From: Malacoraja senta
Taxonomy: Eukaryota
Assembly (NCBI GenBank): GCA_038087875.1
Contig: CM075989.1
Location: forward strand, 11,286,001 to 11,346,000
Reading direction: 5' to 3'
DNA length: 60,000 nucleotides
Shown: one piece after another, positions 1 through 60,000 of the stretch
How the letters are laid out: each line of letters begins with the position of its first letter
Position numbering within the stretch: the stretch's first letter is position 1
The notes under the pieces: generated by a model
Database searches by the model: none
Seen by the model: only the letters and a program-made list of their open reading frames with translations
Told to the model about the DNA's origin: nothing
Translations under genes and position numbers: made by a program

Positions 1-174
1 GTAGTGGTAAGAGGACTGACTTTGGTGCCTTCCCTCACAGTGGGAAACTTTTGATTCTGCTGTGTGGGGATGTTTTATGTTGAACTCTATCGTGTGTTGT
101 GTTCTTTATTTTATTGTATGGTGATCACATTTCACTGTGCCAAATGGCACATGTGACAAATAAATGTATCTTGT

Positions 175-1310
175 AAGATAGACAGTATGGGTGGTTATCA
201 AGAATTACAGTGGGATCTTGATCAGCTGGGCAAGTGCCTGAGGAATGGTACTTTGTTCAGATAAGTATGAAGTATTTCATTTTGGTAAGTCAAACCAGGG
301 CAGGATCTTCACAGTGAATGGTAAGGCCCTGGGGAGTGTTGTCAAGCAAAGGGATCTAGAATAACTACATAGTTCCCTGAAAGTGGCATCGCAGATAGAT
401 AGGGAGGTGAAGAAGAGTTTTGGCACGCTGGCTTCATCAGTCAGGGAATTGAGTACCTTAGTTGGGACAAAAGCAAAGTGCTGGAGGAATTCAGAGGTTC
501 ACTCACCATCTGTGGCGAGAATGGACAGGCGACATTTCAGGTTGGGACTCGACTTCAGACTGGAGTTTAGCTAGATTCCCGCCTGAAGAAGGGTCCCAAC
601 CCAAAACATTGTCTGTCCATCCCCTTCACAGATGCTGCCTGACCTGCTCAGTTCCTCCAGCAGTTTATTTTTGTCCAAGATTCCAGCATCTGCAGTTTCC
701 TGTATCTCCATAGAAGTTGGGACACTGTTACAGTTGTGCAAGACATTGGTGAGGCCACATTTGGAATATTGTGTTCAGTTTTGGCAACCTTGTTATTAGA
801 TAGATGCCATTAAGCTGGAAGGAGTGCAGAAAAGAATCTCAAGGGCCTGAGATTCATGAAAGGTTGACCTATCCATATCCTCTAGATGCTGTCTGACCCA
901 CTGCATTATTCCTTAGTGCGCTGAACCTATACAGGTGTATAAAATCATGAGGAAATAGGGTGAATAATATTCCCAAGGTAGGGGGATTCAAGAACAAACG
1001 CATAGATTTAGGGTGAGAAGAAAGTTTTAATGGGGTCCTCGGGGCCAATATTTACATACAGAGGCTGGTGCAGCTCTGGAACAAGCTATAAGAGGAACTA
1101 ATTGATGCAGGTACAATAACATTTAGTTTAGTTTAGGGATACCACAAGGAAACAGGCCATGTGAGTCCACATCGATCACCTGTTAAAATAATTTGGATGA
1201 GGTACATGGATAGGAAACGTTCAGAGCGATATGTGCCAAATATAAATTGCTTAGATGGGGCACCTTGTTCAGCAATAGCAATTTGGGCCAAAGGGCTGTA
1301 TGATTATATG
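175..1310 (+). mobile_element. Decayed CR1 LINE 3' portion, interrupted by Penelope-derived repeats
   Basis: Remnants of CR1 ORF2 (DLDQLG, LVRPHLEYCVQFW) and a CR1-type 3' UTR. Confidence 0.8.
470..714. mobile_element. Penelope-derived fold-back insertion with direct repeats agttgggaca (460-469, 715-724)
   Basis: Inverted then direct copy of the gatgctgcctgacctgctgagtt repeat, with degenerate CTGAAGA...GAAA cores. Confidence 0.7.
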
Positions 1311-1766
1311 ACATGAAAGTGCTTTACAGCTTGAATACTGTTGTTAAATGTTGACGAATATGTTTTAGTCAGCCACTGGGAATAGCTCCATGTTTTGTAC
1401 CAGAATAAATGTAGTGTAAAAAACAGATTTTTATTTTGATTTATAGCAAGGTTTGTTAAGATCTATACTCTCAGTTCAAAACCAATACAAATAAAAGATT
1501 ATTTATACATCCCACCCACATTAAAGCCATTTAGAGGAAGCAGATTTATCTACTGAAGTAGACAGGGAATGCTCAAATAAAGACTGTTATCTTGTTGTTA
1601 GGTGTGATCCTTAATCTTCTGGAACCAGGTTGTTGAGTATGATGGTGCCAACCCAAATTGCAACTTTTCCCTTAGTTAATAACTCTGTGGTAATGGGGCT
1701 AATGCTATCATGTTAAATCACTGGTTTTTACTGAGTTTCAATACTTGCTAACCTTCCTGTTTCTAG

Positions 1767-1922
1767 GACTCGTGTATCCGCCGAGCCTCTCAGTGTGTGA
1801 AGCTAGCCAAACTGGTGACCCTCCAGCTCCACTTCTTAAACAGCAACCAGGATGTGCAGTTAATTAATCTGCAGAGAAATGACTTGATGACTTGTATCCT
1901 CTCCTTACCAAAGTTCTATCAG
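1767..1922 (+). CDS. SPG11: Spatacsin, third-last coding exon (DSCIRRASQCVKLAKLVTLQLHFLN...LPKFYQ)
   Basis: ttctag acceptor and CAG|gtactg donor; 156 nt, phase 0/0; translation matches the remembered spatacsin C-terminus (DSCVRQAQHC...LITLQIHFLN...LPRFYQ). Confidence 0.95.
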
Positions 1923-3431
1923 GTACTGTGAATAATTGTTTAGTTACATTAGCTGTATGGATCAATTTAGCTCACTTTAGTTACAGGTTGGCAGATTGGC
2001 TGAACACGTTAACGGGTTTGCTTTTCCCCCCCTCTATATCTACCTCAACAGAAAAATTGACAATGAATATCCACAGAAGCCCCAAAACTCTCCAGCCATC
2101 GACTACATATTGTAAGGATTCCATTTATTTCTCCAAGTTTCAGTCTCTCTCAAATTGCCTTCAATGACAAGACCTTTTTGGCTTTACCACAGTGGACAGA
2201 GCCATAAAGTGTAGCTCAGCTTTCCTGCACTTCAGCTCCCATTCCCTCTTCTTGACAGAGCATGGATACAGTTCCCCTGATTCTTACATCAGCCATTCAT
2301 TCACTCCATTGGCCTTGGTAAGTCACAAGTTGTGCTGGCTTCAGCACCACCAGACATATCTGATCTGCGCAGCTCCATCTTTGAGACGCACCAACCACTT
2401 CCCTTCCCACTTTGTCATTCAACCTCAGGAGATGCTCTTTTACTTCATCCCTTCCCACCAGAAATCATTTTTCTGCTGGTGTATGGTCCTACACAGGGGC
2501 CATTGTGTGTTCTTCCAAGTGAAGCAGTGATACATTTCCAATTTTGTTTCTAGTTCAGATTTCCAGCAACGGTTGTTCTTACTTAAAGCTGCTCTTTTAA
2601 TTCTGATCTTTTTGCTTCAATTCAGGTAAAGTAGTTGCAGATTTTGCTCCCTTCATCAAGGCTGTGCACAGCACCAGCTTTCCAATTGTGATATGGATCA
2701 GACAATTAGCTGGGGTTGGGGAGAAATCCAAAGGCTAAAAATTGTCTGTGGAGACTAGTGTTTTCTGATGGTGTACACTATTAAATGGCAACTTTTCTGC
2801 TCTTCACCTTGGTCACAAACCATAGGTTTGGGACAGGACGAGAGAGCAGTCCTGAGCTATCTACCTCGTTGAAGACCCTTGGACTATCTTTAATTGGACT
2901 TTACCTTGCACTAAATGTTATTCCATTTATCATGTATCAGTACACTGGACGGCTCGATTGTAATCATGTATTGTCTTTCCACTGACTGGTTAGCATGCAA
3001 CAAAAGCTTTTTATTGTACCTCGGCACACATGACAACTAAACGAAGGTTGTTGTCAGAGTAGCTATGGTGAGTAACTGCAATTTGTAGATGGTACACACC
3101 ATAGCTACTGTAAACCTGTGGTGAAGGCATGAATGTTTAAAAACCCTGGAAAATGCTGAGCTTCCAGCTACACTCATCCAGATAATTAGACTGCGATTAT
3201 CTGGGGACAGAAAGTCCAGAACAAAAAAAATGTTGCAGTAACATATTGGAATTCTATGCAATTAACTATCTTGCGAGAAATCAGCATTACTGATAACTCA
3301 ACCATTAAAATAGTTTATAGACATATACATTCCTGTTGTAAGCCCCAAAGTCCATTGAGTTTCTTGGTCAATGATAATATTTACCTTAACTGCTGAACTC
3401 ATTCAATTCTCTCTCTTTTTCTTCTTTCTAG

Positions 3432-3583
3432 GCTTCCATAGTTGCAGAGGCATACGACTTTATACCTGATTGGGCAGAAGTTCTTTACCAGCATGTGATT
3501 GTTTGTGGTGATTTTACATATCTAGAGGAGTTTAAACAACAGCACCAGCTCCAGCACAGCCTGTTTGAGGAAATTTCCACTAA
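3432..3583 (+). CDS. SPG11: Spatacsin, penultimate coding exon (ASIVAEAYDFIPDWAEVLYQ...FEEIST)
   Basis: Polypyrimidine tract plus ag acceptor, AA|gtaagt donor, 152 nt; phases fit both neighbouring exons. Confidence 0.96.
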
Positions 3584-4306
3584 GTAAGTATTATTGATAC
3601 AAAAAGTTAAAACTATTATTGGACTACCTCATGTTGGTTGGCTTGGATGATTTAGGCTGAAGGCTCCATTTCATTGATATATTATTCCTATAGCTATTGG
3701 TCGGGAAGGGAGAATTGAGACAAAACCTAAAGATACACAAATGATTTATTTGTAAGAGGAGAGAAAAGTTTTTATTTGCTCATTGACAATTGTTTCTAAG
3801 GATCTCTATAGAATATCCAGTGATATCAAAGGAAGAATAATTAAAAGCAGCCAGTCAGGTTATGTAAACAACCAACAGATTGTAAAATTTCACCTGGTTC
3901 TGATATCCTTCAAGGAAGAAAATTTGCCCTCTTTCCTCAGGCTGGCCTACGAGTGAATCCAGACCCACGGCCCTCTTAACTATTCCCTTATTTCAGGGTC
4001 AATTAGGTGATAGGTAACACACCAAGCTGGTGTCCTATTATTGAAGAAATTAAAAAATATGGCCCATAACCTTAGCTCATGTGTGAAAAGGCAAATTTGT
4101 TGGGAAAGAGAAAATAATACAAATTTGCCAGTCGATGTTCACACCACACTGATATAAATTATCACAGAAAGTAACAAGAATAAGATTTGTGAAGCCAAAC
4201 TGAATTCCAGTTATAAAGATGTTTGAAAAGAGAATCCATGCAGTAATTAAAAAGATTTCCTTGTACAAGATTGGAAATTGGGATGTCTTTTTTTTAATAC
4301 TTCCAG

Positions 4307-4487
4307 ATTTAAACAACAAAAGGGAAATGCTGGAGCAAGTCAAAATCTGAAGCGGTTACTGCAGTACTGTGAAGATGTCTACCTGTTTTATAAAATGGCT
4401 TATGAACACAATTTCACAGACATAGCAAACAAGCTCCTTAAAGAACCCCAGACAAGATGTTACCTAAAAGACATGATTGCCAGCTAA
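4307..4487 (+). CDS. SPG11: Spatacsin, last coding exon (FKQQ...LLQYCEDVYLFYKMAYEH...CYLKDMIAS*)
   Basis: ttccag acceptor, completes the phase-2 codon, TAA at 4485-4487; matches the spatacsin C-terminus. Confidence 0.96.
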
Positions 4488-4612
4488 GTATTTATGCTCT
4501 AAGTTTTCAGTTTGGGTTGAAGCTCAATACATATAAAAAGTCTGTTCAGATTGTAAAAAAATGTAATTATGTAAATACGTTTTGCTTTTGAGTTGACCAA
4601 TATTTCACTGGT

Positions 4613-4778
4613 AGACACAAAAAGCTGGAGTAACGGGCAGCATCTCTGGAGAGAAGGAATGGGTGACGCACTTTTTCAAACCTCTCCAGAGATGCTGCCT
4701 GCCCCGCTGAGTTACTCCAGCGTTTTGTGTCTATATCTTCGGTTTAAACCAGCATCTGCAGTTCCTTCTTACACATTA
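4613..4778. mobile_element. Penelope-derived fold-back insertion in the SPG11 3' UTR, 14-bp TSD aatatttcactggt (4599-4612, 4779-4792)
   Basis: Arms agacacaaaaagctggagtaac...gcagcatctctggaga and tctccagagatgctgcc...gttactccagcgttttgtgtct; exact flanking direct repeat. Confidence 0.8.
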
Positions 4779-5016
4779 AATATTTCACTGGTGTTTAGTA
4801 CAATGCTTATTTACATTCAGACTAAAAGCAACTATGTCTTGGTGAATGAATAGTACAGACCCGGTGTATATATACAGCTGCTACTTGGAAATAGCAGTTG
4901 AGCAAAGTGCAGTACAGGGTAGAGTTTCTGAATGGTATTAGAGTGACTACCATGCATTTATCCTTCAAACGTAAATTAAAGCCCAAGAACATGCTGGAAC
5001 TGAATACAGTGGCTGA

Positions 5017-5022
5017 AATAAA
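5017..5022 (+). terminator. Candidate SPG11 polyadenylation signal AATAAA
   Basis: AATAAA about 530 nt after the SPG11 stop; further copies occur downstream (e.g. 5995-6000); usage unverified. Confidence 0.4.
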
Positions 5023-5846
5023 ACAATGAATGATTTTTTTAACATGTTTTTGCTGCCTGCATCCATTCACTGGTCTGTACCACCATTACAGGTCTGTAAC
5101 AACTCCACTGAATACTCAGAAAGTAGCCATAATTACCAACTTCTAGCACTTGGCTAGAATGCATGGTTTAAGATTACTAAAGCTTGGATGACAGTAATAC
5201 AAACCTCTCATAGTAGCACCATCTCATCTATACATATCTAGGCTAGGATCTGGACAACAAAGGCAGGCAGAAGGATCCATGGGATTTGAACCTTCTACCA
5301 GCAGGATGTTCAATGAATAGGGCTGCCAATTTTATGTGACAGGTAAAGCATGGTTGGGAAAGGTTTCTTTAATTATACACAGCCCCTGCAAGGGTGGTGT
5401 CAAGCAGGCTTTTACAGGCTATAATTTACCAGAAATACAAGGAAAGTGGTATAGTGGAAGAAAATGGGATTGACCTACCTACAGCTGGTACAGAATTGTG
5501 GTGGCTGAATGGCCATTTAACCATACTGTTATCACTAGCAGTTTCAGATCAAGCCTTGAAGGAATGATATTTCAATATAGTGTCTTGGATGACCACTTGT
5601 TCTCCTGGAGGTAAATAATTAGCAGTTAATATCCCATATACAAGGCAAAACCATCCTAGTATAGTACAATTCTGATCTCACAGGAGTGAAATCAAAGATG
5701 GGTAAAATTAGAAAAGCAGTCCTCTTTAAATAAAAAAAGTTATAACAAATGGGAATGTATGCTGCAATCTTTGTAAAGCACAACTAGGTCTGGTTTATAT
5801 TTTCTGAAGGGCACGAGAAACAATGCAGAAAATGATATTATATTCA

Positions 5847-5852
5847 TTTATT
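5847..5852 (-). terminator. Candidate EIF3J polyadenylation signal (AATAAA on minus strand)
   Basis: tttatt on the plus strand about 1.8 kb beyond the EIF3J stop, at the end of a largely repeat-free UTR-like stretch. Confidence 0.4.
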
Positions 5853-7630
5853 TTCCTGAAACATAGCAAGTGTCCAATTATGTTTACATGTAGTAAAGCC
5901 TTCCTGACTAATCAACAACAGATAAGATTAATGTAAAAATAAATTACTCATCTGTTGTACTGTTCAATGGATAGTGGGAAGTTATGTTTCATATAATAAA
6001 TTTGGGACAGGTAGAGAGGTCAATACAAGAGCTACTGTTAGCTGTTTGTGTTCAAGACTGCATAATGCAACTATTGCTAATTAAAATAATACAAAGGGAC
6101 TTTGAAAATAATGCATAATTTCCCATTACTAAGAAATTATACTGGGTTGCAAAAGCACCTCATGATCATTGTAGAATCTATGTAAAGTGCAGTTAAAATG
6201 AATAAACTGAACATTTACTGCACTGATGTCACTTTATACACACTTCCAACCCATTACAAAAGACCGGCCAGAGTTACAGCTAGTAAGCAGCACATGCCTT
6301 CAACACCGTGCAAGAGTTTATCCCACAACTCTAGAGTGGAATATGTAAAAATAAAGGCCACATTTCACACTGCAGCATTTTCATTGAAGTTTCTGCATTC
6401 AGTTCCAATTAGTGCAAGTCGCTGGCATGAAGAGTAATTTCCCCTATTGTTAGCATCTTTGATTCAAAACCCTTTCGCAAGGGTCTACTTTCTGCTATCT
6501 CATGCTTTCAACAAAAATGCTTAAAGCCAAATGCCAGGTCTCTGATAGGACCAATTAAATAGGCAGCATTGAAACATTCAAGGCTCAGTAAGTTTCCCTG
6601 ACTTGCCTAAAGCCAGACTTCAAAGTATAATCCCATTTAAAAAAAAGTGGCATCAGTCCAGTCTGTCAACCAGTCAGTCATTCCTCGCCAGCAAGCTATG
6701 CCAGCAAAGTGGGCGTTGTTGCAACTAGATTTTGTCCACACCAGTCATACATTAAGTGAGAACACCTAGGCCAATAGATGAACTCTCCTCATAACCCTAG
6801 CCACACAATATTTTACCCCTGAAATAAGAGCATTGTTTTTATATAGCGCCTCTCACAAACTCAGGATGGAACAAGGTGCTTTACAGTACTCTTTGTAATC
6901 ACTGTTTTAATGCAAGAAATGCAGCAGTTAATCTGTAACCGGCAAGCTCCCACAAACAGCAATTTGATGAAAAGATCATTATTTTAAAGTGATGGTGGAA
7001 GAGCAGAGAGTAAATGGAAATGTTATTTTCTTTAAAGTCTTCAGTTTCCCAAGGGGGCGGGGCAAAAAAAGCAACACCATAAGGAGATCACATGGCTCTT
7101 GCCTATTAGCCCAATTCAGAGTAAGCATTGAGGGCATGTTCTCTTAAGGCAGACCGACTCAGAAACTAAAAGACACAATGTCAGAAAATCAGGTTCTCTA
7201 GTTGGACTGTTTTAGTTTCTGAGAGAGAAAACACTGGCAAAATTTAAGAACGTTTAAAAATAGTAATCTGACTGCAATTCTACAGTATCACAATAAACGT
7301 GATATTAGGTCAGTTCAGGTCACAATATAGATGCTGAGGCATTGACACTGCAAGGCTCCATATTTTTTTCCAAATATATAGCTCTCTTCCCCACCCACCC
7401 CAAATCCATGCAGGTACTTTCTCCACAGTGCTATGCGAGTGTTGTCACTGACAGTAACGATGCGTAATTATGGTACCAGTAGTAAAACCTGTTGATGTTA
7501 TTATGGGGCATCCAGTGTCCTGGCTAGTTCCATAACAACGCAAGGGTTCTGTGCAGCTCAAGGACAAACCAGCAACAGAAGGTTGTCTACAAAAAACATG
7601 CTGGAAGAAGCCTGGGTCATGAGGACAATA

Positions 7631-7747
7631 TCACATGAACTCATCGTACTCCTGCGTGTAATCATAGTCATCAAGGTCATCTTTCAGGTTTGCCTTAAAT
7701 CCACCCGCGAGGACAGGGGCCTTTTTCTTCTTCTTGGCTTTGTTTTG
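7631..7747 (-). CDS. EIF3J: eIF3 subunit J exon 8 (QNKAKKKKKAPVLAGGFKANLKDDLDDYDYTQEYDEFM*)
   Basis: tttag acceptor, 117 nt, TGA stop; typical eIF3j acidic DxFM C-terminus. Confidence 0.96.
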   Translation of the reverse strand, partial: QNKAKKKKKAPVLAGGFKANLKDDLDDYDYTQEYDEFM

Positions 7748-8861
7748 CTAAAGGGTTGAAACAAAAATAGTCAGCCTTCCTCACCAGAAGATTTGAAAGG
7801 AGTTTATTTGTGTGTAAATCTTCTACAACAACCTGTACCTTCAATATCAAAAAATCTCAAAGTTCTTCATATGATTGTTATTGAACAAAAAACTAACATC
7901 AAATCAAAGGACTGGTGGCCAAATGCTTTGTGAATTAAGCAAGTCTTAAAGGACATTGGCATTCCAGGTCTAAAGGTTCAGAGTTCATTGTTCAAGTACT
8001 GATAGTAAACCAAAAAAAAAAATCACTTCAGAAGTAATGGCTCACAAAAGTCAGTGAACCAGTATTAGTGATAATGCTCCCAAAAATAATTTGTATTACT
8101 TTTAAGTTTTTTCTCTGTGACATAGAAAAATAGGTGCAGGAGGCCATTCAAGCCAGCACTGCCTCAATCACAAGGATGTCCTTCCTCAAATTATCTCATT
8201 AAAACGTATCCAAAATAAGTCTGGATTTATACAAACCAGCACAATATAATTTACTTACAGGTATAAAGTTAAAGCTAGAGGGCATAAATTTAGGGTAAAG
8301 CATTAGAGGCTTTACAGGTATCTCAGGCAGAACGTTTTCACCCAGTGGTTGAAATCTGGACGCTAAGTGGGTGAAGGAAGCAAGTACTCTCACAGCATTT
8401 ATCTGGATGAACACTTATATTCCAAAGGTATAGGCTGGTGACTTTGCTGATCAAACTTTGCCACCCACATGAACAATATTATGGATGCAGGGTGAGTGTT
8501 GGTAAGGGAATGGTGAGAGTGAGTAATGTGCCACTTACAGAGGTGAATTGGATGGAAACATCTCACAGGTGAAATATTAACCCAAAGCTGGGCAACGTTT
8601 CTTCCAAAATATTGCAATTCCAACATATCAGGACTCTCAGTATTGCATATGGAACAACCAGAATTTTAAGATCAAATGTTTGGCAGAATGTTTATCTTAA
8701 TCTCTCTGACTTAGTGGTGACTCTACACAAGGCCACACCTACTTTTTGATTGTGACCTGAACGGAATCTCTGTGCCTCTGTTTATAAATTCAATACTATT
8801 TTATCCACCTCTTGACTCCAATATGAGGTGGGAAAAATTGAGATGCCGAGGATCATCTTAC

Positions 8862-8935
8862 CTTTTCTTGTTTAAGTTTTTCAGAACTCAGTGACGTCAA
8901 AGAGTTGTTCAGCTTTTTCAAGTCGTCAACTTCCA
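8862..8935 (-). CDS. EIF3J: eIF3j exon 7 (LEVDDLKKLNNSLTSLSSEKLKQEK)
   Basis: ttcag acceptor, AAG|gtaaga donor, 74 nt, phase-consistent. Confidence 0.95.
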
Positions 8936-9306
8936 CTGAAAAAAAAGTCAGAGCTGAACTCCTGCAACCCCAAACACACATGGGCCCAGTAGTAAACAGC
9001 AACATTTTAACACCTAAAATTACTACCCTGGAGATGGAACCCTTCAGACAAATGCCTCTGGACTCTGCATAAATTAAACACGAACAGAATTAAATTCCCG
9101 TGTTTGATTATGCAAGGAATCCTGTATGAAGATTACGTCCAAATGTACCTTGGAGGCGGATCAATTTTTGATAACACAAAAGCTCAATGTTAGACTCTGA
9201 AATCCTACAAGACTATTAGAAGACCATTCCAGCATGATTACTAATTTTTGACAATGCCAAAATATATAAACCAACAAAAATGTCTACACCCACATAATCA
9301 ACTTAC

Positions 9307-9471
9307 ATGAAATGCTAATGTCTCGGAGTAAGGTTTCCAAGAAGTCCACATAATGTATAGATTTTTCAAACTGTGTAATCTTTTCCTTCAAAAGTTTCCC
9401 AAATTCTGTAAAGTCTTCTCTAGTAGATGGGCACATGGAGTCAATTCCAAACTGCGTTACATTGTTCATGC
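9307..9471 (-). CDS. EIF3J: eIF3j exon 6 (GMNNVTQFGIDSMCPSTREDFTEFGKLLKEKITQFEKSIHY...DISIS)
   Basis: ctccag acceptor, T|gtaagt donor, 165 nt; conserved eIF3j motif DFTEFGKLLK. Confidence 0.96.
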
Positions 9472-10129
9472 CTGGAGGAAGGTAACGTGAAACAAAAATT
9501 CTATTACTTGGGACGAGTCTCAAAATTCCAGTTCCTCACACCCCAATGCACTTCACAACATAAACAGTCTTTCATGTGATTCAGTAAATGTCATCAATAA
9601 GAAAGACAAAAATCAGCGATAATAGAGTTAAGATACTCCTACAGTAGAGAGGCAAAGTTCTGCAGCAAAGACTTTATGCACTTAGATTATACCTCTCCCC
9701 CTAGGTAATGCATTATCAAAGTCCTCCTCACAATTCTTGGTTTTCCGCCCAACATACCTTAGGTGTAAGGCAGTCCCCAGATTACCTAGCTTGAATACTT
9801 CAACTACAAAAATTAGAAGTTTTTCAGTTCCAGTGATTCAGGGCTACAGACCAGGTGTAACTCCCACATTAGCAGGGGGGAAAAGGAGACCAAGACCAAT
9901 CATGGCTTCAGCGCGTACTAAAATATTTACAGCCAATTGTTTATTTGTGGAGCACAGCATCCAGTAGGCAAAGTCTCAAAAACAACAATTTATAAATCAA
10001 TGTGTTATTTTTGTTGCTCGCTGGTAGATAAATATTTACCAGTGCTCAGGAAAACTGCTCTGATCTTCCTCAAGTTCAAAGGAATGCAAGTTCATCTTTC
10101 TTCCCATAACATGGAGATTTACTTTATTG

Positions 10130-10416
10130 TTTAGTTTAGATATACAGTATGGGAACAGGCTCCTTGGCCCACCAAGTCTACACCTACGTGCACTCTAGTT
10201 CTACTATCCACTCTCTCATCCACTCCCTGCACATGAAGGGCAATTTTACGGAGCCAATTAACCTACACACTCGCCCTTTGGGATGTGGAAGGGAACTTGA
10301 GCGCCTGGAGGAAACGCATGTGGTCACTCCACAGAGAGATTCCACATAATGCCAGAGGTCAGGAATGAACCAGGTCTCTGATACTGTGAAGCAGCAGCTC
10401 TACCAGCTGTGCCACT
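10130..10416 (-). mobile_element. tRNA-derived SINE (HE1/V-SINE-like)
   Basis: Minus strand begins agtggcacagctggtagagctgctg (A-box) followed by ggttcattcc (B-box-like); ends in a (taaac)n-type tail. Confidence 0.7.
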
Positions 10417-10934
10417 CTTTCTACTAAAAACATATTCTACTAAATTGCTTGGAAGATGAAGATTCAACTAGAGGACATTTTATTATGATATGGAACCTTG
10501 GAGAGTCAGCACCAAAACTGGGTTCACAATGAGCAGGAATCAGTCATATTATTAACAAGGTCTTTATTTTGGACTACAGTAATATTGGTATTACTGCTTG
10601 GAAACAGTTACAATGCTAACTCAAAATAATGACATTCCATACATCTCTTAATATTTTTCTGCTTCAAAAGACACCTTCACCATTTCATCAAATCAAAAAA
10701 CCACTTAATTACAAATTATTTAAAATTTTGCCATATAGAAAATCAATTATTTGCAAGGAGGATGCAGCTGACAGCAAGACATGTAACATTTATCTGGAGT
10801 ATTACAAGAATGTTTCAGTGCCCAAGGTGGCCATCAATGCTCTGTAGACGTCAACATTATATTCCTTAGTCAATTCCAAAATAAGGTCTTTCTCCGTCTT
10901 CACACAACGATGAGCAATGAGGAAGCCGAGAGAC

Positions 10935-12070
10935 AGGGATACAAGACCATGAGACAGGAGCAAAATTAGGCCATTCAGCCAAGTGAGTCTACTGTGCCAT
11001 TCAATCATAACTGATGTATTTTTCCCCCCATTAACCCCGTTCTCTTGCTTTGTCCCCATAACCTTTGACACCCTTACTAATGAAGAATCTATCCTGTGCT
11101 TTCAAAATACCCAATGACTAGGCCTCCACAGACACCTGTGGCAATAAACACAGATTCACCGCCTTCTGGCTAAATAAATTCCACCTCATCTCGATGCTGA
11201 AGGTACATCCTTCTATTCAGAGGCTGGACCCTCTGGTTCTAGACCTTCCCATTACTGGAAACATCCTGTTCATGTCCACTCTATGTAGCCCTTTCATTAT
11301 CTGGTAGGTTTCAATGAGATTGCATCGCATCTAAACTCAAGCGAGTACAGGCCCAGCTTGAAACGGTCTGCATTAACTCGATCATCCCCGGATCACTCTC
11401 GTAAACCTCCTTTGGACCCTCTCCAAAGCCAGCTCACCCTTTCTCAGATATGGAGCCCAAAACTGCTCACAATATTCCAAATGTGGCCTCACCAGCACCT
11501 GATAAAGCCTTGACATTACATCAATGTGTTTATATTCTAGTCCCCTAAAATTAAATGCAGACATTGTATTTACCTTCTTTATCACAGACTCAACCTGTAA
11601 ATTAACCTTTTGGGAATGCTGCACCAAGTCCATTTGCACTTTCGATTTTTGAATCCTCTCACCATTTAGAAAGTATCTGTATCTTTATTCCTTCTACCAA
11701 AGTGCATGACTGGACACTTTGCTACACTATATTCCATTTCCCACTGCTTTGCTCGCTCTCCCAACCTGTCCAAGTCCTTCAGCAGTCTATCTGCTACCTT
11801 AACACTACTTGCCCTTCCAACTATCTTTGTATCATCTGCAAACATGGCCACAAAGCCATCAATTCCCTCATTCAGATCATTAATATACAAATTAAAGAGT
11901 AGCGTATCCAACACTAACCCTTGCTGAACTCTATTAAGTCATCGACAGCCAACCAGAAAAGGCCCCCTTTATTTCCACTGACAATCTCTATCCATGCTAG
12001 AACCTTGCCTCTACTACCATGGGCTCCTATCTTATTACAAGCCTCACATGTGGAACCTAATCAAAGGGCT
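10935..12070 (-). mobile_element. CR1 LINE RT 3' fragment
   Basis: ORFs LFNLYINDL...FADDTK and LVRPHLEYCEQFWAPYLRK. Confidence 0.88.
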
Positions 12071-13759
12071 TCTAAAATATGCCCTCAGGGAGAGCAGGAT
12101 AAGATGAAGTGGAGCAGTTAATCTATACAGCTTTTCATCAATGTTTTCAGATCAATTGAAGATGATCAACACCACTTGATTTAATCATTGACACACTCAT
12201 TGAAGTCCTGGTCCTGCACCTTCAGCCACAATCAATTCAATGGTACTTTACACCACTCACTGCAACAAGCAGGAAAGGAGCCAAGCAGAGGCTCAGATGC
12301 CATGGATCAAATCATCAATGGAGCTGTGAAGTCCATGAAAAAGAGTCCCCCAGGTCCCACGCTATATATTTAATAAAGTTGTTTACCTCGGATCACAAAT
12401 TCAAATAGTGAAGCAAATAATGTCCTACACACACTGATTCAAAAAACAAATGTAACTTCAGAGTTTCCCTTTATGTAAAAGTTCCTTACTTTAAGACCAG
12501 ATTTATCCTGACCATATGTAATATTCCAGGACTGGAATTGACAAGAGCTTTGTTCCTAAAGCACAATTCTCCTCCCAGCCAGACTGTCCACACACGACCT
12601 CAACCCTCACTGGGAAATAATGGCACAAACCTACAAGCCACAACACAACAAAATAATGTAAAAAATCCTCCCACATGCAATCTAGAGCACAATAAAAAAC
12701 TGTCTCAAAGAGGAATCTGAATGCAGCCAACTGTAAGATTGGAACTGGCTAATCTTCATTTGCAGTGGGTATTGATGTAACACCTATTGTTACATTTTGA
12801 AAATTTCTGGTAAACTGGAATAGGAACTAATGGCCAATTCCCACCAGTGTAATATAAGTATGAAGCTAAATTCTGAACTCTTAAGTCATCCATTAGTTGC
12901 CAATATTAATCCCTCAACGGATTGCCCAGATGGTTTATACCTGTGAGCATTGAAATTGGAGATCAGTTTGGAGCAGTAGAACTACTTATTGTGGTGCACA
13001 AGAGCCCAGAATGTAATATTACATAAAGCCAAGCACAAAGTGAGCACACGCCAGTCATACAATGTGGCTCACTGTCCTTCTGAATTAACCAATGGTCAAT
13101 ATACCAAGAAAATAGGTGATATTTTCACTTCTGGAATTTAAAGAATTACAAAGAAGAGAGTTTATTTCAAGAACTAATCTGGCTCCCATTATTCCTTCCA
13201 CTTTGGCTTTTAGACATTCCTTGGTATAGCTGTCAGATATCAAAGCCAGCTTTGTACAATACACTTTGCTCCCCACAATTCGCATGGAAATGTTGCAAAA
13301 TTACTGAAATGTCAAAGGCCATATTACCTCTTCTGCAAATGACCTGGCCTCAATTCCTGATCTTTAAACCTCTATTAATTTTCTTATGTCTGTCTAGATT
13401 GAAGCTTTAATTTAAAAGCAATAAAAATATTTTCCCACTGATCTCATTCATTTTCACAGCAAAGCTTGTCAGTCTTTTTTTTAAACCATCTCAGCACTAA
13501 TATTAACAGCACAGATAACCCTTATTCATAATTTTCAACTCGGAAGGCACCAAAATTTGGTGTCCACTCCCATGGACTCTAGAAATGCCACAACACCTTG
13601 GGCCATCATAGCTGAAACATGTTTATATATCCTTCCAACAATCTGGAATGGAAAGGAAAACATAAAAGAATCAGGAGCTTTTGGTAATATTTTCCACCAA
13701 TAGTATTGCTAAGCCAATCATGTCACATTCTGAGAATGCACCCAATTAATTGCTGTAAT

Positions 13760-13921
13760 TTCTACATGGTGAAACCAAATGTATAAAAATGGCCTTTAAT
13801 AAAATCTGACAATGTGCACTTTAACCACGTGATTTTTTTCTATTACAAATCTCAAATAGTAGAGTACAGAGGCAAATAAATGAGTGATGGGTCTTTATCC
13901 CAAACATTATGGAGGGCACTG
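13760..13921. mobile_element. Tc1/mariner-like terminal fragment
   Basis: Ends cccaaacattatggagggcactg|ta, the reverse complement of a CAGTG-type TIR next to a TA target; only one end found. Confidence 0.55.
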
Positions 13922-15373
13922 TAGCTGCAGCGCTCTACACTGGAATTTGCACAGAATTTGAATAAACTTTCAAAATGGATTTAAATAGCAATTTGAGAAC
14001 TGTACCAAAAGTTCCAGGCTTTATTGTAAGTGCTGTGATCCTTCATCTTTCAGAAAGACCTACAAACTAATTATGAAAAACAGCTAACTATTCTGGACAT
14101 ACGTAAATATCTGCTGACTTCAGAAAATGCAGAAAGTGCGACACTGAATGTTAAAGGCAAGGCCTTCTATTTTAAAAATGTGCTTAAATAATTGAATGGA
14201 GTGCAGCTAGATAACTCTGGACCAGAAAAATCAGAATGGGCAAATCCTGCTGTGCTTATGAAATGGGATTGCTCACATGAGGTAAAAGCAATAGAAAATC
14301 ATTTTTTCTGCATATTGAACCACTCAAAAGTCCAAGTCTAAGACTAAGTGCAAACAGAAATAATAAAATGTCCTGACTTCAAACATCCATGCAGCTTTAG
14401 CTGTGGCGTTTCAGCCCCATCTATAGCAAAAAAACAGAACTGCACCAAGTTTTACTGCAATTGCTTCTCTAAATTTCTTGATCATCATCCCCCCAGGAGG
14501 CTATTCAATGCATTGCATCTGTGCCAGTTCTTTAAAAGTCATTTAAATAGTTCCACGCCCTGTTCCTTATTCCAAAACCTTCCACATTTATTTCATAGCT
14601 TAAATTTAAATGTGCAATTAACATGAGAGCCAGTGGAAGGATGTCAAGTGATCATCACGATGATGGGAGTAAATTTCGGTTCTGGGATCCACCAAGACAA
14701 TCTGCTCTCAGCCAATTAGCTGTTCCTTCTAACACTCTTCAGTAGGTGGAAGGCTTTGTTAATTAATTTTTCCATTTTATGGGCTGCTCTTCAGCTGCAA
14801 AGTCCTCCACATCCATCAAATATGGGAAACACTATCAGAATAGCTCCACAAGCATTGCAGTAGTTCAAGGCAGCAGCTCACACATAAATTCCCAGGGCCA
14901 ATTATGGATGGGCAGAAAACCCCAGCCACGCCAGAGACATCGGTCTCTCACAAATGAAAACAGGTAAGGCACTTCCACTGCGAATTAGTCGGCTTAATTT
15001 CAATAACAGCCTATTGATAAAATCTCTTAATTCCCTGGCTAACATTAGTTAATTTCATGTTGACCAGGGATTAGTGTTGGGACGTTCTTGGTCAGTTTAG
15101 CTCAGTTAAACAAATCAAACGGCCTTCAGACTCACACTTTCTGGAACTGTTAACAACACTTTGCCACAGAGTATGAAAAACAAGGTGATTGTGCCCAGGG
15201 GAGTTCTAGCAGCTATTTACTGAAAATCAATTGAAATCAGAGCCCAATAATTTCAGAAAACGCTGGGCACACATGCAGTGCCACACTATCACCTTGGATA
15301 CTCTATCAACAAGAAACTATCCAAATAATGCTGTATCCGAATTTAACTTAAAGAACATTCATTGCCAGCTTAC

Positions 15374-15488
15374 CAAATGTGTCCTTCGCAACTTCCAAGT
15401 CTGCCTGCTCCTGTAGCTTCGCTAGTCGAAGTTTCTCTGCTAGTTGTTCCTCTGTCGAGAGCTCTGCTGGTTCCTGCGCTTTTAACGA
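15374..15488 (-). CDS. EIF3J: eIF3j exon 5 (SLKAQEPAELSTEEQLAEKLRLAKLQEQADLEVAKDTFG)
   Basis: ttttaag acceptor, G|gtaagc donor, 115 nt; conserved EQLAEKLR...DLE.AK.TFG. Confidence 0.94.
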
Positions 15489-16723
15489 CTTAAAAGAAAT
15501 GTTAGACTGCTGCAGTATGACGTGCCTACAGTACCTCTCAGTAACATCAAAATACCACACCTGTAAATTTTTACTTTTCCTATTCCTCATTATTTCACAA
15601 ATTCGATATTAATTATTTCTCAAGACATGACATTGCCTATTCCTGACTTGGTTAAGGAGGAAATGGACCACCTTCCTGAACTGCCTAAGGTCTAAACAAT
15701 GCAATGTTATGCCAGGGGCAGTTAAGAGTCAACCAAGTGGATGTTGAGCTGGAGTTGCATACAGATCCATACTGGGCAACTTCCTAAAGAACATGAGTAA
15801 ATCAGCTAGGTTTTGGAACAATCCATTACCTTCAGTCACTTTGAGAACTGCTTTATAATTAATTTGTACCAAGTTGTCAAACTGCCACGCTGTGATTTGA
15901 ATTCACATTAAACTCCTAGTCTACTAGAAAAGGCGGCTCAGAAAGGTGTGTATCAATTTTCCTGGGGTGAATCATCTTCCTTATTGGTGAGTATGGGCTT
16001 TCGATTCATTGAGATAGGGTATTTCATGAAAATACCATAAAACTCCTTGTGCAACAACTCGTATCCAAACAGTGATCCAATCAAGCCGAATATAAAATAT
16101 TCCAAGGACTGAATGCAGAAGAGAGCATGTCTAGTCAGCTGTGTTAAAAACCATGCCACTCCTTTATGGATTGTTCCATTAGAAATCCTCATGTTCACCA
16201 GCATCAGAGATAATGGTGCAACATGTTTGCATTCACTGTCTGTGTTAAAAATGTGAGAGCAAATTTTAAAGAAATATAATGAGCCAATGAATGATCTTAA
16301 AACAGGGATTGAGTTGTGACTTTGAAGTCTGACATAAATACTAATTTGTGGGATGTTTGCCTGAGGTCAGATAACATATCATAAAAAACAAATGTAAAAC
16401 AAAATAATACTGACAGAAATGTGATAAAAACAAACCACCCATTCTCCTCAAATGCCACCTTTTACTTCTTCAATAAAATTACAATGAATATTTACTGTTG
16501 CAGTTAAAACTCCTTTTGCATTTCCAAATTTCCAAGGGAGGGTTCAGCAGAAGTGTACATCCTGACTGCTTTGTGGTTAGTCCTGAATTTAGGTCAATGC
16601 TGAATGCTAGAGCATTTCACTGTCACATTTATAATCTATAATGGGATTCAATTCCCCCGCGAGGGCCCTCTACTGGCTGAAGAGATGCTTGCAGGAATTT
16701 CCCCATGAAAAGAAGCAACTTAC

Positions 16724-16818
16724 ATTTTTTAGAGCTGCGATTTTCTTCTTCAGTAGCTTTTCTTTTTCCTCTTTCTCTTTAATCCTGTCACTTAATTTCT
16801 TCTTTTCTGAAACCTTGC
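16724..16818 (-). CDS. EIF3J: eIF3j exon 4 (GKVSEKKKLSDRIKEKEEKEKLLKKKIAALKN)
   Basis: tacag acceptor, AAT|gtaagt donor, 95 nt, phase-consistent. Confidence 0.92.
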
Positions 16819-17289
16819 CTGTATTAAAAATTCCAGAAAGATCAGCCCCCCAGCTGGTGACATGGTTTATATCATTTTATCAGTTATAAGTCAAAATTAT
16901 GCATTTAGGTTTGCCATTTCGATCTGACCTGCAATATCCAACGTAATGTTTTCATTTGTCTGATGTGGGTTTAGTGGATGGAGTTCTATTTCCATTTTTT
17001 ATTTAGGTTTTGGTTTATTTGTCACGTGTATCTACGTATAGTGAAAAGCATCCTTTTGCATCTATCATATCAAATCAGATAACACTATACATAAATACAA
17101 TCAAGCCAAACAAAAAGTAAATGAGTGATGGGAAAGATACAAAGTGCAGAAATATAATTATCATTGTAGAGCATCAGTTTCAGAGTCAATGTCCACAATG
17201 AGATAGAAGGGAATAGAACTGTACCCTAGCTTATGGAAGGATCATTAAAAGGGGAAGAATCAAAAACAGCATCTAATAAGTAAGATAGT

Positions 17290-18300
17290 AAGAGTTGAGA
17301 GTCAGCATGCTCCCGCAAAGGTAAAAAAGCAAAGATGGTAAGATTAGATATCCTTAAAGGATATTGAAGGTTTGATCATGGGAAGCCATGTCAAGAGTAG
17401 TGAATTGATATTGAAAAATTGAAGTTTATAGGGTTTATAGGAGAGAACTTTAACAAAGACAGACTCTGACAGAGATATATTGTATATTTATTAGCCATTG
17501 GTGAGGTACGAGAAGATTGGAGGATGTTGTTCCAAAGGGGCAGTACGGACAAGCCAAGAAACTATTGTCAGGAGCTCTTACATTAGTAGCAGGAAAGTTG
17601 TTGGAGAAGATTCCAAGGTAGAGAATAAAGGTTAACTTGGAAAGGATGTGACAAATTAGGAGTCCAATGTGGTTTTGTGAAGGAGATCATGTCTCACAAA
17701 TTTTACTTTTTGAGGTGGTAAGAGGTAACAAAGACAATTGATGAAGACAGGGTGGTAGACTTGGTTTACATGGACTTTAATAAGGCTTTTGGCAAGGTCT
17801 TGCATGGTATGTTGATCCAATAGGTTAAGACTTATAGGACCCAAGGCATGTTGGCAAAATTGATCCAAAATTGGTGCTAGGAGACAGAAGGTTGTGGTGG
17901 ATTAGGGATGTTTGTTGTTTATATTATATTAAAATGGCTTGAATGAGAACATAGTGATTAGTATGCACATGACACAAAAATTGGGGGAACCATAGTCAAC
18001 GATGGTTGTCTAAGGGCACAGTGGGATACAGATCAGCTGGATAGTTGGGTGGAGCGGGGCAGCTGGAAATGAATCCAAACAAGTATGAAGTAATACATTT
18101 GGGAAGTCACCGCGTGGCAGGATATATAGAGTAAATGGCAGGGAGATTAGGGGCAATGATGTACAGAGAGGCCTTGCGGTGAAAGTCCATAGCTCACTGA
18201 AAGTGGCGATATAGGTGAATGGGGGCTATGCTTTACAGCATAGGACAAGACATTGAGAATGAGAGTTGGTACATTATGTTGCAACATTGTTCAGGCATAA
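17290..18300 (+). mobile_element. Highly decayed CR1 LINE
   Basis: Remnants of the RSCLTN, VYMDFNKAF and DTKIGG motifs. Confidence 0.7.
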
Positions 18301-18369
18301 AACATAGAACAGTACAGCACAAGAACAGGCCCTTTGGTCCACAGTGTCTGTGCCAAACATAATGCTAAG

Positions 18370-18812
18370 ACCACCAAGCACAGGCTCGGCGATCATTTCG
18401 CTGAACACTACCACTCAGTCCGCCTTAACCTACCTGATCTCCCGGTTGCTCAGCACTTTAACTCCCCCTCCCATTCCCAATCTGACCTTTCTGTCCTGGG
18501 CCTCCTCCATTGTCAGAGTGAGGCTCAGTGCAAATTGGAGGAACAGCACCTCATATTTCGCTTGGGTAGCTTACACCCCTGCGGTATGAATATTGACTTC
18601 TCTAACTTCAAATAGCCCTTGTTTTCCCCTCTCTCTCCACCCCCTCCCCCTTCCCAGTTCTCCCACCAGTCTTACTGTCTCTGACTACATTCTATCTCTG
18701 TCCCGCCCACTCCCGACACCAGTCTGAAGGGTCTCAACCCGAAATGTCACCCATTCCTTCTCTCCAGCAATGCTGCCTGTCACGCTGAGTTACTCGAGCA
18801 TTTCATGTCTAC
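18370..18812 (+). mobile_element. Penelope-like element 3' fragment (GIY-YIG C-terminus plus repeat tail)
   Basis: TKHRLGDHFAEH...PVAQHFNSPSH...EEQHLIFRLGSLHP.GMN, then a degenerate hammerhead-like motif. Confidence 0.85.
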
Positions 18813-19089
18813 CATCACCTATCTACCTGCACATAACCCATATCACTCCATCCCCTGCATATCCATATGCCTTTCGAAAAGTCTTTTAAATACCACCAAT
18901 ATATCTGCTTTAACCACCACGCCCTGTAGCGTCTCCACCCTCTGTAAAAAAACATCCCACACATCTCTTTTAAACTTTGCCCCAATCACCTTAAAGCTAT
19001 TCCATGTAGTATTTAATATTTCCATCCTGGGAAAAGATTCTGACTGTCTATCTATGCCTCTCATATTTTTATTTATTTCTATCATGAAT

Positions 19090-19642
19090 CACAGGTCATC
19101 TACTGTACCCATTGTTCAAGATGTGGACTCTTGTACATCGGCGAGACCAAACGTAGACTGGGCAATTGTTTCGCTGAACACCTTCGCTCAGTCCACCTGG
19201 ATCAACCTGATCTCCCGGTTGCTAAACACATCAATTCTCCTTCCCATTCCAACACTGCCCTTTCTATCCTAGGTCTTCTCCATTGTCAGAGTGAGGCTAA
19301 ACGCACATTGGAGGAACAGCATCTCATATTTTGCTTGGGCAGCTTACAGCCCAGTGGTATGAATTTGATTTCTCTAACTTCAAGTAACCCCGGCATTCCC
19401 TCTCTCCATCCTTCTCCCACCCGTCACACCAGTTTCTCGTTTTCACCCAACAAACAGCCTACATTTGCCTGTTTCATTTATCATCGTTACTTTTTTGCAT
19501 ATTTTTCATTCTTTATCTCTACATCAGCATCTACATCCCTTTCCCCTTACTAGTCTGAAGGGTCTCGACTCGAAACGTCACCCATTCCTTCTCTCGAGAG
19601 ATGCTGCCTCACCCGCTGAGTTGCTACAGCTTTTTGTGTCTC
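19090..19642 (+). mobile_element. Penelope-like element 3' fragment (GIY-YIG endonuclease plus repeat tail)
   Basis: YIGETKRRLGNCFAEH...EEQHLIFCLGSLQPSGMN. Confidence 0.87.
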
Positions 19643-19674
19643 CCTTAGAATTATATAGCAATCTTCATTTTTAC

Positions 19675-19717
19675 CTGTCTTAATTGACTTCTTTTCGTCC
19701 TCATCATCCCAGTTGTC
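19675..19717 (-). CDS. EIF3J: eIF3j exon 3, 43 nt (DNWDDEDEKKSIKT)
   Basis: catag acceptor, G|gtaaaa donor; conserved DNWDD motif. Confidence 0.93.
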
Positions 19718-19934
19718 CTATGGAAACAAAGACAATTTAAATGACCATTTGTTGATGCAACATCTTCCATCTATAAATGTAGCAAATTGTCCCAAATGTT
19801 CCACTGAAGGTGCAACAAGTAAAATGAGATTGAGCCACACCAAAACTACCCCAAAAGAAATTTAATTTAGGGTTTTGTGGCCTCTTTTTCTACAAAGAGT
19901 AAATATCTTTGTGAAAATGTATCCTATGAAAATC

Positions 19935-20348
19935 AGTGGGTGAGGCAGCATCTATGGAACAAAGGAATAGGCGACGTTTCGGGTCGAGACCCTTCTTCAG
20001 ACTGATGTCGGGCGGGAAAAAGAAAGGAAGAGGTGGAGACAGTAGGCTGTGGGAGAGCTGGGAATGGGAGGGGAAGGAGGGAGAAAGCAAGGACTACCTG
20101 AAATTGGAGGAGCCAATGTTCATAGCGCTGGGGTGTAAACTACCCAAGCGAAATATGAGGCGCTGTTCCTCCAATATGCAGTGGGCCTCACTCTGGCCAT
20201 GGAGGAGGCTCAGGACAGAAAGGTCAGATTCGGAATGGGAGGGGGAGTTGAAGTGCTGAGCCACCGGGAGATCAGGTTGGTTATTGCGAACTGAGTGGAG
20301 GTGTTGTGCGAAGCGATCGCCAAGACTGCGCTTGCTTGGTCTCACTGA
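19935..20348 (-). mobile_element. Penelope-like element 3' fragment containing an intact hammerhead-like motif
   Basis: SKRSLGDRFAQH...EEQRLIFRLGSLHPSAMN, followed by CTGAAGAAGGGTCTCGACCCGAAACGTC. Confidence 0.87.
19973..20000 (-). ncRNA. Minimal hammerhead-ribozyme-like motif of the type associated with Penelope elements
   Basis: CUGAAGA core, one extra A, GGGU-CUCG-ACCC stem II, GAAA, palindromic ACGU overlapping a GUC cleavage triplet; stem I is weak. Confidence 0.6.
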
Positions 20349-20404
20349 GGTTGATCATACGCTGAATAATCCAACCACATTTTTGTTTGAAAGTGGAAAG
20401 AAAT

Positions 20405-20720
20405 CATAGAAATTGCATTCACTGCAACGTGTAAAAAGAGTTGAGATACTGTATTGTAATTTTGCTGCATGTCATTGTGGTACATATCATGTTTTGATTG
20501 GTGAATATGTTTAGTTTGTGACTTTATTTGAAGCAGAAATAATATGTGAATGCTTCATTGAACATAATTCCGACTGGTAACTACGCACTTCGTCCGAGCA
20601 CATTATCGCACGCGTCATGCAAGCCGTCTTAAATGACCACCTAAACTGTCATTCGGCAACCTAAAAAGCTGCCTAGTTTGCCCGGCTGGCATCAGAGAAA
20701 AAAAGTTAAGTGAGAGCCCA
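20405..20720. mobile_element. Probable DNA transposon fragment (hAT-like end)
   Basis: Abrupt compositional change ending aagttaagtgagagccc; only one terminus seen. Confidence 0.3.
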
Positions 20721-21109
20721 TTTAATACTTCCATTGCCCACTGTCATCCCCTACAGCTGCTAAACTTTCTTTCTAACAATTCTTTAGAAATTAAAAAGTT
20801 GAGAACACATTCAAATCTGTAGAGTTGATATTGCAGAGCTGGAATACTAGTCTGTATCAACATCTCCAACATATTATCAGGCAAATATTTGAATTAGGAC
20901 TCACTAAATTTACAACTTCATTTACCAAGCCACACATTTTGCCCTTTGAACAGTCAAATAGGAAAATGCCAGGCAATTTGCAGCAGAATTTGTTAGAAAT
21001 TCCTCATGATATAGGCTGAAAAGTTATCCATACAGCAAGGAGATGGACACAGTAATATATTTGCATAGTTTTGATGAACAATTTGTAGTGGAAGCAGCCA
21101 AAAGATATC

Positions 21110-22300
21110 AATGAAGGATCTTGCCATTAACTATATACTTTCCCCTTACTTTCTCATTTGTTTCACATTTGCTTGGAGTAAACGCCATCCGTCATTTCTC
21201 TGCCCATTTCTACAGATGATCTATTTTCTGCTGCATACTTTGACAACTCTGCCAATTTTGTGCCATCTGCAAACTTACTATATGAATGCAAACTTACTAT
21301 ACCTTGCTGAAATCCACATATACGTCTGCAGCACTGACCTCATTAACATTTTTGGTCACATCCTCAAAAAACTCAAATCAGATTCGTGAGGCATGACCTC
21401 CCATGTACAAAACCATGCTGACAATCCCTAATCAGCTCATGTCCATCTAAATGCATGTATCTTATCCCTCAGAATATTTTCTAGTATCTTTCCGACCACA
21501 GATTTTAGGCTCTGTGCCCTGTAGTTCCCAGGCTCTTCCCTACAGCCCCTCCTGAATAGAGGCATGACATATGCCACCCTCCAGACTTCTAGCACCTCAC
21601 CTGTATTTAATGACGACTCGTAAATCTTACCCAGGTGACCTGCAATTTCCTCTATAGCTTCCCACAGTGTACTTGAATACCTGATCAGGCCCAGGAGATT
21701 TGTCTACCATCATATGCATCAGGACCTTCAGCACCTCTTCAACTGTAATACTGATTGCTCTCAAGACACTTCCATTGACTACCCCAAGTTTCCCAGTCCT
21801 CATGTCTTTCTCCACAGGAAAAACAGAGGAGAAATACTCATTGAGGACCTTGCCCATCTGCTGTGGAAATTGTAGGAATTCTACAAATTCCTTCTCTTGG
21901 GATCTAGTACCAACCTGATTTTCCCAGTCTACTTGCATATTGAAATCCTCCATGACCATTTTAGGTCAGGTCAGGGGGAGTTCCCATCGCCACGGGTACC
22001 ATGTAATCCCGTGCTACCTGCTCCATGGTCGGATAGTCAGCGTCTAAACCGTCTCCCCCACCTGGTTTGCCAGGTGAGGAAGGGGCTGTGGACTCCCAGC
22101 AGGACCAAAAACAAGACCTATCAAAGGGCAGATGAGCTCCTAGCGAGCCAACAGCCATCCACACTTCAGTAGAAGTTGTGGTCACTGTTGTACATAGCAT
22201 TGTAAGGCACCGTGCCCGTTGATGTTTTCAACGATGACCATTGTAACTTTGCCTTTCTAACATGGCTTTTCTATCCAAAGATTCCCCCACTAGTTTCATT
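21110..22300 (-). mobile_element. CR1 LINE fragments (endonuclease and RT-proximal regions) with a nested insertion
   Basis: MEDFNMQVDWENQ..., LNEYFSSVF, DKSPGPD motifs. Confidence 0.8.
21961..22233 (-). mobile_element. 273-bp retroposon insertion with 9-bp TSD atgaccatt (21952-21960, 22234-22242) and (GACCT)n tail
   Basis: Exact direct repeats; CR1 sequence resumes after the second copy. Confidence 0.7.
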
Positions 22301-24020
22301 AATGAATGCTGTCCACAACACTTTACATGGCTTTGAAAATCTATGTACTGTTTCACATTACATACAAACTGTCATCTAGCAACCCAGATGAAGGGGAATC
22401 AAAAACTAGAGATACAAGGTGAGAGGAAAAAGATTTAAAGGAACCTACGGGTAACCATTTTACACAGAGGGTGGTGCATTTATGGAATTAACTGGCAGAT
22501 AAAGTGTTGAGGAATTTAAAATAAATTTGGACAGCTACATAACAGGAAAAATGCCAATGGTTACAGACCAAAAGCAGGCAAAAGGAACTAGCTTAAGACC
22601 TTGGCATCGATCAGTTGGGCTGAATGGACTGGTTTTGTGCTGTATGACTTCATAGAAGTATTACTGCAGAAAGTAATAGAACACTTTGAACCAAAACTGG
22701 TCATGTGGCCCAATTTGTCTATGTTGATATCTCTACTCTACACTAGCTTCTCTACATTAGTATATCACTTGATATCTCGCTACTTCCACCTCCGTTAGCT
22801 ATCTTTTACATGGATCTATGCCTCAACCATTCCACAAGGTGATTTCCACGTGTTTAGCATTATCTGGAAAAAGACATTTCTCCCAAATTCATCCTGGGAT
22901 TTTATTAACAATAATGTGTGTTAGAGGGACACATCAAATTAAGATGCCAACACACAAAAAACCAGAAAACTGCTATCTTCAGAAGCTCTTAATGTTTGAT
23001 ATTTGATTACTTACTCCTGTGATATTCATTAACTTGCTCACAATACTGGTGACAAATATAGCTACACAATCCAAATTTTAAAGGATTAAATTTAATAATG
23101 CACATCTTTCATAGCTCAAATTAAAATGGAACCAGGTTCTCAAAAAATTAATTGACCCGAAACATTAATACCACATTTCATTCTCCACAGCTGCTGTCTA
23201 TCCTGCTGACTGTTGCGACCATTTTCCATTTTTACTCAAAATTTGCCAGATCTGCTGGACTTTGCTTTATGGCTTGTGATTATTGATTCCTATACTAATT
23301 CCAAGATTGCCACAATGATAGTAGTAAATACACAAGTCCTGCTTTTGAAAGATGAAATTCATTGTACAATAACATTAAAAAAAAATCAACAGTCAGCCTA
23401 ATGCCTTGTATCAATCTGATGACACAAAGCTCGAATGGTTTGTAATAGTCAGCAGAAGATTAAGGGGTTAATTCAGCATACTGATTTTGCTGACATTTTA
23501 AAACTTTTCACCCTTGTTCTTGCTTTCGGGACTATCAGAACAGTTTTACAACACGACTTCATGCCAATATTGTTTTACATCGCCAATGTTTTCACTGGAT
23601 CTACAATAAAGGGAATTCAGTATTGGGTGATACTGAATTTTATCAGCATTTTACACATGGCGTAGCCAAGTAACCAAAGTTGTCAGAGGACTTAGAGATT
23701 GAATGTCAGAACATCCAGTCTGAAGAAGGGTGTGGACCTGAAACCTCCCTCTCCCTCTCATGAGGAAGCAGGGGACCAGGTGAGCAATTGGGCCTTGAAG
23801 GAGTGCAGGAAGCATGGAAAATGGGAAAACCAAGTATTTTCCAATAGATAGAGCAACTTGGCAAGTGGGAGTATCACCTCTAAAGACCTTCCAGAATCCT
23901 CTTTAAACACATGATGTGTCTATTCATGTTTCAACTGAACACCAATTTCAAGCAGTTTTCAGGTATGTTTAAAATACTGAGAAGAACAAGAGGGCTTCAA
24001 TAGAACAATGGGATATTATC

Positions 24021-24147
24021 TGAAGAAGGCTCTCGACCTGAAACGTCACCCATTCCTTCTCTCCAGAGATGCTACCTGTCCCGCTGAGTTACTCCAGCAT
24101 TTTGTGTCTATTTTCATTTTAAACCAGTATCTGCAGTTCTTTCCCAC
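24021..24147 (+). mobile_element. Penelope-derived short repeat starting at a hammerhead-like core, with 16-bp direct repeat acaatgggatattatc (24005-24020, 24148-24163)
   Basis: ctgaagaaggctctcgacctgaaacgtc followed by the usual repeat body; exact flanking repeat. Confidence 0.8.
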
Positions 24148-24764
24148 ACAATGGGATATTATCCTCTACTACAATGTAGGCAGAAGACCCAAAATCTGTG
24201 ATGTTGTGTATAATAAGTCCACTCTTCATCAACCCCTACTCACCCAAATCAAATAAACTACCAGTAAGCTTTTTGTCCCAATGATCCACACCAACATTTG
24301 GGATGCCATATTAATCTACTTGAATGCATACAATTCAACACTCCTAGCAACATCTTTGGTGCAAATCAATAGCAAAGGGACCAATCTAAAGCCTACTGAC
24401 AAACATAATTTTAATTTTTCTCGCTAACATTTCAGAATTAAACATTGCCACAGATAAAGGTGTATGGAGAAACCTGAACATTCACCATCTTTTCCACTTT
24501 AATTCCCCAGAAAAAGGTTTGTGAAGCGAAGCAATTTATTTACCATTACTAATCACAAGGGTATTAAGCCCAATACCATAATATCCAGCAAAGTACATAG
24601 TTCACCATAACTAAAATGTGTATCATAAGCAGGAGAGTGGGAAACCTTATTGAAAAGCATAGCAAACCAACCACAAAACTTTTTCCATAAAGATCACTAA
24701 GATACGTGTCCTCCAGTGTAGGATGTTCATGAGTAAATGCTGCCAACGAGCACAATCCAACAGA

Positions 24765-24882
24765 CAGCAATGGTGCAGCTGGTAGAGCTGCTGCCTCACA
24801 GCGCAAGAGACTCGGGTTTGGTAATTACCTCGGGTGCTATCTGTGTAAAGTTTGCACGTTTTTCCTAGATTGCTTGGGTTTA
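24765..24882 (+). mobile_element. tRNA-derived SINE head (HE1/V-SINE-like)
   Basis: tggtgcagctggtagagctgctgcctcacagcgc...ctgtgtaaagtttgcacgtt. Confidence 0.7.
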
Positions 24883-25867
24883 GTCTGTATCTAGGATCTT
24901 ACTATCACACGTACTGACAGGTTGGGTGCTGCGTAACACCTCAAACATTTCACATTGCTTGAGGAGGAAACACAAGTACTTTTGATACACTGTATGAGAA
25001 TATATTGAGTTAATGGTTCAAATATATTACCTCATATATTGTGAATAAAGTTTATTTTTGAGAAGCAAATGCAATAACGTATTCAGGAGAAGACACAGGG
25101 TGCTGGAATAGCTCAGCGGGTTAAGCAGCATCTTAGGACAAATGGGATAGGCGAGGTTTCAGGTCGGGACCCTTCTTCAAACTGATAGTAGGGGTGGGAA
25201 AATAAAGCTGTAAGAGAGTAGGGACGGGACAAAGCACGGCAGGGAATAGGCCAAAACAAGTATGAAGTGTTATTTAGAGGCAGAGTGGGGGTCTGCTGGT
25301 GCCAGCATATGGCCACTTATGTTGTAAACCAGCATCTGCAGTTCCTTGTTTCTAACTTCGATTCAGTGTTAACAAATGAGGGAAAGATTTACCTCAGGGG
25401 AAACTAAAGATAGAAAGAGGATACTGGGATTGGGAGGTGCAGGACACATCTGAAGTATTGTGCCGAAGGGCCTGTTTCCGAGCTGTATGACTCTATTAAA
25501 CCCAGCTAAGAAACCAGGAGAAGCACAGAAATCTGTTGTGGGTATTAGGCCAGAAATTACCGAGGCAAATATTACCACGGATGAGGCCAAAAAGACACCG
25601 GAATCCAATTATGGAGGCGAGGACGGACAACTTGGCCGAGCGGGGCGAACACATGACGTGTACATAACTCCAGGGTGAATGCTGGCACTTCCCCCCAGGC
25701 TGGCGACAGGTTGTTCCCTCCACACCCTGATACACTCCCCACACCCACATGATAAACGTGGGGGCAGCCCGGGTAGGGTAGTGGCCGAGCCAGCGGCTCC
25801 AGCAGTTTCTCCCCCACGCCGAGGAGCCTGGGCCCGGCGCGGTCTGGCCGCTCGGCCCGGCCTTTAC

Positions 25868-25959
25868 CTTCACGTCCTCCTCCTCGTCCTCGCCTTCCCA
25901 TTTGTCCAAGATCACCGGCTTCGTCTCCGACTCCTCCGGCGTTCCGAAGTCCACGGTGT
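25868..25959 (-). CDS. EIF3J: eIF3j exon 2 (DTVDFGTPEESETKPVILDKWEGEDEEEDVK)
   Basis: ttgcag acceptor, AAG|gtaaag donor, 92 nt; conserved DKWEGEDE..DVK. Confidence 0.94.
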
Positions 25960-26095
25960 CTGCAAGAGATGGAAGCCGCCGGTTAACGAGAGGACGGACC
26001 GTGATGGGGAGGGGGACGCCGCCACCCGACTCGCGTCGCCGCCCGGCCTTTGGCCCGGGCCCAGTCCCAGTCCCAGTCCCCAATCCCGCGCTCAC

Positions 26096-26117
26096 CCCAG
26101 TCGTCAGGCTCCGCCAT
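26096..26117 (-). CDS. EIF3J: eIF3j exon 1 coding part (MAEPDDW)
   Basis: gcgATGG Kozak context and G|gtgagc donor inside a CpG island; the eight exons total 723 nt (240 aa plus stop). Confidence 0.9.
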
Positions 26118-27477
26118 CGCCCGCCCGCCGCCCGCCGCCCGCCTGCTCGGTCACGCCGTGGGATTGTGGGATTCTGGAGGTCCGGGTATTGTGGGAAGCC
26201 GGAGGTCTGAGTTGGGAGGACCTCGCTCTGCAACACCGACCCACATGGCGGCAGCAGCACGCAAACGTCCCTTCGGCCCATCGTGTCCACGCCAACCCTC
26301 TTGGCCATCTGCACTAATCCCCTTTACCTGCATTGGGTCCGTGTCCTTCTATCATTTTGAGTAAAAACACAGGCTGCTGGAGGCACTCAGCGGATCATGC
26401 AGCATCTAAGAACATTGTACAAACAGCGCAGGGAGTGGCCCTTGCTTCAACCCACATAATCCGAACACAATCTCCTACAGAATATAGATCTCGACCCAAA
26501 ACGTTGTCTGCCCATTTTCTCCTACAATCGCTACTCGACCTGCTGCGTTTCTCCAGCAGTAGACTTCATTTAAAAAAATTCAGTATACATACACAAACAC
26601 AATAAACAAACAATTATAGTGCAATAATAATAAGTCTATTGTAGTTCAGACCTTATTTGTTGTTTAATAGCCTGAAGGCTGAAGAGAAGAAGCTGTTCCT
26701 GAACCTGGACGTTACAGTTATCAGGCTCCTGTACCTTCTTCCCGATGGCAAGGGTGAAATGATGGTGTGGGTCTCTGATGATGTTGGCTGCCTTTTTGTT
26801 TCCATTTAACTTCCCAACGTGGAAATCTCAAAGTATGTCCTCTTTAAAGAAGTTATTCTCTTCAACGGGCGTTCTCTCATTGCCCCACCCCACCCTGTGA
26901 TTCATACGGATCTCTGGCCATGTTCTGACACAGACACTCTGAAAGAGGGTCCCCACCAAAAACATGTTAATTTCCCTCCAGTAATGCTGCCTAACACTCC
27001 TCCAGCAGTTTGTATTTTGTTCAATATTCCAACATTTGCATCTCTTGTGTCTTCTTGTACATCTTTCCTACTTAAGTGTCTGCATAAAGGCCTCTTGCAC
27101 ATATTGGATTCCATCACCTTATCTGGTAGTAAGTTAAGCTATCGCACATTATCTGTGTAATGTACTTACCCCTCACGTCCCCTTTAAAACTCCTTCCTCT
27201 CTTTAAACCCATGCCCTTTTGTTTCTGACAGCACTGTAGGCAAATCGTGCTGCCCATCTATCCCATATGTGCCTTATAATTTTATACACTTCTATCAGCC
27301 TCCTTTTCTCTGGAAAAAATGAATCCAGCCTATTCAATGTTTTTCTATTATTAAATAACCATCCAATGCCCATTCTGATGAATGTCTTCTGTGCAATCAC
27401 ATCCTTCCTATCGTGCGACGACCAGAAACGCACGTGATACTCTCTCATCTTATTAAACACTCTTATCTTATTGCACA

Positions 27478-28005
27478 GTAGAGAGCATGCTGACTGGTTG
27501 CATTGTGGCTTGTTCGGCAACTTGAGCGCCCTGGAGAGGAAAAGACTACAAAAAGTAGTAAACACTGCCCAGTCCATCATCGGCTCTGACCTTCCTTCCA
27601 TCGAGGGGATTTATTGCAGTCGCTGCCTCAAAAAGGCTGGCAGTATCATCAAAGGCCCACACCATCCTGGCCACACACTCATCTCCCTGCTACCTTCAGG
27701 TAGAAGGTACAGGAGCCTGAAGACTGCAACAACCAGGTTCAGGAATAGCTACTTCCCCACAGCCATCAGGCTATTAAACCTGGCTCGGACAAAACTCTGA
27801 TTATTAATAACCCATTATCTGTTATCTGCACTTTATCAGTTTATTTATTCATGTGTGTATATATTTATATTATAGTGTATGGACACACTGATCTGTTTTG
27901 TAGTAAATGCCTACTATGTTCTGTGTGCTGAAGCAAAGCAAGAATTTCATTGTCCTATCAGGGACACATGACAATAAACTCACTTGACTTGACACTTGAC
28001 TTGAC
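27478..28005 (+). mobile_element. Rex1-clade LINE 3' end
   Basis: RKRLQKVVNTAQSIIG...HPGH...LLPSGRRYRS...RFRNSYFP; AATAAA followed by a (cttga)n tail. Confidence 0.85.
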
Positions 28006-28429
28006 ACTCCTTTTGTAAAGGACGTGTGGGAATGAACTGCAGATGCTGGTTTACACTGAAGATAAACACAAAAAGCAGGTCAGGTACCATCTCTGGAGAA
28101 AAGGAATAGGTGATGTTACAGGTTGAGACCCTTCTGAAGAATAGGATCTGGTGCTATAAAAGGGATGTGGTCAAAAGATGGGCAGGACTAGGAACCCAAC
28201 AATCTTCAGGCATGGTGCAGAAGTGTAAATGTAATTAATTTGTTCTGAAGAAGGGTCTCAACCCAAAACATCACCTATTCCTTTTCTCCAGAGATGCTGC
28301 CTGAACCGTTGAGTTACTTCTTCTGTGAATGTCGCTAAACAGTATCTATGTACACAAGACTCTCATCCTTGTGCATTCTCATATTTACAATAAAAATGTG
28401 AACAATAACATATATTCAATGCTGACAGA

Positions 28430-28870
28430 CCATTCCGATGCCGTCTTTAAATTTCACCGATGGTACAACCGTTGTTGGACAAATAATGGGTAATGACGAG
28501 TCAGAGTACAGGAGGGAGATTGATAATCTGAGGGAATGCTGCCAATTGGACATTATTACTCCTGTTCTTCCCATGTCTGCTTGGATATCCTCCAGAATGT
28601 GGTTACTGTATAGGAAGGTGGTTTACTGTAGGTGAATTGATTTCCTCGTCCAGAGAGTGGCTATCAGTCACCGTTGATCCTAGGTAGGTGAATTGGATGA
28701 CAATTTTCTGCTGACTGGTGTTTAGGATGATTTCAGAGGGGAGTGGAGTGCCTTGACCCATGACAACAGTCATCCTAATACTGATTGCCAGTCGGTAATC
28801 ATTGCAAGCATGAGACAGTCTGTCCATCAGCCCCTGAAGTCCTTCTTCTGTTGGGGTGATGAGTGACCAA
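28430..28870. mobile_element. Fused Rex1 RT fragment (+) and RTE-clade RT fragment (-)
   Basis: FTDGTTVVGQ..NDESEYRREI on plus; EEGLQGLMDRLSHAC...FTYLGSTV...LDEEIN on minus. Confidence 0.75.
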
Positions 28871-29604
28871 TATGGTCCCGATGGTTCCTCTTCCTTCTCG
28901 GCGGCACGCCATTCCATAAGCAGTCTGACCTCCGGCACCTACCGAGGGCCCGTACTTGACACTTGTCTCGGAAGTCACTTCGGCTGTCGGGTTCATCCTT
29001 GTTCGTGGCCACTGCGGGCCAAGTCCAGTCTTGAGCGGCTTCAATTTTCTATCATTCAAGTCCACGGTGATCATCAATCTCGGCCATTTCCTGTCATCAG
29101 AAACCGACATGGTAAATGGAGACAAGAATGGCGTCTTGAAGATTCTTGATCCAAACCGTTGTCTGTCCAAACCCTCCACAGATGAAATGTCCTCTCGGAG
29201 TCCTCGACCGACCTCCGGCACCCAGCTTCAATCAATCTGGAGGAGATCCAGCGCCCTAAGAAATCCAACCAAGTTGTTCAACAGCTTCTCCAGCGCCAGG
29301 TGTGGAAGTTCGCAGAGAACGTGGAGCAAGATTGGGTCTTCAGGATCTTCAAGCATCTGACATGCAAGTCCATGATGATCGTCAATCTTGGCCATTTCCT
29401 GTCATCAGAAACTGACTTGGTAAATGGAGACAAGAATGGAGTCTTGAAGGGTCTCGATCCAAATGTCATCTGTCCATTTCCTCCACAGATGCTGCCTGAC
29501 CCGCTGAGTTCCTCCAGCAGTTTTCTGCTCCACCTTCGCTGACAGCCGAGCTCTAAAAACACATCTCTATCACGGTCTTGCACTGAGGGCACTTTACAGA
29601 GGAT

Positions 29605-32600
29605 CAGCTCCGCATTCCCAGTGACACCAGATCTTCCTCAGCAACACAGCAGGGTCAGGTGTGATGAAGCTTCTGCATGCCAGCCCTGGTCCATGGCCTT
29701 CTCTTCAGATATTGCCCTCTGGTCAATCACAGGAAACATGGCAAAGGTCGATGACTTCAGGAGGGGAAAGCCGATGATCCACAAACTTGTCTTCATTCAT
29801 GGGACAGTGGTGGAGAACGTTATGTTGCAAGTTCCTGGGTGTCCATGTCTCTGAAGATCTGTCCTGGATGTCCTCACACATCTCCTTAACCATATGGTCT
29901 CTGCTCAATCCTGTACAACTGGATCTTCAATTTCCTCATCAACAGACTACAATCTGCACAAACAGGCAACACCTCCTCCTCTATAACCAACACAGGACCA
30001 GCTCAAGGCTGTGTGCTCAGTCCCCTGCTCTATCACCAGGACTGCACAACCAGACCATTCCAATGCCTTCTTTAAATTTCACCAACGATACCATCGTTGG
30101 ACAAATGATGGGTAATGACGATCCGGAGTACAGGAGAGAGATTGATAATCTAAGGGAATGCTGCGTGCTGACATTTTGTTCTCAATGTCTTTTGGGGAAC
30201 TGAGTGCAGCATCATCAGCGGGCTGGAGTTCCCTTATAAGCACAGTTCTCACCTTCGTCTTGGCTTTCAACATTGCCACATTGAAGAGCATCCCATCACT
30301 TCTGGTTTGAAGATACATGTCTTCTGTGTCTGTTGGGAAGGCAAAGGACAGAAGGGCAGATCAGAAGATGCTGAACAACATGGGAGTTGGGACACAGACT
30401 TGTTTCACTCCACTTCTCATGGGGAAACTGTCTGATGTAGCTTCATCAATTTCCACTGTAGATGCATGTTCTCATGGAAGGAACTAGTGAGGTTTAGAAG
30501 ACGTGGTGGACATCTAATCTTCTCCAGTAGCTGGTAGAGGCCGTGTCTGCTGACAGAATCAAAAGCTTTTGTAAGATCCACAAAGATGATGAACAATGGG
30601 GTTTGCTGCTATTGACATTTTCTTGGATTTGACGCAGGAAGAAGATCATGTCCATTGTGAATCTATCTCCATGGAAACCGCATTGTGCCTCAGGTCAGCG
30701 AGTCTGTGCAGTCTTTGTAGGATCACTCTGGCAAAGGCCTTTCATGTAACACTCAGAATTCAGGTGTCCCTGTAGTTGGTGCACTCGATGTGATCCCCTT
30801 GTCCTTGTGCAGTGTGACGATGTTGGTGTTACGCGTCTGTTGAGGGACATCGCCCTCTCTCTGATGATTGTCAGTTGGTCTTTGTTGCGAGCTTGACACA
30901 GTCTGTCCATCAGCCCCTGAAGTCCTTCTTCTGTTGGGGTGATGAGTGACCAATGTGGTCCCAATGGTTCCTCTTCCTTCTTGGCGCCCCACCCCACCGC
31001 CCCCCAAACACGTCTGGTCCCTCTTTGTTTTCTCGGTGGCGCAACCTCGACCGACCTCTGGTGCCCGTCCTTGACCCTTGTTCTAGGCAGACACTTTGAC
31101 CACTGGGCTCGTCCTTGTTTGCGGCCACCGCCGGCCGAGTCCTGTCTTGACCGGCTCTGTGCCAGCGGCTGGGTCGACTCCAGCACGGCTGCCACCGCTC
31201 ACCGGGACGTTCCCTCAGCAAAACAGCAGGGTCGGGTGTGGATGAAGCTTCTGCGTGCCACCCCTGGTCCGTGGCCGTCTCTTCAGATCTTGTCCTTTGG
31301 TCAATTTCAGGAATGTGGCAGAGGTTGATGATCACTGTGGACTTGAATGGCAGAACATTGAAGATCCCAAAGGCCAATCTTACTCCATGTTATCCGTGAC
31401 TTTCCAAACCTGGCGCTGGAGAAGCTGTTGAGGAACAACTTGGTGGGACTTCTTGTGGCCCTGGATCTCCTCCAGATGGTGTGAAGGGGAAAACATGAAA
31501 CATCTGCTGACTATTGTGGTCGCCAGCTGTTTACGAGGAACTTTCTCTCCAAAGACTTGCAGGAAAATGTCACTGGGGCAGATGATGAGTCAGAGCCAGA
31601 AGAGTTTGACAAATTTCTTAAACACCGTGGATTCTCATGTGCAACAGATCGCTGCCAGTTGTACTTGGAAATGTTGACGATGAAATCCCAAATGCAGACG
31701 AGAGCGCGGGCGGGGAAGAGGTTGTAGCTCTTTCTAGTAGGCCTTTAAAAGGGCCTTTGTTGTGGGCCTTTAAAAGGGCCTTTGTTGGACGGAGTGTGAA
31801 ATTCTGGTGCGGTCCCCACCGATGTGGCTTCAAATCCGATGGTTTCACACGAACAGCACTCGGGTTCCAAACATCGATCTTCTGTTTTAATTTAGATTAG
31901 CTTAAGAAATTTGTCAAACTCGTCCAGTTCTGTCTCATCATCTGCCCCAGTGGCATTTTCCTGCAAGTCTTCGGAGGGAAAGTTCCTCGCAAAGAGCTGG
32001 CGACCACATCAGTCGGCAGATGTTACATGCTTTCTCCATCACACTGTCTGGAGGAGATCCTGGGCCACAAGAAGTCCCACCAAGATGTTCCACAACAGCT
32101 TCTCCAGCGCCAGGTGTGGAAGGTCGCGTAGAACATGGAGTAAGATTGGCCTTTGGCATCTTCAATGTTCTGTCATTCAAGTCCACTGTGATCGTCGACC
32201 TCTGTCTTGTCCCTGAGATTGACCAGAGGACAAGAATCCAGTCTTCACTGGCTCCATGCCGGCTGCCAGATCGGCTCCAGTAAGGCTGCGCGGTACTCTC
32301 CCGTGAGCGAGTCAGGTTCACCTGCTCCAGGTGTGGAAGGTTGCAGAGAACATGGAGCAAGGTTGGGTCTTTGGGATCTTCAAGGATCTGTCATTCAAGT
32401 CCACGGTGATCATCAAACTTGGCCATTTCCAGTCGTCAGAAACCGACCTGGTAAATGGAGACAAGAATGGAGTCTTGAAGGATCCCGATCCAAACGTCAT
32501 CTGTCCATTCCCTCCGCAGATGACGTGTTCTCTTGGCGGCGCGTCCTCGACCGATCTCCGGCACCCACTGACGGCCCGTCCTCGGCCAACCGCCAGCACT

Positions 32601-33004
32601 CAGACATCTGTCATGTTTGTCCCTTCAAACAATCTGGAGGATATCCAGGGCCACAAGAAATCCCACCAAGTTGTTCCTCAACAGCTTCTCCAGCTCCAGG
32701 TGTGAAAGATCGCAGAGAACGTGGAGCAAGATTGTGTCTTCAGGATCTTCAATCATCTGTCACTCCAATTCACGGTGATCATCAATCTTGGCCATTTCCT
32801 GTCATCATAATCCAACCTTGTAAATGGAGACAAGAATGGAGTCTTGAAGGGTCCCGATCCAAACATCGTCTGTCCATTCCCTTCACAGATGCTGCCTGAC
32901 CCGCTGAATTTCTCCAGCAGTTTTCTGCTCCAACTTTGCTGACAGCCGAGCTCTAAAAACACATATCCATCATGGTCTTCCACCGAGGGCAGTTTACAGA
33001 GGAT
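29605..33004 (+). repeat. Tandem segmental duplication unit A (about 3.4 kb)
   Basis: Near-identical to 35136-38158; a mosaic of Rex1/RTE fragments and orphan exon-like modules. Confidence 0.92.
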
Positions 33005-33014
33005 CAGCTCCGCA

Positions 33015-33043
33015 TTTTTTTTTTTTTTTTTTTTTTTTTTATT

Positions 33044-33076
<33 letters not shown>

Positions 33077-35135
33077 TTTTTAGAAGTACGGTAGATTACA
33101 GTAATGTACAACACGTATATATTAATACATTTTTTGTACCGCTTCGCTTTTTTAAACTTTAAGAAAGAAAAAGAAAGAAGTAAGAAAAGTGAAGAAAGTG
33201 CGCAAAGGTTGTGAAGTGCAAAAGAGTGTTGGGAAAAGAAAGCCCCTTAGAAAAGAAGTTAGAGAAGGAAGTAAAGTTAGAAAATAGACCCTAGAAAAAA
33301 AAGAGAAAGAAAGAAGGAACAATCGCTCTATTATAACTCTTATACCATACTTCATAGAGAAGGAACTACCAACCAAGTCTGTTTTTATTTTACCTCCCAT
33401 TACCAGGTCCAGATACCTTTTATTTATTTATTTGTTTTTCTAAATTACTATTGCACCTCATGCTTGTAATAGGTCCAAAAACGTAGACCACGTCTTTTGA
33501 AATTGATCTACTTTGCCTACTAGGAGGAATCTCATCTCTTCCAGATGTAATGTTTCCAACATATTTGATGTCCACATTTTTATTGTTGGTGTGGGCGCAT
33601 TTTTCCAGAATTTAAGTATAAGCTTTTTTCCCATTATTAGCCCATAATTGAGTAAATTCTTCTGATACACGTTTAATTCAGGAATACCTTCCGATATTCC
33701 AAAAATAATCCATTCTGGTTTTGGTACCAGTTTTATTTTGATTAATTTTGAAAAAATATCAAATATTTCAAACCAGAATTTTTGGATTTTTGTACAAAAA
33801 ACAAAAGAATGTGCTATGGTAGCTTCTTGACATATACATTTATCACAGATTGGTGAGACGTTAGGAAAGATTTTATTTAGTTTGGTTTTTGAATAATATA
33901 ATCTATGTAATGTTTTAAATTGGATAAGCGTATGTCGTACGTTGATCGAGCATTTATGCACCTGTAATAAATGATTATCCCAACTCTCTTTTGAAATTTT
34001 TATACCTAGATCTTGTTCCCAATCTCTTCTAATTCCATCTGTTGGGTATTTCTATATTTAAGATGATATTATATAAGTATGATATTAAATTAACTGATTC
34101 CGCCTTTGTCTTCATTGCTTCATCTAGTAAGTCGGAAGGCATATTATAATAATCTTTTGTGTGTGTTTTCAAATAGTCACAGATTTGTAGATATTTAAAA
34201 TATTGATTATTTTTCAAATTATATTTCAGTTGTAGTTGTTGGAATGATAGTAATTTTTCTAATTCATACAGATCTTCGAGCGTTTTAATTCCCATTCTTT
34301 CCCATTGTATAAATGCTTTATCTATGATTGAAGGTTTAAACGATGGGTTATTGACTATTGGTATTAAGAGAAGATAGGTTTCTTAATTTTAGATTCTGTT
34401 TTATTTGCTTCCATGTTCTAATAGTGCTATATATAATTGGATTTTTATTATAATTTTTATTATTCAAATTTATTGGAGAGAGAATAATCGCTCCTATATT
34501 ATTCGGGGAGCAATCCCCTTTTTCCATTATAATCCAGTCCACCTGCTGGGCAGAATTGTCCAGCAGGTGAATCATATTTTTAATATTTACTGCCCAGTTA
34601 TAATACATAAAGTTAGGGAGCGCTAGACCCCCCAACTCTTTTCGTTTGTTAAGGTGTGTTCTTTGTATTCTGTGGGATTTGTAATCCCATATAAAATTTG
34701 TAATGTCTGAGTCCAGTTTTTTGAAAAACTTTTTTGGGAGATATATAGGTATTGATTGAAATAGGTAAAGGATTTGTGGTAAGAAAATCATTTTTATAGC
34801 ATTTATCCTACCTATTAAGGACATCGGAAGTGTTTTCCAAAATTTAATCAGATTATTTAATTTCTTAAGTAGGGGATTATAATTAGCTTTAAACATATCA
34901 TGGTAATTTCTAGTAATCTCAATTCCTAAATATTTGAATTTTTCCATAGCTATTTTAAAAGGGAATTTCCTGAGATGTGTTGAGTCTTTTGGTTTAATCG
35001 ACATAATTTCACTTTTGTTCCAATTTATTCTATATCCTGAAAAGGATCCAAAGTCCTCAATTAAGTTTAATATATTTGGTATACTAATTTGTGGTTTTGT
35101 GATGTACAGTAGTACATCAATACAGTAGTACATCA
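33015..35135 (-). mobile_element. 5'-truncated L1-clade LINE (ORF2 RT C-terminal part and CCHC knuckle, frameshifted), poly(A) tail, TSD cagctccgcattt
   Basis: SGYRINWNKSE, FKYLG, GGLALPN, CDKC...HSFVFC; poly-T 33015-33074; TSD at 33005-33017 and 35136-35148. Confidence 0.93.
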
Positions 35136-38100
35136 CAGCTCCGCATTTCCAGTGACACCAGATCTTCCTCAGCAACACAGCTGGGTCAGCTGTGATGAAG
35201 CTTCTGCATGCCAGCCCTGGTCCATGGCCTTCTCTTCAGATATTGCCCTCTGGTCAATCACAGGAAACATGGCAAAGGTTGATGACTTCAGGAGGGGAAA
35301 GCCGATGATCCACAAACTTGTCTTCATTCATGGGACAGTGGTGGAGAACGTTATGTTGCAAGTTCCTGGGTGTCCATGTCTCTGAAGATCTGTCCTGGAT
35401 GCCCTCACACATCTCCTTAACCATATGGTCTCTGCTCAATCCTGTACAACTGGATCTTCAATTTCCTCATCAACAGACTACAATCTGCACAAACAGGCAA
35501 CACCTCCTCCTCTATAACCAACACAGGACCAGCTCAAGGCTGTGTGCTCAGTCCCCTGCTCTATCACCAGGACTGCACAGCCAGACCATTCCAATGCCTT
35601 CTTTAAATTTCACCAATGATACCATCGTTGGACAAATGATGGGTAATGACGATCCGGAGTACAGGAGAGAGATTGATAATCTAAGGGAATGCTGCGTGCT
35701 GACGTTTTGTTCTCAATGTCTTTTGGGAACTGAGTGCAGCATCATCAGCGGGCTGGAGTTCCCTTATAAGCACAGTTCTCACCTTCGTCTTGGCTTTCAA
35801 CATTGCCACATTGAAGAGCATCCCATCACTTCTGGTTTGAAGATACATGTCTTCTGTGTCTGTTGGGAAGGCAAAGGACAGAAGGGCAGATCAGAAGATG
35901 CTGAACAACATGGGAGTTGGGACACAGACTTGTTTCACTCCACTTCTCATGGGGAAACTGACTGATGTAGCTTCATCAATTTCCACTGTAGATGCATGTT
36001 CTCATGGAAGGAACTAGTGAGGTTTAGAAGACGTGGTGGACATCTAATCTTCTCCAGTAGCTGGTAGAGGCCGTGTCTGCTGACAGAATCAAAAGCTTTT
36101 GTAAGATCCACAAAGATGATGAACAATGGGGTTTGCTGCTATTGACATTTTCTTGGATTTGACGCAGGAAGAAGATCATGTTCATTGTGAATCTATCTCC
36201 ATGGAAACCGCATTGTGCCTCAGGTCAGCGAGTCTGTGCAGTCTTTGTAGGATCACTCTGGCAAAGGCCTTTCATGTAACACTCAGAATTCAGATGTCCC
36301 TGTAGTTGGTGCACTCGATGTGATCCCTTGTCCTTGTGCAGTGTGACGATGTTGGTATTACGCTTCTGTTGAGGGACATCGCCCTCTCTCTGATGATTGT
36401 CAGTTGGTCTTTGTTGCGAGCTTGACACAGTCTGTCCATCAGCCCCTGAAGTCCTTCTTCTGTTGGGGTGATGAGTGACCAATGTGGTCCCAATGGTTCC
36501 TCTTCCTTCTTGGCGCCCCACCCCACCGCCCCCCAAACACGTCTGGTCCCTCTTTGTTTTCTCGGTGGCGCAACCTCGACCGACCTCTGGTGCCCGTCCT
36601 TGACCCTTGTTCTAGGCAGACACTTTGACCACTGGGCTCGGTCCTTGTTTGCAGCCACCGCCGGCCGAGTCTGTCTTGACCGGCTCCGTGCCAGCGGCTG
36701 GGTCGACTCCAGCACGGCTGCCACCGCTCACCGGGACGTTCCCTCAGCAAAACAGCAGGGTCGGGTGTGATGAAGCTTCTGCGTGCCACCCCTGGTCCGT
36801 GGCGGTCTCTTCAGATCTTGTCCTTTGGTCAATTTCAGGAATGTGGCAGAGGTTGATGATCACTGTGGACTTGAATGGCAGAACATGAAGATCCCAAAGG
36901 CCAATCTTACTCCATGTTATCCGTGACTTTTCCAAACCTGGCGCTGGAGAAGCTGTTGAGGAACAACTTGGTGGGACTTCTTGTGGCCCTGGATCTCCTC
37001 CAGATGGTGTGAAGGGGAAAACATGAAACATCTGCTGACTATTGTGGTCGCCAGCTGTTTACGAGGAACTTTCTCTCCAAAGACTTGCAGGAAAATGTCA
37101 CTGGGGCAGATGATGAGTCAGAGCCAGAAGAGTTTGACAAATTTCTTAAACACCGTGGATTCTCATGTGCAACAGATCGCTGCCAGTTGTACTGGAAATG
37201 TTGACGATGAAATCCCAAATGCAGACGAGAGCGCGGGCGGGGAAGAGGCTAGTGGGCCTTTAAAAGGGCCTTTGTTGTGGGCCTTTAAAAGGGCCTTTGT
37301 TGGACGGAGTGTGAAATTCTGGTGCGGTCCCCACCGATGTGGCTTCAAATCCGATGGTTTCACACGAACAGCACTCGGGTTCCAAACATCGATCTTCTGT
37401 TTTAGTTTAGATTAGCTTAAGAAATTTGTCAAACTCGTCCAGTTCTGTCTCATCATCTGCCCCAGTGGCATTTTCCTGCAAGTCTTCGGAGGGAACGTTC
37501 CTCGCAAAGAGCTGGCGACCACATCAGTCGGCAGATGTTTCATGCTTTCTCCTTCACACTGTCTGGAGGAGATCCTGGGCGACAAGAAGTCCCACCAAGA
37601 TGTTCCACAACGGAGACAAGAATGGAGTCTTGAAGGATCCCGATCCAAACGTCATCTGTCCATTCCCTCCGCAGATGACGTGTTCTCTTGGCGGCGCGTC
37701 CTCGACCGATCACCGGCACCCACTGACGGCCCGTCCTCGGCCAACCGCCAGCACTCAGACATCTGTCATGTTTGTCCTTCAAACAATCTGGAGGATATCC
37801 AGGGCCACAAGAAATCCCACCAAGTTGTTCCTCAACAGCTTCTCCAGCTCCAGGAGTGAAAGATCGCAGAGAACGTGGAGCAAGATTGTGCCTTCAGGAT
37901 CTTCAATCATCTGTCACTCCAATTCACGGTGATCATCAATCTTGGCCATTTCCTGTCATCATAATCCAACCTTGTAAAAGGAGACAAGAATGGAGTCTTG
38001 AAGGGGCCCGATCCAAACATCGTCTGTCCATTCCCTTCACAGATGCTGCCTGACCCGCTGAGTTTCTCCAGCAGTTTTCTGCTCCAACTTCGCTGACAGC

Positions 38101-38158
38101 CGAGCTCTAAAAACACATATCCATCATGGTCTTCCACCGAGGGCAGTTTACAGAGGAT
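35136..38158 (+). repeat. Tandem segmental duplication unit B (about 3.0 kb); a diverged partial third unit follows to about 38720
   Basis: Colinear with unit A but lacks the about 360 bp corresponding to 32097-32456. Confidence 0.92.
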
Positions 38159-38925
38159 CAGCTCCGCATTTCCAGTGACACCAGATCTTCCTCAGCAACA
38201 CAGCAGAGTCAGCTGTGATGAAGCTTCTGCATGCCAGCCCTGTTCATGGCCGTCTCGTCAGTTATTGTCCTCTGGTCAATCACAGGAAACATTTCAGACG
38301 GTCGATGACCTCAGGAGGGAAAGCCGATAATCCACAAACTTGTCTTCATTCAGGGGACAGTGGTGGAGAACGTTATATTCCAAGTTCTTAGTTGTCCATA
38401 TCTCTGAAGATCTGTCCTGGGTCCAGCACATCAATGCAATCACACACAAAACCTATGACTATCTCTAAGCTTTCGTAACATCCACAAAGGAGATGAACAA
38501 TGGGGTTTGCTGCTCTTGACATTTTCCTTGTATTTGACGCAGGGAGATCATGTCCATTGTGGATCTACCTCCATGGAAACCGCATTGTGCCTCAGGTCAG
38601 CGTGTCCATGCAGTCTTTGCAGGATCACTCTGGCAAAGGCCTTTCCTGTAACATCCAGATGTCCCTGTAGTTGGTGCACTCTCTTCTTCCCGTGTGACGA
38701 TGTTGGTTGTTACGCGTGTGTTACTCAGAAACTGCTCAGTCCGTCACAGGTGATGATCTCTTCACCGTCAAGGGATTTACAGGAGATGCTACCTGCAAAA
38801 GGCAGCTAATATCAAAGACCCCACCCACCCTACCATTGTGAAAAGCCAACAGAAGCAGGAAACTGACCTCCATGTTTAAGAGCAGCTTCTTCCCAGTAAT
38901 TACAAGCTCTCGAACACTGGCACAA

Positions 38926-39505
38926 CTGCGACCGACCGACCTCGAGGCTCCGGAGGCAGAGCCAGGACTTACCAGCGCGGGGCTGGCCGGCTTCGGGGCC
39001 TGCGGTGTCGTTCCGGCGGTGGCGACCGAGGACACTGGTGGCGACCTGAATCCGGAGGCTCGGCCGCAGGCCCGGTGGACGACATCGTCGGGAGCTCGCA
39101 GGTCACAGGTGGGTGACCTGTTTTTCTGGGGCTCCCGCAACTACAGCTGCGACCGCTGGACTGGAGGGCGGCAGCTTCGGCCACCCCGGGCCGCGGAAGT
39201 TTGAACCGGCCCGTCGCGGACGGAGCACGGATTCAGCCGCGGGACTAACTTACCATCACCCGGCGGGGTCACAACGTCAGAAGCCTGGATCGCCTCAGCG
39301 CGGAGGGAGAACAAAGAGGGAAGAGACAGAGACTTTAAGACTTTTGCTTCCATCACAGTGAGGAAGTGCCTGGTGAACTCACTGTGGTGGATGTTAATTT
39401 GTGTTTATTGTGTGTTTTGTTATTTATTACATGTATGACTGCAGGCAACGAAATTTCGTTCAGACCGAAAGGTCTGAATGACAATAAAGGAATCTAAGTT
39501 CTAAC
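38926..39505 (+). mobile_element. GC-rich unclassified retroposon-like repeat ending in AATAAA and a short tandem tail
   Basis: Shares the cttccatcacagtg motif with 1-180 and (inverted) 55965-56010. Confidence 0.5.
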
Positions 39506-39894
39506 ATGAACACACAACGATGAGATATTATGGACTGCGTCTTTTGCTGCCCGACAGATATTTTTTACACTAGCAATTAATTATTAATTTCCTGGATTTT
39601 TATTTTATTAGTTATCTGTGTGTCATTGCACCATGCTCCCATTATTTTGTTCAGAAGCCCAAAAAACGTGACCTCCGGGTTCAGGAACAGCTTCTTCCCA
39701 GCAACCATCAGGCTCTTGAACACTGCCCAACACAAACCACATCCATGAACTGTGAAGCACCATGGACTGAGTCTTTGGTTGCATTACAGACATTTTTACA
39801 ATAATATCGTGAGTATAAATTTACTGAAATGTAAATTAATGCATTTTTCTGTTCTGCAATTACAGGCTTTGTTAATCTACAGCAAGAAATACAC

Positions 39895-40440
39895 CGCTCC
39901 CACACTCACACCCTGCCTGCACACCCCCTCCCTCCCCCTCCCCCTCCTCCCACATCCTCCCTCCCCCCACCCACTCCTCACACCCGCCCACCCCTCTCCG
40001 GCTCCACAACGCTCACTGCCCCCTCCCCTCCAGACACACCCCACCAACAGACTCCCCCTCCTCCACATACACACCCCTCCCCCACACACACCCCTCCCCT
40101 ACACACATCCCCGCCACACACACCCCTCCCCCACACCCACTCTCCCCCCTCCCCCACCCACACACCTCCTCTTACACACCCCGCCAACACACACCCCTCC
40201 CCCCACACATACCCTCCCCTACACACATCCCCACCCACACACACCCCTCCCCATACACCTCCCTCTCCACATCCTTCCTCCCCCCCGCACCCCTCCCCCA
40301 CACCCCCCTCTCCCACATCCTTCCTTCCCCCGCACCCCCTCCCCCACACACACACCCTCTCCGGCTCAACAATGCTCGCTGCACTCCCTTCCCCCCTCCC
40401 CTCTCCCCACACACACCCGCCAACACAGCAACACAAGAAC
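39895..40440. repeat. C/A-rich low-complexity tandem repeat (G-rich on minus)
   Basis: Recurring cccctccccacacacac units. Confidence 0.85.
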
Positions 40441-42095
40441 TCTGCACTTACAAACTTGAAAATTGGCACCAAACCTGGCCTCTCTGTACTATCTCAATCT
40501 ACTACTGTTATACACTTGTACCATATCCGAGATGCTTATCTGTCAAAGTGATTATGTATGGTGATACATGTATTAAAGTGTATACAAAAATGAATTTCAC
40601 TTTAGCTCAGTAAATATGACTAATATATAACCATTGTACATTTATAAGCACAGTTCTTACCTTGGTCTTGGCTTTCAGTGTTGATGAAGAGGTTCCAGTC
40701 GCTTCTAGTGTGAAGATACCCTCCTTCTGTGTCAGTCGTGAAAACAGAGGGCAGATAGGAAGATGCCGAACAGCCTGGGAGCTGGGACACAACCTTGCTT
40801 CAATAGACAATAGGTGCAGGAGTAGGCCATTCTGCCCTTCAAACCAGCCCCGCCATTCAATGTGATCATGGCTGATCATCCACAATCAGTACCCCGTTCC
40901 TGCCTTCTCCCCATATCCCCTTGACTCCGCTATCTTTAAGAGCCCTATCTAGCTCTATCTTGAAAGTATCCAGAGAACCGGCCTCCACCGCCCTCTGAGG
41001 CAGAGAATTCCACACTCACCACTCTCTGTGTGAAAAAGTGTTTCCCCATCTACGTTCTAAATGGCTTACCCCTTATTCATAAACTGTGCCCCCTGGTCTG
41101 GACTCCCCCAACATCGGGAACATGTTTCCTGCGTCTAGCGTGTCCAAACCTTAACAATCTTATATGTTTCAATAAGATCCCCTCTCACCTTTCTAAATTC
41201 TAGAGAATACAAGCCCAGCCGCTCCATTCTCTCAGCATATGACAGTCCCGCCATCTCGGAAATTAACCTTGTGAACCTACGCTGCACTCCCTCAATAGCA
41301 AGAATGTCCCTTCCTCAAATTTGGAGACCAAAGCTGCACACAATACTTCAGCTGTGATCTCATTAGGGCCCTGTACAACTGCAGAAGGACCTTTTTGCTC
41401 CTATACACAACTCCTCTTGTTATGAAGGCCAACATGCCATTCGCTTTCTTCACTGCCTGCTGTACCTGCATGCTTACTTTCATTGACTGATGAACAAGGA
41501 CCTCCAGATCCCGTTGTACTTCCCTTTTCCAACTTGACACCATTTAGATAATAATCTGCCTTCCTGTTTTTGCTACCAAAGTGGATAACCTCACATTTAT
41601 CCACATTAAACTGCATCCGCCATGCATCTGCCCACTTACCCAACCTGTCTAAGTCACCCTGCATTCTCATAGTATCCTCCTCACAGTTCACACTGCCACC
41701 CAGCTTTGTGTCATCGGCAAATTTGCTAATCCCTTCACCTAAATCATTAATATATATTGCAAATAGCTGCGGTCCCGGCACCAAGCCTTGTGGTACCTCA
41801 CTAGTCACTGCCTGCCATTCTGAAAGGGACCCGTTAATACATACTCTTAGTTTCCTGTCTGCCAACCAATGTTCTATCCATATCAGCACTCTACCCCCAA
41901 TACCATGTGCCCTAATTTTCCCCATTAATCTCCTATGTGGGGCCTTATCAAATGCTTTCTGAAAGTCCAGGTACACTACATCCACTGGCTCTCCCTTGCC
42001 CATTTTCCTAGTTACATCCTGAAAAAAATTCCAGAAGATTAGTTTAGCATGATTTCTCCTTTGTAAATCCATGCTGACTCGGACCGATCCTGTTA

Positions 42096-43630
42096 AGGGC
42101 CTGTCCCATTTGGGCGACATTTTTGGCAACAGCCTGAAAAGAGGTTGTCGCGTCGTGGTCGGGTCATGACGCGTGGTGACACATGTAGTGACTCGTGGTG
42201 TCTCCCTGTCGCCCCTGGATTTTGGAATGTTCAAAATCCAGGGGCGACATCTGGGTGCCTCATCATGTCGTGCGCCCTGTCACACGCTGATGTATGCTGT
42301 CCTGCGGGTGACACAGATGGGCTGTAAAATATTCTTCCTTCAATGCATGGATTTTAAACATTAATATATTAAAATTAATACAATAAAATCAATTTTGCAA
42401 ATGAAAAGATGGCTGAGTGGTTCAGTTTTATTTACAGATGTATTGGTCCACTTCCAGATCCACTCACCATCTCTAACTTTTCACAGGGATGGATTCAGTG
42501 AGTGTAGACTGAAATCCCCCCTCCCCTCCTGCCCCATCCCTCCTTCTCCACTACCCCCCCTACCCTTCTCCAGTCCCTCTCCCCCCTTCTTTCCCGCCCC
42601 ATCCTTGCTTCAAAATGGGTGGTGGGTATTTAGACTCAGTGGCCGGAGCAGGTGGGTGGCACTGGTACATTGACAACATTGCCTGGACCCAGTTGAAAAG
42701 CCCGCTGCCTCTGGGGGTTTGGAGAGACCATTGGAAGAGAGCTCTGCCCTCTGGGACAACTTGTTTAGTTCCCATGAGCAGGCAGAACATTGGGGGTTCG
42801 AGTCCAACCCCTGGGCCCCTGTATCACATTTAGTTCAGAGATACAGTGCCCTTCGGCCCACCGAGTCCGCACTGACCAGCGATCCCCCGCACACAATCCC
42901 ACACATGCTAGGGACAATTTATACATACCAAGCCTATCAACCTAGAGTTAGGGTTAGGGTTAGGGTTATGGCTAGGGTTTGTATAAATTGGCCCTAGCGT
43001 GTGTGGGATAGTGTGCGTGTATTCGCTGGTCGCAGGCTGGGTCCACAAATGGGGGACATCGGGGAAAGTGGGGGGGGGGGGTGGAGAATGGGAGAAGGGA
43101 GGGAGAGGGGGAGAAGGAGATGTGAGGGGAGAGTGGAGAAAGGGGAGAAGAGTGGAGTGGGGAGAAGGGAGGAAGAGGGGGAAGGGAAGAAGTGGGGGGA
43201 GAGGGGAAGGGAAAAGGATAGGGGGGTTAGTGGAGAAGGAGGGATGGGGCAGGAGGGGGGTGGATGGGAGAGGGGAGTTCAATCTACACTCACTGAATCC
43301 ATCCTGTAAAAAGTTAGAGACGGTGATTGGATCTGGAAGTGGACCAATACATCTGTAAATACAACTGAATGACTCAGACATCTTTTCATTTGCACAATTG
43401 ATTTTATTGTATTAATTTTAATATATTAATGTTTAAAATCCATGCATTGAAGGAAGAATATTTTACAGCCCATCTGTGGTCCCTAACCCTAACCCTGATC
43501 CTAACCCTAACTGGGCGTCACCCACAGGACAGCATACGTCAGCGTGTATGTCGTAGAACTTGACGGTTTTACGGGCATCAGTCACTGACGCTCGCAGTCA
43601 CCAGAAAAATCGCAAAGTGGGACAGGCCCT
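42096..43630. mobile_element. Non-autonomous PIF/Harbinger-like element with long internal inverted repeats
   Basis: TIRs agggcctgtccca... and ...tgggacaggccct; 3-bp flanks tta/gta; internal inverted arms 42283-42520 versus 43270-43547. Confidence 0.78.
42948..42978 (+). repeat. Interstitial telomeric repeat (TTAGGG)3 plus variants; a second (CCCTAA)n tract at 43481-43511
   Basis: Read directly from sequence. Confidence 0.85.
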
Positions 43631-43891
43631 GTACTACTATCCAAATGTGCCGCTATTTCATCTTTTATAATTGACTCCAGCATCTTCCCCACCACCAATG
43701 TCAGGCTAACTGGTCTATAATTCCGTTTTCTCCCTCCCGTCTTTCTTAAAAAGTGGGATAACATTAGCTACCCACCTATCCACAGGAACTGATCCTGAAT
43801 CTATAGAACATTGGAAAATTATCACCAATGTGTCCATAATTTCTAGAGCCACTTCCATAAGTGTACCCTGGGATGCAGACCATCAGGCCCT

Positions 43892-43946
43892 GGGGGGGGG
43901 GTGGGGTGGGGGGGGGGGGGGGGGTGGGGGGGGGGGGTGGGGGGGG

Positions 43947-43980
<34 letters not shown>
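43892..43980 (+). repeat. About 90-nt poly-G tract
   Basis: Read directly from sequence. Confidence 0.9.
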
Positions 43981-46409
43981 CTGATCCTCTGGCCACTAGA
44001 ACATCAGGAAGATTGTTTGTGTCTTCCTTAGTGAAGACGGATCCAAAGTACCTGTTCAACTCATCTACCATTTCCTTGTTCTCCGTAATAAATTCACCCA
44101 TTTCAATCTTCAAGGGTCCAACTTTGGTCTTAACTATCTTTTGCCTCTTCACATACCTAAAGAAGCTTTTACTATCCTCCTTTATATTCTTGGCTAGCTT
44201 ACCTTCGTACCTCATCTTTTCTCCCCGTATTGCCTTTTTAGTTATCTGTTGCTCTTTGAACGTTAGCCAATCCTCTGGCTTCCCACTCATCTTTGCTATG
44301 TTATACTTCTTCTCTTTTATTTTTATACTGTCCCTGACTTCCCTTGTCAGCCACTGTCGCCCCTTAATCCCTTTGGAATCTTTCTTCCTATTTGGAATGA
44401 ACTGCTCCTGCACCTTCTGTATTATTCCCAGAAATACCTGCCATTGTTGTTCCACTGTCATCCCTGCTAGGGTATCTTTCCAGTCAACTTTGGCCAGCTC
44501 CTCCCTCATGGCTCCATAGTCCCCTTTGTTCAATTGTAATACTGACACCTCCGATTTACCCTTCTCCCTCTCAAATTGTAGATTAAAACCTATCATATTA
44601 TGGTCACTACCTCCTAATGGCTCTTTTACCTTGAGTTCCCTTATCAAATCCAGTTCATTACGCAACACTAAATTCGGAATTGCCTTCTCCCTGGTACGTG
44701 CCAGCACAAGCTGCTATAAGAATCCATCATGGAGGCACTCCACAAACTCCCTTTCTTGGGGTCCAGTACCAACCTGGTTTTTCCAGTCTACCTGCATGTT
44801 GAAATCACCCATAACAACCGCAGTATTACCTTTACGACATGCCAATTTTAACTCTTGATTCAATTTGCACCCACAGTATATACAGGCTACTATTTGGGGG
44901 CCAGTAGATGTCCAATTAGGGATTTTTACCCTTACAATTCCTGTTCTATCCATACTGACTCTACATCTCATGATTCTATGTCACCCCTTGCAAGGGACTG
45001 AATTTCATTCCTCACCAACAGAGCTACCCCACCCCCTCTGCCCACCTGCCTGTCTTTTTGATAGGTAATATACCCTTGAATATTCAGTTCCCAGCCCTGG
45101 TCCTCTTGCAGCCATGTCTCTGTAGTTCCCATAACATCATACTTGCCAATTTCTAACTGAGCCTCAAGCTCGTCCACTTTATTTCTTATATTTTGCATAT
45201 TAATATAAACATTTTAACTTTGGTATTCACCCCCCCCTCTCACACCAGTCACTATTGGCCCTGACCTTACTCTCTTATCCCTTCTCAAACTTTCCTTCCC
45301 ATTAATTCGGGAGTTTTTTGTAACTTTTCCGGTACTTGCTTTCCCTTTAACTCTATCTTTATACTCCCAATTCACTCCACTACTCATGGGGAAATTGTCC
45401 TAAGTAGCGCCATCAAATTGCACTGTAGATGCATGTGGACAGACTGGATGAGGTTTAGAAGACATGGTGGATATCCAATCGTCTCCAATACCTGGTAGAG
45501 CCACAGCTGCGGACAGAATCGAAAGCTTTTGCAAAAGGCCAATCTTTCTCTAAGTTTGAAGCAAACTTCCATATGTGGAGCAGCTGTTGAGGAACAACTT
45601 CCTGAGGCTCCGGAACAGATCAGCAAAGCTCAATCTCATCGGTCAGAAGAAAAGCAGCTGGAGGAACTCAGCAGGTCAGGCAACATATGTGAAGGGAATG
45701 GACAGATGATGTTTTGGATCACGGCCCTTTGAAGCTCCATTCTAGTCTCCATTCACCAGGTCAGTTAACAACGACGCAGATCGCAGAGGTTGATGATCAC
45801 CATGGACTGGAATAACACATGGTTGAAGATCCCAAAGGCCAATCTTGCTCCACGTTCTACGTGACCGTCCACACCTGGCGCTGGAGAAGCTGTTGAGGAA
45901 CAAGTTTGTGGGATTTCCTGTGGCCCCGGTTCTCCTCCAGATGGTGTGAAGGGGAAAACGTGAAACATCTGCCGACTGAACATCGGCAGCTGTTTCCGAG
46001 GAACTTTCCCAGCAAAGACTTGCAGAAAATTGCCACTGGGGCAGATGATGAGCCAGAGCCAGATGAGTTTGACAAATTTCTTAAAGGCCATGGATTCTCA
46101 CGTGCAACAGATCGCTGCCAGTTGTACTGGGAAATGTTGACGATGAAATACCAAATACAGATGAGAGCGCGGGCGGGGTGGCAAGTGGGGCCTTTGTTGG
46201 ACGGAGTGAGAAATTCCAGTGCGGTCCCCACCGATGTGGCTTCAAATCCGATGGTTTTACACGAACGGCACTCGAGTTCCTGACGTTCATTTTATCTGTT
46301 TTAGTTTGGTTTAGATTAATTTAATTTAGTTTACTTTAGTTTGGTATATATTGACGTGTACTGAGACTTTTGTTGCGTGCTATCCAATCCCTCTTGGGGT
46401 TGCATGGCG

Positions 46410-47980
46410 TTTAAGACATTTGTCAAACACGTCTGGCTCTGACTCATCATCTGCCCCAGTGGCATTTTTCTGCAAGTCTTTGGAGGGAAAGTACCTCGCA
46501 AACAGCTGACGACCACATCAGTCGGTAGATGTTTCATGTTTTCCCCTTCACACCATCTGGAGGAGATCCAGGGCGACAAGAAATCCCACCAAGTTGTTCC
46601 TCAACAGCTTCTCCAGCGCCAGGTGTGGAAGGTCACAGAGAACTTGGAGCAAGATTGGCCTTTGGGATCTTCAACGACGTGTCATTCCAGCCCATGTAGG
46701 TATGTTACAAAACTTACCTTCAGTCGCGCTGTAATTCTGCCACTGGCCGTGTGCGCGATTTTCGCGCCTTTAAGGGGGGGGGCGGGGTTAAAACGCGGGT
46801 TTCTCCTCCCTTGTCCTGAATTATATTTCGTTGGAGTACAAGCGTTGGCTGAAGAATCGTTCCTAGTGGCGTTTTGTGAATTTTTTATTTTTATTAAATC
46901 GTCAATGTCAGCGCTGGAGTAATTTTAAAATCAGCTCCTGAAGCGTCAACGCCGATAACAGGGACGGATTTCACACACGGGACAGGTAAACGAAAGTGGT
47001 TTCTTTAAATGTATAAAAGTGCTTCTTAAGAAGCCTTTAATTCACATTTTTTCATGCGAAACGGTGATTTTATTCCCCGAATTAACGGCAGTATTTTTCA
47101 TGCCAATACGGGGTTAAATTCACCGCAAATGAACGTTCCAAAAGATCGCGTTCCAGAAATCCTCACTCACAAGATGATTTAAATGCCCATTAATTTACAG
47201 GTATTAAACATTCAATTCCTTCCATTTGGCCTGTAAATTCATGAAAATGAGATTTAAAAATTATGTTATATTGTGAATTCTTGTGTGAATGTTATTTGGA
47301 CACTTAGGCTATTTAAAAATGTTAATCTATTCTTAAGAAATTGATAGATGTTTAGATCTAGTAATTGAATTTTGTAATTAGCTACAATTAGGTAACTAAC
47401 TAATTATATGCTTTACTTTCATGTCTTCTAAGTAAGATTGTTTCATATTTGTTTCAGAATGCTTCAATCTATAATAACTGAAAATTTCTTTGTTATCTTA
47501 ATTTTTAAGAAAGTTATGGGCTTTTAACTGTCCTCGATCACAGCTTTTGTGTTAAGTCAATGGAAAAGCAATAGGGAACAAGATGCTAATTTCCGAGTAT
47601 GAAAATGGCCATAACTTCTTTAATACTGAAGATATGAAAGTGAATTAGGTGTCAAATTAAACTTCTTTTTATGCTTTATCTGATGGGATAAATTGCAACT
47701 TTATTTTTAAAATCTCAAAATTTTGTAACATTGCTAGCCCATGGTGATCATCAACATCTGCTAACTGCTCTCGTCGGAAACTGACCTGTTAAATGGAGAC
47801 AAGAATGGAGTCTTGAAGGGTCACGATCCAAGACGTCGCCTGTCCATTCCCTCCACAGATGCTGCCTGGCCCGCTGAGTTCCTCCAGTTCTTTTTCTTCT
47901 TACCGAGGAGATTGAACCTCACCGATCTCCGACAAGATCTCGGTCTGGAAGTACATCTCGGTCGCGGTCTCCCACGCCAT
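46410..47980 (-). pseudogene. Orphan spliced reading frame: MAWETATEMYFQTEILSEIGEVQSP (47904-47980), 118-nt intron, exon from 47785 with TAG at 47761-47763 and a hAT insertion
   Basis: acgATGG Kozak, CG|gtaaga donor, ttgtctccatttaacag acceptor; paralogous copies have TGG where this copy has TAG. Confidence 0.45.
46697..47736. mobile_element. Non-autonomous hAT-like DNA transposon with 16-bp TIRs and 7-bp TSD gcccatg
   Basis: TAGGTATGTTACAAAA ... TTTTGTAACATTGCTA (2 mismatches); gcccatg at 46690-46696 and 47737-47743. Confidence 0.85.
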
Positions 47981-48454
47981 CGTCTTCAAGGCCGGTCGCA
48001 GAGCGGTCCAGGGGCGCTGGATCTACTCGGAGCCAACTTGACCTGCAGATGTTTGTGCGCAGCTGGACTTGCCGGGACTTAGCACCGGTGAGTGTGTGTA
48101 ACCGCGAACACCATCAATGGAGCAGAATGACACACGAAAGAGAGACTCCCCGCCTTCACACCCCTTCATACTCACTCCTCGCTCCTCCAGGGGGCTCGAC
48201 CCGTCGGCCAGCGGGTGCGGATGGGAAGGAAGGAATGACCCCTGAGAGGATATTTTATTAAATTGCGGGAGAGGGGCGATGTCTTTGGCCTTTTTCCTTG
48301 GTCGTGTCCGGAACGCAGACCCGGTCCGGCCGGTGAAGCCTCGCTGACCAGTGGGATGACCAGAGCGATGGATTGAGTCTTGAAGGATCCCTGGCGGGGG
48401 CGCGCCGCTGTCCACTCGCGGTGGGGGCGCGCGTCGAGGTTCTTCTCCGGCCAC

Positions 48455-48600
48455 TCACCCTCGGACACTGCGGACGCTGCCTGGACAGCGCCGTCTTTTA
48501 TAGACACCGCCATGTCCCGCCCCCCTCGCTGACCATTGGACCTCGCTCAGGCCACGGCGTTGAGCCATGGGGCGGACAGTCCATCCGATTGGCGGAGACC
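48455..48600 (-). promoter_or_regulatory. Pol II promoter-like cluster: CCAAT (48588-48592), GC box (48569-48575), CCAAT (48535-48539), GC box (48516-48525), TATAAAAG (48495-48502), Inr-like GCAGT near 48469, donor GG|gtgagt at 48458
   Basis: Motifs in canonical order and spacing on the minus strand within a CpG-rich island (about 47900-48730). Confidence 0.6.
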
Positions 48601-48729
48601 GCTGTCCGTCTGTGCGAAACCGGCCAAACTTCAGCGCGCGAAAGAAAGCTCGTGCGAAGCGATTGTCCGTTTGCTCCGGCCACGAGCCCGCCTGACCCGC
48701 ACCCCCTCCCCCACTGGCGCCAAGCCGGA

Positions 48730-49105
48730 CACTGAGGGAGATCAGGAACACTTGTGGAAGATTTTGAGGGACCATTGGTCACTGAGGGAATGAAGGACAC
48801 TGAGGGTCCGTTGGTCACTGAGGGACTGCCAGACTGAGGGTCATTGAGGGAGAACCGGACACTGACCATTGTTGATGGACTGAGGGACCATGGAGGGGAT
48901 GAGGGACCATTGAGGGTTTGAGGGACCATTGACTGAAGGGGATGAGCGACATTGAGGGGACGAGGGACCGCTGCTCATTGAGTGTCTGGTGGATGCTGAG
49001 GGAATGAGGACACTGGGAATGAGGCACGCTGAGGCGATGAGGGGCACCGAGGAACTGCGGGACAGACGATGCTGAGGGATTTAGGGACATTGAGGGGATG
49101 AGGGG
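48730..49105. repeat. Degenerate minisatellite of (c/t)tgaggga modules
   Basis: More than 15 tgagg(g)a cores at roughly 10-20 nt spacing. Confidence 0.75.
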
Positions 49106-50323
49106 CCAACTCCCGAGGGTGACCCATCACGCAAGGGAAGGTCCACTCTCCCAGGGGGCAACATAAGTTCAGGGAAAAAGTGAGATGTTGGTACTACTGC
49201 GATTAACAGTAGCAATATTGGTTTATCCCCAAAGAACCGCAGATGCCGGTTTACAAAACAAGACACAAAGTACTGGAGTAACACAACCGGTCAATCTACA
49301 AAAAAAAGTGCAGAGTGAGAAGGAGTTGTTGCTCCGTCTGGTGGAGCAGCTTTCTGTACCTTTTGCCTCACAGCAGCAGGGAGAGGAAGGGATGACCAGT
49401 CTGTTTGTTAAATTTGCTATAAAGGCCAACATGCCATTCGCTTTCTTCACTGCCTGCTGTACCTGCATGCTTACTTTCAGTGACTGATGAACAAGGACAC
49501 CCAGATCTTGTTGTTCTTCCCCTTTTCCTAACTTGACACCATTCAGATAATAATCTGCCTTCCTGTTCTTGCCACCAAAGTGGATAACCTCCCATTTATC
49601 CACATTAAAGTTAAAAGACTCGCTACAGTATGCACTAGATTGCACAATTTCAAGCTGAAAAATGCAAAAGCTCCATACTGTGGAAGGGGGGACACCCCCC
49701 TCCCACACCCCTTGGTTGCTACGCTCCCTCGGGCTTGGTCGCTCGCAATTTCTTACTCCCAACTCTCATCCAATGTTGCCAGCCCTGCAATAAACAAAAT
49801 TATGTTCGAAAATGAAATAGTGAGAGCTCAAGATTCCCATAAGGATGCGAATAAAGGCCAGCAAGTCCAAGAAACCCTAGATGTCACAGGTTATTAAGAG
49901 CTGAATAAAGAACAAAAAAGATAACAATGGCAGATTTAGAGAAATGAAAACAGAGAGGCACTTCAGGAGGCTAGAAATTGTAAGGCGTACGTAAAAAAAT
50001 TAGACGGGCACAAATTAGTGCCAGTGTGCAAGATTAACAAAATTCCACAATTTGTATGTTTATTAGAGATAAAGGGGCAAACAGGTTAAAGAGTTGAGCC
50101 CATTACTGGCCAAATGATCTGAACACAAAGAATATGAATGAGGTCTTGAATGACTACTACTCATCTGTATTCACTATGGGGAATTTTGTGGTTGAAGATT
50201 TCAGGTAGGTGGCCATGGAATCTTAGAACAAAGCAGGGAGGTGTTAGATGTCTCTGTGGGCTCAAAGGTGAACAAATCCCCAGGGCCTTATGAGATGTAT
50301 CCCAGGCTGCTATGGTATTGATA

Positions 50324-50560
50324 GACACAAAATGCTGGAGTAACTCAGCGGGACAGGCATGCCTGCACTGGATAGAAGGAATGGGTGAAGTTTCGGGTCG
50401 AGACCCTTCTACAGAAGAACTTCTCCAGTCAGAAGGATCTCGACCCAAAATGTCACCCATTCGTTCTATCCAGAAATGCTGCCTGTCCTGCCGAGTTACT
50501 CCAGCATTTTGTGTTTATCTTCAGTGTGAACCAGCATCGGCAATTTCGTCCTACACATTT
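50324..50560. mobile_element. Penelope-derived fold-back with two opposed hammerhead-like cores, 14-bp direct repeat ctatggtattgata (50310-50323, 50567-50580)
   Basis: Inverted arms and exact flanking repeat. Confidence 0.78.
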
Positions 50561-50858
50561 TCTCTCCTATGGTATTGATATCGACATTGGTTTATCATTG
50601 TCAAGTGCACAATGAAGACTTTGTTTGTGTACCACGCAGTCAAATCATACCATACATGAGTACAATCAAGTCATTACACAGTACATCAGTTAGAGCAAAG
50701 AGAAAAATTCCAGAATGCAGAATATAGTGTTACAGCATTACACTGTTGTTTTTACAAACTAAAAGGTGTCAGTACACACAATAAACACACATGGCATGGA
50801 AAATGAAATAAAAATATTTTACTTTTACACTGTGCTGGCGTGTACCATCGCTGGCATG

Positions 50859-53431
50859 TACCATCGTTTTTGTTGTGGCTGTATATGTTGCTCCAAGTGC
50901 TAATGTAAATTCTAAGGCCAACGAAGCACTGGGAGCTCTGCATGACACCATCAGTGAGTTCCAGACCAAATATCCTGATAGCTTCATTGTGGTGGCCGGG
51001 GATTTTAATCACACCAGCCTTAAGACGGTGCTCCCAAAATTCAAGCAATATGTGGATTTTGAGACCAGGGGAGAGAACATCTTGGACTTGGTTTACACCA
51101 ACACCCCAGAGGCTTACAAGGCAGCCCCACGCCCTCACCTGGGCCACTTGGACCACATTTCAGTGTTTTTAACACCAGCCTACAGACCTCGGCAGAAACA
51201 AGCTAGAGCGGAGAGAAAACACACCAGGGTCTGGCCAGAGGGAGCAGCCTCAGCACTGCAGGATTGCTTCCTGCACACTGACTGGGATGTGTTCAGGACA
51301 GCGGCATCCTATGATGACCTCATCAACATCGAGGAGTACGCGGAGACTGTAACCAGCTACATTGCCAAGTGCACCGAGGATGTCACCATCATGAAAACCT
51401 TCACTGCACGTGGAAACAAAAAGCCATGGATGACAGCAGAGGTGCGCTCGCTGCTGAGGGCTCGTGATGCAGCCTACAGAGCCAGTAGCACATCCGCTCT
51501 TCGATCTAGCAGGACTGCACTGGAAAAAGGAATCAGGGCAGCGAAACGCGCCTACGCGGGAAAAATCCAGGGACACCTCTGTGACACAGGAGACACCAGG
51601 AGGATGTGGAAGGGAATCCAAACACTGACGGGGTACAAGGCAAGGCAGCACGTAACTGACACGGATTCTTCTCTCCCAGATGAACTAAACAACTTCTTCG
51701 CTCGTTTTGATGCAGCAAACACCACACCCAAGGGGAGAGCCAGTCCCTGCATACAAACCAACCAGCCAGTCCTGACCATAGACCTGATGGACACACGGAG
51801 AATCCTGTCTAAGGTCAACCCGTGGAAAGCAGTCGGACCCGATAACATCCCAGGACGTGTGCTTAAGGAATGTGCTGAGGAGTTAGCATATGTGCTAACA
51901 GACATCTATAACATCTCCCTCAGTCAAGCCATTGTCCCCACATGCCTCAAAACGAGTACAATAATCCCCATAGCGAAGAAACCAGTTGTTGCCTGCCTAA
52001 ATGACTACCGCCCTGTCGCCCTGACCCCAATAATAATGAAATGTTTTGAACGCCTGGTGAAACCCCACATTACTGCCAGCCTCCCCTCATCGTTAGACCC
52101 ACTCCAGTTTGCCTATCGCCCCAACCGTTCTACAGAGGATGCCATCTCAACCACGCTGCACACAGTGCTCATGCATCTGGAAAAAAGAAACACATACGCT
52201 AGAATCCTGTACATTGACTTCAGCTCAGCGTTCAACACCATCATCCCACAGAGACTTGTGGAGAAACTAACCCTGCTGGGCCTCAACACCACCCTGTGTC
52301 ACTGGATCTTGGACTTTCTGACAGAGAGACCGCAGTCAGTCCGTGTGGGCAAGAACACTTCAGGCTCGATCACGCTGAGCACCGGCTCCCCTCAAGGCTG
52401 TGTGCTCAGCCCGCTGTTGTTCACATTGCTCACACATGACTGTGCTGCCAGATTCAGGGACAATAAGATCATAAAATTCGCGGATGACACAACAGTGGTG
52501 GGACTCATCAGCGGAGATGATGAATCAATGTACAGGGAGGAAGTAAAACAACTAGTGGAATGGTGCGGCAAAAAGAATCTAGAATTAAACGTCGACAAAA
52601 CAAAGGAGATGGTTGTCGACTTCAGGAGGGCGCAGCCAAAGCATGCACCCCTTAACATCAGTGGCGCCACAGTGGAGAGAGTGGAGAGCATAAAGTTCCT
52701 CGGGGTGCAAATTACAGATAGCCTCACCTGGTCCAGAAACACCACTGGGACCGTCAAAAGGGCCCATCAGCGACTGCACTTCTTGAGGAAACTAAAACAG
52801 GCCTCACTCCCCACCAACATCCTCAGGACTTTCTACAGGGGTACGGTGGAGTCTGTACTCACATACTGTTTAAATACGTGGTACTCCACCTGCAACTGCT
52901 CGGACAGGAAGGCTCTGCAGAGGGTAGTGAGGGGAGCAGAGAAGATCATTGGCATCTCCCCACCCTCGGTACAAGAACTATTCCTGAGCCGCTGTCAGAA
53001 AAAAGCTCAGAGAATTGCTAAACTGCACCCCCTCCACATACACCTGGATCTCCTGCCATCAGGCAAGAGATATCGCAGCATCAAAGCCCGGACTACAAGA
53101 CTGCTAAACAGCTTCCTGCCATATGCTGTGAGGCTGCTAAACAGCCACTCTGTACTCACAGTCACCTGATTCTGCGGCTTGGCACGGACACTATAATAAC
53201 TGGCACTGGCCACTTCAATAACTGGCACTGGCCACTCAAATCAGCCACCCCGGACATGTTTATGATTGGTCTTACTGTATTTTAACGTTGTTTTTATCTA
53301 TTTTAACTTTATACTGTTCCATCAGGGACTGGATTGTTTTTAGTGTTATTATGTGTGAAATGTTTAAAACTTCGTTTTGCACTGTACAACTGTTGCTTGC
53401 AAGATGACAATAAAGGTTGAATTGAATTGAA
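50859..53431 (+). mobile_element. 5'-truncated Rex1/Babar-clade LINE with uninterrupted 764-aa ORF (50875-53169; partial APE plus RT) and (TTGAA)n tail
   Basis: [61 protein letters not shown] followed by ttgaattgaattgaa. Confidence 0.95.
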
Positions 53432-53459
53432 AAGCATCGTAGTCTTAGCTACAGAGGAA

Positions 53460-55562
53460 GTGCAGATTTTAAAAAGTAGAAAGGTGTGAAAACAACAGCG
53501 TTGTTGTAGTGAGTTCCCTAGATGGGACAAAATGTATTCATGCATTCAAGAGGTTTTCATGAAACAGTTTGTGGATAGTCCAAGCAGGGGAAAAAACATA
53601 TGGAATCTTGTACAGTATTGGGAAATGAGCCTGGCCAGATTATTGGAGCTTCAGTGGTTTTGAGAACAGTGATCGTAACTCTAAGTTTTCAGATAGTTAT
53701 GGAAAAGGATTAGCCTGGACATTGGGGGGAAAGGCTAATTATAACGGCATTAGGCAGGAGATGGGGAGGGTAGATTGAGAGAGGATTTTGTAAATTAACA
53801 TCTGACACATGGGAATCTTTTACAGGTCAGATGGTCAGAATTCAGGACTAACATCATCCAATGAAGAAGATAAAAGATATTTAGTCAAGAGGAACAAGGA
53901 AGCATATGTAAGGTTTAGCAAACTGCAATTAGTCAAGGGCCTTGAGGAATACAAAGGAGACAGGAAAGAATGTAAGCAGGAAATCAAGATGACATAAAGG
54001 TGCCATGAAACATCCTCGATAAGTAGGATTAAGGATTCCAAGGCATTTTAGAAATATACTAAACACAAGAGGGTAACTCTAAATAACAGATATGAACACT
54101 CAAAGACAGAGGGAATTCATGGCTGGAGCCAGAGGAAGTGGATGAGATATTAAATGACTACTTTGCACTAGTATTCACCAAGAAGATAATGGAGGATAGT
54201 CTGATCAGGGAGAATTATGTGATATTTTTGGGCATGTTGATATCGAGGATAAGATATTGGAAGTTTTGAAGAACGTTAGGTGAATAAGTCCCCAGGGCCT
54301 GATGGAATTTATCCCGAAGGGCAAGAAAGGAGGATTGCTGGGGCTTTGACAACAATCTTTGTATCCTTTTTAAACACAGGCGAAGCTCCAGAGGCCTTGG
54401 CCGGCGTGAATGGGTTTGGGCCAGAGAGCCCAATTCTGTGTTGTATCGCTCTATGACTCTATGTCTGCAGAATAGCCAATGTCATTCCTGTGTTTAAGAA
54501 GGGAAAAGGGGACAAAGCAGGAAATTATGGACTGGTGAGCCTTGCATCACTGATGGGGAAAGTACAAGAAACATTAATAGAAAACATTCTTAGGGTTACG
54601 ATTTATTCACATCCTGAAAGGAATGAATTTTTTAGGGACAATTGATGGTTTTGTGCAGGGGAGGTCATGTCTTACAAACTTGATTGAGTTTTCTGAGGAA
54701 GTGGTGAATTTGATTAATGAGGGTCAGTTGTCTACAAGGACTTTACCAACAAGTCCTTTGTGGTAGGCTGATTCAGACAACTAAAGGTTATAGAATCCAC
54801 AGAGACTTTCACACAGAGGGAGGTGCCTATATGGAACAAACTGCCAGAAGGAGTGGTGGAGGTACATATCATAAAAGATACATGGACAGGTACATGGGTG
54901 AGAAAGGTTCAGAGGAATATGGGCCTAGCATAGACAAGTGGGATTAGCCCAATTGGTGAACTTGATCGGGATGGAGAAAAGTAGGCCAAAGGGCCCATTT
55001 CCATGCTGTACAACCGTATGATTGGATTCAAAATTGACTTGTGGAAGGAAGTTATTCTGACTGGAGGTCTGTGACCAGTGGTGTTCCACAAGGATCGGTG
55101 CTAGGACTTCTGTTGTTTCTGATCTACATAGGAATGATTTGGATGAAAATGTAGATAGGCTGATAAATTTACAGATACAAAATTTGGTGAGTAAAGAGCA
55201 GTATATAGATCAGTTGGATGTATGGGCAGAGAAATGGCATGTAGAGTTCAAGTGTAAGGTGTTCCACTTTGAGAGGTCAAATGTAAGAAGTATACAATAA
55301 TTGGAAGGACCCTCAGGAGCACTAATATACAGAGGGATCTTGGAATACAAATCCAAAGATTTTGATGTGACAACACAAATATATAGGGTGGGGAAGAAGG
55401 CATTTGCAAAATTACCTTATTTAGTCAAGGCTTTGAATATAAAAGTCAGGAGCATTACAGGAAGGATATGAAGGTTTTGGAGAGGCTGCAGAAAAGATCC
55501 ACCAGTATGTTGCTAGAGTATGAGCTGTATGGAGTGGTTGGACGAACTTGGATTATTTTCTC
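53460..55562 (+). mobile_element. Decayed CR1 LINE
   Basis: KSPGPDG, GRSCLTNLIEF and GVPQGSVLG remnants. Confidence 0.8.
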
Positions 55563-55570
55563 AGATCTCA

Positions 55571-55656
55571 GATCCATCTATCTATCCATCTATCTATCCA
55601 TCTATCCATCTATCCATCTATCCATCTATCTATCTATCTCTATCTTCTATCTATCT
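55571..55656. repeat. (ATCT/ATCC)n microsatellite
   Basis: Read directly from sequence. Confidence 0.9.
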
Positions 55657-57419
55657 ATATACTATTAAAACTCTGTGTGTGTGTGGATGTGTGTGTGTGT
55701 GTGTGTGTTTGTGGGTGTCAGATTTGGCCTTTGATTCCTTGCTCCGCCAAAACCACATGCAAAAACTCCACGATTTTTTACATTTCGCTAGACATTACAC
55801 TTTTACATACCCTAACACACTCCTTATTAGATTTAGACATTTTTATGATTTTGATTTTATTTCTTGTCATTTGAACCTCAAGAGGCTCAAACGAAACTCC
55901 GTTTCCACAGCCATACAAACAAAACAATTCCTACAAGACACACAAATAATTCAATTTACAGAAAAACATCCATCACAGTGAATCTCCTCCTCACTGTGAT
56001 GGAAGGCAAAGTCTTTTCTCTCCCCTGCACCATTTTTCTCCCGATGTTGAAGCCCCAGGCGGGCAATGTTAAGTCCCACGGCCGTTGAGGCCACGCCGGG
56101 CAGTATACAGTTTCGCTCCGGGCCCAAAGTCACAAAGTTGGAGCCCCGGCAGGCGCTGGAATGTCGGGCGATTTACGGCCCCGCTCCGGGTCGTTCAAAC
56201 CCCGCGACTCGAGCTGGAGAAGTTGCGTTGCGGGAGCTCCGGAAAGCGGTCTCTCACCCGGACCCGCGAGCTCCCGATGTCCCAGTCCACGGGTCTGCAG
56301 CTGCAGCTGGAGGTCCGGAGTGAGCAGCAACGAGCCACCACCGCTCCCCGCGCTCCGAGGCCGGCCAGCCCCACGATGGTAAGTCCGGAGCTCCACAGGC
56401 TCCGCGACTGGAGCCTCCAGGTCGTCCCGGTCGGAGGCAGGGAAAAGGTCGGGTCTCCCGTGCAGGGAATCGATTTTTTTAAAGTCCCCCCCCCCGCCCC
56501 CCACATATACACAATTAAAACAGTACAAAAAAACCACAAACAACTACATTTAACTAGACAAAAATAAAAAAAGACAGACGGGCTGTAGGGGCCGCTGCAG
56601 TAATCCGCGCCGCCGCACATCATTTATTTTAAAAATGTACACATTTTAAAAATAAAATCCATCCCCCCCCCCCCCCCCCCCCCACTCACTCGTTTTGTCT
56701 CCTCCTCCTGGCCAGCCACCATAACGGCTGCTGCCGCCCGGCTCTGCTCCAAAAACACCACAATTTTTTTCCTTTCGCTGGCGATTTTCGCAGCTGCCGC
56801 CCGGCTCTCCTCCACTACCCCCCGCCCCCCCACCCCGGGCCGGCTCTCTCACGCTGGCTCAAGCGCACAGCTCTCCTCCAAAAAGCCGACATTTTTTTTT
56901 TCCCCTGGCGATTTTTGCTGCTGCTGCCCGGCTCTCCTCCACTACCCCCCCCCCCCCGGGCCGGCTCTCTCACGCTGGTTCATGCCAAACATCGGCTCTT
57001 CCCCCTCTGCTTTTCATCGTCCTCTGTCCGAGGACGCTGAAAAGCAGCGGCGGAACAACCCATCTTTGACTTCAGCAAGCGTCACAGAGCCGGCGCGTCA
57101 ACGGCCGCGGCCTGTCAGCCTGCAGCCCCATTGAGGGCGTACGCAGCGTCTCGACAGCCGTACGCAGCATCTCGACGTCGTACGCAGCGTCTTGACGGCA
57201 TACGCCGCCTACGCCGTCAACACGCTGCGTACGACGTCGAGACACTGCGTTCAACGTCAAGATGCTGCATACGCCGTCAAGACACTGCGTACAACATCAA
57301 GACGCTGCGTACAACGTCAAGACGCTGCGTACGGCCGTCCAGAAGCACGTTCGGGAACCAGACCCCGGGGTCTGAAGCACGTTCGGGGTCCAGACCCAAC
57401 GGGTCTGCTCTTGGTCTAG
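55654..57419 (+). mobile_element. Non-autonomous Helitron-like element (about 1.8 kb) with internal cargo
   Basis: 5' a|TCTATATACTATTAAAA followed by (GT)n; 3' hairpin CAGACCC-aac-GGGTCTG (57391-57407), 8 nt, CTAG|t; no TSD. Confidence 0.72.
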
Positions 57420-57774
57420 TAACAGTTAAAAATCAAATTTAAAACGCATATGCTAGAAATCTGAAATTAAAACAGGAAATGTTGGAAATGCTCAGCAGGT
57501 CAGACAGCATCTGTGGAGAGAGAAACAGACCTTTCAACAAAAAATCAACTGCTTGTGAGACAGTTAAATGAATCCAAAGCAAAAATCAATTCTTTATTTA
57601 ACCACACTATTTCAGTAAAACAAAAAGAGAGCTAAGCTCAGCAAACAAAAATGAGAATGTCTGGATCACGAGTACAAAATCTCGCAAACATGGAATTCTG
57701 CAGTCAGCTCCACACGTGAATGTAAAGGTACATACAAATATAGAACAACACAAGGTAAATGTATATTCTAATTA

Positions 57775-57872
57775 TTACAGACGAGCTTCTTCTCTTGTAT
57801 GTAAAAGACTACAAATCAGACACAACAGTACTCCATTCAAGCTCGCACACAGATTTCTTCCAGATGATCTTC
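57775..57872 (-). CDS. STRC: Stereocilin-like protein, last coding exon (GRSSGRNLCASLNGVLLCLICSLLHTREEARL*)
   Basis: tttgtag acceptor, completes the phase-1 Gly codon, TAA at 57775-57777; GRS followed by a hydrophobic tail as in STRC; AATAAA on minus at 57593-57598. Confidence 0.75.
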
Positions 57873-59482
57873 CTACAAATAGAGTAGAGTTCATTAATAA
57901 CCAGCCACAGTTAACACATGTCACGAGTTGTCACATGTCACATTGTCAGCAAAGCACAAAGTGCTGGAGTAACTCAGCAGGTCAGACAGCATATGTGGAG
58001 GGAATGGATAGGCAATGTTTTGGGTCGGGACCATTCTGTAGACTAATTACTTAATTAGTAATTAGACACAAGAAAGGAATAAGTTAATAAGTTTTCTACA
58101 GCAAGTGGATTTTGAGGAGGTTCTTGAGGGAGGAGAAAGAGATGAAATTCAATAGTAGAGGGTTTAGGGATGAGGGATTATTCTGTGAGTGCATGGGCCA
58201 ATTTATATCAAAGACCTTGTAGTTAACTTTACTTAAAAAGGCCATAAGGTATGTTTGATGTTGCAGGGTTGGACAGATATATTTGGGAGGTGCAATTTGG
58301 TGGCTGCAACAGGTTACTGATGGAATGGGGGAACACCACAATTTGTTTTCAATGGACTGCTGGTTTCCCAGAGCAATGGTATCCTCATCTCGCCATCTTG
58401 TCCATTAATCAAAGGGATGCCCTGTGTTGGATTAGAGATCTGATAATATTCTTACATTTTCAAATCTGGTTAAATCTGAATGTTCATTATATTTCAGCCG
58501 GCTTTATCCTAAGCTCCATTATCATTAATAACTCATCACGACTCAACAACATTCAACTTTACCAACTGGATGACTAGGCAGTGTTGCAATAGCAGGTAAA
58601 ATGAACAGCATGGAAGCAGTTAAGTGGAAGCTGGATTAGAATTCAATGGAAAAAGGGGAGGCTAATATTGCTGGATGGAGGAAGAAAGGATGCTTAGGTT
58701 CTGTTTAAATAATTGAAGCTCCAACAAGTCCAGCAGCTTACATTATACAAACTCATTTGACCTGCACGCCATCCATCACTTTTAACACCGACTGCAGTGT
58801 GCACAATGTATAAAATCCACTGCAGTTACTTGCTCAGGATACTCTGAAAGCACCTCCAAAAGCTGTGACTTCTACTTCCATCATCTGCAGTTTCCCTTCC
58901 AAGCTACACAACATTTTGACTTGGAAAAGTATCAGCAGTCCATCGTCAATGGATCTAAATTCTGGAATCCCTACACATGACAATTAAAACGCTAAGTACT
59001 TGTGCTATAACACCAGGATAAGCACTCAACCAAGACAACCAAGCCAAAGCACTATCTAAATTGATTATACCAACTTATGCTAAGGACAATAACCAACTCC
59101 ATATTCAATAAACAGCTACCTACATGCTTACAAGCACATTTTTTAAAGAACTGATCATGTAGATGCAAGTATATCATTGGGGTTATCAAATGGGCACCTC
59201 CCTTCACTGGTGTTTCGTTGAGTTAGACCCACGACACCTCGGGCCGGCTCAACAGTTAGTTGACACTGTTTGATTGTGAGACCCCCATCACTAGAAAGAC
59301 TGCAGAAGTTCAAGAAGATGACTCACTGCCATCTTCTGAGGCACAGTTACAGAGGGCAATAAGTCTGGCTTGCTATTTATGGCCATGTCCTGAACGTGAA
59401 TCAATGAAAGGAGCAGGGGTTAATTGGCCTGTTTCTGTGCAGTACATTCCATGTGATGTTCTGGCAACGGGCCAGTGTTTAC

Positions 59483-59633
59483 CTCTTATGTCAATTGCTG
59501 TTCTGTGCCACGATGTGAGGACCATGTCCAAAGCTTTCTTCTGCACATCACCAAGTTCCTTCAACTGGGCGGGAGTCACAGCCACCGCCTGCTGATAATT
59601 AAACATGCGAATCTGCGCAGGACTAAATACAAC
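59483..59633 (-). CDS. STRC: Stereocilin-like protein, penultimate exon (VVFSPAQIRMFNYQQAVAVTPAQLKELGDVQKKALDMVLTSWHRTAIDIR)
   Basis: ttcctgcatcag acceptor, G|gtaaac donor, 151 nt; resembles the remembered STRC segment VVFSPIQL...QAVAVTPEQ (stereocilin/otoancorin/mesothelin family). Confidence 0.82.
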
Positions 59634-60000
59634 CTGATGCAGGAAGGAAAGAGGGAATCAGTAAAACAAGTGAAATAACTTATTTGGCTGCATTTATTGA
59701 AGGTATTTGACTGAAGCAGCTTAAATATTATGCCGACGATATGTGCGCAAGTATGTTGGAAGTGGAAACTCAGATAGGATATTATACTGCCTTCTCTGGA
59801 GAATATCGAAGGTTGAAAGACAATATTTTACATATGCCCAGATGAATTCTCCCCAGTTCTGGTCAGACCCACCTTGAGCACTGACTCCGATTCTGATCAA
59901 TGTGACGCAAACAATGCAGTTGAGTGTAGGAAGAGAGTCACAATATTGACCACAAGCATCAAAGGACTTGATTAGGAGGAATTATAGGAGAGACTCGGGC

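Follow-up and report, generated by a model that had tools for sequence, protein, structure and literature searches.

Organization of the locus

The DNA analysed is a stretch of 60 kb (the window), in which an initial annotation had described a repeated exon-like module between the genes EIF3J and STRC. The first neighbour was confirmed by matches to Pfam PF08597 above the cut-off in two of the four exons tested, while the second, presumably STRC, gave no significant family or PDB match. A profile built from the module copies and run over the whole 60 kb returned 13 matches, each with E<1e-11, which represent 12 copies, as the matches at 46394-46696 and 47719-47798 are two halves of a single copy parted by an insertion. 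The matches are confined to 29002-47798, where they occur in both orientations, with none in the rest of the window, and pairwise likeness among the copies ranges from 63 to 100%. The module was found at all 11 positions first reported, on the strands given, and two copies could be added, at 37411-37613 (minus strand) and 45530-45614 (plus strand); the latter is a short and more diverged fragment.

At the left end of the cluster, two minus-strand copies (29060 and 29370, named by approximate position) occupy 29002..29530; the former is truncated, the latter carries +1 and -3 indels, and a putative acceptor AG is lost in both. A first tandem unit (29605..33016) contains L2- and RTE-type fragments, copies 32400 and 32770, and a palindrome, P31, with arms at 31288-31621 (+) and 31902-32235 (-). 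The second unit (35136..38171), which holds copies 36870, 37500 and 37920, is a copy of the first minus 360 nt: alignment of 29605-33017 with 35136-38171 gave 3005 matches, 29 mismatches and nine 1-nt gaps (~99% alike). These three of the 12 copies stem from one recent tandem duplication; the remaining nine are 63-89% alike. A 5'-truncated L1-type LINE lies between the units (33017..35135, minus strand), with a poly(A) tail and a 12-nt duplication; its Pfam matches, RVT_1 and zf-RVT, are both under cut-off. The two units could also be haplotypes set in tandem by the assembly, and 29 mismatches in ~3000 nt with nine 1-nt gaps would fit allelic differences or consensus errors. However, the L1 and its 12-nt duplication sit exactly at the junction of the units, and the other nine copies are too diverged to be alleles, so that a partial artefact of this kind is highly improbable.

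At the right end, an inverted promoterless copy (45645..46319, plus strand) retains the intron-2 piece described below, has the longest 3' extension of all copies, and carries a -1 frameshift and a TGA; it forms the left arm and the spacer of a second palindrome, P45, whose right arm is the module half at 46403..46696.

Predicted gene model of the promoter-linked copy

The head of the unit, overlooked in the initial annotation, is found on the minus strand between 48.6 and 47.8 kb. A predicted Pol II-type promoter (48496..48592) comprises CCAAT boxes at 48592 and 48539, a GC box at 48523 and TATAAAA at 48502, in a CpG-rich stretch (CpG o/e 0.69-0.89). This arrangement together with the downstream donor occurred in none of 3000 shuffles, the pattern being a post hoc one picked after inspection. 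TATA spacing places the start of a predicted short non-coding exon 1 (48458..48475), which ends at a GTGAGT donor and would be spliced over a predicted intron 1 (48042..48457) with an AATAAA inside, at 48259. In the window, promoter and intron 1 each occur once, and the ORFs that overlap them have no Pfam match. In predicted exon 2 (47904..48041) the first ATG, at 47980, has a strong Kozak context and is followed by 77 coding nucleotides and a phase-2 donor, GTAAGA, at 47903; the splice phase of this exon enters the module frame proposed initially. Several other copies are preceded by short, degraded homologues of exon 2 (shuffle p 0.002-0.04 at six of eight places tested). Predicted intron 2 (47786..47903, 118 nt) is for the most part an ~85-nt fragment of a highly abundant repeat, which also occurs among Penelope-type fragments at 18-20 kb, and which sits at the identical position in seven copies. 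Copies 29060 and 29370 each have an intron-2 piece.

The module itself would be exon 3, split into a 5' half (47737..47785) with a TAG in the reading frame and a 3' half (46403..46696) with an in-frame TGA. The halves are separated by a non-coding DNA-transposon-like insertion of 1039 nt (46697..47735) with imperfect ~16-nt terminal inverted repeats and an 8-nt target duplication. Target duplications of 8 nt are characteristic of hAT elements, and the insertion is hAT-like by this textbook rule, with no database match. The one promoter-bearing copy carries two stops and ~1 kb of inserted DNA. The promoter, the two upstream exons and the in-register ATG support, at the sequence level, a reading of the module as the 3'-terminal exon of a gene-like unit. 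In the frame set by exon 2 the majority sequence is stop-free for ~68 codons, which is of modest probability, as 2-6% of shuffles (86, 227 and 123 of 4000) are equally long open in a given frame. The ancestor would have encoded a peptide of ~70-95 aa, with the length depending on the ancestral state of a 1-nt indel.

An acceptor-like tract had been noted ahead of many copies; it precedes seven of the 12, with the exact string quoted found only once, at 32464, and the AG is kept in five of these seven, being gone at 29060 and 29370. The presence of the intron-2 repeat and of exon-2 scraps in promoterless copies indicates that the unit was copied as DNA and not from spliced mRNA. In this respect the proposed birth-and-death amplification of a small orphan gene is borne out, as far as DNA-level duplication with the intron is concerned; its other component, a living or selected protein family at this locus, is not.

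Coding capacity and selection

The peptide first quoted for the module is a composite, open throughout in only one of 11 aligned rows (32180), and a 1-nt insertion soon after the KIP/KIL motif puts copies 29370, 32400, 32770 and 37920 out of the quoted frame. The open copy described as 140 aa long is a real ORF, of 150 codons from stop to stop (31938-32390), whose first ~45 codons are the adjoining copy in another frame plus spacer. The stops attributed to single changes were found as claimed: TGG>TAG in copy 47750, and CGA>TGA in 31340, 36870, 45800 and 46680, where four other copies have CGA and one CAA.

A codon test was run without the recent duplicates (36870, 37500, 37920) and without non-homologous tails. 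In the module frame it counted 37 synonymous and 94 non-synonymous changes, with an expected synonymous share of 0.26 and an omega of 0.91 (p=0.34). All six frames are neutral, the lowest p among 36 frame-by-segment tests being 0.13. A frame shifted by one base, considered as the true coding frame for its apparent synonymous changes and shared stop, was rejected (omega 0.66, p=0.15, not significant). Indels within the module ORF, counted by eye, include one multiple of three among six. Neither the synonymous excess nor the frame-preserving indel bias that the initial annotation had named as part of its check is present, and nothing in the copies supports a protein family that is still alive or was under selection until recently.

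Several copies could still be members of a functional orphan family evolving by birth and death, as the ATG exon is in register and copy 32180 is open across the module. Yet the sole promoter belongs to a copy interrupted by an insertion and two stops, copy 32180 has neither exon 2 nor promoter, an intact AG acceptor and an open frame are combined in none of the 11 rows, omega is close to 1 and indels do not preserve frame. Of the features of a functional multicopy protein-coding family, a promoter and spliceable exons, as judged from sequence, are found in one copy only. This reading, in its strong form, is largely refuted at this locus and has very little probability. What is found instead are the marks of an unprocessed duplicated pseudogene cluster: introns kept, disabling lesions and neutral divergence.

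Similarity searches

The initial annotation recognised no known family in the module, and this held in protein word searches, a full HMMER search, Pfam and PDB. Word searches gave no match for the 150-aa ORF (16 candidates, among proteins of 82-263 aa only), for the exon-2 ORF against longer proteins (seven candidates) or for 45741-46700 read in several frames (144 candidates, among proteins of 176-560 aa only). A full phmmer search with a multi-frame read of 31251-32858, exon 2 being left out, returned as its sole match an Ig-repeat protein (E 5.7e-4); each repeat scores 27 bits against the spacer read in antisense, and the match is attributed to chance. Pfam, NCBIfam and PDB gave no match on the module, the ESM Atlas no usable one (top score 0.79), and exon 2 had no protein match in the searches made; a suspected likeness of exon 2 to ancestral KRAB domains found no support in Pfam or PDB. 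No protein relative emerged from these searches, which speaks against the presence in public sets of intact, annotated coding members.

At the nucleotide level, two metagenome scans for DNA patterns and a phage blastn search gave no matches, and seven viral contigs sharing a 17-mer did not extend past 27 nt, as expected by chance. Rfam had no match at gathering score in the 60 kb, its three sub-threshold matches all lying within the transposon-like insertion, and a miR-430-type seed is absent from the module. A SECIS-like or pre-miRNA reading of a small internal hairpin was discarded, with covariation at 0 of 29 pairs. Literature searches brought up no paper on the family, a weak negative since the family has no name. 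Retrozymes are reported in one chondrichthyan in the excerpted text of a bioRxiv paper, in whose supplements the intron-2 repeat may figure.

Occurrence in related organisms

Of ten sequencing runs listed, with no entry on record as RNA, four were examined over 45500-48760, among them X5 and X8, from two related organisms. Contigs of X5 and X8 cover 30 of 30 bins, promoter included. Over promoter and intron 1 their summed contig depth, which is not equal to copy number, is about 9-43 times single-contig depth. For the module this factor is 10-200, and for the embedded repeats 10^4-10^5, again as summed depth and not copy number; the hAT-like piece exceeds 2x10^4 in X5 and the intron-2 repeat 6x10^4 in both runs, with raw depths of up to 3 million and ~2 million, respectively. 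Position 48135 is covered by one X5 contig at a depth of 719. Judged by depth, promoter-bearing copies number in the tens in the two related organisms, and some of them differ very little from one another. X1 and X3, which we guess to be RNA, gave low-depth contigs on intron 1, spacer and arms, with none on exon 1 and most of exon 2, and no predicted splice joint is among the 15 joints shown of 548, which weighs neither for nor against expression. The family extends beyond this interval, as the promoter occurs at tens of copies in the relatives versus one in the window.

The module's depth of 10-200 times and the lack of copies outside 29-48 kb in the window speak against a high-copy transposon. 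A different matter, although an unlikely one in our view, is a non-autonomous mobile element of low copy number (LTR-like, Penelope-mobilised or other) that has its own promoter and whose local copies are nested and rearranged insertions. It would account for the tens of copies in relatives, for direct and inverted copies each with a repeat piece common to the Penelope-type region, and for an AATAAA 240 nt after the TATA box, a loosely LTR-like layout; according to excerpts of PMC3846280, Penelope can move intron-containing genes between direct and inverted pLTRs. On the other hand, the repeat piece lies within intron 2 instead of framing the unit. The exons have no Pfam match and no similarity to the LINE or Penelope-type ORFs of the window, nor to a reverse transcriptase or endonuclease, and no module copy occurs elsewhere in the 60 kb. 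Neither framing pLTRs with target duplications nor any other terminal repeat or target duplication was found around the unit, whose upstream end is undefined.

Interpretation

The stretch probably represents a local cluster, now dead, of a small three-exon family of Pol II gene-like units that is restricted to its lineage. One copy retains the promoter, the predicted short non-coding exon and the predicted ATG exon with its phase into the module frame; the others are promoterless pieces with remnants of exon 2 along with the intron-2 repeat. A single tail-to-tail inversion, now present three times, was followed by the recent 3.4-kb tandem duplication, L1 and DNA-transposon-like insertions are present, and the copies have diverged neutrally. 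Ectopic recombination and fold-back repair among repeats could have produced the rearrangements, and patchy conversion may have acted between palindrome arms. Since the relatives hold tens of promoter-bearing copies, better preserved members may be expected elsewhere in the genome.

The palindromes also allow a non-coding RNA locus, in which the promoter reads through P45 to yield an ~290-bp hairpin diced into siRNAs against the family. The two arms of P45 show ~90% complementarity, including uninterrupted stretches of 36, 31, 29 and 22 nt; the palindrome occurs three times, the arms of one palindrome cluster together (support 97), and X5 and X8 contigs connect the spacer with the opposite arm's tail, a weak sign as side lengths are not given. 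Any inverted duplication would nevertheless fold into such a stem, the three palindromes display no strand bias to G:U pairs (p 0.23; 0.06, in the opposite direction; 1.0), the small internal hairpin lacks covariation, and an ATTAAA at 46325 (minus strand) could terminate the transcript ahead of the second arm; we regard this reading as improbable. An extended form, with an ampliconic TATA-driven small-gene family restricted to cartilaginous fish and alive elsewhere, and with the locus as its suppressor, whose promoter-bearing copy would have given up coding and been converted to siRNA production by palindrome read-through as a vertebrate counterpart of Nmy/Dox, is speculative and very unlikely.

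Returning to the dead cluster of a gene-like family, the locus by itself is most likely ordinary debris. Its value lies in pointing to an unnamed mid-copy unit with textbook promoter and exons, which two or more related organisms have in common and which is missing from the searched protein sets. By analogy with ampliconic germ-line and early-embryo genes, a homogenised multicopy unit with a TATA/CCAAT promoter could be expressed in a short strong burst. That intact expressed members exist somewhere is a real prospect, if one we lean against; they would form a family of genes for small proteins, specific to the lineage, whose gene model is already defined.

Comparison with known systems

In Drosophila, excerpts of PMC10317233 describe a Nmy hairpin RNA directed against the Dox family, which resembles this locus in having a promoter followed by an inverted copy of a young multicopy gene, potentially able to form a long dsRNA stem. 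Here, in contrast, the host is a vertebrate, and no strand-specific G:U bias and no known target function are seen.

Host genes of Adineta vaga mobilised by Penelope, in the excerpted account of PMC3846280, likewise keep their introns, occur as direct and inverted repeats and are associated with a repeat piece from Penelope-type DNA; there, pLTRs frame the gene and target duplications flank it, whereas here the piece is inside an intron.

The ampliconic palindrome families of the primate X and Y, as far as excerpts of PMC8327919, PMC8600007 and PMC13616518 describe them, differ in scale, with arms of tens of kb that are >97% alike against ~300 bp and ~89% here, and the present unit has no sign of sex linkage and no known protein family. 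They nonetheless share with it a multicopy young unit, direct and inverted duplicates made at the DNA level, signs of arm-to-arm conversion and decayed members.

Copies of the module

The exon-like module is the predicted last exon (exon 3) of a gene-like unit, and its copies, judging from their sequence, are probably a cluster of unprocessed pseudogenes that stem from a mid-copy gene-like family restricted to the lineage. It was found at each position, and on the strand, where the initial annotation had placed it. A profile of the module gives 13 matches with E<1e-11, all within 29002-47798, which correspond to 12 copies because an insertion splits one of them. Three of the 12 copies go back to a tandem duplication of recent date, whose two units match at 3005 positions and mismatch at 29; between these units lies a fragment of L1 type that carries a 12-nt duplication. 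The remaining nine copies are 63-89% alike, and partial misassembly has very little probability. Three extra truncated module heads are joined to L2-type fragments at ~29710, ~35240 and ~38260 (profile, E 0.003-0.013).

As first proposed, the module matches no known family: word searches, Pfam, NCBIfam, PDB, ESM Atlas and Rfam gave no relative, nor did a full HMMER search of 1.84 billion representatives. Protein queries covered the frame of the originally quoted peptide (the reader's frame), the other two sense frames in part and the antisense frames; for exon 2 the coverage was limited to word searches, Pfam, NCBIfam and PDB. Among the flanking genes, EIF3J lies on the minus strand from ~26 kb downward, with PF08597 above the Pfam cut-off in two of four exons tested and a weak match at 25.9 kb; the exon at 59.4-59.7 kb, which gave no significant match with the tools, presumably corresponds to the end of STRC.

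Reading frame and selection

The quoted peptide proved to be a mixture of frames, four copies carrying a 1-nt insertion, and only the copy near 32180 is open throughout. The acceptor said to precede many copies occurs as an exact string only once; the AG is intact in 5 of 7 acceptor-like tracts, and no row combines it with an open frame. Constraint on the reader's frame was not borne out: in nine non-redundant rows, with minor alleles scored against the majority codon in a count that is not tree-based, 37 changes are synonymous and 94 non-synonymous (expected synonymous share 0.26), for an omega of 0.91 (p=0.34). Taken singly, the three ORF segments of this frame have omega values of 0.96, 1.29 and 0.96. 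Selection was not significant in any frame or segment (lowest p 0.13 among 36 tests), and strong constraint would have been visible despite the form of the count. Of the six ORF indels, counted by eye, only one has a length divisible by three; some 1-nt gaps between ~99% twins may be consensus errors.

A predicted gene model

The initial annotation captured the repeated exon and missed the head of the unit, which lies upstream of the copy near 47750 on the minus strand. There, CCAAT boxes (48592, 48539), a GC box (48523), TATAAAA (48502) and a GTGAGT donor (48457) are followed by a predicted exon 2 after an acceptor (from 48041), a first ATG in strong Kozak context (47980), a phase-2 donor (47903) and a 118-nt intron ending in an acceptor at 47786. 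The TATA-CCAAT-GC-donor pattern, defined post hoc, has a single occurrence in the window; when the CpG-rich stretch was shuffled 3000 times it never appeared, and a TATA box by itself appeared in 19 of the 3000. The window likewise has a single copy of the promoter, of exon 1 and of most of intron 1. The predicted splice leads into the reader's frame, in which the copies' majority sequence runs for ~68 codons with no stop; 2-6% of shuffles stay open that long in a given frame. Together these observations speak with moderate weight for a coding ancestor. The promoter-bearing copy carries disabling lesions: a TAG, a TGA and an insertion of 1039 nt that has terminal inverted repeats and an 8-nt target duplication. 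The locus as such is probably dead, and a functional family here is very improbable.

A minisatellite of 18-19-nt units (48765-48970) adjoins the promoter upstream, with a minus-strand CCAAT in one unit (48778). Antisense to exon 2, at 47878-48261 on the plus strand, runs a 127-codon ORF with an Arg/Ser-rich stretch and only a sub-threshold Pfam match (E 2.2); a strong plus-strand donor lies near 48090.

Origin of the copies

A ~85-nt piece of a very abundant repeat, inside predicted intron 2, is kept at the same place in seven copies, and exon-2 likeness exceeds shuffles in 6 of 8 upstream stretches tested (p 0.002-0.04); therefore the copies arose by duplication at the DNA level. A tail-to-tail palindrome occurs three times (45.8-46.7, 31.3-32.2 and 36.8-37.6 kb), with arms of ~290-330 nt, 88-90% complementary, and a spacer of ~280-310 nt; the first two share a common centre, with a deletion in the latter. 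Such arms could suggest a hairpin-RNA locus, a reading that is quite doubtful; of the features of such loci (PMC10317233), only the trivial one is present. Arms cluster by palindrome (support 97), the signal coming chiefly from the first 50 columns, with 3 and 4 differences within and 10 between; the grouping fits patchy arm-to-arm conversion, with independent origins as the alternative. A 25-nt unit with a near-palindromic core is duplicated at 31740-31787 and 37252-37302, in two of the palindrome spacers and not in the third.

The unit in related organisms

Part of 47720-48700 is present in ten sequencing runs (six studies, six organisms), half or more in none. Contigs of four of the ten were compared over 45500-48760, and two runs, X5 and X8, cover 30 of 30 bins. 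The ratio of summed to single-contig depth, which is not a copy number and gives orders of magnitude only, is ~9-43 in X5/X8 over the promoter, exon 1 and intron 1, 11-207 over the arms and 24-102 over the spacer; it reaches 2-6x10^4 in X5 over the 1039-nt insertion, and 6-13x10^4 over the intron-2 repeat. A low-copy mobile element, to which such lower ratios might also belong, is unlikely. X5 has contigs of single-copy depth over exon 2 with ~8-12% divergence, and a contig of depth 719 over 48135, which suggests a homogenised group plus older single paralogues. At several sites (e.g. 48073, 48293-48295) the whole X5 depth carries a non-window allele.

Other repeats in the window

An uninterrupted 785-codon LINE ORF at 50812-53169 on the plus strand (Pfam RVT_1, E 1.6e-34; ALKBH8_N; endonuclease-like N-terminus) is, by its sequence, a young L2/Rex-type element. 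At 42312-43478, flanked by two CR1-like RT fragments, lies an inverted-repeat element that has G-rich and C-rich tracts and whose arms reach ~300 nt and are 89-95% complementary; short telomere-type TTAGGG runs occur in or near it (42943-42979, near 43490). Several fragments in both orientations at 18300-20340, which by motif we take to resemble a Penelope-type GIY-YIG endonuclease, each adjoin the abundant ~85-nt hairpin repeat, presumably similar to a hammerhead ribozyme and with no match in Rfam. Two copies of a ~560-nt element, rich in CpG and bearing a LINE-like tail, lie in opposite orientation (38928-39487, 55860-56450), and a CpG-rich tandem repeat of ~10 20-nt units spans 57138-57339. 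An 89-nt G run within a CR1-like ORF (43892-43980) and a long low-complexity C/A-rich tract (39920-40360) are possibly low-quality sequence.

Comparison with known systems

The locus provides a precise, testable predicted gene model for an unnamed family. The unit does not qualify as a Penelope-framed gene (PMC3846280). The cluster would work like ampliconic gene clusters with palindromes (PMC8327919, PMC8600007).
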